Assembly (NCBI GenBank): GCA_964555555.1
Contig: CAZKSQ010000002.1
Location: 1-34,899 of the forward strand
DNA length: 34,899 nt
Direction of reading: 5' to 3'
Source of the DNA: an uncultured Candidatus Saccharibacteria bacterium
GTDB lineage: Bacteria > Patescibacteriota > Minisyncoccia > Phycocordibacterales > PALSA-1337
Part shown: piece after piece, positions 1 to 34,899 of the stretch
Layout of the letters: every line of letters begins with the position of its first letter
Position numbering within the stretch: position 1 is the first letter of the stretch
The notes under the pieces: model-generated
Databases searched by the model: none
Seen by the model: only the letters and a program-made list of their open reading frames with translations
What the model was told of the DNA's origin: nothing
Position numbers and translations under genes: made by a program

Positions 1-3
1 ATC

Positions 4-1197
4 ATGCAACGAAAGATCATTCGTCAGTACTATGTTCTGTCCTGTCTGTTCAACGCCGGCGGCATATCCGTCATCAGCGCCATCTATGTCACATTCCTGA
101 TTCACAATGGGTTGAATCTGCTTCAAGTAAATCTGGTCAATACGGTGTTCTTTTCCACCCTTTTTATTTGTGAAATTCCCACGGGAGCATTCGCAGATAT
201 ATTCGGCAGGAAAACTTCGTTTGTTGCGGCTTGCGGTCTCATGGCTATAAGCATGTTCGTTTACGGGTGCTCGCATACGTTCGTCGGATTTGCCGTAGCA
301 GAAGTGCTTGGTGCGATCGGATGCACATTCAGAAGCGGTGCGTTCCAAGCATGGCTCGTCGATAGTCTAAAACATCACGGCTATAACGGTGAATATATCA
401 CTATCTTCGGACGCGAGGGCTTGATCCGCCAGATCGGCGGAGGCATAGGTGCTGTCATCGGATCATATATGGCAGCACATAATCCTGTGCTCCCGTGGTT
501 TGTCGGCGGCGCTGTTATGGCCGTTACTACTGTCTATGCCTGCTTGGTCATGAAAGAGGAATATTTCGTGAGAGGCGTGTTCTCTTGGAAAAGAGGACTG
601 ACTTCGATGCGAGATATCGCCGTATCAAGCATTCGGTATGGTACGAACCACAAAACTGTACGCTTCATCCTGACCATCACTTGCATACAAATCTTCGCTG
701 TTCAGGCGTTGAATATGTATTGGCAGCCTTACTTCAGGAATCATAAGGTAGGCGAGCAACACCTCGGGTTCTTGTTCACCGGAATGATGATCGCTTTGGC
801 AACTGGAGCTTTCGTAGCTTCAAAACTGGATTGCAAAGGAAAGGAAAAGAAGATGATCATTCAGGCGCAGGTGTGTACCGGCTTGTTAGTGATAGCTGCT
901 GTGCTCGTACCCGGGCTTCCACTGATTGTCATCTTATTCTTGCTTCACGAAGTTCCACGCGGTTGCTGGAATCCCTTGATCGACAGCTATCTTCAGAAGC
1001 GGATTCCGTCCCATGAGCGTGCGACAATCGCTTCTTTCTGTGCTATTGCTCCGCATATTGGAGGAGTGGTCGGTCTAGTTGTGAGTGGCTTGATCGCACA
1101 GTTCTTCGGAATCTCAACAGCATGGATTGCTTCGGGAGCTTCCTTAATAATCGGGGCATTACTTGTGGCTAGAAATAGCAACAGTCACCCCGACTAA
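4..1197 (+). CDS. MFS-type transporter
   Basis: 397-aa ORF, hydrophobic throughout (about 12 helices). MFS motif-A-like GAFADIFGRKTSF follows the second helix. A hairpin terminator follows the gene. Confidence 0.8.
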   Translation: MQRKIIRQYYVLSCLFNAGGISVISAIYVTFLIHNGLNLLQVNLVNTVFFSTLFICEIPTGAFADIFGRKTSFVAACGLMAISMFVYGCSHTFVGFAVAEVLGAIGCTFRSGAFQAWLVDSLKHHGYNGEYITIFGREGLIRQIGGGIGAVIGSYMAAHNPVLPWFVGGAVMAVTTVYACLVMKEEYFVRGVFSWKRGLTSMRDIAVSSIRYGTNHKTVRFILTITCIQIFAVQALNMYWQPYFRNHKVGEQHLGFLFTGMMIALATGAFVASKLDCKGKEKKMIIQAQVCTGLLVIAAVLVPGLPLIVILFLLHEVPRGCWNPLIDSYLQKRIPSHERATIASFCAIAPHIGGVVGLVVSGLIAQFFGISTAWIASGASLIIGALLVARNSNSHPD

Positions 1198-1202
1198 ATC
1201 CT

Positions 1203-1234
1203 AATGGCTTACGCTAATCACGTAAGCCATTTTT
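1203..1234 (+). terminator. rho-independent terminator after the MFS gene
   Basis: 11-bp stem AATGGCTTACG / CGTAAGCCATT (1203-1213 / 1221-1231), 7-nt loop, then a T-run. Confidence 0.65.
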
Positions 1235-1363
1235 ATGTATGTTCTAATTCTAAAAGACTAATTTTGATACTGCCTGAGAAGTTTAAGAGTTCTGAAAGCC
1301 ACCCCAATCGGTCACATTCAGAACTTAATAAGAGTTCCGAATTTTGCCTAACTTTATAAAGTT

Positions 1364-1372
1364 TGGTAATAT
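1364..1372 (+). promoter_or_regulatory. extended -10 promoter element for the Fic gene
   Basis: TGGTAATAT (TGn + TAATAT) lies 12 nt upstream of ATG 1385. No Shine-Dalgarno sequence in between. Confidence 0.4.
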
Positions 1373-1384
1373 GGCATTATCGCC

Positions 1385-2317
1385 ATGACAACTAGACAAA
1401 AGCTCGAAATCATCCAGAAGATGCTGGGATTGACCCAGACCAAGCTCGCCGAGAGATTCGACGTGTCTTTTGTCGCGTTCAACAGCTGGTGGACTGGCAA
1501 GTCAGAGCCGCGTGCAAAAGCATTGGCCGCCATCGACGAACTATTCCTGGAAGTTACCGGCCAGAAAGTGATTCCATCCGACCAGCTCACTGCCAAGAAA
1601 AAGGCTATCGAACAGAAGTCGGAGGCGCATAAAAATGTGGTCCAGGAGATTTTGAATAACCCTGATATCCGTGACCAGTTCATTCTCAAGTTGACCTACC
1701 ACAGCAACAGCATTGAGGGTAGCACGCTCACCGAGCCTGACACGGCCGCTATTCTTTTTGATAACGCCGCATTGCCGGACAAGAGTCTCACTGAACAGCT
1801 CGAGGCTAAGAATCATCAGACAGCTTTGAATTACCTATTCGATCACATTCAGAAGGGTGAGAAAATCGATGAGAATCTGATCCTAAAGCTTCACAGCATC
1901 CTCATGAACGGCATTCGTCCCGATGCTGGATCATACCGAAACCATCCGGTCCGAATTACTGGTGTGAATCTGCCCACCGCAAATCACATGAGTGTTCGCA
2001 AACTCACTGGAGAGGTGCTTGCACGAGTAGCGGAGAAGACGAAGGACATAATTGGTCTATCAGCCTTTGTCCACGCCAAATTCGAGCAAATCCACCCTTT
2101 CTCTGACGGCAACGGCCGCATTGGCCGACTGCTCATGAACGCCATGCTCCTCAAAGAAAACATCGCGCCTGCGATTATCCGTCAGGAGCAAAAGCGCCTT
2201 TACTACGCTTATCTTTATAAGGCACAGACCAAAGACGACTTGAGTCAGCTCGAGGATTTCCTGTGCGAAGCGGTCATAATTGGTTTTGAGATATTGGAGA
2301 GGAAGGATAAGAGATAA
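1385..2317 (+). CDS. Fic/DOC family protein (probable AMPylase) with N-terminal XRE-type HTH
   Basis: Canonical Fic motif HPFSDGNGRIGR at 2093-2128. Upstream autoinhibitory-type SxxxEG (SNSIEG) at 1703-1720. N-terminus LGLTQTKLAERFDVSFVAFNSW looks like a helix-turn-helix. Confidence 0.9.
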   Translation: MTTRQKLEIIQKMLGLTQTKLAERFDVSFVAFNSWWTGKSEPRAKALAAIDELFLEVTGQKVIPSDQLTAKKKAIEQKSEAHKNVVQEILNNPDIRDQFILKLTYHSNSIEGSTLTEPDTAAILFDNAALPDKSLTEQLEAKNHQTALNYLFDHIQKGEKIDENLILKLHSILMNGIRPDAGSYRNHPVRITGVNLPTANHMSVRKLTGEVLARVAEKTKDIIGLSAFVHAKFEQIHPFSDGNGRIGRLLMNAMLLKENIAPAIIRQEQKRLYYAYLYKAQTKDDLSQLEDFLCEAVIIGFEILERKDKR

Positions 2318-2541
2318 ATAGATTTACCTACAAAATGCGCTTGCCGTAAGGCCTAGTGGTCAGATTTGTTTTTGATCTCGATTTGCTGACGGCGCCATTC
2401 CTGTTTTTCATCAGTATCCCTTCATTGCTATTCACGGCAATAGCGATTTGTTGGTTTTTCCGTGGTACAGCTTAATGTAGCGTAACGGGACTGATAAATA
2501 TTGTCAAACGATGTTAAATAGCGCGGGAAATTTTATCTTAT

Positions 2542-2563
2542 AAAAAAGCGCCCCGAAGGGCAC
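2542..2563 (-). terminator. putative terminator of the minus-strand zinc-ribbon gene
   Basis: On the minus strand: GTGCCC-TTCG-GGGCGC (short GC stem with UUCG tetraloop) followed by TTTTTT. It lies 22 nt after the stop at 2585. Confidence 0.45.
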
Positions 2564-2584
2564 TTGCGCATTTTTGAATTTAAA

Positions 2585-2905
2585 TCACGATCCATTTTTA
2601 TCCTGTTGGATTTGATCCAAAACAGGATTCGTTGCTGCCGGTCCCAAGTCGATTGGCTTACGTTTCGTGAGGTCTATCAACTTCATGTCGGTATATTTCC
2701 CGCTTGGCATCGGCTTGGTGGAAGCAAAGGCTATTCTCCTGAGGGTTATTTTGCAGGCCTCGCAGACGTTATTGGGGTTATATCGACTAAGAGCATGACC
2801 GCAGCGGAAGCAATGCCCATCGTTGCCAAATTGCTCTGTTCTAGGCTTTAACATTTCGCCCAACGAATGTGGGCCGGCTCTGACTTCATTCTGTTGGTAG
2901 TTCAT
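2585..2905 (-). CDS. small zinc-ribbon protein, function unknown
   Basis: 106-aa ORF with CFRCG-x13-CEAC (CxxC...CxxC). A correctly oriented terminator lies downstream. Preferred over the overlapping plus-strand ORF 2564-2851, which has no motif. Confidence 0.5.
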   Translation of the reverse strand: MNYQQNEVRAGPHSLGEMLKPRTEQFGNDGHCFRCGHALSRYNPNNVCEACKITLRRIAFASTKPMPSGKYTDMKLIDLTKRKPIDLGPAATNPVLDQIQQDKNGS

Positions 2906-2991
2906 AATGGTTTGTTCAATGAATTTCTGTCGTGAATATACACCCGTGTCAAGGCATTGTAAACAAGCCCATATTGGTTAAATTGCGAGCA

Positions 2992-4002
2992 TCAGTGCTC
3001 CATGTGCTTCAGGACTTCAAGGTACAGATTCTCGACGATCTCTTCTTGTGCCTTGCCAATCTTGGCATAGTGGTCCAGGCCTGGCGCAGAATTGATCTCT
3101 AGCACCCAGTAAGTAGCCGGCTTGTCCTTGATATCGCCATTGATCATCAGATCGACTCCGCAAAGGCGCAAGCCCATGTCGCGAGTCAGTTTTATTGCCA
3201 GCATTTTAAATTCTGGATGGATGCTATTTGTCACATCGACCGAATCTCCGCCGGTAGAAAGGTTGGCATTATCAAGAAGAAATACTTTTTGTTTTTTGGA
3301 AGGAACAGAGCGCAAGCTCATGCCCTGATGCTGGAGCTTTATTTTGATCCTCGGGTCATCGATCTTGATGCGCGTATCACGGCTAGAGGCTTTGAATCCC
3401 TTTTGTTTTGCTTTCAATAGTTGCAGTATGGTTGATTTTCCGTTTCCAACAATGCTGAGCGGAATGCGTTCGTATGCGGAGATGATCTTATCGTCGAGGA
3501 CGACTATGCGATAATCGCGGCCTTTGACCGGCTTCTGGACAAGAACGATCCTGTCGCTCTTGAATACCGATCTGACTGCTTTATAGAATTCATTTTTGTT
3601 ATGGACGAGCGCGACACCTACGCCCTGGCTTCCGCTGTTCGGCTTTACAATCACGGGGAAGCCGAGCCTCTTTGCGTGCATATATGATGCGTCAATATTC
3701 CTTCCTCGGGCACCTATTGTTTCGCCCCAGCTATCGGAAAAGAAAGTCTTGCTGCCTGGCACAATAGGATAACCCATCTTTTCCATAAAAAAGTTGGAAT
3801 AATCCTTGTCTCGCGCTATTTCGGATGCGCCCATAGGGTTGAGGTCGAGGGTATTGTACCGGAAATAAGAATGCCGGCCATTCTTGAAAGTAATCTGGCC
3901 AACAACGTTCCATTCCGGCTCCAGTAAGACCTTTGCCCCGATGCGCGGGGCGATCTTTGCCAAGAGCTTTCCTAAAATAGGTACTAGTCTTTCTTTTTTC
4001 AT
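2992..4002 (-). CDS. ATP-grasp ligase (RimK / glutathione synthetase / cyanophycin-synthetase-like)
   Basis: 336 aa. Contains GFPVIVKPNSGSQGVGV, RDYRIVVLD and C-terminal VLEINSAPG, typical ATP-grasp nucleotide-binding and Mg-binding segments. Confidence 0.8.
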   Translation of the reverse strand: MKKERLVPILGKLLAKIAPRIGAKVLLEPEWNVVGQITFKNGRHSYFRYNTLDLNPMGASEIARDKDYSNFFMEKMGYPIVPGSKTFFSDSWGETIGARGRNIDASYMHAKRLGFPVIVKPNSGSQGVGVALVHNKNEFYKAVRSVFKSDRIVLVQKPVKGRDYRIVVLDDKIISAYERIPLSIVGNGKSTILQLLKAKQKGFKASSRDTRIKIDDPRIKIKLQHQGMSLRSVPSKKQKVFLLDNANLSTGGDSVDVTNSIHPEFKMLAIKLTRDMGLRLCGVDLMINGDIKDKPATYWVLEINSAPGLDHYAKIGKAQEEIVENLYLEVLKHMEH

Positions 4003-4143
4003 ATAATCAGGTAGTTATAGCATTCGGGTGGGCACTAATCAATATTCTATTAAGGCTTGCAAGGGAAGAATTTCAAGGCTTGCTTATGAGAATTTTAGGT
4101 GTAGTATGCGTAATATAAGCATTCTTAATGCGTCTTCAATACT

Positions 4144-4503
4144 ATGAAAAATAAGCTTAAACTGCTTTTCGCGCTCCCCATACTGGCACTGGCTTTCGTA
4201 GCTGTTTTGGCTATGCCTCACACTGCCAGCGCAAACTGGGGCAATGGAGGCTACGGAGGAGGTTATGGCGGCGGCAATCGCGGTGGATACAATGGAGGTT
4301 ATGGTGGCGGATACAACGGAGGCGGCTATAATGGCGGTTATGGAGGAGGATATCACAACCCACCTGTCTATACTCCGACAGTTCTGCAAACCGCTTACTC
4401 TTATTCATATTATCCGACGTACAGTTACACTCCCGTCTATTATCCAGTTTATTATCCTTCATACACTTATTCGTCTTACGGTTACGGATCGTATTACTAC
4501 TAG
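4144..4503 (+). CDS. secreted Gly/Tyr-rich low-complexity protein
   Basis: 119 aa. Signal peptide MKNKLKLLFALPILALAFVAVLAMPHTASA with an AxA cleavage site. Then (GGYGG/GGYNG)n repeats, then a Tyr/Pro/Ser/Thr-rich tail ending GSYYY. Confidence 0.7.
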   Translation: MKNKLKLLFALPILALAFVAVLAMPHTASANWGNGGYGGGYGGGNRGGYNGGYGGGYNGGGYNGGYGGGYHNPPVYTPTVLQTAYSYSYYPTYSYTPVYYPVYYPSYTYSSYGYGSYYY

Positions 4504-4530
4504 ACGGTTAAATAACAGACGATACGCATT

Positions 4531-4651
4531 GGCGCGACCGTCGCAGCGATGACAAGTGTCCGGTGAGCTTGACGAGACGGAGACTTCGTCGAGCCGACCC
4601 CCCTTCGCTCTCCCTGTGGTCGAGCTAGGGCGGGGCAAGGGAGGGAGCGCC
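4531..4651. other. GC-rich self-complementary island, possible structured RNA
   Basis: Ends GGCGC (4531-4535) and GCGCC (4647-4651) are complementary. Internal 9-bp hairpin GCTTGACGA / TCGTCGAGC (4567-4575 / 4586-4594). CTCCCT (4610-4615) pairs with AGGGAG (4642-4647). Much more GC-rich than its flanks and sits in the 213-nt gap upstream of valS. Confidence 0.25.
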
Positions 4652-4701
4652 CATAAGAGCATTCAATTTGAATTGGTTTCTTGGTTATTGGCTATAATTT
4701 T

Positions 4702-4710
4702 TGCTATGAT
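4702..4710 (+). promoter_or_regulatory. extended -10 element, leaderless-type, for valS
   Basis: TGCTATGAT ends 6 nt before ATG 4717. No SD. Confidence 0.45.
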
Positions 4711-4716
4711 GTTGCG

Positions 4717-6864
4717 ATGGACGACAAATTCCTAAAGCCCTACGACCCAAAAGCCACCGAAGATAAAATCTATGCGATTTGGGAGAAAAGCGGTCTTTTC
4801 AACCCCGATGAATGCATAAAGCAGGGAATAATTGCCGCAGACGCCAAGCCTTTCACGATAATAATGCCGCCGACCAATGCCAACGGTTCGCTTCATGCTG
4901 GCCACGGTTTGGTAATGACCATAGAAGACATCATGACCCGCTACAAGAGAATGCGCGGATTCAAAACTCTTTGGCTGCCTGGCCTCGACCATGCCGGCTT
5001 CGAAACGCAGGTCGTCTATGAGAAAAAGCTGGAAAAAGAGGGAAGGACGCGCTTCGAGATAGAACCAAAGAAGCTTTATGAGGAGATCCTTGACTTCACG
5101 CTGACCAATTCAAAGAATATCAAATCCCAAGTCAGGAAAATGGGCGCATCGTGCGACTGGTCGCGCGAACGATTTACCTTGGACCCGGAAATAGTCAAAA
5201 CGGTCTATTCGACTTTCAAAAAGCTTTCTGATGACAAGTTATTGTATCGAGGAAAAAGAATAGTGAGCTGGTGCACCAAGCATCAAACTTCTTTTTCCGA
5301 TCTGGAAATAAAAGATGAAGAGCGTGTGGAAGATTTTTATTATTTGAAATATGGCCCATTCATTATTGGCACTTCTAGGCCGGAGACAAAATTTGGCGAC
5401 AAATATGTCGTTATGCATCCGGATGATAAGAGGTATGCGCAGTATAAGGATGGCCAAAAGATCGACCTTGAATGGATAAACGGCGCCGTTACCGCGACCA
5501 TAATAAAAGATAAGGCGGTGGATATGGAATTCGGCACTGGCGTAATGACCATAACGCCTTGGCATGACCCCGTAGACTTCGAAATAGCTGAACGGCACGG
5601 TTTGGACAAGGAACAAGTTATCGACGAGCAAGGCAAGCTATTGCCGATCGCAGGAGAATTTGCTGGCCAACATATAAAAAAGGCCAGACCTCTAATTGTC
5701 GAGAAGCTCCAGAAGAAGGGATTGGTTGATAAGATCCAGCTTGATTACAAGCATGTCGTCAGGACTTGCTACAAGTGCGGTACGATCATCGAACCACAGA
5801 TAAAGAGCCAATGGTTCGTAAAGATGAAGCCTTTGGCGGAAAAAGCTCTTGAAAAGATAAGGTCAAAGGAAATCCAATACATTCCTGACCATTACGAGAA
5901 GATCACCATTCACTGGCTGGAAAATATCATCGACTGGAATATCTCCAGGCAGATCGTTTGGGGCATACCTATTCCTGCCAAAATTTGCATGAAGTGCGGC
6001 GAAGGCTATGTGGATTTGGAGAATAAGCTGACTAAATGCGAAAAGTGCGGCGGCGAGCTGATCGCAGACAAGGATACCTTCGATACCTGGTTCTCTTCGG
6101 GCCAATGGTCTTTTGCTTCTCTGGGCTTTCCGGACAGCAATGACTTCAAGGCCTACTATCCGACCGACGTCATGGAAACTGCCGGCGAGATCATCTTCTT
6201 TTGGGTTTCCAGGATGATAATGCTGGGGCTTTATGTTACTGGCAAGGTCCCTTTCAAAACAGTCTACCTTCATGGTTTGGTCTTGGATGCCAAAGGCCAA
6301 AAGATGAGTAAAAGCAAAGGCAATGTTATCAATCCGCTTGACCTGACGGGGAAGTTTGGCACGGACGCTTTCCGCATGGGATTGGTCATTGGCAATACCC
6401 CTGGAACCTCTTTGGCACTTTCTGAAGACAAGGTCACCGCTTATAAGAAATTCGTGAATAAGCTCTGGAATATCACTCGTTTCGTGCTGACTTCTGTCGA
6501 AGGCACGGAATTGAATGCCGAATTCAAAGACTGGAGCGTGACTGACGCTGAACTAAAAAAGGAAATCGATGTCATAATCGAAGATATTACCAAAGACATG
6601 GATAATTTCCGCTTCTACATGGCTGGCGAGAAGATGTATCACTACGCTTGGCACAGATATGCGGATGTAATTCTGGAAGAGAGCAAAAAAGTGCTAAAAG
6701 AGGGAAGTGAGCAGGAGATAAATTCCAGAAAACAGTTCCTGCTCTATGGTTTTGAGAAAATACTCAAGGTTCTGCATCCATTCATGCCTTTTGTGACCGA
6801 GGAAATATGGGCGAGCATGCCTAAGTCTGGCAAACGGCTCATGATGGTGGAAAAATGGCCCTGA
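4717..6864 (+). CDS. valS: valine--tRNA ligase (short form)
   Basis: PPTNANGSLHAGHG (HIGH region), DTWFSSGQW and KMSKS are present. Start moved from TTG 4681 to ATG 4717 (MDDKFLKPYDP) because of the promoter position. Confidence 0.9.
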   Translation: MDDKFLKPYDPKATEDKIYAIWEKSGLFNPDECIKQGIIAADAKPFTIIMPPTNANGSLHAGHGLVMTIEDIMTRYKRMRGFKTLWLPGLDHAGFETQVVYEKKLEKEGRTRFEIEPKKLYEEILDFTLTNSKNIKSQVRKMGASCDWSRERFTLDPEIVKTVYSTFKKLSDDKLLYRGKRIVSWCTKHQTSFSDLEIKDEERVEDFYYLKYGPFIIGTSRPETKFGDKYVVMHPDDKRYAQYKDGQKIDLEWINGAVTATIIKDKAVDMEFGTGVMTITPWHDPVDFEIAERHGLDKEQVIDEQGKLLPIAGEFAGQHIKKARPLIVEKLQKKGLVDKIQLDYKHVVRTCYKCGTIIEPQIKSQWFVKMKPLAEKALEKIRSKEIQYIPDHYEKITIHWLENIIDWNISRQIVWGIPIPAKICMKCGEGYVDLENKLTKCEKCGGELIADKDTFDTWFSSGQWSFASLGFPDSNDFKAYYPTDVMETAGEIIFFWVSRMIMLGLYVTGKVPFKTVYLHGLVLDAKGQKMSKSKGNVINPLDLTGKFGTDAFRMGLVIGNTPGTSLALSEDKVTAYKKFVNKLWNITRFVLTSVEGTELNAEFKDWSVTDAELKKEIDVIIEDITKDMDNFRFYMAGEKMYHYAWHRYADVILEESKKVLKEGSEQEINSRKQFLLYGFEKILKVLHPFMPFVTEEIWASMPKSGKRLMMVEKWP

Positions 6865-6938
6865 CTATCCACAGCTACGGCATCCGTTACATGATATTAT
6901 TATGGTGCTATTAATGACGCTTATCTTTTAAATATATT

Positions 6939-8909
6939 ATGAAAAATAAAATCCTAGCCGGAGCGATCTTGTCTGTTGCCATCTCCTTGTTCGGTTTCCA
7001 GGCTGTGTTCGGACAATCGCCCAGCCCGTCTCCTCATTCACCGGACATTAATGGCGACGGTTGCGTCGATATGACAGATTTCAACCTTGAAAATGCCCAA
7101 GTTGCTGCCAGAAGCGGCAATATGAGATACGATATCAACGGAGACGGCAGGGTTGATATTGCTGATTCGCGTTTGGTCGTCACTTCGTTCAATAATCCCG
7201 GCGGCACGCCTTGCGTTTCTCCGTCGCCGTCGCCCTCATCTTCTCCCTCTTCATCGCCGAGCTCTTCGCCTTCTCCCAGCTCATCGCCCGGACCGCTTTC
7301 CGTCACCATCACAAGCCCGACCGATGGCCAGAGCTTCAATGCCTCGCCGATCGGCTTTACCGTGAGCACGGTGGGAACTGGCATACAGAGGGTTGAATAC
7401 TATGAAGATGGAGTCATGATAGATACCACATCCGCATCCCCGTATGACTTTACTTGGCCTATCAGCTCTTCCGATAACGGCACCCACAGCTTCATCGCAA
7501 AGATCTACAACGGCGCCGCCGCTGCTTTCTCGACTAATACCGTCAAGCTTACGGTTGCGATAGCCAAGGGCGGCGACCTCTTCGGCTGGGCATGGTCATC
7601 GAACATCGGATGGATCAACATGAATTGCTCGCAGGCGAACCCGTCGCCATCGCCAGGACCTACTCCTGGACCTAGCGGCGGCTGCAGCTCTTCGAGCTAT
7701 AAGGTCACGGTTGATGGACAGGGTAATATGACGGGCTATGCATGGTCTCCTAACGTCGGCTGGATACAGTTCGGCGGGCTCGCTGGCCAGAATGTGAATG
7801 GAATAACGACCGCGGATGCCAAGGTGAATCTTGTTAATCCCAATCAAGGTAAAGTTTCTGGATGGATTCGCGCTTGCGGCGGCACAGTTCCTGGCGACTG
7901 CTCGAGCATGACAGCTAGGAGCGACGGCTGGGATGGCTGGATAGAGCTGTCAGGAAACAACCACGCATCGCCAGACCTCACGTGGGCAAGCGGCGTGACG
8001 ATGGCGCCTTCGTCGGGAAATTTTGGCGGATATGCCTGGGGAGGACCAGTGGTAGGCTGGATACAATTCAATGCCAATAATTCGACGACTTATGAAGTCT
8101 CTTGCCCGGGCTGTACGGGAGGATCTCTAGGACCGCCGTCGATAACTTCATGTAACGGCGCGCTCATCGCTCAAAGCGCCTCATTGCCTTATGCTGGAAC
8201 AAACTTGTCTATACCTGCCAATGTCGCGGTGACGACTGGAGGCGCAGGTCCGGCATACAAGTTCCGGTGGATAGACACCAGTGATACCGCGGCAAGCACG
8301 AACAGCGGCTACGTAACAGGCGGCGGCCCTGGCCAAAACAATAATGCCGCCGATACATTGCCTATTCCCGCGAATAGCATGGATCAAGCCCGTTACGACA
8401 CCATCAGCGTCCAAGCCCAAGATTCCGCCGGCACCGCTATGGTCAATCCTTACGCCTGCGGAACCGTGCGAGTAGCGCCGAATCCGGGTGGTACCCCACC
8501 AACGGGAGGAAGCGGCAACGATGGAAATGTGCATTTGCTCATCGGAAGCGCAGGCAATACGCCTGGGGCTAGCACGTTGTCTGTAAAGGCTGGCCAAGCG
8601 TTCGCGCTAAAGTGGGTGATTCCAGATGGAGCAAAATGTAGTACTCTTACTCAAGATAGTACGGGTGCAAATGTGGCGATCTCGAAGTGGCAGGCTGTAT
8701 TCGCAACACTAAAGCTCGACGTCAGCGTCAATCCTAGGCAGATTGCAGATAATATGACGACATCAAAATCAGACGGAGTAACTTCAAAGGCGTATACTTT
8801 CTCCCTCAAGGGTTGTGTTGATGGAATTGGAGTACCTCTTGATGATGGCACGGGTCAAGACCCTCATGCTGTATTGCATATAAGCGCTTCTTCGCTGATA
8901 GAAATATAA
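6939..8909 (+). CDS. secreted multidomain surface protein: dockerin-like repeats, Pro/Ser linker, Ig-like region, GW repeats
   Basis: Signal peptide. DINGDGCVDMTD (from 7044) and DINGDGRVDIAD (from 7131). SPSPSPSSSPSSS linker. Three G(W/Y)AW..N(I/V)GWI.(F/M) motifs. Confidence 0.85.
   Translation: MKNKILAGAILSVAISLFGFQAVFGQSPSPSPHSPDINGDGCVDMTDFNLENAQVAARSGNMRYDINGDGRVDIADSRLVVTSFNNPGGTPCVSPSPSPSSSPSSSPSSSPSPSSSPGPLSVTITSPTDGQSFNASPIGFTVSTVGTGIQRVEYYEDGVMIDTTSASPYDFTWPISSSDNGTHSFIAKIYNGAAAAFSTNTVKLTVAIAKGGDLFGWAWSSNIGWINMNCSQANPSPSPGPTPGPSGGCSSSSYKVTVDGQGNMTGYAWSPNVGWIQFGGLAGQNVNGITTADAKVNLVNPNQGKVSGWIRACGGTVPGDCSSMTARSDGWDGWIELSGNNHASPDLTWASGVTMAPSSGNFGGYAWGGPVVGWIQFNANNSTTYEVSCPGCTGGSLGPPSITSCNGALIAQSASLPYAGTNLSIPANVAVTTGGAGPAYKFRWIDTSDTAASTNSGYVTGGGPGQNNNAADTLPIPANSMDQARYDTISVQAQDSAGTAMVNPYACGTVRVAPNPGGTPPTGGSGNDGNVHLLIGSAGNTPGASTLSVKAGQAFALKWVIPDGAKCSTLTQDSTGANVAISKWQAVFATLKLDVSVNPRQIADNMTTSKSDGVTSKAYTFSLKGCVDGIGVPLDDGTGQDPHAVLHISASSLIEI
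7218..7295 (+). repeat. low-complexity Pro/Ser linker coding repeat
   Basis: SPSPSPSSSPSSSPSSSPSPSSSPGP encoded by degenerate TCN-CCN repeats. Confidence 0.8.
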
Positions 8910-8948
8910 GGATAGAAATATAAGAAAAGTTCTAATTATTAATAAATC

Positions 8949-8982
8949 AAAAAAACCTCTGATGTCGATCATCAGAGGTTTT
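8949..8982. terminator. bidirectional rho-independent terminator between convergent genes
   Basis: 11-bp stem AACCTCTGATG / CATCAGAGGTT (8954-8964 / 8970-8980), with an A-run before and TTTT after. Confidence 0.7.
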
Positions 8983-8999
8983 CGCGTAGTGCGGATTGG

Positions 9000-10010
9000 T
9001 TACCACACTGTAGTCCTAAAGAAAAGACGAGGCAAGCCAGGATACAAGGGTATCGTCACCTCGGTTTCATCGGAGAAACCATCGATGGCTGTAGCCTGCG
9101 TCCAAGTGATCAAGTCTTCCGAAGATTCGATCACCGTGTAAGCGCTCTCCGCTCCGAATACAGTCAAACCTTTCGGTGAAAACTGGAACTTTGCGGAATT
9201 TGCGACTTCATCACCGTTTTGGGTATACACCTTCGTGACACCTCCAGCCTTGATGGTGAATCTGGCTGGCAGACTGTTGGTGGAATACCATTCATTGAAG
9301 AAGACAACGTACGGCGACGTGAATTCTTTTGGTACCGTTAAGTTGGCTGTCTTTCGGAGGACGGTACGCACGCTGTTTGTCCAAGTGAAGAGGTAAACAG
9401 TGCTATCATCAGGTTCATTGGCGAACCGATCAGAGCTTGTTTCTACTCTCACAGAGAAGCTTTCTAGGTCGCTGATCCTTAGGGGTGCCGCGGTGTACGA
9501 CAGTTCAAGGTTAGAAAGTCCAACAGTGGTCATTTCTGACAAATGATCGACCTTCCCGAACAGTACAAGAGCTGTTGCTGATATAGCTGCATTGTCCCCA
9601 TAAAGGAAGCCGACTGGAAAGTCGTAAGTCACCTTTGCCCCTTGATCGGTTAGATCGGAGAGGTCGACGTAAAGCTGCTCCTGGTAAACTGTGATGTTAT
9701 CAATATAATCTTGATACGATCCAAATTTGTTGAATTCGACAGGTGGAGTAAACGGTATGCCTGGATTTCCGGAGCTGTCGGTCCATGAAGCGGAAAACCC
9801 GCTAAATATCGTGACGTTCGTGTCTTTGCCTCCTGAAAAAATCCAGTTGAAGTAATTCGTCGTGCTGCCGACCATTTCAAGCCGGTCAGGCAACGGGTAG
9901 GTTATCGAGACCAAGTTGGCCGAGTTTTGCCCCTCCGCAGTAAACGTCACGGAGAGGGCAGTGAGGGCGATCGCGAAGATCGCCAGGAAACCGAAGTTAT
10001 GATTTTTCAT
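9000..10010 (-). CDS. secreted protein of unknown function with a C-terminal WTQ...FFR module
   Basis: Start taken at MKNHNFGFLAIFAIALTALSVTFTAEG (signal peptide), preceded by SD-like GAAAGGG. The C-terminus resembles that of the 19892-22462 protein. Confidence 0.75.
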   Translation of the reverse strand: MKNHNFGFLAIFAIALTALSVTFTAEGQNSANLVSITYPLPDRLEMVGSTTNYFNWIFSGGKDTNVTIFSGFSASWTDSSGNPGIPFTPPVEFNKFGSYQDYIDNITVYQEQLYVDLSDLTDQGAKVTYDFPVGFLYGDNAAISATALVLFGKVDHLSEMTTVGLSNLELSYTAAPLRISDLESFSVRVETSSDRFANEPDDSTVYLFTWTNSVRTVLRKTANLTVPKEFTSPYVVFFNEWYSTNSLPARFTIKAGGVTKVYTQNGDEVANSAKFQFSPKGLTVFGAESAYTVIESSEDLITWTQATAIDGFSDETEVTIPLYPGLPRLFFRTTVW

Positions 10011-10204
10011 CACAACCCTTTCTTTTTGCGTTTTGGCGGAGGACACGACAGTGCCCGCACACAAAACAGGTTAGTTGATTTGAAGCTTTGCCTCGTGTTT
10101 TCAACGAGCACACACTTCCTATCTACCGTCAAGCATAGCATAGGTTACGGGGTTTGTAAAGGGGGAGGTTATCAACAGGGTGGGGATAAGTAAACAGATT
10201 GGTA

Positions 10205-10210
10205 TATAAT
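10205..10210 (+). promoter_or_regulatory. -10 hexamer, leaderless-type
   Basis: TATAAT ends 6 nt before ATG 10217. Confidence 0.45.
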
Positions 10211-10216
10211 CAAGGG

Positions 10217-10765
10217 ATGTTCATAGTATTTTTACTATTGATCAGTATCGCACTCATCACGATTACAACCATAATCGCCGTAATATTTTTTGTACGAGAC
10301 ATGTTTACGCGTGACGTGCCTTTTTTGCCTATAAGAAAGGATGTATTAAAAATAATAATTGATACACTACAACTTTTTGAAGGCGATATTTTTTACGACT
10401 TGGGTTCTGGAGACGCACGAGTGCTCATTCACGCAGTCAAACAGGTGCCGGGAATTAGAGCAATAGGTATTGAGAATGGAATTATACCTTTTATCATCTC
10501 GTCTATAAAAATTTGCAGATTGCCGGTTGATATTCGTTTCGAGAATATACTTAATAGCTATATTTCAGATGCAACACATATATACTGTTATCTCGTACCA
10601 AATTTTTTGGAAAAAGTTCAAAAGAAAATAATACGAGAATGTAAAAAGGGCACAAAAATTATCTCATGCGACTATCCTTTTTTAGATTTAATGCAAGTAG
10701 ATAAGATATCGATATCAACTGAAAGAAGTTCAATTATGAGAATCTTGTATATTTATACGATTTAA
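10217..10765 (+). CDS. membrane-anchored class I SAM-dependent methyltransferase-like protein
   Basis: N-terminal TM helix, then motif-I-like FYDLGSGDARVLI. Start moved from TTG 10199 to ATG 10217. Confidence 0.6.
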   Translation: MFIVFLLLISIALITITTIIAVIFFVRDMFTRDVPFLPIRKDVLKIIIDTLQLFEGDIFYDLGSGDARVLIHAVKQVPGIRAIGIENGIIPFIISSIKICRLPVDIRFENILNSYISDATHIYCYLVPNFLEKVQKKIIRECKKGTKIISCDYPFLDLMQVDKISISTERSSIMRILYIYTI

Positions 10766-10796
10766 AAAACTTTCCCAATTTAAGTTTGGGAAAGTT
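10763..10796 (-). terminator. terminator of the minus-strand zinc-ribbon gene
   Basis: 11-bp stem AACTTTCCCAA / TTGGGAAAGTT (10768-10778 / 10786-10796). On the minus strand it is followed by a T-run. Confidence 0.6.
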
Positions 10797-10803
10797 CTCG
10801 CGT

Positions 10804-11175
10804 CTATTCGTTGTTGATATGGCCGATTTTTTTAAGCTTGTCACTTCCGCAATTCGGGCAGTTTCCATTATCTGGATCGCAGTCTTTGCAATGTACGCAG
10901 TCGCATTCTCGGCAACGCCAGATTGAGTCACCATCGTCATTTTTTCCGCATCGTGGGCATTCCGAAAACTCATCATCTTCATCTGAATCTTCATCTGCCT
11001 CGCTGTTTGGGTCGATACTGCCAATCTTGCGCATCTTGCTGCTGTTACATTTTGGGCAGTTTCCATTATCTGGATCGCAGTCTCGGCAATGCACGCAACC
11101 ACAATCGCCACATGACCAGATTTCGTCGTCTTCCGTATCATTACCGCAATTCGGACATTTCGAATATGTCGACAT
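10804..11175 (-). CDS. Cys-rich protein made of two tandem zinc-ribbon modules joined by an acidic linker
   Basis: MSTYSKCPNCG... Each half reads CPxCG..D.IW.C..C.CVHC.DCDPDNGNCP.C.S.K..KIG. SD GAGGTG lies 4 nt upstream of ATG 11175. Confidence 0.75.
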   Translation of the reverse strand: MSTYSKCPNCGNDTEDDEIWSCGDCGCVHCRDCDPDNGNCPKCNSSKMRKIGSIDPNSEADEDSDEDDEFSECPRCGKNDDGDSIWRCRECDCVHCKDCDPDNGNCPNCGSDKLKKIGHINNE

Positions 11176-11330
11176 AAAACACCTCACAATTCATGGTTAG
11201 TTTCTTTTTGTGATATTAGACTACATATTCGCCGTGTCATACATGACATTTATCCACAGCCCCGATTGACGCCGTAAAATACGGTGCTAGTGTGTGCATG
11301 TCTGTAAGATATCAGATTAAAAATAACAAA

Positions 11331-11639
11331 ATGAAGAACAAAATCGTAGCTACAGCGCTTTTGGTTGCATCGGTATCGTTGCTTGGTTATCAGGCGGTTT
11401 TCGGCCAGACTTCCGCTCCGAAGTCTTCGGATGTGAATGGTGATGGATGTGTAGACATGAAGGACATGCTCATCGTAAAGGCACAAGTCGACGCGCGCAG
11501 CACTAACCTCGCTTATGACATCAACGGCGATGGCAAAGTCGATATCGCCGATGTCCGCTATGTAGTCGTCCATTTCGACGTCCCAGGAGGCTCGCATTTC
11601 ACGCCTTGCCCGTTCAAGTCTGTGCCGAAGCAGGTGTAG
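11331..11639 (+). CDS. small secreted stand-alone dockerin-like (Ca-binding repeat) protein
   Basis: Signal peptide MKNKIVATALLVASVSLLGYQAVFG. Then DVNGDGCVDMKD and DINGDGKVDIAD. Paralogous to the N-terminus of the 6939-8909 protein. Confidence 0.7.
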   Translation: MKNKIVATALLVASVSLLGYQAVFGQTSAPKSSDVNGDGCVDMKDMLIVKAQVDARSTNLAYDINGDGKVDIADVRYVVVHFDVPGGSHFTPCPFKSVPKQV

Positions 11640-11665
11640 TCCCATAAAAAATGTGGTGAGCAGAC

Positions 11666-11689
11666 CGGCAGTTAAAGCTGCCGTTTTTT
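11666..11689 (+). terminator. rho-independent terminator
   Basis: CGGCAG-ttaaag-CTGCCG followed by TTTTTT. Confidence 0.75.
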
Positions 11690-11817
11690 GCTAAATATTG
11701 ACATATTCCAATCTAGACGTAGACTATTATCTGGTAGAACATTGAGAGCCTAACGTTAGTTCTTTGTGTCGACTACCTGTCGGTGAACAAAAAAAGTAGT
11801 TGTAATATCATATAAGT

Positions 11818-12313
11818 ATGAAAACAGGGATAGCTGTGAGCGGTGTTGACACACCGCCGCATAATCAAGTCTGTCAGCAACGGCATTCCGTTCCACTTGC
11901 TACAGTCTTGCAGTATCAAAACAGTGCCGTAGTCGCTCGTATTGCTAAGGACTTGACGTTGACACAAACGGAAGCGGAACAATTGTTTCGTGACACCCTT
12001 ATGTTCCTATGGCTGGCGGCCAAATTTGGAGGTGTAGTTCCTCCTCCGCAAATTGACGAGGGTTGGCACGCCTTCATCCTTTTTACTAAAGGATTATCAG
12101 GAATTCTGTCACGAGCAATTCGGAATGTTTCTTCATCATCGGCCGCGTCGTCCTGAAGATAAGCCAGATGGAGGAAAGCTACGAAAACGAACTCAATCGC
12201 TTGTGGGTGAGTATCTGGGCGATGGTCTGGGAGTTAATTGGACCTACAAAGTTCTGGCCAGCGGTGATTGCGAACAATCCTGTGCCCCAAGCCGGGATTG
12301 TAACAGTCAATAA
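11818..12313 (+). pseudogene. frameshifted GRDP-like (glycine-rich-domain-protein-like) gene
   Basis: ORF 11818-12156 ends its conserved part at ...IDEGWHAFILFTK. ORF 12053-12313, in the +1 frame, continues with DYQEFCHEQFGMFLHHRP. The two join if one nucleotide at about 12088-12091 (AAAG) is removed. Confidence 0.55.
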
Positions 12314-12357
12314 GTAGGTGGCAATGCCATCTTTATCAGCATCACGTGCTACAAGGA

Positions 12358-12366
12358 TGTTATAAT
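12358..12366 (+). promoter_or_regulatory. consensus extended -10 promoter element
   Basis: TGTTATAAT lies 18 nt upstream of ATG 12385 and downstream of the alternative GTG 12346. Confidence 0.5.
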
Positions 12367-12384
12367 CTTAGTAGCACCTTTTTT

Positions 12385-12921
12385 ATGAAGCAAAACTACA
12401 TACACAAAATGATCGAATTTGGGCTTCTTGCTAAAGCAGGAAAGGTCCTTGATCTTGGCTGCGGTAAAGGCGCGGACTCCATATTGCTTGCACAGAAAGG
12501 ATATGAGGTAACTGCTGTTGATATAAAAAAACAAAGCTTCGAAGACCCAAAAATAGCTTTCATTCAAAGCGCTATCGAATCTTTTGATATTAAAAAAAAT
12601 ACATATGCGGCGATAATTGCGCGTAATGTATTGCCTTTTGTAAACGATAAAAATAAAGTCGAGCGTATTTTAAAAGTTATGACGGAAGGCCTTACCGAAG
12701 AAGGTTGCATGTTCCTTACAGTTTTTGGGGTGAAAGATGATTGGTTCGGAAAAGAACATATGAGTTTTTTTGCTGAAGCTGAGATCGATTTGATCGTGAG
12801 CAAGCTTCCTATAAAGGTTTTTGAGAAAAACGCTATGGAAGGTTTCGGTTTGACCATGTCAAAAGACATCAAATATTGGAATGTATTTAGTTATATATGC
12901 ACAAAGAAGGTCATTCGCTAG
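12385..12921 (+). CDS. class I SAM-dependent methyltransferase (TehB-like)
   Basis: VLDLGCGKGADSILLAQKGYEVTAVDI (motif I plus the acidic residue at the end of beta-2). Start moved to ATG 12385. Confidence 0.8.
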   Translation: MKQNYIHKMIEFGLLAKAGKVLDLGCGKGADSILLAQKGYEVTAVDIKKQSFEDPKIAFIQSAIESFDIKKNTYAAIIARNVLPFVNDKNKVERILKVMTEGLTEEGCMFLTVFGVKDDWFGKEHMSFFAEAEIDLIVSKLPIKVFEKNAMEGFGLTMSKDIKYWNVFSYICTKKVIR

Positions 12922-12962
12922 GCAAAATCTGCAACATTGCTCGGAGTCATTGCAACTATGAT

Positions 12963-13466
12963 ATGGAAATAAAATCAACTCTTACAAATCGCCTCGGGCA
13001 AGTGCTCAAGGTCATATATCGTGAAAGTGACCCATTGGAAGGTCTTGAAGGTAAGGTTTTAAAGGGAGTGCATGCCTTCTGTTTTTGTGAAGGCAAGTTT
13101 GTAGTCGTCTATGCGCCATCGAAGAAATATTGGACACCGCCGGGCGGAGGCATTGAAACTGGAGAGACCTATGAAGAAGCTGTTATTCGTGAAGTTAAAG
13201 AAGAGACGAATATGAAGGTTTTATATCAGCAACTCATCGGTTATCAAGATATATATGAGCCTGACATAATAGTCCGTCAAACGCGATCATTTTGCATTGT
13301 TGAGCCGTATGGGCCTTTTGTAAAAGATCCGGATGGAGATATCACCGAGATCAAACTGATAGATCAAAATGATTATAAAAAGTATTTTGATTGGGGCAAC
13401 GTAGGTGAAAGGGTTATGCAAATGGCTCTTGAGGAATTATCTGCAAACAAGCATTATCATGTATAA
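12963..13466 (+). CDS. Nudix hydrolase
   Basis: Nudix box GGGIETGETYEEAVIREVKEETN. Start taken at MEIKSTL to avoid overlap with the upstream gene. Start uncertain. Confidence 0.8.
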   Translation: MEIKSTLTNRLGQVLKVIYRESDPLEGLEGKVLKGVHAFCFCEGKFVVVYAPSKKYWTPPGGGIETGETYEEAVIREVKEETNMKVLYQQLIGYQDIYEPDIIVRQTRSFCIVEPYGPFVKDPDGDITEIKLIDQNDYKKYFDWGNVGERVMQMALEELSANKHYHV

Positions 13467-13479
13467 GCTAATGTTTTTG

Positions 13480-13488
13480 TGATATATT
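13480..13488 (+). promoter_or_regulatory. extended -10 element, leaderless-type
   Basis: TGATATATT ends 6 nt before ATG 13495. Confidence 0.45.
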
Positions 13489-13494
13489 ACACGA

Positions 13495-14727
13495 ATGGAT
13501 TCAAAAATCTCATCTTTTGTTTTGCCTAACGGCCTAACCGTGGTAAGCATTTATAAGCCATATAGCCCAAATGTCTCTTTTAGCCTTAGATTGATGGCTG
13601 GCAGCATATACGAAAAAAAAGATGAGATCGGTGTGGCGCATTTTTTGGAACATATCGTATTCGATGGCACAGAGAAGTATCCAGATGAAAAAAAGTTAGC
13701 CGAGCTTATCGATGAGCGCGGGGGATATCGGAATGGCATAACAAGCAGGGAAACTGTTGAATATGTCGTCAAGGTACTCAGAGAAGACGCGGATGTCGGA
13801 TTTGAGTATCTTTCCCAGATCGCCTCTTCGCCTTTGATGCGCGAAAATGACATAGAAAAACAGAAGAAGATTATTGAGCAGGAAATTTATCGATTCAAAT
13901 CTGATCCTATGACGCTCGCACCTAGATTGATATATTCTGCAATATTTCCCAATACTCGTTTAGAAGCACTTAGTTCTGGAGACGTAGAGGATATAGCAAA
14001 GATTTCAAGAGATTCTATTCACGGATATTTTTCCAAAACTCATGTCGCTAAAAACATGGTTTTGTGCGTAAGCGGAAACATTTCTGAAGAAGTCTTGCGC
14101 GGATCGGCAGAAAAATATTTTGTAAATATTAGCTCCGGGCATGAAATGGGCAAAATAGATATAGACGTGCCTATGAAGGATGGCCAAATTGTGTCGAAAG
14201 TTCCGGGATTAAAGCAGTCAACGTTGGCCATCGGCTACTCGTCTTTCCAGATTAGATCGGCCCATCGGTATGCAGCAGATCTAATATCGGCTATTCTTAC
14301 GAAAGGCAAGTCTTCAAGGTTGGTCTATGAAATAAGAGAAAAAAGGGCGATGGCATATGCAGTTAATAGCAGTAATTATTCCGGAAGAAACTTCGGTGCC
14401 TTTGTGGTGCAGGTTGGCTTGGCACAGGACAAGGTCCCAGAATGTCAAAGCATTATTTTGAATGAAATAAAAAGATTAAGTACAGAGACATTATCTAGCG
14501 CGGAATTAGCGAAGGCAATATCTTTCATCAAAGCAAACATGGCTTTTTCTTTTGAGAATTCTTTAGCAGAAGCCTCATATTATTCTGGATCTTGGTGCGC
14601 TACAGGCAATATCGTGTCTGTTGAAAAAGAAATTTCAAATTATGGAACGGTGAATCCATTGGAAATTCTAGAAACAGCGAAATTGTTGTTTTCCAAGAAA
14701 CCTGCAATATTGACTATTCTTGCCTAG
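13495..14727 (+). CDS. M16 (pitrilysin/insulinase) family zinc peptidase
   Basis: Inverted zinc motif HFLEH near the N-terminus. 410 aa with the two-lobe M16 length. Confidence 0.85.
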   Translation: MDSKISSFVLPNGLTVVSIYKPYSPNVSFSLRLMAGSIYEKKDEIGVAHFLEHIVFDGTEKYPDEKKLAELIDERGGYRNGITSRETVEYVVKVLREDADVGFEYLSQIASSPLMRENDIEKQKKIIEQEIYRFKSDPMTLAPRLIYSAIFPNTRLEALSSGDVEDIAKISRDSIHGYFSKTHVAKNMVLCVSGNISEEVLRGSAEKYFVNISSGHEMGKIDIDVPMKDGQIVSKVPGLKQSTLAIGYSSFQIRSAHRYAADLISAILTKGKSSRLVYEIREKRAMAYAVNSSNYSGRNFGAFVVQVGLAQDKVPECQSIILNEIKRLSTETLSSAELAKAISFIKANMAFSFENSLAEASYYSGSWCATGNIVSVEKEISNYGTVNPLEILETAKLLFSKKPAILTILA

Positions 14728-14743
14728 CTTGACTTTTTTCTAC

Positions 14744-14773
14744 TTGACATACCTAGGATTATGCTAGTAGACT
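14744..14773 (+). promoter_or_regulatory. candidate sigma-70 promoter of a short stand-alone transcription unit
   Basis: TTGACA (14744-14749), 18-nt spacer, TAGACT (14768-14773). Confidence 0.3.
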
Positions 14774-14861
14774 AATAATGCAGGTAACCTCAAATGAGGG
14801 AGAACGGACAGCTGTTTGACTGCTGTAGCTCGTAAAAACAAAAAAATCTAAGACAGATCTT

Positions 14862-14936
14862 ATGATTAAAATTCATCTAAATGGTGACGACGATGGTCCC
14901 GATCACGATGATTACGGTGACGAAAGTTCACCATAG
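14862..14936 (+). CDS. candidate 24-aa acidic micro-ORF (MIKIHLNGDDDGPDHDDYGDESSP)
   Basis: My own translation. ATG to TAG. It lies between the candidate promoter and a strong terminator. There is no SD, but most genes here lack one. It could equally be a non-coding sRNA. Confidence 0.25.
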   Translation: MIKIHLNGDDDGPDHDDYGDESSP

Positions 14937-14958
14937 TCTCGTTGCAATCAATAGTTGG

Positions 14959-14987
14959 GGGTTGGTAGAAATACCAGCCCTTTTTTT
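14959..14987 (+). terminator. strong rho-independent terminator
   Basis: GGGTTGGTA-gaaa-TACCAGCCC (9 bp including one GU, GNRA loop) followed by TTTTTTT. Confidence 0.75.
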
Positions 14988-14988
14988 A

Positions 14989-14997
14989 TGCTAAAAT
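14989..14997 (+). promoter_or_regulatory. extended -10 element, leaderless-type, for the SDR operon
   Basis: TGCTAAAAT ends 6 nt before ATG 15004 and abuts the terminator T-run. Confidence 0.45.
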
Positions 14998-15003
14998 CAT
15001 CCC

Positions 15004-15690
15004 ATGAAAGGCAAGAATATAGTCATTACCGGCGCTAGCCGCGGACTGGGCAAAGCGATGGCAGAAGTTGCTATGAAGCGCGGAGCAAAGGTCATGGCCT
15101 CCGCCAGAAGCGAAAAGGATCTGGAGGCACTGGCAAAAGAGATAGGGGCAGTTCCATTCAAGGCTGATGTGACCAAAGAAAAGGAAATGATCGCTTTGGC
15201 CAAGGCGGCCGTCAAAGAATTTGGTCATATAGACATCTGGATCAACAATGCCGGCGTGTGGTTGCCGCGAGGACCTATAGAAGATGCCGATATGGATAGG
15301 GCACATGAATTAATCGAGGTAAATCTTTTTGGCACTATGTATGGCACGCGTGCGATTTTGCCGTACTTCAAGGAAAAGGGAAGTGGAATTATTGTGAATG
15401 TGGTATCGACCGCGGCATTGGTGGGACGGCCGAATTCCTGCGTCTACTCTGCTAGCAAATGGGCGGCGCGAGGATTCACCGATTCTTTGCGAGAAGAGGT
15501 CAAGGCTATGGGTATCAAAGTAATTGGAATTTATCCTGGAGGAATAAAAACTGACCTTTTCAATGAGCAAAAGCCTTCGGAATATGACGACTTCATGGAT
15601 CCGTATGAGACAGCCGTGAAGATCTTGGATAATTTGGCAAAACAAGATCCCGATGTGGAGATGGTATTGAAGCGACCCGGACAGTCGTAA
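15004..15690 (+). CDS. short-chain dehydrogenase/reductase (SDR)
   Basis: TGASRGLG (TGxxxGxG), NNAG and YSASK (YxxxK). Confidence 0.9.
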   Translation: MKGKNIVITGASRGLGKAMAEVAMKRGAKVMASARSEKDLEALAKEIGAVPFKADVTKEKEMIALAKAAVKEFGHIDIWINNAGVWLPRGPIEDADMDRAHELIEVNLFGTMYGTRAILPYFKEKGSGIIVNVVSTAALVGRPNSCVYSASKWAARGFTDSLREEVKAMGIKVIGIYPGGIKTDLFNEQKPSEYDDFMDPYETAVKILDNLAKQDPDVEMVLKRPGQS

Positions 15691-15694
15691 TGCC

Positions 15695-15967
15695 TTGAAA
15701 AACCTGAATCAAATCAGAAAAAAGATCGACGGCATCGATGGCAATATCGTGAAGCTTATTGCCAAACGCTTTTCATACCTGCCTGCAATAACAAAATACA
15801 AGAAGGAGCTCGGTTTGCCATTGAAATGCGCCAAAAGGGAGCTTGAGATCTTGATTCGCTTGGAAAAGCAGGCAAAAGCTCTCAAAATCGAGCCTGATGC
15901 CATAAAAAGCATATTTATAGCTATTTTCAAGCAATCGCGCGCGATTCAGAAGGAATTGAAACCCTGA
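15695..15967 (+). CDS. chorismate mutase, AroQ class (or an isochorismate-pyruvate-lyase-like relative)
   Basis: 90 aa. LNQIRKKIDGIDGNIVKLIAKRF...KRELEIL pattern of the all-helical CM_2 fold. TTG start, 4 nt after the SDR stop. Confidence 0.7.
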   Translation: MKNLNQIRKKIDGIDGNIVKLIAKRFSYLPAITKYKKELGLPLKCAKRELEILIRLEKQAKALKIEPDAIKSIFIAIFKQSRAIQKELKP

Positions 15968-15975
15968 ATATTATG

Positions 15976-15984
15976 TGCCATAAT
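15976..15984 (+). promoter_or_regulatory. extended -10 element, leaderless-type (internal to the operon)
   Basis: TGCCATAAT ends 7 nt before ATG 15992. Confidence 0.4.
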
Positions 15985-15991
15985 AGAGAAA

Positions 15992-17491
15992 ATGAAACAT
16001 TTATCAGCCTCGGATTTTTTTGGCATCCTGAAAAATAAAAAGAGCGCCTATTGGGAAAAAGAACAGGCGGCTTATATGCTGGAACAGTTTCATGGTTGCG
16101 CAAAGCACATACCAGCGTACAAGGATTTTTTGCGAAAGAATGGGGTCAAGCCGGAAATGGTGAGGAGCTATAGCGAGCTCGATGACCTGCCGCCAGTCGG
16201 CAAGGATTCCTATCTGCGCAAATTCCCATTGGAAAAGCTCTGCTACGACGGAACCTTGAAGGAACAATCCCTGGTCTTTACATCTACGTCGGGCTCCACG
16301 GGAGCGCCTTTTTATTTCCCGCGGAATGGCATCTTGGACGAGCAGTCGTCGATGTGCCACGAAGCCTTTTTGCGCAATTCTAAGCTGGATTCCAAGAAGT
16401 CCACCCTAGTTCTAGTTTGCTTTGGCATGGGCGTCTGGATCGGCGGCGTCATCACCTATCAGGCGTTCAAAAAGATCACGGAGCGCGGCTGGAACCTGTC
16501 TATCCTGACGCCTGGCGTCAATAAAAAAGAGATCTTCGCGGCCATGAAGAATCTGGCGCCGCACTATGACCAAATCATCCTAGCCGGCTATCCGCCATTC
16601 ATGCGCGATGTCATAGAAGAAGGAGAGGCTGAAGGCATACGCTGGAAAAGCTTCGATATGCGGCTCATCTTTGCCGCGGAAGCATTCTCCGAGGATTTTC
16701 GCGAGTATCTGATGAAAAAAACGGGCATCAAAGAGCCTTACCGCCATACTATGAATATCTATGGCAGTGCCGATCTGGGCACGATGGCGACGGAGACTCC
16801 GCTTGCCATCTTGGTCCGCAGGCTGGCGCTCAAGAAACCCAAGCTCTACAGAAAGCTTTTCAAGGAAGCGCACCGCTTGCCGACTTTGGCGCAATTCAAT
16901 CCGCATTTCATAAATTTCGAGGAGATCGACGGGCATATCTATATCACTGGCAACAATATCTTGCCCTTGGTGCGCTATGAGATCGGCGACAATGGCGGCG
17001 TGAGGACTTACGACGGCGTCGCGGAAATATTCAAGTCGGAGGGTTTCAATCTAGAAAAGGAAATAAGAAAAGCTGGCATAAAGGATACGGTCACAGAATT
17101 GCCTTTCGTATATGTCTACGAGCGGAGCGATCTCTCTGTGAAGCTTTATGGCGCCATCATATATCCGGAGCATGTGAAATATGGACTGGAGAGGTCGGCG
17201 CGCCTGCAAAAATATCTTACTGGCAAATTCACGCTCTTTACCAAGTATGACAAGGACCATGGCGAATATCTGGAATTGAACCTGGAATTACGTCCGGATA
17301 CCAAGGAGAACAAAAAATTAGCGAAAGAAGTCATAAAATGTGTTTCTGCCAGTTTGGCGGAAAAGAGCGCCGAGCACAAGAACAACTTCGACCTGCTGGG
17401 CAATAAAGTCCTGCCGCGCGTGGTCTTCTGGCCGCATGGGCACCCGGAGCACTTCCAGACAGGGATCAAGCAGAAGTGGGTGAAGAGATAG
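15992..17491 (+). CDS. adenylate-forming enzyme, phenylacetate-CoA ligase / CapK / F390-synthetase-like family
   Basis: 499 aa. AMP-binding P-loop-like TSTSGSTGAPFYFP. Overall layout resembles PaaK. Substrate unknown. Confidence 0.7.
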   Translation: MKHLSASDFFGILKNKKSAYWEKEQAAYMLEQFHGCAKHIPAYKDFLRKNGVKPEMVRSYSELDDLPPVGKDSYLRKFPLEKLCYDGTLKEQSLVFTSTSGSTGAPFYFPRNGILDEQSSMCHEAFLRNSKLDSKKSTLVLVCFGMGVWIGGVITYQAFKKITERGWNLSILTPGVNKKEIFAAMKNLAPHYDQIILAGYPPFMRDVIEEGEAEGIRWKSFDMRLIFAAEAFSEDFREYLMKKTGIKEPYRHTMNIYGSADLGTMATETPLAILVRRLALKKPKLYRKLFKEAHRLPTLAQFNPHFINFEEIDGHIYITGNNILPLVRYEIGDNGGVRTYDGVAEIFKSEGFNLEKEIRKAGIKDTVTELPFVYVYERSDLSVKLYGAIIYPEHVKYGLERSARLQKYLTGKFTLFTKYDKDHGEYLELNLELRPDTKENKKLAKEVIKCVSASLAEKSAEHKNNFDLLGNKVLPRVVFWPHGHPEHFQTGIKQKWVKR

Positions 17492-17531
17492 GAAAGTTGT
17501 ATAATACCGGCATACAAATTAACTGCCAAAT

Positions 17532-18716
17532 ATGGAAAAGAACAAGCGAAATATAAAGAAAATCGGCGCTGTGAAGGTGGGACATAAGCCCATTTTATTG
17601 GATTTGGGCAAAAAAGCGGATCAAAAAAAGCTCGATAAATTATTCTCTGACAAAAAGATCCAGCGCGTCTCTGACGATTATCGCGAGCAACTCTTGGAAC
17701 TATTCGGCGTGAAGAATCCGAGTCAGGTATACGCTCCAGAATTCAAGGCCAAGTTCGAGAAACACTACAAAGAGCTGGAAAAGAAAACGCCTTTTATCGA
17801 GCAGGGCAACTGGGTTTACTTCCCTTGGAGTTCGACGCTAGTCCACATCTTGCCTGAAGAAGACTTTTGGCTGGTAAGGACCGCGAGGAATAAGAATCTG
17901 ATCAACAATGAGGAGCAGGAGAAGTTTTATAATTCAACCATTGGGATTGGCGGACTTTCTGTCGGCTCGAGTGTCGCTTTTGCTATCGTTCTCCAAGGCG
18001 GCGCAAAACATTTGAAACTGGCAGACATGGACCGCTTGGCGCTTTCCAATACCAACAGGATATTGATGGGAGTAGACAATCTGGGCGCACTGAAAGTGGA
18101 AATGGCGGCCAGGCGCATTTATGAGATCAACCCATACGCCGAGATTGAAATATTCCCTGAAGGCTTGAACAAAGGGAATATGGACAAATTCTTCAAAGGC
18201 CTTGATGTCGTAGTCGATGAGCTCGATAATCTTGCGGTCAAATACCTGATCCGCGAACATGCTAAAAAGAATAAGTTGCCAGTCGTCATGGCTGCAGATA
18301 ACGGTGACAATGCCGTAGTAGATGTCGAGCGGTATGATCTCGAACCTAATACGCCTTTCTTTCACGGACGCATGGGCGAAGTTTCATTCGAAATGCTCTC
18401 CAAGCTCGACAAGTTCGGCATAGGCAAGATGATAACCAAGCACGTAGGGACGGAGAATGTTACAGAAAAGATGCAGCAGTCGCTTCTTGAAATGGGCAAG
18501 ACCATCGTCTCCTGGCCGCAACTCGGCGGCGCGGCTCTCATAAACGGCGCGGCGGTGGCTTATTGCATCAGAAAGATCTTGAACGGCCAAGAATTGGAAA
18601 AGAACCGGTCGCTCATCTCGTTGGATGAGAAGCTCATACCGAGCTATAACAGCAAAGAGGAAGTAGAGAAGCGCCAGAAGATCGCGGACTCATTCAAGAA
18701 GATTTTTGGCCTATAA
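17532..18716 (+). CDS. ThiF/MoeB/E1-like adenylyltransferase (Rv1355c-family N-terminal module)
   Basis: Rossmann GIGGLSVGSSVA followed by LADMDRLALSNTNR. The N-terminal WVYFPWSSTLVHILPEEDFWLVRTARNKNLI segment matches, from memory, the Rv1355c/MoeY family. Confidence 0.75.
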   Translation: MEKNKRNIKKIGAVKVGHKPILLDLGKKADQKKLDKLFSDKKIQRVSDDYREQLLELFGVKNPSQVYAPEFKAKFEKHYKELEKKTPFIEQGNWVYFPWSSTLVHILPEEDFWLVRTARNKNLINNEEQEKFYNSTIGIGGLSVGSSVAFAIVLQGGAKHLKLADMDRLALSNTNRILMGVDNLGALKVEMAARRIYEINPYAEIEIFPEGLNKGNMDKFFKGLDVVVDELDNLAVKYLIREHAKKNKLPVVMAADNGDNAVVDVERYDLEPNTPFFHGRMGEVSFEMLSKLDKFGIGKMITKHVGTENVTEKMQQSLLEMGKTIVSWPQLGGAALINGAAVAYCIRKILNGQELEKNRSLISLDEKLIPSYNSKEEVEKRQKIADSFKKIFGL

Positions 18717-18740
18717 TATTTATACACCTTTATCAATCTC

Positions 18741-19796
18741 GTGAAAGACGACATAGAAAAAATAATAACCGATGGCATATATGCTCCTTCCGGCGAGAAT
18801 TGCCAGCCGTGGCGATTCGTCGTGAAGGGCAATGTTATTGAAGTTTTTAATCTTCCCGAGCTTGATAAATCTTTATACAACTACAAGCAAAAAGGTTCAT
18901 ACGTCGCTCACGGCGCGCTCATCGAGAACATAGTCATAAGCGCATCTCGGAGGGGCTATTCATCATCCGTGCAAATATTCCCTAGAGCTGAAGAGAATCT
19001 CATCTCGGCGATTACGCTTACGAAAGCAGAAGCCAAGAATGAGCCGCTTTTTCCATTCGTAGTAAAAAGGCATACCAATCGCAAAGATCACAAGCAGAAG
19101 AAGCTCAACACCGAACAAAAGAATGCACTGACTAGCGCCGCCAAGGAAGGGAAGCTGGGAGAGCTGACTATTATCGACGACAAAGTTTCCATGGATAAGC
19201 TCGGCAAAGCATTGGCGGTGAACGAGCAGGTGATATTCGAGAATAAAAAGCTGCATGACTTCTTTTACGAGCACATTCTTTGGAAGGAGGATGACCAATA
19301 TAAGGCTGGAGGTTTTTACATCAAGACTCTGGAATTCCTGCCGCACCAGCTGAAAGGCGTCAAGCTATTCAAGGCTTGGCCTATTCTTAAATTGCTGAAT
19401 AAGATCGGAAAAGTCTCTCGCGTCATCGCCAAGGAAAATAGCGAGAAATATGCCAAGTCCGGCGCGTTGGGAATCATTACCGTGAATGGAAACGCGAACA
19501 AAGATTACGTTAATGCAGGCAGGGTCGCCGAACGAGTCTGGCTCACAGCGACCAAGCTTGGAATAAGTGTGCACCCTTGCACCGGCGTGCTCTACTTCAT
19601 GGAAAATATAAGAGACCACAATGAAAAGGAGTTTTCGCTAGAGCACCAAGATGCCATCAGACGTGCATATGCGGACATAATAAAGACTTTTAAGGTATCC
19701 GGAAAAACAACACCCATGCTTTTCCGCCTAGGCTTCGCCGAAGAGGCGAGCGCCAAGGCGATGAGGATGAATCCCGAAATTAAATATTTGACGTAA
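18741..19796 (+). CDS. double-domain nitroreductase-fold (FMN) protein
   Basis: 351 aa. N-terminal YAPSGENCQPWRF nitroreductase signature. The length fits two fused nitroreductase halves (Acg-like). GTG start. Confidence 0.75.
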   Translation: MKDDIEKIITDGIYAPSGENCQPWRFVVKGNVIEVFNLPELDKSLYNYKQKGSYVAHGALIENIVISASRRGYSSSVQIFPRAEENLISAITLTKAEAKNEPLFPFVVKRHTNRKDHKQKKLNTEQKNALTSAAKEGKLGELTIIDDKVSMDKLGKALAVNEQVIFENKKLHDFFYEHILWKEDDQYKAGGFYIKTLEFLPHQLKGVKLFKAWPILKLLNKIGKVSRVIAKENSEKYAKSGALGIITVNGNANKDYVNAGRVAERVWLTATKLGISVHPCTGVLYFMENIRDHNEKEFSLEHQDAIRRAYADIIKTFKVSGKTTPMLFRLGFAEEASAKAMRMNPEIKYLT

Positions 19797-19832
19797 GTAT
19801 ATATTTACTGTATAAAGTAATAAACTTAGCGC

Positions 19833-19860
19833 GACAGCCTGCATAAAGTAGGCTGTCTTT
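19833..19860 (+). terminator. putative terminator ending the operon
   Basis: GACAGCCT-gcataaagt-AGGCTGTC followed by TTT. The T-run is short. Confidence 0.45.
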
Positions 19861-19891
19861 GACAAAACAATAACAAAAGAAGAGAGAAAGT

Positions 19892-22462
19892 ATGAAGATG
19901 AATGTAACCTTAAGCATGGCGGTAACGAGCGTTTTCGCGCTCTTGGTATCAGTTACGCGGTTAGTCAGCCAAACACAAATGTATACTCTGGTTGATATCG
20001 ATCCAACATCCGCTTACTCGTTGGTTGAGGCAAATGCCATCAATGCCAACGGTGAAGTCGCGGGTGATTTCTTGCTCGCTGGTAGCCCGATCAGGCATGC
20101 ATTCCTGTATAAAAATGGAACAATGAGTGATATCGGCACATTTCAGGGCTATCAAAGCATGGCTAATGGAATCAACGATGTTGGCCAAGTCGTCGGCAAT
20201 CTAAAGGTTGAAGGCGGCATCGGCAGGGCATTTCTGTATTCGAATGGTTCGATGGTCATGCTCGATACTCTGGGGGGTTCCGGAAATAGTGCGATGGCGA
20301 TCAATAACTATGGTCAAATTGCCGGATCTTCCCAGCTCGCTGGCAACAATAGTTCGCATGCCTGCATATATGAGAATGGTTCGATTCTTGACTTGGGCAC
20401 TTTGGGGGGAACTAATAGTACCGCCTTTGCTATCAATGACCACGGAGAAGTTGTTGGCTACTCGGATCTATCGAATGGTTCTAGCAAAGCTTTTTTGTAC
20501 TCGAATGGCTCTATCAAAAAGCTGGATGGTCTTGAAAATCCCTCAGGAATCAATAACCTTGGCCAAGTGCTAGGTTACAGTTATATATCCGATCCTGTAT
20601 TAACAATATTTCATTCTTTCTTATATGAGAATGGAACTGTGCGGGATCTGGATAATGCTGGTACTCAAGGCTTTGCGAACGGAATCAATGACTCTGACCA
20701 AATTGTCGGAGTATCGTTTGTCGGACAAACTTCAGAGGCTCGACTATACTCGAATGGTTCGTGGAAATATCTGAAGGATCTATCCATCGTCAACGGAACA
20801 GGTTGGACGTTCTACTCTGCCAATGCCATAAACAATCGCGGACAAATAGTTGGCAATGGAAAGAATCCATCTGGACAAGGACACGCGTTCTTGCTCAACC
20901 CGATTCCTATAGGCGCAGTCGAAACGGTCAGCAACGCCAAGCCGGCACAGCCGACTTACGGCAATCTGCCGGTAAAGGATCCGACGAAGGACAGTTTGGT
21001 GGTGGTGACGCATGGGTGGCAACCATTTCCATTTCCACCAGACATCGGATGGGTAGATAAGATGTCGAGCAACATTGATACATATTTATCCAATCATATG
21101 ATAAACAACTGGCAAGTCTATGGCCACAAATGGGTTGACGGTGCGTGGAAGCTAGATCCATCAGATGCGCTTGTCAACGCGATAAAGGAAGGAAAAACTC
21201 TAGGCGAAAGTATTGTAGCTCAAGGGTGGACACACGTTCACTTCATCGCTCACAGCGCTGGAGCTGCATTGATTCAAACAGCCACTGACGTGATAAAGAA
21301 GCCGGGGTCGGCTTCGTTTTCTACGGTAGTTCACGAAACATTCTTGGATGCCTTTGTCGGCTCCAATTTTGCAGGTATAACTACTTACGGTAGAGGTGCG
21401 GATTGGGCAGACAGTTACTTCACTCGCGATGGGCAGACTGAAATTGATCCGTTCGTAAGCCTCTTCGTCATAGCCCCTTACACAGAATCGCCTGTGTTCC
21501 ATTCATACAACGTGGACGTCACGTTTCTCGATCCTCATAAGTCGAGCTATGCAAAGTTCGTCTCGCTGGCGAGTGGGGATCAAATCATTGAAACGTGCCA
21601 CGACACCGAAACTACACACGGATGGCCGATAGACTTTTACACGAATACAATAGTGGGAAATGTTACATCGAACTATGCCGGTTTCGGTTTTCCTCTAAGC
21701 GAGGAAGGTGGCAAGTGGGATTCGAGATCAGAATACGTAACGGGAAACGGCACGGACATTCATCGGGATATACCAACACAAATACTCGGCATTCCCGACT
21801 CTGTTTGTGGTGCTATTGCACAGCTAAATCCTCAAGCGTATCCAGATACTCCTATTGATATTGCTCAAGCATCATCCGCAGACAGTCAAACCGGCTCTCT
21901 GCAGAAGCGGTCCGGTTCAGTCGCTCTATATTCCGGTTCGCCGGTTTGGACAGCAATGTTCGTATCGAGTACAAACCCCGTTAATTTTGTTTCATTCGAC
22001 GCAGAATTCACGGATACCAATTCAGCCCAGGGGCTGCTATCTGTTTACTGGGACACAAATACTATAGGGACTCTGGATGAAAGAGTTGTCTTATCAGAAT
22101 TCCAGCATTATTTGTTTAAGTTTCCGAACGCAGCTCCCAATAGTTTGCACATGCTAGGTTTCCGTCTCGATCCATTCACAGTTGCGCATTCGAGCATATT
22201 GCTTACAAACATCGTGCTCAATCAAGTCGGCGTCAGTCGACCGTTCTCGCTGTCCGTAACTACTAACATGGTTAATGGACTGCGGTTGCTACGGTTAGAT
22301 GGAGAAGCTGGATTCAACTACAATGTCCAGGCATCGTCTAACCTCGCCAGCACCAACTGGACTCAAATCGCTATCCTGGCGAATACCAACGGCACGGTGT
22401 TTTTCTACGACCGTGACTCAACAAATTACCTTCAACGGTTCTACCGAGCGGTAGTCCCGTAG
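19892..22462 (+). CDS. secreted HAF-repeat protein with central alpha/beta-hydrolase (lipase/esterase-like) domain and two C-terminal beta-rich modules
   Basis: Signal peptide. About 8 repeats of the HAFLY.NG.M.D(L/I)GT(L/F).G..S.A..IN..GQ(V/I)VG type (HAF extracellular repeat). VVVTHGW...HFIAHSAGAAL gives a nucleophile elbow AHSAG. C-terminus ...QRFYRAVVP. Confidence 0.85.
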   Translation: MKMNVTLSMAVTSVFALLVSVTRLVSQTQMYTLVDIDPTSAYSLVEANAINANGEVAGDFLLAGSPIRHAFLYKNGTMSDIGTFQGYQSMANGINDVGQVVGNLKVEGGIGRAFLYSNGSMVMLDTLGGSGNSAMAINNYGQIAGSSQLAGNNSSHACIYENGSILDLGTLGGTNSTAFAINDHGEVVGYSDLSNGSSKAFLYSNGSIKKLDGLENPSGINNLGQVLGYSYISDPVLTIFHSFLYENGTVRDLDNAGTQGFANGINDSDQIVGVSFVGQTSEARLYSNGSWKYLKDLSIVNGTGWTFYSANAINNRGQIVGNGKNPSGQGHAFLLNPIPIGAVETVSNAKPAQPTYGNLPVKDPTKDSLVVVTHGWQPFPFPPDIGWVDKMSSNIDTYLSNHMINNWQVYGHKWVDGAWKLDPSDALVNAIKEGKTLGESIVAQGWTHVHFIAHSAGAALIQTATDVIKKPGSASFSTVVHETFLDAFVGSNFAGITTYGRGADWADSYFTRDGQTEIDPFVSLFVIAPYTESPVFHSYNVDVTFLDPHKSSYAKFVSLASGDQIIETCHDTETTHGWPIDFYTNTIVGNVTSNYAGFGFPLSEEGGKWDSRSEYVTGNGTDIHRDIPTQILGIPDSVCGAIAQLNPQAYPDTPIDIAQASSADSQTGSLQKRSGSVALYSGSPVWTAMFVSSTNPVNFVSFDAEFTDTNSAQGLLSVYWDTNTIGTLDERVVLSEFQHYLFKFPNAAPNSLHMLGFRLDPFTVAHSSILLTNIVLNQVGVSRPFSLSVTTNMVNGLRLLRLDGEAGFNYNVQASSNLASTNWTQIAILANTNGTVFFYDRDSTNYLQRFYRAVVP

Positions 22463-22482
22463 TTCTATATAGTTCTTTCACA

Positions 22483-22508
22483 GAGCTCGCTTCGGCGGGC
22501 TCTTTTTT
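22483..22508 (+). terminator. rho-independent terminator with UUCG tetraloop
   Basis: GAGCTCGC-ttcg-GCGGGCTC followed by TTTTTT. Confidence 0.75.
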
Positions 22509-22529
22509 ATTGACAATTACACCGTGTTC

Positions 22530-22841
22530 CTAGACCATCCAAGCTGTTGCCCAAAAATAATATGCAACAGAAAGAAGTAGCGCTATTATTTCAAGGAGTG
22601 TAATAATATTACCAACCAGAATGGATTTATCAGCTTTAAGATTTTTATAACCAAAAAATATTGCTATTACAAAGAATATAAAATATGGCCATATATATAA
22701 GTCATACAAAATAGTCGAAACAACGTGCGATTGGGGTGGGTTCATGATTAACTCCCTTCCTAAAGATAACCACAAAAATATCCATAGAGGAGCTACCACA
22801 AAAAAACCAAGAGATAGGAACACGTTTTTATATTTATCCAT
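22530..22841 (-). CDS. small polytopic membrane protein, unknown function
   Basis: 103 aa with 3-4 hydrophobic helices. N-terminus MDKYKNVFLSL resembles that of its neighbour. Confidence 0.6.
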   Translation of the reverse strand: MDKYKNVFLSLGFFVVAPLWIFLWLSLGRELIMNPPQSHVVSTILYDLYIWPYFIFFVIAIFFGYKNLKADKSILVGNIITLLEIIALLLSVAYYFWATAWMV

Positions 22842-22850
22842 GATATTGAT

Positions 22851-22859
22851 ATTTTAACA
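22851..22859 (-). promoter_or_regulatory. extended -10 element (minus strand)
   Basis: The minus strand reads TGTTAAAAT, 9 nt before ATG at 22841. Confidence 0.4.
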
Positions 22860-22885
22860 TATAAAACTATATTTTGATATTCACA

Positions 22886-22913
22886 GAGTCCATCTTCGGG
22901 TGGACTCTTTTTT
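22886..22913 (+). repeat. second copy of the UUCG-tetraloop terminator-like hairpin
   Basis: GAGTCCATC-ttcg-GGTGGACTC followed by TTTTTT. The flanks TTCACAGAG...CTCTTTTTTATT match the hairpin at 22483. No plus-strand gene lies upstream of it. Confidence 0.6.
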
Positions 22914-22915
22914 AT

Positions 22916-23254
22916 TTAGCTAGTTACAGTACTCCATTTAAAAGCAAAAGCATAAAAAAACAAAAAAAACAATAAAGCTAATATTCCGATAATTCCCAAG
23001 GCAGTACCTATCCAAGTTGACTCTTTTGAATCAACACTCTTGGAAGCGAAAAATACTCCGAGTGCGAGCAACAACAGGCATGGGACAAAAAGGATACCAA
23101 TCGATATTTGTACGATCAAAAAAGATTCAGGCGCGGGAAAAAATACTAACCAATATGGACCAACGACAGATGAATATAGCAAATACCATATAAAAACAAA
23201 AAAATAAGAACTTAATGACAGTAGAGTATTTTTATATTTTTGTGTAGATATCAT
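22916..23254 (-). CDS. small polytopic membrane protein, paralog of 22530-22841
   Basis: Start taken at MISTQKYKNTLLSL. The shared KYKN.LLSL N-terminus and helix layout match the neighbour. A TATAAT lies 7 nt upstream. Confidence 0.6.
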   Translation of the reverse strand: MISTQKYKNTLLSLSSYFFVFIWYLLYSSVVGPYWLVFFPAPESFLIVQISIGILFVPCLLLLALGVFFASKSVDSKESTWIGTALGIIGILALLFFLFFYAFAFKWSTVTS

Positions 23255-23261
23255 ATGTCGA

Positions 23262-23267
23262 ATTATA
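23262..23267 (-). promoter_or_regulatory. -10 hexamer, leaderless-type (minus strand)
   Basis: The minus strand reads TATAAT, ending 7 nt before ATG at 23254. Confidence 0.4.
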
Positions 23268-23373
23268 ACTACCCATCCTACAAATGACAAACACGTTGGT
23301 GGATAACAATATGACTATTTATAAGCATCTCAGTAACTGTTGATATCCTTTGCAGACTTTGGGATGAGAACTA

Positions 23374-23382
23374 TGTCATAAT
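23374..23382 (+). promoter_or_regulatory. extended -10 element, leaderless-type
   Basis: TGTCATAAT ends 6 nt before ATG 23389. Confidence 0.45.
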
Positions 23383-23388
23383 AAACGT

Positions 23389-25038
23389 ATGGAAAACACT
23401 TCACCTGAGACGCAAGCACTCTTATCAAAAGAGCCTGATAATCTGTTGCAAAAGGGTATTTCTACGTGGAAATTCAAAATAATAAAGTGTACAGGATGGA
23501 TGGCAATAGCTATTGCATGTTTTAAAATAGCATATGATTCATATTGGGTCGCGGTTGGAATCGATTATCTATATAAAGGAATATTGGACGCATATCAACC
23601 GGGGTTTGCGATAACCATTGTGGTATATGCAATATCTTTCGTGTACATTGTCCTTGGCAAGAGAGTGACCCATCCAAGAGACATAAATTTGCGGATACAT
23701 ATTCGCATACTTCTGATTCTGTCACTTGTTATAGGTATATACGAAGTTATACGGCCAAACTCTTTTGGTTACCTCCTGTTGTTCTTGGCTATATCTCTTA
23801 TGATTTCAGATTATATCGTAGGTTCCCTTAGAAAATCAGAAGAATATAACGGTCATTTAACGACTTCTGCATATAGGATTAACAAAAAAGGATGGGTAAT
23901 TATATTTGTCTTTACAGCGATTTTAGTTGCTATTATGCCTGCATTAGAAAAGAAAGTTTCTCCAGTCATCGTCTGGAAGAGCTATCAGGATACCGGTTGG
24001 GGCTTTCAATTGTCATATCCGTCGCAATTTCGTCTAGTGAGCCAAGATGACAATCAAAACGGTCCGTTGCATTATTTTATTCCACAGAAGACATATGCAG
24101 AATCTGGTTACGTTGGCAAATTACTTGAAATCGCAGATGTTGATGGCACTTCAACATTACGGGGTTACATGGAGGTAACGATTCTGCCGATTCAGCCAAA
24201 AAGTCTTGAAGTATTAGATGGAGAATTGCGTGCAGATGTTGCTTCAAGCTCCGTATCATATCAATTGAAGGGAATATCGACCGCACTAAATTATGTCACT
24301 ATCGAAGATAGAAATCTTCCAGCTATCACATACACAATGACAAAAGATGGAACAAATAAACAGCTTACTTATATTTACTATTTTATTCCACCGTACACGA
24401 TTTTTGGAAAGCCGCAGCCGTCAAAGCTGTTAAGGATTGATTATACCCCGAGCGATAGCGATATACTTAAACAGATAGTTTCAACGATGAAATTAATTCC
24501 AATCATACCAACCGATGACTCTTTATATTATAGTGTTAAAGATAACAAGGATAGTTTCTGGTGTGACCGGATAAAGGATGGAGACCTCAAAAGAAACTGT
24601 TACATTGCAGTTCGCGGTCATCCAATTATCGATTATTATCCGGTTGATTTTTCAGCTACCGTAGGAAAAGGCGGAAAAGTTCATGTGAGTAGTTCTGATA
24701 TAACTCTGTCAGCATCTAAACCGGACAATGCTACAACAGGCGTGGCGTGGATAGCGATTCCGGTGACAGAAAATCAGACACCTTGGGAGTTGATAAATTT
24801 TGATGCAGCGTTTACCAATGGAGTAAAAGCACAGGGACTGCTTACGGTTTTTTGGGATACTCATTCTATAGGTACGGAAGATGGGCGTCTCGACATGTCT
24901 TATGTTGGATTTGGTCCTTTTGATGTTGGCAGTAGCACTCCAGGAAGCGTCCATGTATTAGGCTTTAGGCTTGATACATTCGCTCCAGGAAACGCCTCTG
25001 TAACTATATCTAAGATATCGGGTGAATTAGTCCATTAA
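23389..25038 (+). CDS. membrane-anchored protein with extracytoplasmic region and a C-terminal module shared with the HAF-lipase protein
   Basis: About 5 N-terminal TM helices. The C-terminal INFDAAFTNGVKAQGLLTVFWDTHSIGTEDGR...VHVLGFRLDTF aligns to VSFDAEFTDTNSAQGLLSVYWDTNTIGTLDER...LHMLGFRLDPF. Confidence 0.8.
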   Translation: MENTSPETQALLSKEPDNLLQKGISTWKFKIIKCTGWMAIAIACFKIAYDSYWVAVGIDYLYKGILDAYQPGFAITIVVYAISFVYIVLGKRVTHPRDINLRIHIRILLILSLVIGIYEVIRPNSFGYLLLFLAISLMISDYIVGSLRKSEEYNGHLTTSAYRINKKGWVIIFVFTAILVAIMPALEKKVSPVIVWKSYQDTGWGFQLSYPSQFRLVSQDDNQNGPLHYFIPQKTYAESGYVGKLLEIADVDGTSTLRGYMEVTILPIQPKSLEVLDGELRADVASSSVSYQLKGISTALNYVTIEDRNLPAITYTMTKDGTNKQLTYIYYFIPPYTIFGKPQPSKLLRIDYTPSDSDILKQIVSTMKLIPIIPTDDSLYYSVKDNKDSFWCDRIKDGDLKRNCYIAVRGHPIIDYYPVDFSATVGKGGKVHVSSSDITLSASKPDNATTGVAWIAIPVTENQTPWELINFDAAFTNGVKAQGLLTVFWDTHSIGTEDGRLDMSYVGFGPFDVGSSTPGSVHVLGFRLDTFAPGNASVTISKISGELVH

Positions 25039-25048
25039 TACTTTTTTC

Positions 25049-25960
25049 ATGTCCCGCATCCAAGAAATCAACTCTGCCATAGAAAAACTCAAGGCATTTC
25101 GCGCGGACCCGGATTATGGCGACCGCCAATATGCCATAGACGAGAACATCATCTTCCTGGAAGCTATAAAGTCGTTGCCGCGATATGCGAAATGGCTCAT
25201 AACCAGGGCTAAAAAGATAGATGGCAAAAGGCTTTTGGAGCTGACGGATTTTCCGGTGGAGGAGTGGGATGTAAGCATGCACAAAAGACTTATTCAGATC
25301 GAAAGAAACAAGCACATCGGACTCGGCAAACCATTAGTTGATGGCATATTCAACCACATCAAACAGCAAAAAGGTCCATTGAAATTGGTTAATCTGGGTG
25401 CTGGCGGGATGGAAGTCGATAGGCAAGTCATAGAGAAACTTATCGGCGACAGATACAATGTTCCGATTATATTCATTGGCGTAGATAAGTCTCCGATAAC
25501 CAATAAGATTGCTTATGAAAACCTCAAGACACTCGGCGCTTTGGTTAAGATTGTTCAAATGGAGCAGCTGACCAAAGAAAGGCTCGATGAAATAGCAAAG
25601 AACAATCTTGGCATAACGGTAATTCTCTGCAAAAACGACATATTCAAGCTGGATAAAGAATTTCCGGCGCAGACATTCGATGTGATATATCATTCGCTTT
25701 TCAAGCACCACATCAAAATGGAAATGCAGAAAAACCTGGATGCTATAATGGAGAAGATCGCGAAGAAGCGGCTGGAGTACGATGGCTTCAGAACCTGGCC
25801 AGTCGTGATCCCGCAAAGCATAGCTGCTTGGAAATACCCGATCTTCTTGGGCGGCACGATATTTTCGGTTTTGAGGTACGAGACGGTCGATGAAATAAGC
25901 AGATTGCCTGGCAAAAAGACTTTCTATAAGAAGACCGGGCATTGCTTGCGCGAGTTCTGA
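25049..25960 (+). CDS. putative SAM-dependent methyltransferase-fold protein
   Basis: 303 aa. LVNLGAGGMEVD (motif-I-like), then IGVDKS. The assignment is weak. Confidence 0.5.
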   Translation: MSRIQEINSAIEKLKAFRADPDYGDRQYAIDENIIFLEAIKSLPRYAKWLITRAKKIDGKRLLELTDFPVEEWDVSMHKRLIQIERNKHIGLGKPLVDGIFNHIKQQKGPLKLVNLGAGGMEVDRQVIEKLIGDRYNVPIIFIGVDKSPITNKIAYENLKTLGALVKIVQMEQLTKERLDEIAKNNLGITVILCKNDIFKLDKEFPAQTFDVIYHSLFKHHIKMEMQKNLDAIMEKIAKKRLEYDGFRTWPVVIPQSIAAWKYPIFLGGTIFSVLRYETVDEISRLPGKKTFYKKTGHCLREF

Positions 25961-25968
25961 CAAAAAAC

Positions 25969-27639
25969 ATGATCCAAGATTCAATAGCACTTTTCACCAG
26001 CCTGCAATTCAAAAATCTGGACCTATTGACGGTAGGTATTACCGTTGCGGCAATTGTCATACTCGGCTTTGTGGTGTATCTCAATAATACCAAGAGCATC
26101 ACGAATCAATCCTTTGCTATTTTTTGTACAGTGACGGTACTGTGGAGCTTCTTCAATTATATAAATTACCAGACATCCGCACCGGAACTCGTGCTCTGGC
26201 TTTTGAGAGTCGTTATATTTTTGGGAGTTTGGCATTCGTTCAGTTTTTTCCAATTTTGCTATGTATTTCCGGATGAACATAAGAAATTCCCTAAGTGGTA
26301 TAAGTTTGTGCTATATCCGTGGACTTTGCTGGTTTCTATACTGACACTTTCGCCGCTGGTCTTCTCGAGCATCGCGCAGATATCTTCTAGCGGATCCGTA
26401 TCGAAAACGGTCGTTCAAAACGGCATAGTGCTGTTCGTCCTGACTGTCATAGGCTTGCTCATTGCTGGAGTCACGATACTGATCCGAAAGATCCGCAATG
26501 TTAGCAAAAAAGAAAAGGGGCAATACTATTCCATCTTGACTGGAGCGGTGATCACCTTCGGCTTGCTCTTCACATTCAATCTCATTCTGCCGGGTTTGTT
26601 CTTGAATGTCCGATTTATTCCGCTCGGTGCCATATTCATCTTCCCATTCATTGCCTTTACTTCTTATGCAATATATAGACACAACCTCTTTAATGTCAAA
26701 GTCGCGGCTGTTTCCATGACTGCTTTTATCCTGACGATATTCAGCTCGATAAATATCATTTATGCTAGCCAGTTCAGCCAAGTCATCATCAATGTATCGA
26801 TGTTCGCGGCGGTGCTATTGGGCAGTACGGTCTTGATCCGCAGCATCCTCCGCGAGATCGAGCAGCGCGAAAAGATCGAAAAGCTGGCGGCGCAATTGCA
26901 GACGGCGAATGATAGGCTGACGGATCTCAACCGGCAGAAGTCGGAATTCGTATCGTTCGCCAGCCATCAGCTCCGAGCGCCTTTGACAGCGATGAAAGGA
27001 TATTCGTCGCTCTTGCTCGAAGGCGACATGGGCGAGCTTTCCAAAGAGGCGCGTGATGGCGTGAGCAGGATATATGACTCGACCAAGACGCTGGTGAACA
27101 TCGTCGACGACTATCTGAATATCAGCCGCATCGAGCTGGGCACCATGAAGTATATGTTCGAAACCATCGACCTGAAGCAGATGATCGAGGATGTCATCGC
27201 CGAGCTTCGGCCGAATATCGAAAAAACCAAGATCGGCTTCTCATTCAAGGCGGAAAATACCGATGGCGACTACCGCATCAATGCCGACAAGGACAAGCTG
27301 AAGCAGGTCATAGCGAACCTGGTAGACAATTCGCTCAAGTATACGCCTAGCGGAAAAGTGGACGTGTCGCTCGCTTATGACAAAGTGAAGTGCAAGTTCG
27401 TATTCAAGATCCAAGATACCGGCATCGGCATTGCGCCGGAAATATTGCCGCAGCTTTTCAAGAAATTCAATCGTTCTGACAGCGCCTATAAGATCAATAT
27501 CAAGGGCACGGGCCTGGGATTGTACGTGGCCAAAGAGATGGTGGAAGCGCACCACGGAACTATCCGAGCGGAGTCGGAAGGCGAAGGCAAAGGATCGACA
27601 TTCATCGTGGAATTGGAGCCGAGTGAGAAGAAGTGCTAA
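25969..27639 (+). CDS. sensor histidine kinase with polytopic N-terminal membrane domain
   Basis: About 8 TM helices and a coiled coil. H-box FASHQLRAPL, N-box DNSLKYTP, G1 DTGIGI, G2 GTGLGL. ATG 25969 preferred to TTG 25942. Confidence 0.85.
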   Translation: MIQDSIALFTSLQFKNLDLLTVGITVAAIVILGFVVYLNNTKSITNQSFAIFCTVTVLWSFFNYINYQTSAPELVLWLLRVVIFLGVWHSFSFFQFCYVFPDEHKKFPKWYKFVLYPWTLLVSILTLSPLVFSSIAQISSSGSVSKTVVQNGIVLFVLTVIGLLIAGVTILIRKIRNVSKKEKGQYYSILTGAVITFGLLFTFNLILPGLFLNVRFIPLGAIFIFPFIAFTSYAIYRHNLFNVKVAAVSMTAFILTIFSSINIIYASQFSQVIINVSMFAAVLLGSTVLIRSILREIEQREKIEKLAAQLQTANDRLTDLNRQKSEFVSFASHQLRAPLTAMKGYSSLLLEGDMGELSKEARDGVSRIYDSTKTLVNIVDDYLNISRIELGTMKYMFETIDLKQMIEDVIAELRPNIEKTKIGFSFKAENTDGDYRINADKDKLKQVIANLVDNSLKYTPSGKVDVSLAYDKVKCKFVFKIQDTGIGIAPEILPQLFKKFNRSDSAYKINIKGTGLGLYVAKEMVEAHHGTIRAESEGEGKGSTFIVELEPSEKKC

Positions 27640-27645
27640 TGACTG

Positions 27646-28134
27646 CTATATGATTATTTTCAATTGCTTGTCTGCGTTTTCCAAAGCCTCTTTCTCCTCC
27701 TCTGAAAGCTCTATCTGCGCCTTGTGGTCGGCGACAGGCTTGGAAAAGACGCGGGTGTGATCGCGAGAATGCAGGCTGGAAATGATGACGCCGGAACCAT
27801 CCTCGTTCAAAAGCGCTGTTGCGAAGCTCTGATTGCCGCCTTCGCCAGAGCCTTTGAAGGGATTGAAACGTACGGTGTGAACGGAGCGCACACTTTTCCT
27901 AAGGCGTTTTTCGACGAGTGTAAGGTATGACTCGATCTCCTTTCGGGACTTCTTCAGGTCATCGAGCTCGCCCGATACGAAGTTGAGGGAGTCGCCGACG
28001 TTCTTGGAGTCAAAGCTGACTAGGAAGCGGCGCATCTTGAAAGTGAGCCAGATGACTAGGCACAAAAGGACAACAGTCATTATTCCAAGGATTATGATTG
28101 CAATGAATAGCGGATCTGCAGAAATGTTTTGCAT
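27646..28134 (-). CDS. DUF4446-like membrane-anchored protein
   Basis: N-terminal TM helix, then VRFNPFKGSGEGGNQSFATALLNEDGSGVIISSLHSR, which I recall as the DUF4446 signature. Confidence 0.7.
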   Translation of the reverse strand: MQNISADPLFIAIIILGIMTVVLLCLVIWLTFKMRRFLVSFDSKNVGDSLNFVSGELDDLKKSRKEIESYLTLVEKRLRKSVRSVHTVRFNPFKGSGEGGNQSFATALLNEDGSGVIISSLHSRDHTRVFSKPVADHKAQIELSEEEKEALENADKQLKIII

Positions 28135-28180
28135 GAAGCGTCATTATACAAAACAGAATTTTCATTGTAAACTCTCTCTA

Positions 28181-29392
28181 ATGTTTAACCGCCGAATATA
28201 CCTCGACTACGCTTCTTTGACGCCGATCGACAAAAGGGTCATGAAAGAGATGAAAAAATACTCGAGTTCGGCTTATGCCAATGCTTCTTCGTGGTACCGC
28301 GAAGGCGTAGCGGCGAAGAATGCTCTCGATGCGGCGAGGAAAAATGTCGCCGGTTTTCTCCGTGCGCATCAGGATGAAGTGACTTTTACTTCGGGCGGCA
28401 CAGAAGGGAACAATATGGCAATGATCGGCAGTATCGAACACTTGCATGAGCAGGGCATCGAGTACGAAAAGATGCATGTTATCATAAGCGCCATAGAACA
28501 TTCTTCTGTCCGCGAATGCGCGAATTACTTGAATGACAAGGGCGTAATCGTTGACGTTGTGCCGGTAAAGCAAGATGGAATAGTCGACTTGGATGCTTTG
28601 AAACAAAAGATCAGACCGAATACTGCCCTGGTCTCTATTATGACTGTCAATAATGAGATCGGAACCGTACAACCTATTCGAGAAATAGCTAAGGTTATTA
28701 GGCATGCCCACACTAAGATTAAGAGTGGTGTCGAATCGACTCCGTCAGCTGACGGATTCAATTTTCAATCTGAAATCAAATACCCGCTTTTTCATACTGA
28801 CGCCGCCCAAGGCCTCTATGAAGACTTGAATGTAGAAAGGCTGGGCGTGGATTTCCTGACGCTCGATGGCTCGAAGCTATACGGACCGCGCGGCATTGGC
28901 GCGCTATATCACAAGAAGAATATTCCTTTGACGCCTCTCCTTTATGGCGGCGGACAGGAAAATGGCTTGCGATCTGGCACGGAGAATATCCCCGCGATCA
29001 TGGGATTTTCCAAAGCGCTGGAATTGGTAAATGCGACAAGAGAATCGGAAGAGAGGAGGATCGCGGAGCTGCGCAAATACTTCATCGCTCGATTGAAGTC
29101 ACTAGACAATAGCATCACGGTGAATGGGAATACCGCCGATTCGTCGCCGCATATTCTGAACGTCTCTATTCCAGGAATTGATAGCGAATTCTTTGTCTTG
29201 CAACTGGATGCGAAGGGAATCGCCTGCTCCACGAAGAGCTCATGCCTGCGTGACAACGATGAGTCATATGTCCTGAAAGCGATAGGTGCCAACAGCAAGA
29301 ATTCGGTGAGGTTTTCTTTTGGGAGAGGGACGAGTATATGGAACTTGGCAAAAACTATAAGGGTTATAGGAAAGCTTATTGAAAGCCGGTAA
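28181..29392 (+). CDS. cysteine desulfurase (class V aminotransferase, NifS/IscS-like)
   Basis: HTDAAQG. The PLP-lysine context LDGSKLYGPRGIGALY. The catalytic-Cys loop GIACSTKSSC. Start at ATG 28181 (MFNRRIYLDYAS). Confidence 0.85.
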   Translation: MFNRRIYLDYASLTPIDKRVMKEMKKYSSSAYANASSWYREGVAAKNALDAARKNVAGFLRAHQDEVTFTSGGTEGNNMAMIGSIEHLHEQGIEYEKMHVIISAIEHSSVRECANYLNDKGVIVDVVPVKQDGIVDLDALKQKIRPNTALVSIMTVNNEIGTVQPIREIAKVIRHAHTKIKSGVESTPSADGFNFQSEIKYPLFHTDAAQGLYEDLNVERLGVDFLTLDGSKLYGPRGIGALYHKKNIPLTPLLYGGGQENGLRSGTENIPAIMGFSKALELVNATRESEERRIAELRKYFIARLKSLDNSITVNGNTADSSPHILNVSIPGIDSEFFVLQLDAKGIACSTKSSCLRDNDESYVLKAIGANSKNSVRFSFGRGTSIWNLAKTIRVIGKLIESR

Positions 29393-29411
29393 GGTGATAA
29401 TGATATCTTCT

Positions 29412-29530
29412 GCAAGCAAAGACAAAAAGGCGCTATTATTTTTTCTAAAAATCCGTGTTCAGATCAGGAGCTACACCCCACTGCTTCTCATTTTTAGAAA
29501 AAATAATAGCGCCTTTTTGTCTTTGCTTGC
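29412..29530. repeat. long-hairpin element A (41-bp perfect stem, 37-nt loop)
   Basis: 29412-29452 is the exact reverse complement of 29490-29530. Loop: CCGTGTTCAGATCAGGAGCTACACCCCACTGCTTCTC. Confidence 0.95.
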
Positions 29531-29533
29531 GAA

Positions 29534-30421
29534 TTACGCGATCTTGTATCGGCCGTTATATTCGGTGATAGTGCCAAGGAGTTCCAATTCGGAAACAATA
29601 GTATTGAACTTCGAAGATGATAACCCAGTCTTGGTCATCAGGTCCGTTGAAGATAGAGGCTCGATTTTCAAATAATCCACTATTGCTTTCTGTTGCGGAG
29701 AAAGAGCCATTTCTGCAAAATTCGGCAAGGCCTGATTCATGCCATCTTTTCTGATTACGGGAAAACCGAGTGCTTGAAGTATATCCGCCGAAGATGCTAC
29801 AGGCGTCGCGCCTCGGCGCAAAAGCATGTTGGGTCCATAAGAAAGCTCTGCAAATATGGATCCTGGAATCGTAAGGATGTCTCTTCCGAAAGTTGCCGCA
29901 TAATCTGCGGTGATCAGCGTTCCAGAACCTTGCGCAGCTTCGACTATCAGCGTTGCATGGCTGGTGCCGGCCATGAGGCGATTCCTGGTCGGAAATGTCC
30001 AATCTGCGCCTGGCTGATCGAGCTTGAAAGGCGAGATCAGTGTGCCTCCAGAATCCACGATCTTTTTTGCCAGTTGCCTGTGGCATGCCGGATAGATCGC
30101 TTCGTGAGAAAGCCCGGAACCTGGAAAGCTAAGAGTGGTCAACTCTGCATCTAAAGCAGCTTCGTGCGAAATCGAATCTATGCCTAATGCTAGACCTGAC
30201 ACAATAACTATGGGGTATCCTGCAAGTCCGGAAATAAGCTTTATGCAAGCATCGCGGCCATACTGGCTATTCAGTCTGGAGCCGACAACGCACAAAAACT
30301 TGTTGTCATTGGACGGCAAGTCGCCAGCGATATGCATCTCATCAGGCAAATTTGGGATTTGTTGAAGCAAAAAGGGATATTGGTTTTTGTTTATTTTTCT
30401 AGTCGTCATTTTTGTAATCAT
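29534..30421 (-). CDS. dprA: DNA processing/protecting protein DprA (Smf)
   Basis: VSGLALGIDSISHEAAL and EAAQGSGTLITADYAATFGRDILTIPGSIF, plus a C-terminal winged-helix-like tail. Confidence 0.9.
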   Translation of the reverse strand: MITKMTTRKINKNQYPFLLQQIPNLPDEMHIAGDLPSNDNKFLCVVGSRLNSQYGRDACIKLISGLAGYPIVIVSGLALGIDSISHEAALDAELTTLSFPGSGLSHEAIYPACHRQLAKKIVDSGGTLISPFKLDQPGADWTFPTRNRLMAGTSHATLIVEAAQGSGTLITADYAATFGRDILTIPGSIFAELSYGPNMLLRRGATPVASSADILQALGFPVIRKDGMNQALPNFAEMALSPQQKAIVDYLKIEPLSSTDLMTKTGLSSSKFNTIVSELELLGTITEYNGRYKIA

Positions 30422-30431
30422 GTTATTAATT

Positions 30432-30558
30432 TAAAATCGGTGCACAAAAGAGCACTTTTCATTTTATTTGGAAAATCCGTGTCCGTACCAAGAAACGCTT
30501 GCCACTGCTTCTCATTTTCCAAATAAAATGAAAAGTGCTCTTTTGTGCACCGATTTTA
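30432..30558. repeat. long-hairpin element B (45-bp perfect stem, 37-nt loop)
   Basis: 30432-30476 is the exact reverse complement of 30514-30558. Loop: CCGTGTCCGTACCAAGAAACGCTTGCCACTGCTTCTC. Confidence 0.95.
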
Positions 30559-30588
30559 CCACCTAACTGATGCAAATGAAAATAATTG

Positions 30589-30597
30589 TGCTAAACT
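30589..30597 (+). promoter_or_regulatory. extended -10 element, leaderless-type, for serS
   Basis: TGCTAAACT ends 6 nt before ATG 30604. Confidence 0.45.
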
Positions 30598-30603
30598 AGA
30601 GCC

Positions 30604-31866
30604 ATGTTGGATATCAAATTCATCAGGGAAAACAAGGATCTGGTCGCGCTCGCGGCCAAAAAGAAGCATATAGACTTCAAGGTGGAGGAGCTGATTGTGC
30701 TGGATGACAAGCGCAAGGCTCTCATGTCGAACGCGGAAAAGAAGCGCGCGGCGCAGAATGCGGCCAGCGAGAAAATATCGGCAGGGAAGGATGCGGATGA
30801 GAAAGCCAAGCTCATCGCAGAAATGAAGGTCGTCAAAGCCGATCTGGAAAGCGAAGAGGAAGCGCTGAAAGTTGTGATGAAAGATTGGCAGAGCCAGATG
30901 CTCCGAGTGCCGAACATTCCGGACATGTCGGTGCCGGATGGCAACAGCGACGCTGATAATAAAGAGATCAAGGCTTGGGGCGAAAAACCGAATTTTGCTT
31001 TTGAGCCCAAGGATCACGCGACGATCATGACAGCGCTCAAAATGCTCGATCTGGAACGTGGCGCAAAAGTCCACGGCTTTCGTGGATATTTTTTGACCGG
31101 CGATGGCGTGAAGCTCTGCTTTGCGATATGGAACTATGCCTTGGAATTCTTCTCGGGCAGGGGATTCATCCCGGTACTGCCTCCTATAGTCGTCCGCGGT
31201 TTGAATCTATACGGCTCGGGCTATTTGCCTCAAGGCGAAGAAGATCTCTACAAGACGCAGGACGGGGACTATCTCGCTGGCACCGCCGAAGTGCCTATCA
31301 TGGGACTTCATGCTGATGAGGTTTTGAATGCAAATCAGCTGCCGATGAAGTACCTAGGCTTTTCTCCGTGCTATCGCCGTGAAGCGGGCGCGCACGGCAA
31401 GGACGTCCATGGACTCATTCGCGTGAATGAATTTTATAAATTCGAACAAGTGATCCTCTGCGAGGCGAACCATGAGACCTCGGTAAAATTCCATGAGGAA
31501 CTCAACAGGAATACCGAGGAATTCATCGAATCGTTGAGCATCCCATATCATACGGTTGTGAATTGCGGCGCGGACCTGGGTTTGGGCCAAGTGAAAAAAT
31601 ATGATATCGAGCTGTGGGTGCCAAAAGAGGGTAAGTATAGGGAGATTGGCTCGGCTTCATACTTCCATGATTTTCAATGTCGGCGCCTGAATATCCGCTA
31701 TCGCGACGAGGCGGGAGTGATGCGCTATGCGCATTCGATGAATGCTACAGCGATACCTACGCCGCGCATTTTGGTTTCTTTGGTTGAGAACTTCCAGCAA
31801 GCAGATGGTTCTATACGGATCCCGCCAGTACTGGTCAAATATTTTGGCAAGGAAACCATAAAATAG
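30604..31866 (+). CDS. serS: serine--tRNA ligase
   Basis: MLDIKFIRENKDLV N-terminal coiled-coil arm and class II core (...FSPCYRREAG..., GSASYFHDFQCRRL). 420 aa. Confidence 0.95.
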   Translation: MLDIKFIRENKDLVALAAKKKHIDFKVEELIVLDDKRKALMSNAEKKRAAQNAASEKISAGKDADEKAKLIAEMKVVKADLESEEEALKVVMKDWQSQMLRVPNIPDMSVPDGNSDADNKEIKAWGEKPNFAFEPKDHATIMTALKMLDLERGAKVHGFRGYFLTGDGVKLCFAIWNYALEFFSGRGFIPVLPPIVVRGLNLYGSGYLPQGEEDLYKTQDGDYLAGTAEVPIMGLHADEVLNANQLPMKYLGFSPCYRREAGAHGKDVHGLIRVNEFYKFEQVILCEANHETSVKFHEELNRNTEEFIESLSIPYHTVVNCGADLGLGQVKKYDIELWVPKEGKYREIGSASYFHDFQCRRLNIRYRDEAGVMRYAHSMNATAIPTPRILVSLVENFQQADGSIRIPPVLVKYFGKETIK

Positions 31867-31904
31867 TGGAACAATAATGCAGTAATTTTGCATCGTCACG
31901 CGGC

Positions 31905-32846
31905 ATGATAAAAAAATATGATGTACACAATGTTCGCCCGGTGCGCCTGTCGAAGCAGTCGGAGAAATTCAACGTCAACAAGCGCCGCAGGAATGTGGGC
32001 TTGGCAATGTTGTTCTTTATAGGTTCCATCTCTTGGGGGTATGACATCTCACGCTTGTCCTACGCTAGTGCATTCACCATCAGTACTATAAAAGTCGTGG
32101 GCGCTGACAGCGATATAACTCCACATCTCATGGCTGTGGCATACTCGTCAATAGAGGGGGACTTTTACGGTCTGTTTCCGAAGTCGAATGCTCTCTTGTA
32201 TCCGAAATCATCGGTTTTGAATGCATTGAAAAAAGCTTCGCCTAGGATCGATAGTGTGGCGGTTGGACTCGACGGTTTTCAAGGCTTGAAGGTGACCATA
32301 AAAGAAAAAGCGCCAGCAGCTATAGTCTGTGCGAGCCTGCCGAATGTCGGCGCTTCCCAAAACGATAATAGCGGAAATTGCTATTTTTCTGATGATACAG
32401 GCACTCTATATATGTACGCGCCTTCATTTTCTAGCGATATGTATAACTGCTATTTTATTCCTGATCTGGATGACAATAGTACGGACCAGGATGATACGGG
32501 CAAATCGGCCGTAGCGTCTACGACCTTCTCGGTCTTGCAAAATTTTTATGAGGGCGTAAAGAAAGACAATTTGGATCCCTCAGGCATTCTCATAAAAGGC
32601 GGAGGAGAATATGAGCTATATATAGCGAATCCAACCTCGGGACTGCCGGCGGATGCGAATGCGACTTCGACGGACACGGCCGTGGTTTATTTCAACGAAC
32701 AAAACGGCTTTGATAACGAGCTTTCAAATCTGATCGCCTTCTGGGCGCATATGACGGACGGTGCTAGAAGCAAGAAGCAGGCATTGAACTTCGACACTAT
32801 CGACTTGCGCTATGGCTCGAATGTTTTCTACCGAATATCGCAATGA
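31905..32846 (+). CDS. FtsQ/DivIB-like cell-division protein (TM helix plus POTRA)
   Basis: Basic N-terminus, single TM helix (GLAMLFFIGSISWGY), then FTISTIKVVGADSDITPHL...LKVTIKEKAPAAIV, typical of POTRA. Confidence 0.55.
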   Translation: MIKKYDVHNVRPVRLSKQSEKFNVNKRRRNVGLAMLFFIGSISWGYDISRLSYASAFTISTIKVVGADSDITPHLMAVAYSSIEGDFYGLFPKSNALLYPKSSVLNALKKASPRIDSVAVGLDGFQGLKVTIKEKAPAAIVCASLPNVGASQNDNSGNCYFSDDTGTLYMYAPSFSSDMYNCYFIPDLDDNSTDQDDTGKSAVASTTFSVLQNFYEGVKKDNLDPSGILIKGGGEYELYIANPTSGLPADANATSTDTAVVYFNEQNGFDNELSNLIAFWAHMTDGARSKKQALNFDTIDLRYGSNVFYRISQ

Positions 32847-33727
32847 AGCATTTTTTCTATATTTTATTTGGCGGACTCGTGGTGGTGATTGTTTTTTTTG
32901 GCATATACAGCGTATTGCCGCATATAAGCATGCCATCACTCGATAATTTCAAGACATATATGCGCTTTACTGCGAATGACGAGGAAGATATGGTGACGAA
33001 TGCGAACATAACGCTTTCCAAAACTTCTGGCGATGACATAACGGCAAATGCTTATATTGTAAAAAACCTGACGACGAAGCAGACGATCTATGGCCATGGC
33101 CAAGATACAATGGTTCCTATAGCTTCGCTTACCAAGCTATTTACCGCAGCCGTAGCGAAGAATCTAATCGCTGATGACCAGAAGATAACTATCACGCAAA
33201 ACATCATTAGTACTTACGGCAATACAGCACAACTGCGTGCGGGTGAGACAATACTCTCGGGTGATCTCTACTATCCGCTTTTAATGGTTTCGTCAAATGA
33301 TGCGGCGGAAGCCTTCGCGCAAAGCTATGGCAGGCAAAAATTCATTGCGGCGATGAATGACTTCGCGCAATCGATCGGCGCATATCAGAGCTATTTTGCA
33401 GACGCATCTGGCCTTTCGCCGGATAACCGCTCGACAGCGACGGACATGGCTATCATCCTGGACTGGATACGCAAGAATGATCCGGAGCTTCTGGATATCA
33501 TGCATACGAAGTCGATGACTGTGCGCAACCATACCTGGGTTAACCCATCTCATTTCTTGAATTGGTCGAACTATGTCGGAGGCAAGAATGGCTATACGCC
33601 GGAAGCGGGACTGACAGGCTCGGAAATATTTACCTTTGGCGCGAATAAAGATGTGTATGCGGTGGTGGTGCTGGGTAGCGAGGCGAGAGATAACGATGTG
33701 GTCAAATTGCTTGCAAAGATCAAGTAA
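32843..33727 (+). CDS. D-alanyl-D-alanine carboxypeptidase (S11, PBP5-like)
   Basis: SLTK (SxxK), SSND (SxN) and GKNGYT (KTG-like). N-terminal TM or signal sequence. ATGA overlap with the upstream gene. Confidence 0.8.
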   Translation: MKHFFYILFGGLVVVIVFFGIYSVLPHISMPSLDNFKTYMRFTANDEEDMVTNANITLSKTSGDDITANAYIVKNLTTKQTIYGHGQDTMVPIASLTKLFTAAVAKNLIADDQKITITQNIISTYGNTAQLRAGETILSGDLYYPLLMVSSNDAAEAFAQSYGRQKFIAAMNDFAQSIGAYQSYFADASGLSPDNRSTATDMAIILDWIRKNDPELLDIMHTKSMTVRNHTWVNPSHFLNWSNYVGGKNGYTPEAGLTGSEIFTFGANKDVYAVVVLGSEARDNDVVKLLAKIK

Positions 33728-33734
33728 TCACGGC

Positions 33735-33774
33735 GGTCCCGAGAGCAAGGCAGCGCTGCCTTGCTCTCGGGACC
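33735..33774. repeat. 40-nt perfect GC-rich palindrome
   Basis: GGTCCCGAGAGCAAGGCAGC | GCTGCCTTGCTCTCGGGACC. It starts 8 nt after the carboxypeptidase stop. No T-run follows. Confidence 0.9.
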
Positions 33775-33836
33775 TAGTAACTCTCGATTCCTTGACAGGT
33801 TGATTGTTGTGGGATTCTCTGTAAACTAAGAGAATT

Positions 33837-34899
33837 GTGGCCAAGAAAGCGAAAAAAGCGAAGAATTTCTGGCAAGTATTGCCCAAGCCATTTTTTGTGC
33901 TGGCGCCGATGGCGAATGTGACGGATTGCGTCTTCAGGAAGATAATAGCGAAATATGGCAAACCGGATGTGATCTGGACGGAATTCGTTTCGGCGGATGG
34001 CTTGGTTTCCGATGGCAAGAAAAGGCTGATGATAGACCTGAAATATTCGCCGAAAGAAAGGCCGATAGTGGCGCAGCTATTCACTGGCCATCCAGAGGCG
34101 ATGAGGAAGACGGCCAAGCTAGTGAAAGAGCTCAAATTCGACGGACTGGACATCAATATGGGCTGCCCGGATCGCTCGGTAGAAAAACAGGGCGGGGGAG
34201 CAGCGATGATCAAGAGCCATAGGAATTCGATCGCGGTGATCGAAGCGGCAAGAGAGGGCGTTGGAAGCATCCCTGTTTCCGTGAAGACGAGGCTGGGGTA
34301 TAACAAGGTGGATTGGGATTGGATAAAGATGCTTCTAGAGCAGAAGCTTTCTGCGCTTACGGTTCATTTGAGGACAAGGAAGGAGATGTCGGACATCTCC
34401 GCTCACTGGGAATTGATGCTGGAGATCGTTAGATTGAGGAATGAAATCAGTCCGGAAACGCTGATCATCGGCAATGGCGACGTCAAATCTCTGGCAGAAG
34501 CGGCAATGAAGTGCAAGGAATATGGCTGTGACGGCGTAATGATAGGCCGCGGAATCTTCGGCACGCCCTGGTTCTTCGAGGATGTGTCGAAGGCAAGAAG
34601 CGGCAAGAATTTTACCGCAAGGCAAAGAATACCCGCAGAAAGATTGAAAATCCTATTGGAGCACACGAAACTCTTTGAGAAGACCATGAAGGAGAAACTC
34701 AACCCGCGCAAGGGGTACGTCGTGGTTGAGGACGGGAAGCCGATGGCCAATCCGCCGGCGTTCACTCCCGAGAACATCGCGCGCGTCGAAGCGACCAACC
34801 GGCACAATGACTACCGGCCGATGCTGCTCAACTCAATCACCGACCCGGAGCCGTACCTCCGGGATCCGGCTTGGCTGCTCCAGCGGAAGGAGGATGGCG
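33837..34899 (+). CDS. tRNA-dihydrouridine synthase (Dus family); the ORF stays open to the window end and its 3' part is compositionally foreign
   Basis: Not in the ORF track because it has no stop. My translation from GTG 33837: VAKKAKKAKNFWQVLPKPFFVLAPMANVTDCVFRKII...FDGLDINMGCPDRSVEKQGGGAAM...GCDGVMIGRGIFGTPWFF. Dus-like sequence stops at about 34690. Confidence 0.75.
   Translation, partial: MAKKAKKAKNFWQVLPKPFFVLAPMANVTDCVFRKIIAKYGKPDVIWTEFVSADGLVSDGKKRLMIDLKYSPKERPIVAQLFTGHPEAMRKTAKLVKELKFDGLDINMGCPDRSVEKQGGGAAMIKSHRNSIAVIEAAREGVGSIPVSVKTRLGYNKVDWDWIKMLLEQKLSALTVHLRTRKEMSDISAHWELMLEIVRLRNEISPETLIIGNGDVKSLAEAAMKCKEYGCDGVMIGRGIFGTPWFFEDVSKARSGKNFTARQRIPAERLKILLEHTKLFEKTMKEKLNPRKGYVVVEDGKPMANPPAFTPENIARVEATNRHNDYRPMLLNSITDPEPYLRDPAWLLQRKEDG
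34743..34899 (+). CDS. possible 5' end of an ATP-dependent ligase-like (nucleotidyltransferase) gene, truncated by the window
   Basis: MANPPAFTPENIARVEATNRHNDYRPMLLNSITDPEPYLRDPAWLLQRKEDG. PML...W...KxDG resembles the approach to ligase motif I. The third codon position is very GC-rich in this frame. GAGGA lies upstream of the ATG. Confidence 0.3.
   Translation, partial: MANPPAFTPENIARVEATNRHNDYRPMLLNSITDPEPYLRDPAWLLQRKEDG

Follow-up and report, generated by a model that had tools for sequence, protein, structure and literature searches.

Gene content of the locus

The DNA analysed here (the window) is a 34,899-nt stretch, positions 1 to 34,899 of CAZKSQ010000002.1 on the forward strand (GCA_964555555.1). 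Its central part (Table 1) encodes an M16 peptidase, an acidic micro-ORF, and five co-directional genes for an SDR, a chorismate mutase (CM), a PaaK-fold ligase, a ThiF-like enzyme and a tandem nitroreductase-fold protein (NTR), with gaps between the five of 4, 24, 40 and 24 nt by coordinates. An earlier note on this DNA had described this five-gene layout at 15004-19796. Its coordinates and co-directional gaps were borne out, and every ORF, gap and hairpin in that note was found again using ORF coordinates, a terminator scan and folding. Pfam and NCBIfam searches likewise agreed with its M16, SDR, CM, ThiF and nitroreductase calls. The PaaK-like ligase call was right as well: the protein lacks a Pfam match but has an NCBIfam PaaK match and a PaaK fold.

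Two hairpins are of interest. The stem at 14957-14982 (11 bp) lies inside a structure with an MFE of -17.3 kcal/mol (67-nt segment 14937-15003 folded), and this terminator-like hairpin, 14 nt 5' of the SDR start codon, is the putative end of the micro-ORF transcript. The hairpin that follows the NTR gene has a weak U tract, so its role as a terminator is uncertain.

Table 1. Features of the window discussed in the text
Feature	Coordinates	Strand	Evidence and remarks
M16 metallopeptidase gene	13495..14727	+	Pfam Peptidase_M16 1.5e-30, M16_C 2.4e-28; HFLEH in translation
Sigma-70-like promoter match TTGACA-18-TAGACT	14744..14773	+	Upstream of micro-ORF; consensus scan, 10/12; consensus match only
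Stand-alone micro-ORF, acidic peptide MIKIHLNGDDDGPDHDDYGDESSP, 24 codons	14862..14936	+	
Intrinsic-terminator-like hairpin	14957..14989	+	Terminator scan; 11-bp stem, T7
SDR gene	15004..15690	+	Pfam adh_short 1.6e-57
AroQ-type chorismate mutase gene	15695..15967	+	Pfam CM_2 6.7e-20
PaaK-fold adenylate-forming ligase, 499 aa	15992..17491	+	NCBIfam PaaK 1.8e-8
ThiF/E1-like ATP-dependent cyclase (predicted)	17532..18716	+	ThiF 5.6e-25; NF005901 4e-102
Tandem nitroreductase-fold protein, 351 aa	18741..19796	+	Nitroreductase 2.7e-10; Acg-family FMN oxidoreductase 1e-35
10-bp hairpin 3' of nitroreductase gene	19833..19857	+	Fold z = -3.15
Lineage-specific insertion	19892..25038	.	Splits ThiF module in source genome
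303-aa protein, GxGGxG Rossmann-like motif	25049..25960	+	No Pfam match
HisKA_7TM sensor histidine kinase	25942..27639	+	HisKA_7TM 6.5e-13, HisKA, HATPase_c

Conservation across Patescibacteria

Gene content, sequence family membership, conservation, gene order and fusions were all observed directly; conservation was surveyed in 80 genome loci of the tiny-genome Patescibacteria, with sampling anchored on ThiF. These loci have a conserved block in the order PaaK-fold ligase, ThiF-like enzyme, tandem NTR, sometimes the 303-aa protein, and 7TM histidine kinase, with median gaps of 13, 5 and 2.5 nt. The ligase gene is 5' of ThiF in 68/70 loci (adjacent in 63), NTR is present in 62/71 (adjacent in 44), and the kinase is present in 54/63. 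The conserved operon normally ends with the kinase gene, which stands directly 3' of NTR in 40 other loci (median gap 2.5 nt), at a distance of 30 nt or less in 39 of those 40.

In the window, the conserved core comprises 15992-19796 and 25049-27639, and the system runs past the earlier note's span to include the latter. That note had treated the M16 gene, the micro-ORF and the five-gene operon as one system, but the seven genes at 13495-19796 are not one conserved unit. Ligase, ThiF and NTR do co-occur strongly elsewhere, whereas the SDR does so in 1/80 loci and the M16 gene, micro-ORF and CM each in 0/80.

ThiF and NTR as a probable split oxazolone synthetase

The earlier note rightly took the E1-like and nitroreductase pair to be the key to the cluster. 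It also called the cluster unclassified, but both proteins match NF005901 (the Rv1355c family), since characterised as the oxazolone synthase TrzS (PMC12856293). ThiF matches the N-half of the model (343 bits, residues 15-377) and NTR the C-half (5e-58, 197 bits). ThiF is collinear with fused family members of 720-770 aa, and the two concatenated align collinearly with fused proteins of 726-768 aa. Two of these, P0245 (51% identical to the window ThiF) and P0300, pass the NF005901 cut-off (485 and 791 bits vs 476). NTR also matches PRK14851 (1.6e-61), and its closest solved structure is Acg (2YMV). Motifs are kept in both ThiF (GxGxxG, DxD, SNxNR and DELD at 229-232) and NTR (APSGENCQPW and RHTNR). 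Judged by sequence, the pair is the Rv1355c/TrzS/OxzB oxazolone synthetase divided over two genes, an enzyme for which cyclisation and desaturation of N-acyl aromatic amino acids have been demonstrated experimentally.

In TrzS and the fused Rv1355c family, the ThiF and flavin-dependent oxidase (FDO) halves form one protein, whereas the window has two genes. A split version, TyzB/TyzC, has been characterised (PMC10404671), and OxzB has been described (bioRxiv 10.1101/2020.06.11.147165). TrzS (i.e., Rv1355c) cyclises N-acyl-Trp in vitro using ATP and desaturates it using O2 (PMC12856293). We carry the chemistry of both halves over from this literature, and by analogy NTR is proposed to be a C-alpha/C-beta desaturase, a tandem Acg-like FDO.

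The PaaK-fold ligase

The ligase represents a new PaaK-fold family that no Pfam model covers. Its family profile matches PaaK in the PDB (8e-9), its AlphaFold model (pLDDT 88) matches PaaK1 (2y27) at 1.4e-20 using Foldseek, and its P-loop TSGSTGAP aligns with SSGTTGKP of PaaK. Foldseek matches of the model include PaaK1, BT_0428, HCL and ClxA (1e-20 to 1e-14), and JAR1, an amino-acid-conjugating GH3 enzyme, is also a structural neighbour. ClxA is reported as an amide ligase (PMC12519233). We infer both the substrates of the window ligase (an acid and an amino acid) and an amide-forming activity. CoA thioesters are the usual product of PaaK-family enzymes, so amide formation is a guess.

One could instead read the ligase as an aryl-CoA ligase that feeds central metabolism in aromatic-acid salvage or catabolism, with ThiF and NTR as unrelated helpers and the kinase sensing the substrate. 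JGI does annotate it as phenylacetate-CoA ligase, its fold is that of PaaK, and the upstream enzymes described below deaminate aromatic amino acids. We nonetheless consider this very unlikely, as the PaaK, F390 and FlxY models score the ligase far under their cut-offs (33-57 vs 458-700 bits) and the neighbourhoods show no recurring paa or ring-cleavage genes. Moreover, in P0344 the ligase is fused to ThiF (1e-133; 38% identity over 488 aa), and ThiF and NTR are tightly coupled, which implies that the ligase and the oxazolone-synthase pair serve one pathway.

The variable position upstream of the ligase

The gene 5' of the ligase varies between loci. A ScyB-like ELFV dehydrogenase adjoins the ligase in 20 loci, a FlxA-like tyrosine ammonia-lyase in 12 and a HisC-like aminotransferase in 8; lyase-linked ligases always form a distinct subfamily, only 29-36% identical to the window ligase. 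In the window, the CM is an accessory gene filling this slot for an aromatic-acid or amino-acid enzyme. The SDR, first gene of the operon, is accessory and lineage-specific: it lies inside the module only in the window and in L014, and elsewhere it adjoins tRNA synthetase genes or pairs with CM without the module. SDR and CM are also paired in L085, L086, L104, L109 and L111.

These variable aromatic enzymes favour an aromatic-acid pathway over one that modifies a peptide, and the evidence thus sides with what the earlier note gave as its alternative, i.e., activation of a chorismate- or prephenate-derived aromatic acid.

The M16 peptidase and micro-ORF

The earlier note made its interpretation depend partly on conservation of the micro-ORF, and the peptide is conserved. 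Its core, DD(D)GPDHDDYGxxSSP-stop, recurs in metagenome locus L084 (4322-4398, MQKHILFQADDDGPDHDDYGHDSSP) and in protein P0121 (MKHLTIVECGGGDGDDGPDHDDYGEESSP), with the C-terminal xxSSP invariant. Relative to the window, L084 has eight synonymous codon changes (TCA to AGT, Ser to Ser, among them) and only two conservative replacements. This pattern points to a real, conserved and selected acidic peptide, more than chance. An M16 gene adjoins the micro-ORF in 2/2 readable contexts (the window and L084, whose M16 has 25% identity), and the two are possibly linked to each other. They are, however, a separate neighbouring unit and not part of the ThiF module.

This bears on the RiPP pathway suggested in the earlier note, in which a precursor encoded by the micro-ORF would be trimmed by M16, adenylated at its carboxylate by the E1-like enzyme (in the manner of MccB and PaaA) and oxidised by NTR. 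Such a pathway would suit a selected peptide with an invariant C-terminus encoded beside M16 in both visible contexts, and peptide or protein C-termini are the normal substrates of E1-like enzymes (PMC12596934). One surveyed locus (L012) also has a divergent acidic peptide 6 kb from its ThiF module, beside an HExxH protein. Apart from that, the peptide was not found in other ThiF loci, nor was M16, and no small ORF family recurs beside the module in the ThiF loci. Conversely, L084 has the peptide, M16 and SDR together, with ligase, ThiF and NTR all absent within 6 kb. A terminator stands between the micro-ORF and the operon, and a C-terminal proline would be poor for oxazolone closure. ThiF and NTR are collinear with TrzS, a small-molecule enzyme, and the variable and fusion partners act in amino-acid metabolism rather than in peptide recognition or export. 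We therefore regard a RiPP pathway as highly improbable.

Proposed pathway

The last three genes of the operon most likely make, judging from their homologs, an oxazolone-type small molecule from an aromatic acid and an amino acid. We think it probable, though well short of certain, that the window core with 25049-27639 is the Patescibacteria version of the OxzAB/TyzACB/TrzAS oxazolone (azlactone) pathway. A variable upstream enzyme (CM plus SDR here; tyrosine-ammonia-lyase-like, ScyB-like or HisC-like elsewhere) would supply or interconvert an aromatic amino acid and the corresponding deaminated acid. The ligase would adenylate the acid and join it with an amino acid to form an N-acyl amino acid. 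The ThiF-like enzyme would then adenylate the carboxylate of this intermediate, allowing the amide oxygen to close the oxazolone ring, and the NTR-fold flavoenzyme would desaturate C-alpha/C-beta. The product may be an aryl-substituted oxazolone or the hydrolysed N-acyl dehydroamino acid. Two gene fusions are in keeping with this pathway, one of the ligase with ThiF (P0344) and one of ThiF with an MIO aromatic lyase/aminomutase (P0285). Against the alternatives, neither a GNAT family nor a small ORF family recurs in the neighbourhoods of the ThiF loci.

Several observations count against this oxazolone pathway. Known systems use an acyl-CoA-dependent GNAT N-acyltransferase (OxzA/TyzA/TrzA), but this defining enzyme is absent from the Patescibacteria module, which has the PaaK-fold ligase in its place. 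Characterised FDOs use O2, and many Patescibacteria are anaerobes. In 33/73 loci (the window, with SDR plus CM, counted among them), the ligase has no neighbour from the three recognised aromatic-acid enzyme types, and NTR was not found within the flank in 9/71.

ThiF conservation is another such observation. Orthologs are 60-81% identical across order- to class-level Patescibacteria lineages, which is unusual for a secondary-metabolite enzyme and would also fit a housekeeping role, with ligase, ThiF and NTR modifying tRNA, a ribosomal component or another conserved target. The module is often near grpE-dnaK-dnaJ, tRNA synthetase and ribosomal protein genes, a core-gene location that this role would also explain. 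There is precedent in TcdA, a ThiF-like enzyme that forms an oxazolone ring on t6A of tRNA (PMC12596934), and JGI calls some ThiF orthologs tRNA threonylcarbamoyladenosine dehydratase. However, the TcdA model matches the window ThiF at only 9.5e-14 vs 4e-102 for Rv1355c, and no sulfur-carrier or RNA-binding partner recurs. Identity falls as low as 29% for the ligase and 23% for NTR, far more divergence than in ThiF, and ligase subfamilies track the upstream enzyme, as is typical of changing small-molecule substrates. With fusions and neighbours indicating free aromatic amino acids or acids, a housekeeping modification seems unlikely.

Comparably unlikely, in our view, is a different heterocycle or conjugate, where the intermediate activated by ThiF would be an N-acyl, dipeptidyl or beta-amino-acid compound, closure would not give a 5(4H)-oxazolone, and NTR would desaturate the product. 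The acylating enzyme and acyl donors do differ from those of every characterised system. One relative (P0285) is ThiF fused to an MIO aromatic lyase/aminomutase whose best match is tyrosine 2,3-aminomutase (547 bits vs a cut-off of 501), and some relatives may therefore use beta-amino acids. NTR-fold enzymes (cyclic-dipeptide oxidases) also desaturate diketopiperazines, as in albonoursin biosynthesis (bioRxiv 10.1101/2020.06.11.147165). Yet the closest characterised full-length homologs of both proteins all make oxazolones, and no sequence data point to another ring.

Histidine kinase, 303-aa protein and insertion

Since a 7TM histidine kinase closes the operon in most genomes, production of the proposed oxazolone may be coupled to signal transduction. 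The window itself fits this less well, with its kinase 6 kb from NTR and no response regulator in the window. The 303-aa protein occurs in 12/63 loci, always directly before the kinase, and is an optional module member, possibly a methyltransferase. Its methyltransferase matches in the PDB were non-significant (E = 0.1-0.4), and its single-sequence structure model was unusable (pLDDT 36).

The insertion encodes two large proteins, a HAF-repeat surface protein (HAF_rpt 2.4e-56) and a 549-aa protein with 4 TM segments, which have a C-terminal domain in common (34% identity, 4e-17). It also holds two small ORFs on the minus strand.

Genes and signals in the window

Every gene position in the earlier note, including the intergenic gaps of 4, 24, 40 and 24 nt, was reproduced by our ORF list, and domain searches bore out the gene identities: an M16 peptidase with an HFLEH motif, a short-chain dehydrogenase/reductase (SDR), an AroQ chorismate mutase (CM), a ThiF/E1-like protein and an Acg-type, 351-aa tandem nitroreductase-fold flavoenzyme (NTR). 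The table lists the features discussed here; L numbers denote other genome or metagenome loci compared with the window, and P numbers (in the text) individual related proteins.

Features of the window and of the loci compared with it
Sequence	Feature	Coordinates	Remark
Window	M16 peptidase gene	13495-14727	
Window	Micro-ORF	14862-14936	24 codons, acidic peptide
Window	Hairpin with T7 run	14957-14982	Good candidate intrinsic terminator (terminator scan, folding)
Window	Extended -10-like TGcTAAAAT	14989-15006	Ends 6 nt before SDR start codon, directly after terminator T run
Window	SDR gene	15004-15690	
Window	CM gene	15695-15967	
Window	Ligase gene	15992-17491	499 aa
Window	ThiF gene	17532-18716	
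Window	NTR gene	18741-19796	
Window	Hairpin	19833-19857	Stable stem, weak U tract (folding)
Window	Insertion	19892-25038	HAF-repeat surface protein (856 aa), two small ORFs, 4-TM 549-aa protein
Window	303-aa protein gene	25049-25960	
Window	HisKA_7TM kinase gene	25942-27639	
L084	Micro-ORF peptide	4322-4398	
L012	Divergent peptide	9245-9382	
L011	HExxH family gene	11188-11844	Between ThiF and NTR
L012	HExxH family gene	8224-8910	Just upstream of acidic peptide
L012	Short ORF	2999-3151	Matches only N-terminus of 303-aa protein
L031	Short ORF	19868-20002	Matches only N-terminus of 303-aa protein
L027	Radical SAM/SPASM gene	11922-13442	
L012	Radical SAM/SPASM gene	3558-4922	
L031	Radical SAM/SPASM gene	16755-17921	
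L038	Radical SAM/SPASM gene	9416-10360	
L026	66-68-aa protein	13968-14174	Directly after 7TM kinase
L048	66-68-aa protein	13941-14147	Directly after 7TM kinase
L080	66-68-aa protein	13956-14156	Directly after 7TM kinase
L082	66-68-aa protein	13871-14074	Directly after 7TM kinase

Transcription of the operon may yield a leaderless mRNA or rely on read-through. No Rfam family exceeded its gathering score in the window (positions 14700-15030 gave chance-level matches only, the best being sroB with 27 bits vs 44), and no tRNA genes were found there. These results give no support for a riboswitch or known sRNA upstream of the operon, and this candidate was dropped.

The conserved module

Conservation was assessed in 80 non-redundant genome loci fetched around ThiF orthologs, which were searched with all window proteins and supplemented with crude gene calls. 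In 68 of 70 loci having enough flank the ligase is upstream of ThiF, next to it in 63. Of 71 loci, 62 have a nitroreductase-fold gene, which is adjacent in 44; of 63 loci, 54 have a HisKA_7TM histidine kinase and 12 have a 303-aa protein between NTR and kinase. Median intergenic gaps are 13 nt (ligase-ThiF), 5 nt (ThiF-NTR) and 2.5 nt (NTR-kinase). The M16 peptidase, micro-ORF and CM, however, occur in none of the 80 loci, and only in L014 is an SDR found inside the module. In the window, an insertion of ~5 kb after the NTR interrupts the module, and the 303-aa gene and the kinase come after it. The earlier note took the seven genes from M16 to NTR as its unit; its ligase/ThiF/NTR core does co-occur, but the true unit (the "module") is both smaller and larger than those seven genes.

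Patescibacteria (CPR), with their tiny genomes, are regarded as almost devoid of biosynthetic capacity, yet they keep this module. The guess that this genome is biosynthetically poor fits, as relatives of the ThiF come from Parcubacteria/Patescibacteria/Paceibacterota lineages. Source lineages of the orthologs, which are 60-81% identical, include Taylor-, Nomura-, Adler-, Kaiser-, Lipton-, Uhr- and Doudnabacteria. A strict pattern scan placed the module in at least 130 species-level genomes, and at 90% identity its proteins fall into more than 2,000 clusters.

The 303-aa protein belongs to no Pfam or NCBIfam family, PDB searches gave only non-significant methyltransferase matches, and its single-sequence AlphaFold model has a pLDDT of 36; it is possibly a methyltransferase, the sole basis being a GxGGxG motif. 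The short ORFs in L012 and L031 look like remnants where the 303-aa gene was lost from the module. Within the window's insertion, the HAF-repeat and 4-TM proteins have a common C-terminal domain of ~130 aa (34% identity, 4e-17).

Insertions seem to favour the ThiF-NTR junction. The HExxH family of L011 and L012 (218-228 aa, 75% identical between the two loci) has no Pfam model. Radical SAM/SPASM genes lie in or beside the module in four loci. The one in L027 precedes a SCIFF/ranthipeptide-like peptide of 43 aa containing six cysteines, MQQEDGFVSLVETEVRTGTQSLSCDNGACYDCVSCDCASDCDK. We rejected the radical SAM/SPASM genes as module members because they look like inserted SCIFF-type cassettes. Adjacent SDR-CM pairs occur on five other contigs (L085, L086, L104, L109 and L111) with no ligase, ThiF or NTR nearby, and other SDR orthologs sit directly 3' of class II tRNA synthetase genes. 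A seemingly M16-like family upstream of the SDR in other contigs proved to be class II tRNA synthetases.

The micro-ORF and the improbable RiPP reading

The metagenome contig L084, whose SDR is 65% identical to that of the window, encodes the micro-ORF peptide as MQKHILFQADDDGPDHDDYGHDSSP. Relative to the window, its core shows eight synonymous codon changes, among them TCA to AGT, plus two conservative replacements, and the ORF ends at the same place. The protein P0121, ...DDGPDHDDYGEESSP, is a third member and the sole match of the 40-aa L084 form in a search of 5.8 billion proteins, and L012 encodes a divergent peptide, ...DSDKYDEESYP. This acidic short-peptide family ends in DDGPDHDDYGxxSSP and is too short for most gene finders. 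A hairpin and T run directly follow the ORF in the window and L012, and a similar hairpin lies ~200 nt downstream in L084. A role as an attenuation leader was considered and dropped, since the peptide sequence itself is selected and the L084 copy is 277 nt upstream of another gene.

In the window and in L084 the peptide adjoins an M16 gene; in L012 its neighbour is an HExxH protein. Gene order is M16, peptide, terminator, SDR in the window and peptide, M16 (25% identical), SDR in L084, where no ThiF module lies closer than 6 kb. The peptide may thus have a link with M16, or the two may simply share synteny among related genomes. It does not form part of the ThiF module; apart from the divergent peptide 6 kb off in L012, the micro-ORF is absent from other ThiF loci.

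These results bear on the main reading of the earlier note, which was that the seven genes form a RiPP cluster. MccB/PaaA and the TOMM C-protein/SagB systems do have the same E1-like adenylating fold, and TOMMs also have an FMN nitroreductase-fold dehydrogenase. However, the module has no conserved precursor, YcaO or exporter, and its sequence affinity is with the small-molecule Rv1355c clade. Neither the micro-ORF nor M16 co-occurs with the ThiF genes, and no small ORF family recurs beside the module in the 80 loci. No YcaO domain was found in the scanned window ORFs or among recurrent neighbours, and a PQQ-type pathway is likewise unsupported: the PqqF model gives 89 bits vs 320, and the scanned window ORFs contain no radical SAM or PqqB/C/D domain. 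The gene-level observations stand and the note's interpretation is right in part, but we consider a RiPP product highly improbable.

ThiF and NTR as a probable split oxazolone synthetase

Against NCBIfam NF005901 ("Rv1355c family protein"), the window ThiF covers the N-terminal half at 4e-102 (343 bits, residues 15-377 vs model 8-348) and the NTR the C-terminal half at 5e-58; the NTR also matches PRK14851 (1.6e-61) and the Acg family (1e-35). The two half scores sum to 540 bits, which exceeds the cut-off of 476, but neither half alone passes. An exhaustive search of 1.8 billion representatives returned 973 relatives below 1e-30, many of them ThiF-NTR fusions of 720-790 aa. The closest fused relative, P0245, is 51% identical to the window ThiF and scores 485 bits against the family cut-off; P0300 and P0278 are likewise above it. 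The concatenated window proteins are collinear with these fusions and keep all nucleotide-binding and FMN-site motifs. In ThiF, GIGGLSVGS, KLADMD, SNTNR and DELD (229-232) are conserved in alignment with fused family members, and in the NTR, RHTNR (residues 110-114) aligns to RVTNR in the family (position 517 in P0300).

Rv1355c is TrzS, whose ThiF domain carries out ATP-dependent cyclisation and whose flavin-dependent oxidase (FDO) domain carries out O2-dependent desaturation, converting N-acyl-tryptophan to N-acyl tryptazolone; D217 is needed for cyclase activity, and R540 and Gln651 are FDO active-site features (PMC12856293). D229/D232 of the window ThiF would be the counterpart of D217, going by the motif. 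Acg (2YMV) is the closest PDB entry for the NTR, as was also reported for TrzS (PMC12856293). By these sequence tests the pair belongs to the Rv1355c/TrzS family, though split: where TrzS and OxzB are single polypeptides, the window has two genes with a 24-nt gap.

Split genes have precedent. TyzB and TyzC are a split version making tyrazolones (TyzACB, Rv2336-Rv2338c; PMC10404671), and like the module they are separate ThiF and FDO genes in one operon. However, TyzB is a shorter ThiF (318 aa) from another subcluster and TyzA is acyl-CoA-dependent, whereas the window proteins score as Rv1355c-type. The founding example is OxzB, from OxzAB of Pseudoalteromonas rubra (reported from Proteobacteria only; bioRxiv 10.1101/2020.06.11.147165). 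OxzAB also has a ThiF-nitroreductase pair, whose product from an N-acyl aromatic amino acid is a 4-arylidene oxazolone, but OxzB is fused and OxzA is an N-acyltransferase. A 2025 review states that no ThiF-like enzyme other than the oxazolone-type one is known to have a small-molecule substrate (PMC12596934).

Other roles for an E1-like protein were also weighed. An ordinary ThiF/MoeB with a sulfur carrier does not fit: those models score 57-74 bits vs cut-offs of 152-449, and no gene for a small ubiquitin-like partner recurs close to the module. PADLOC (CBASS Cap2, Bil E1/E2) gave 17-33-bit matches confined to ThiF residues ~125-275 and nothing relevant in the other proteins. Such matches reflect the generic E1 Rossmann core, so the module is not a known defence system. 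A housekeeping modification would account for the high conservation of ThiF, which is comparable to that of core genes; set against it are the weak TcdA score, the small-molecule neighbours and the fusion partners, and we judge it improbable. Natural fusions in this family join ThiF to the ligase (P0344, 863 aa), to an MIO aromatic lyase/aminomutase (P0285, 924 aa) and, in the ThiF-FDO protein P0278 (1061 aa), to a C-terminal GNAT domain.

The ligase and its variable upstream enzyme

All characterised systems (OxzAB, TyzACB, TrzAS) begin with a GNAT-type acyl-CoA:amino-acid N-acyltransferase. No acyltransferase Pfam match was found on the scanned window ORFs, no acyltransferase family recurs among neighbours in the 80 loci, and the GNAT extension of P0278 had no match as a tblastn query. 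The pathway therefore lacks one defining feature of TrzS-type systems, and the invariant module partner in place of GNAT is a PaaK-fold ligase.

This ligase has no Pfam match and reaches NCBIfam PaaK at 1.8e-8, and a profile of 37 orthologs matches PDB PaaK at 8e-9. Its AlphaFold model (pLDDT 88) matches PaaK1, BT_0428, HCL and ClxA at 1e-20 to 1e-14 in Foldseek, and also JAR1; a PaaK-type two-domain ANL fold is present (2y27 and 4r1l, E = 1e-20, TM 0.54-0.58), with the P-loop TSGSTGAP. Equivalog level is not reached: TIGR02155 gives 33 bits vs 646 and paak_haloarch 28 vs 700, with orthologs at 40-57 bits. Simple aryl-CoA catabolism, as the family's fold could suggest, is very unlikely given these scores far below cut-offs and the lack of paa genes. 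In the ligase-ThiF fusion P0344, 488 residues align to the window ligase at 38% identity (E = 1e-133). A public gene call of the window ligase exists as P0122 (471 aa), whose start codon lies 28 codons inside our ORF; residues conserved in orthologs, with W21 present in at least 90%, support the longer form.

The gene beside the ligase varies around a single theme. In 20 loci it is an ELFV dehydrogenase whose nearest match is the tryptophan dehydrogenase ScyB, in 12 an MIO lyase most similar to FlxA, the tyrosine ammonia-lyase of flexirubin biosynthesis (581-620 bits), and in 8 a HisC-like aminotransferase; in the window, SDR plus CM take this place. All 12 lyase-linked ligases form their own subfamily, at 29-36% identity to the window ligase vs 41-65% for other orthologs, as would be expected if ligase substrate tracks the upstream enzyme. 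FlxA/FlxY (NF053541, NF053551) likewise pair a tyrosine ammonia-lyase with a PaaK-like ligase, as do the 12 loci with a FlxA-like lyase directly upstream. However, the ligases' similarity to FlxY is weak (22-40 bits vs 520), and flexirubin uses a polyketide pathway without ThiF or FDO.

Proposed pathway

Functional assignments for the CPR module proteins are predictions. The upstream enzyme would supply an aromatic acid, prephenate- or arylpyruvate-derived in the window and coumarate-like in lyase loci. The ligase would adenylate this acid and pass the acyl group to an amino acid's amino nitrogen. ThiF would then adenylate the N-acyl amino acid and close an oxazolone ring, and the NTR would put in the exocyclic double bond. 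That the same enzymes make a different ring product has, in our view, a small chance of being right.

Precedents by analogy exist for the putative ligase step, i.e., adenylate-to-amine coupling by PaaK-fold enzymes. ClxA/NatL2-type amide/ester ligases from benzoxazole pathways (PDB 9s3l/9s45; PMC9400959) and GH3 JAR1 (4epl) have a PaaK/ANL fold and join an adenylated aromatic or acyl acid to an amine or phenol without CoA, and PMC12519233 describes ClxA as an amide ligase. Their likeness to the window ligase is at fold level only (12-14% identity), and the module's ligase family has ~70 additional residues and no curated model. An ATP-driven ligase using amino-acid-derived acids would fit organisms without fatty-acid synthesis. 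Its probable acyl donor is an aromatic acid, where TrzAS uses a short fatty acyl-CoA.

TrzAS (Rv1356c-Rv1355c; M. tuberculosis, M. smegmatis) is among the nearest known systems. The ThiF-like and FDO parts of both belong to NF005901, have the N-terminal extension, motifs and domain order in common, and involve aromatic amino-acid derivatives. The module differs in its split genes, the PaaK-fold ATP-dependent ligase instead of a TrzA-type GNAT, the co-transcribed 7TM kinase and the Patescibacteria host. We found no literature linking oxazolones or ThiF-nitroreductase enzymes to CPR, and the TrzS paper mentions neither Patescibacteria nor a ligase or histidine kinase (PMC12856293). What we predict to be new here is a split TrzS-type pair with a new ligase family, aromatic-acid-supplying accessory genes and a co-transcribed 7TM kinase, in a phylum with no such reported chemistry. 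If so, a recently discovered oxazolone pathway would reach a new phylum, with an ATP-dependent, CoA-independent route to the N-acyl amino acid precursor via a ligase family that has no model. The analysis also supplies names for thousands of proteins so far labelled hypothetical, ThiF family or phenylacetate-CoA ligase.

Kinase and signalling

In 39 of 40 adjacent cases, the gap between NTR and kinase is 30 nt or less, and receiver-only response regulators recur near the module in 21 places (none was found in the window). With a kinase gene nearly gapless after the NTR in most genomes and receivers nearby, the pathway therefore appears coupled to signalling, the kinase acting as regulator or product receptor. 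A signalling role is also suspected for TrzAS, which has cyclic-di-GMP genes adjacent (PMC12856293). The kinase link, if true, would provide a testable hypothesis for the role of oxazolones and for episymbiont sensing and signalling.

By analogy with agr or lux synthase-receptor operons, the operon might be a self-contained signal synthase and receptor: an aromatic oxazolone, or a derived N-acyl dehydroamino acid, would be a diffusible signal sensed by the co-transcribed 7TM kinase, with the upstream enzyme and co-varying ligase subfamily setting lineage-specific dialects. We offer this tentatively and regard it as unlikely; if true, it would be the first chemical communication system of host-dependent ultrasmall bacteria. 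In four loci a conserved 66-68-aa protein is encoded right after the 7TM kinase. To the eye it resembles an XRE-type helix-turn-helix protein, and in those lineages it may provide the system's transcriptional output.

Follow-up and report, generated by a model that had tools for sequence, protein, structure and literature searches.

Two long and perfectly paired hairpins, referred to as A and B, flank dprA in the window, which is the whole stretch of DNA that was analyzed (34,899 nt) and comes from a Patescibacterium. The best reading is that they form a lineage-specific pair of long DNA palindromes located at both transcript boundaries of dprA. Our preferred explanation, which is held tentatively, is that these are transcript-boundary hairpins of dprA that were lengthened and kept perfect by DNA copying. 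They appear to be neither a new RNA gene nor a widespread mobile repeat. Long inverted repeats flank dprA in every readable member of one Patescibacteria subclade.

Structure of hairpins A and B

Element A consists of a left arm (29412–29452) and a right arm (29490–29530) of 41 nt each, which are 100% complementary. On the + strand, the left arm runs through an A-rich tract, the GC knot GGCGC, and an AT-rich inner stem to an AAAAT end, and the right arm ends 3 nt from the dprA stop codon. The arms of element B are 45 nt long and also 100% complementary; the dprA-proximal arm (30432–30476) starts 10 nt from the dprA ATG, and the promoter-side arm occupies 30514–30558. Neither stem contains a bulged base. 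Both spacers are 37 nt long (29453–29489 in A and 30477–30513 in B). On the + strand, they read CCGTGT-TCAGATCAGGAGCTACACC-CCACTGCTTCTC and CCGTGT-CCGTACCAAGAAACGCTTG-CCACTGCTTCTC, respectively, and are closed by the pairs AAAAT/ATTTT. The spacer ends (6 + 12 nt) are identical in A and B, and the central 19 nt are at random identity. The motif CCGTGT-N19-CCACTGCTTCTC has two matches in the window, where shuffled sequences are expected to give 0.00. A preliminary description of the sequence had claimed these coordinates, perfect stems, 37-nt loops, and shared loop ends, all of which were reproduced, and its distances to the dprA stop and start codons were right.

As single-stranded DNA, A folds at −44.9 kcal/mol (z −12.5) and B at −50.8 kcal/mol (z −14.7), and none of 200 shuffles folded as well. 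The spacers have no significant internal fold on either strand. Each arm is laid out as an A-tract, a GC knot, and a T-tract, and A has a 24-bp inner stem. The outer arm ends are GCAAGC/GCTTGC in A and TAAAAT/ATTTTA in B. BLAST aligns the two elements at 71% identity over 103 nt, which covers the inner arms and the loop. When anchored on the loop, the arms are 44% identical, where composition alone expects roughly 30%, which suggests that the positional homology of the outer arms is weak. It had been stated that every arm difference between the copies is compensated in the partner arm. Both stems are indeed perfect, but the statement merely restates that there are two different perfect palindromes.

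Besides A and B, the window holds only two stems of at least 12 bp (8952–8982 and 33735–33774), both at convergent gene junctions. A and B recur across independent assemblies (ENA, JGI, NCBI, and Logan), which rules out a library adapter or an assembly artifact as their source. Decay of a longer palindrome from its center was also rejected, because it fails to account for equal 37-nt spacers with identical ends.

Position relative to genes and promoters

dprA (29534–30421, minus strand) encodes a 295-aa protein with Pfam domains PF02481 and PF17782. It is bracketed by A and B and is transcribed opposite to both neighbors, against the strand favored by GC skew. The convergent gene downstream encodes a NifS-like class V aminotransferase (28181–29392, + strand; a 403-aa gene call in contig L009, PF00266), and orthologous gene calls agree with this identity. 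dprA and the aminotransferase gene are 141 nt apart, and element A takes up most of this distance. The divergent gene upstream is serS (30604–31866, + strand), identified through orthologous gene calls. Its TG-extended −10 (TGCTAAACT) lies 6 nt before the ATG and outside hairpin B. No tRNA or tmRNA gene was found in the window.

A consensus scan predicts the dprA promoter at 30553–30582 on the minus strand (TTTTCA, an 18-nt spacer, and a TG-extended TAAAAT). The predicted −10 hexamer TAAAAT is the outermost 6 bp of stem B (30553–30558). Element B would extend from the −10 box to about 10 nt before the start codon, so that the transcript from this promoter would begin inside the stem and carry a 5′-terminal stem-loop, with B as a 5′-leader hairpin. 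In a comparison of nine species, the extended −10 (TGnTAnnAT) is retained and is invariably found either immediately in front of the hairpin or overlapping with it. The far end of the stem tracks the −10 of its own species, with TAAAAT/ATTTTA in the window, GAAT/ATTC in L011, and TAGCCT/AGGCTA in L037. Element A, between convergent genes, occupies the place where a bidirectional terminator or a 3′-end stabilizer would be found. Where transcription starts, and that B would act in the leader and A as a terminator, are predictions from consensus matches.

The hairpins had been described as not being ordinary terminators. This stands for B, which lies in the dprA leader from the predicted −10 onward. 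It does not stand for A, which sits exactly where a bidirectional terminator would be expected and has the A-tract, GC knot, and T-tract arms. The terminator scan called neither A nor B; in each B arm, it flagged only a mini-hairpin of 5 bp followed by a T-rich tail. No T-run follows the full stems, as had been noted earlier. A and B do not have the short GC-rich stem, the loop of 3–8 nt, and the direct T-run that define an intrinsic terminator. As a canonical intrinsic terminator, A is a poor candidate, given its 37-nt loop and the missing trailing T-run; several relatives are without T-tracts.

Other candidates at these positions were tried and rejected. A T-box upstream of serS has no Rfam match, and the serS promoter separates the hairpin from the ATG. 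A promoter within the loop would be marked by GTATAAT at the stem-loop junction, which occurs in L035 and L025 and is not conserved in the window. The spacing is wrong for a ComK-type A4-N5-T4 box, and ComK belongs to another lineage. DNA uptake sequences have just two copies in 35 kb.

Hairpins at the same positions in related Patescibacteria

Relatives were sampled over about 10 kb on each side of dprA, and specificity for dprA is proven only for the 35-kb window. At least eight related species carry long, mostly perfect inverted repeats beside dprA, downstream in all of them and upstream too in most. The earlier expectation that relatives would hold related elements was thus confirmed, at the same two positions. 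Across relatives, the arm sequences are unrelated and the spacers range from 1 to 130 nt, with 34–38 nt in the nearest species. The nearest relative, L011, has arms of 43 and 41 bp with loops of 37 and 38 nt. L037 has a 45-bp arm with a 28-nt loop, L035 has arms of 16 and 32 bp with two loops of 34 nt, and L025/26 has perfect arms of 31 and 39 bp with loops of 63 and 56 nt. Further hairpins were found in L023 (29 bp), L038 (36 bp), L020 (16 and 26 bp), and L027 (23 bp). The core AAAAT-CCGTGT-N19-CCACTGCTTCTC-ATTTT, which had been put forward as a family signature, is common only to the two copies of this genome.

The gene downstream of dprA is either the aminotransferase or rmuC, indicating that it is dprA that the hairpin accompanies. 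Of nine species with a convergent next gene, eight have a long hairpin downstream of dprA. L032, in which dprA is followed by a co-directional topA, has none, and this distribution fits a terminator function of A. L023 lacks the upstream hairpin, and the upstream element of L020 is a plain 33-bp palindrome that starts 1 nt after the −10 box. dprA and serS are adjacent in 9 of 11 sampled species; in the remaining two, neither flank can be read. Between the window and L011, the divergence of DprA equals that of SerS (83% identity each). These results do not support the idea that dprA is exchanged as a cassette.

Maintenance of pairing and its proposed origin in DNA copying

Between the window species and L011, four-fold degenerate sites are at random identity (27–40%), yet both stems persist. 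Because neutral sites are saturated between these two closest species, stem pairing is actively maintained, and the suggestion that the hairpin itself is the maintained unit is supported. In a colinear comparison of element B with that of L011, the promoter flank is about 85% identical and the arms about 51%; 18 pairs are altered on both sides with the pairing intact. A count over 17 stems with 560 pairs gave 547 Watson-Crick pairs, 5 G·T, 3 A·C, and 5 of other kinds, without any excess of G·T over other mismatches. G·U, the usual intermediate of compensatory changes, makes up about 4% of the pairs in Bacillus cereus terminators (PMC5381666).

Variation between strains is concentrated in the hairpins. 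The window differs from L009 at one position in 6479 nt and from L010 at one position in 1527 nt, each in an arm of A (the variant positions are 29440 in the left arm and 29513 in the right arm). In the L011-type strains, 5 of 6 variable sites fall in the hairpins, which make up 5.7% of the sequence (P = 3e-6). Sequencing error is enriched at inverted repeats, and part of this variation could be due to it. The stems of ordinary terminators vary less than their loops (PMC5381666), which is the reverse of the dprA hairpins, where the stems are hot spots of polymorphism.

The two hairpins of each genome are mutual best matches, with identities of 71%, 77%, 69%, and 82% in four genomes. The orthologous loops of the nearest relative, whose DprA is 83% identical, share about 51% identity with the window loops in direct comparison.

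These observations can be brought together in the following model. The length and perfection of the stems would not come from pair-by-pair compensatory selection on RNA. Their source may be replication template switching between the arms (quasi-palindrome correction), by which a change in one arm would be transferred to the other and the arms would grow outward into the flanks. On occasion, template switching would invert the spacer or carry the inner part of one hairpin over to its partner 1 kb away. The arms would then evolve fast and stay Watson-Crick perfect, and the spacers of one genome would be more alike than orthologous spacers. That inverted repeats can be created, perfected, extended, and inverted by template switching is known from other systems (PMC8794818, PMC13100816). 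We infer template switching here from its typical footprints, namely Watson-Crick pairing, arms that reach into the predicted −10 box, inverted spacers, and variants in the arms. The preliminary description had offered either selection or a copying mechanism, and copying is the better of the two options. A generic mutational process alone leaves the concentration at dprA unexplained, as well as the identical spacer ends and the spacer length of 34–38 nt. This suggests that some sequence-specific constraint or partner is involved.

Alternatively, A and B may be regulatory hairpins that act at the RNA level, which is possible but not likely. In the dprA 5′ UTR, B would act as a leader attenuator, as a translational gate, or as a target of RNase III, and A would be a bidirectional terminator or likewise an RNase III site. 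The earlier suggestion of a long dsRNA that serves as an RNase III substrate may also hold. The positions exactly at the predicted mRNA boundaries agree with such roles, as do the A-tract, GC knot, and T-tract in each arm and the small terminator-like hairpin inside each B arm. Watson-Crick strictness would follow if both strands are transcribed, since a G·U in the transcript of one strand appears as an A·C mismatch in that of the opposite strand, and an extra constraint on bidirectional terminators has been documented (PMC5381666). The shared loop ends would bind one co-evolving trans-acting protein or small RNA, which would suit ends that are the same within a genome and different between species. 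The upstream loop also keeps one orientation relative to dprA in the window, L011, and L035 (L037 is not callable). However, the orientation is reversed for the downstream loop of L011 and L035 and for loop B of L010. The pairing takes in the predicted −10 box, which would not be transcribed from that promoter, and the stems are the most polymorphic sites, not the most conserved. Wobble pairs show no excess, and the loops have no conserved internal fold. One related element lies in frame within a coding sequence, a site at which cutting by RNase III or termination would do harm. The strict Watson-Crick pairing, the −10 box in the stem, the clustered variants, the likeness of the two copies, and the loop orientations argue for copying at the DNA level and against selection on RNA only.

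Searches for further copies

Rfam gave no match at gathering thresholds in the whole window, in agreement with the earlier remark that the motif was not recognized. The matches of a permissive Rfam search were generic for long hairpins and concerned miRNA precursors of plants and animals, with 44–48 bits against thresholds of 74–245. In viral contigs, CCGTGT-N15-23-CCACTGCTTCTC had seven matches, none with flanking stems. In one genome per GTDB species, the motif with AT/AT flanks had one match, in a Luteolibacter coding sequence with a 3-bp "stem". Both results are attributed to chance, and this wider search for the motif did not find the exact core in either collection. A metagenome scan with the DprA protein as query found one relevant locus, which was already in the sample. 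A covariance model applied to 178 kb of related Patescibacteria sequence found no copy except at the dprA flanks; it mostly re-found its training sequences, and the untrained matches were the upstream elements of L035 and L025/26 only. There are no further copies in the 35-kb contig. Pfam and NCBIfam searches of the window proteins revealed no transposase, RAYT, HUH enzyme, integrase, recombinase, tnpA, or tnpB. No target-site duplications were found, and the flanks (TCTTCT and GAATTA for one element, TTAATT and CCACCT for the other) contain no direct repeat. Literature searches on hairpins at dprA and on palindromic repeats in Patescibacteria turned up no description of these elements.

These results speak against the REPIN/MITE-like dispersed family that had been suggested, and a non-autonomous mobile foldback element, similar to a MITE or a Rickettsia palindromic element, is improbable. 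In such an element, the whole hairpin would be the mobile unit that inserts at intergenic sites or at coding sites that tolerate it, and its arms would be re-copied via a hairpin intermediate. The NifS-like gene of L020 contains a complete hairpin (42-bp arms and a 43-nt loop) as an in-frame insertion of ~42 codons in a variable surface loop, and L023 has a decayed hairpin (z about −4) at the same place. Furthermore, L025 has a nested element between dus and a PBP gene; over 130 nt, it shares 65% identity with the element that follows dprA in L027, at another locus and in another species. The missing upstream hairpin of L023 would fit gain and loss. Against mobility, there are two copies in the window, the arms within one genome differ, and neither duplicated target sites nor an enzyme for transposition accompany them. 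The positions are orthologous between species and not scattered.

Spacer orientation

In two of the four genomes compared, the two hairpins point the same way, and in two they are opposed. In contig L010 (same strain, sample ERZ27245399), loop B is flipped relative to the window and L009, and apart from the flipped loop, only one base differs between L010 and the window. This contig ends inside the loop, and the flip could reflect a library chimera formed by fold-back or an ambiguity in the assembly path. Of the L011-type contigs, five were available per loop, and every contig shows the same orientation of that loop. If one spacer is flipped, the sequence makes the two loops of one dprA transcript complementary over 12 + 6 nt.

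The dprA hairpins could be a dedicated DNA flip-flop system of Patescibacteria or a new class of self-perpetuating "palindrome drive" DNA homing to gene boundaries, although we regard both as doubtful. In the flip-flop reading, the 37-bp spacers would invert between 45-bp perfect repeats. Opposed spacers would let the 5′ and 3′ loops of the dprA mRNA pair and act as an expression switch, which would be phase variation of a competence gene without a classical invertase.

A site-specific DNA switch or cassette, in which the spacers are recombination sites and spacer flip-flop or excision or inversion of dprA produces phase variation of competence, is very doubtful. No recombinase gene is nearby, and a 37-bp segment is far too short for normal invertase synapsis. 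The orientation of dprA and its serS neighbor are constant wherever the upstream flank is readable, and the L011-type contigs do not vary in loop orientation. Among species, and possibly even in a single strain, both spacer orientations do occur; the conserved spacer ends around a variable center resemble a recombinase core site, and the complementary loops would suit a switch. Many public contigs also break exactly at the hairpins, but contig breaks at inverted repeats are expected for technical reasons.

Paired operators, with a repressor that binds a motif on both sides of dprA and loops the DNA, and with palindromes seeded by a −10/+1 operator, are the least probable explanation and very improbable in themselves: the motif is common to both sites in each genome, the L020 upstream palindrome directly after the −10 box is operator-like, and inverted-repeat expansion at transcription-factor sites has been documented (PMC13100816), but the conserved spacer ends are themselves non-palindromic, arms of 41–45 bp far exceed any operator, no regulator gene adjoins dprA, and the upstream element is absent in L023.

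Implications

If the preferred reading of boundary hairpins enlarged by DNA copying is right, A and B are an unusually clear natural case of DNA copying that builds and maintains very long perfect hairpins at gene boundaries. Caution is needed in that "perfect covariation" in a hairpin alone is no evidence for a functional RNA. The small, streamlined genomes of Patescibacteria would tolerate palindromes of 120 nt over the long term at dprA, the one gene for handling incoming ssDNA. The hairpins would also account for the breaks in public assemblies of these organisms to either side of dprA. Should spacer inversion prove both real and frequent, it could offer a new and simple route to vary the expression of a competence gene.

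Comparison with known systems

REP and REPIN sequences are extragenic palindromes like A and B, and a REPIN forms a long hairpin. They are highly repeated, conserved in sequence, and linked to RAYT. The dprA hairpins differ, with two copies in the 34.9-kb contig, unrelated outer arms, and no RAYT gene among those of the window. Rickettsia palindromic elements and MITEs are also hairpin-forming and about 100–150 bp long, and the L020 hairpin translated in frame within a housekeeping gene resembles them. In contrast, those elements are multi-copy and have conserved sequences and terminal repeats, whereas the dprA hairpins have locus-specific arms, lack target-site duplications, and hold orthologous positions between species. 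The conserved terminal inverted repeats of MITE/foldback elements are not seen in A and B, whose ends begin with GCAAGC and TAAAAT, respectively. Integron attC sites have RYYYAAC/GTTRRRY ends, extrahelical bases, and an integrase with a cassette array. A and B have neither such ends nor extrahelical bases, and the window encodes no integrase. The ends of IS200/IS605 elements and PATEs have short, imperfect subterminal hairpins and tnpA/tnpB, which differ from perfect stems of 41–45 bp.

Invertons and the flip/flop termini of parvoviruses and poxviruses share with the dprA hairpins a unique segment between perfect inverted repeats that is found in both orientations, which for the dprA spacers holds between species and possibly within a strain. 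Invertons, however, are hundreds of bp long and contain a promoter with an invertase nearby, whereas the dprA spacer is 37 bp and no recombinase is encoded in the window. Flip/flop termini are located at the ends of linear replicons, and the dprA spacers are internal.

Bidirectional intrinsic terminators are similar to A in that they lie between convergent genes, and their A-tract, GC knot, and T-tract arms give a hairpin and a U-rich tract on both strands. The other palindromes of the window (8952–8982 and 33735–33774) occupy convergent junctions as well. A differs from these terminators in its 41-bp stem (roughly 5–14 bp in terminators), its 37-nt loop (3–8 nt), and the absence of a T-run after its full stem. 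The stems are hot spots of polymorphism and not conserved, and B is located in a divergent promoter region, where no termination is expected.

Inverted repeats produced by template switching (Mönttinen & Löytynoja 2022, PMC8794818; Rozenfeld et al. 2026, PMC13100816) resemble the dprA hairpins in their perfect stems and multi-base "compensated" differences, in arms that reach functional sequence such as the predicted −10 box, in spacers that can invert in place, and in variants clustered in the arms. The stems in those cases are short, with 2–10 bp in rRNA and modest expansions in yeast promoters (PMC8794818, PMC13100816). In comparison, the dprA hairpins have arms of 30–45 bp, keep the same two gene boundaries through saturating divergence, and are alike within each genome.

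Structure and placement of the dprA hairpins

The competence gene dprA (29534-30421, minus strand) is bracketed by two perfect long hairpin-forming inverted repeats, as the preliminary description had claimed. Inverted repeat A lies downstream, 3 nt from the dprA stop, and has 41-bp arms at 29412-29452 and 29490-29530. Inverted repeat B lies upstream, 10 nt from the dprA ATG, with 45-bp arms at 30432-30476 and 30514-30558. The spacer is 37 nt in both. As single-stranded DNA, A and B fold with energies of -44.9 and -50.8 kcal/mol (z-scores of -12.5 and -14.7), respectively; the spacers alone show no significant folding. The plus-strand sequence of each spacer is CCGTGT-N19-CCACTGCTTCTC, with AAAAT/ATTTT closing it; shuffles predict 0.00 occurrences of this motif in the window, which has two. 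This is a real and unusual structure that has persisted in evolution.

dprA is a lone gene whose direction is opposite to both neighbours and to the GC-skew strand. A NifS-like aminotransferase gene (plus strand, ending at 29392) is convergent with it, and serS (30604-31866, plus strand) is divergent. A conserved TG-extended -10 box (TGCTAAACT; 30586-30606 and orthologous sites) is located only 6 nt before the serS ATG, and this predicted position suggests that serS mRNA is leaderless or nearly so.

Just two other hairpins with stems of at least 12 bp are found in the 34.9-kb contig, both at convergent junctions. A perfect 40-bp palindrome at 33735-33774 (20 + 20 bp without a spacer, GGTCCCGAGAGCAAGGCAGC followed directly by GCTGCCTTGCTCTCGGGACC) lies at a convergent junction, 8 nt past the stop of a Peptidase_S11 (PBP) gene. 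A textbook bidirectional terminator between convergent genes at 8952-8982 (AAAACCTCTGATG-TCGAT-CATCAGAGGTTTT) provides a useful comparison as the 'normal' hairpin of this genome.

Elsewhere, the window encodes a Fic/DOC-family protein (1385-2317) and a 656-amino acid protein with dockerin and bacterial Ig-like (Big_7) domains (6939-8909). Four co-directional genes at 15695-19796 encode a chorismate mutase, a 499-amino acid protein with weak similarity to PaaK-like acyl-CoA ligases, a ThiF-family E1-like protein, and a nitroreductase-like protein, which may form a small-molecule or peptide-modification cluster. Several ORFs at 9000-10064 and 23389-25960 had no family match.

Hairpins at dprA in related species

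The dprA loci of ten related proteins (62-83% identity; source name Patescibacteria) were scanned with a purpose-written hairpin finder, the related sequence compared lying entirely within 10 kb of dprA. Across the subclade, dprA is flanked by long inverted repeats, most of them perfect. The nearest related species (L011, 83% DprA identity) has a 43-bp stem upstream (loop of 37 nt) and a 41-bp stem downstream (loop of 38 nt). L037 (73%) has 45 bp upstream (loop 28), its downstream side being outside the contig. The upstream and downstream stems are 16 bp (loop 34) and 32 bp (loop 34) in L035 (63%), 31/31 bp (loop 63) and 39/39 bp (loop 56) in L025/26 (69%), and 16 bp (loop 1) and 26/26 bp (loop 107) in L020 (65%). 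Downstream stems are present in L023 (69%; 29/29 bp, loop 78), which has none upstream, in L038 (64%; 36/36 bp, loop 87), with a small upstream hairpin only, and in L027 (65%; 23 bp, loop 130), where none was found upstream. No long hairpin was found at the dprA locus of L036 or of the outgroup L032, in which topA follows dprA co-directionally.

The arm sequences have no relation from species to species. Depending on the species, dprA is followed by the aminotransferase gene or by rmuC, which indicates that the hairpin travels with dprA. Eight of the nine species whose next gene is convergent have a long downstream hairpin, which is missing where that gene is co-directional. The short-spacer forms (28-38 nt) fall in the window's own clade when DprA sequences are placed in a neighbour-joining tree.

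The L038 contig also carries a rbfA-topA intergenic region of about 1 kb (14260-15300) in which several inverted repeats interlock (arms of 12-16 bp at 14667-14973, common unit GAGAGGACTCGA). Public short-read contigs (L009, L010, L013-L019, and L024) often stop within the dprA hairpins or at their edges. Such breaks are expected for technical reasons; they leave many contigs with little beyond dprA, a practical difficulty when this gene is assembled and binned in Patescibacteria.

Maintenance of pairing and proposed copying at the DNA level

When the window and L011 species are compared, identity at four-fold degenerate sites is 27% in dprA and 40% in serS, with 30% expected, so unconstrained DNA is fully randomised between them. 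B nevertheless aligns colinearly, with about 85% identity in the promoter flank and about 51% in the arms, and 18 pairs are altered on both sides with pairing kept. Stem pairing is therefore under active maintenance.

The evidence points to a DNA-level copying process, apparently acting on the hairpins themselves, and this is the best-supported part of the earlier interpretation. First, among 560 pairs in 17 stems, 547 are Watson-Crick, 5 are G·T, 3 are A·C, and 5 are other mismatches; G·T is no commoner than A·C or the other mismatches. Second, a predicted TG-extended -10 box (TGnTAnnAT) is kept upstream of dprA in nine species and abuts or overlaps the hairpin. The predicted -10 hexamer itself forms the outermost 4-6 bp of the stem in the window, L011, and L037, and the opposite stem end is the complement of that species' own hexamer. 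This part of the stem cannot be present in RNA from that predicted promoter. Third, variants are concentrated in the hairpins. The window differs from two contigs of its own strain at one site each (L009, 1 in 6479 nt; L010, 1 in 1527 nt), both in an arm of A, and among L011-type strains five of six variable sites fall in hairpins, which account for 5.7% of the sequence (P = 3e-6). Inverted repeats are prone to sequencing errors and fold-back chimeras, which could explain some arm variants; one mismatch allele is common to two independent samples, so not all are sequencing errors.

Fourth, the paired dprA hairpins are mutual best matches in four of four genomes (71%, 77%, 69%, and 82% identity), and the orthologous B elements of the window and L011 are only 61% identical. 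The two copies of one genome thus probably evolve together. Finally, the two spacers point the same way in the window and in L025 and opposite ways in L011 and in L035. Loop B of L010, from another sample, is inverted compared with that of L009 and the window, although that contig stops inside the loop and a fold-back chimera could account for the flip. Template switching at inverted repeats creates and repairs stems, extends arms, and inverts the enclosed segment (PMC8794818; PMC13100816). Strict pairing, reach into the promoter, variant clustering, copy co-evolution, and spacer flips are all documented outcomes of this process.

Alternative explanations

A sequence-specific partner or switch could act at these elements. 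The spacer ends of A and B are identical (6 + 12 nt) around a centre at random identity (7/19), the spacers of the closest species keep to 34-38 nt, and the elements concentrate at dprA in the 178 kb of related sequence scanned. Together, these features leave room for such a factor. The core motif proposed as conserved is not supported and had no genuine match in broader scans: seven matches in viral contigs all lacked flanking stems, and one genome per GTDB species gave a single chance match within a Luteolibacter gene. The exact motif is not widespread. A and B match nothing described; Rfam gave nothing at gathering thresholds and only generic miRNA-precursor matches below them.

That the hairpins are a mobile element has a low probability. 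In its favour, L020 contains a complete hairpin inside the NifS-like aminotransferase gene (10798-10924; 42-bp arms, 39 paired; 43-nt loop), which is read in frame and adds about 42 residues to a variable loop of the enzyme, and L023 has a decayed, still strongly folding hairpin at the same site (~1700-1850, z ~ -4). Both resemble the in-frame palindromic elements of Rickettsia. Nested elements (L025, 6466-6664; L035, 1581-1752; L020, 10010-10168; L027, 1922-2097) have a perfect outer stem of 23-29 bp and a 107-141 nt interior that holds a second hairpin and is itself a degenerate palindrome. Those of L025 and L035 are located between dus and a PBP gene, and the L025 element shares 65% identity across 130 nt with the L027 element downstream of dprA, at a different locus. 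Against a dispersed mobile family, no transposase, HUH enzyme, or recombinase is found among the window's genes, and a covariance model of six members matched only dprA-flank elements in 178 kb. Neither such a family nor the idea of dprA as a cassette is supported.

Proposed roles and comparison with terminators

Along with DNA-level copying, A and B are read, from their position, as enlarged transcript-boundary hairpins, given B at the -10 box and leader, A in the convergent gap, and the distribution of downstream hairpins. In all species having it, B runs from the predicted -10 box to a point 7-18 nt short of the start codon. The dprA transcript would therefore start within the stem and carry a 5'-terminal stem-loop, with the unpaired rest of the distal arm ahead of the AUG. 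Speculatively, the opposed orientation of dprA may promote the stalling of forks and template switching at the ends of the gene.

The space between the convergent genes is occupied by A, each of whose arms is laid out like a bidirectional terminator, with an A-tract, a GC knot, and a T-tract. G·U pairs amount to about 4% in Bacillus cereus terminators, where they are the main intermediate by a wide margin (PMC5381666), whereas the dprA stems have no G·T excess. Ordinary terminators also have stems more conserved than their loops (PMC5381666); the dprA hairpins display the reverse, with variants gathering in the hairpins.
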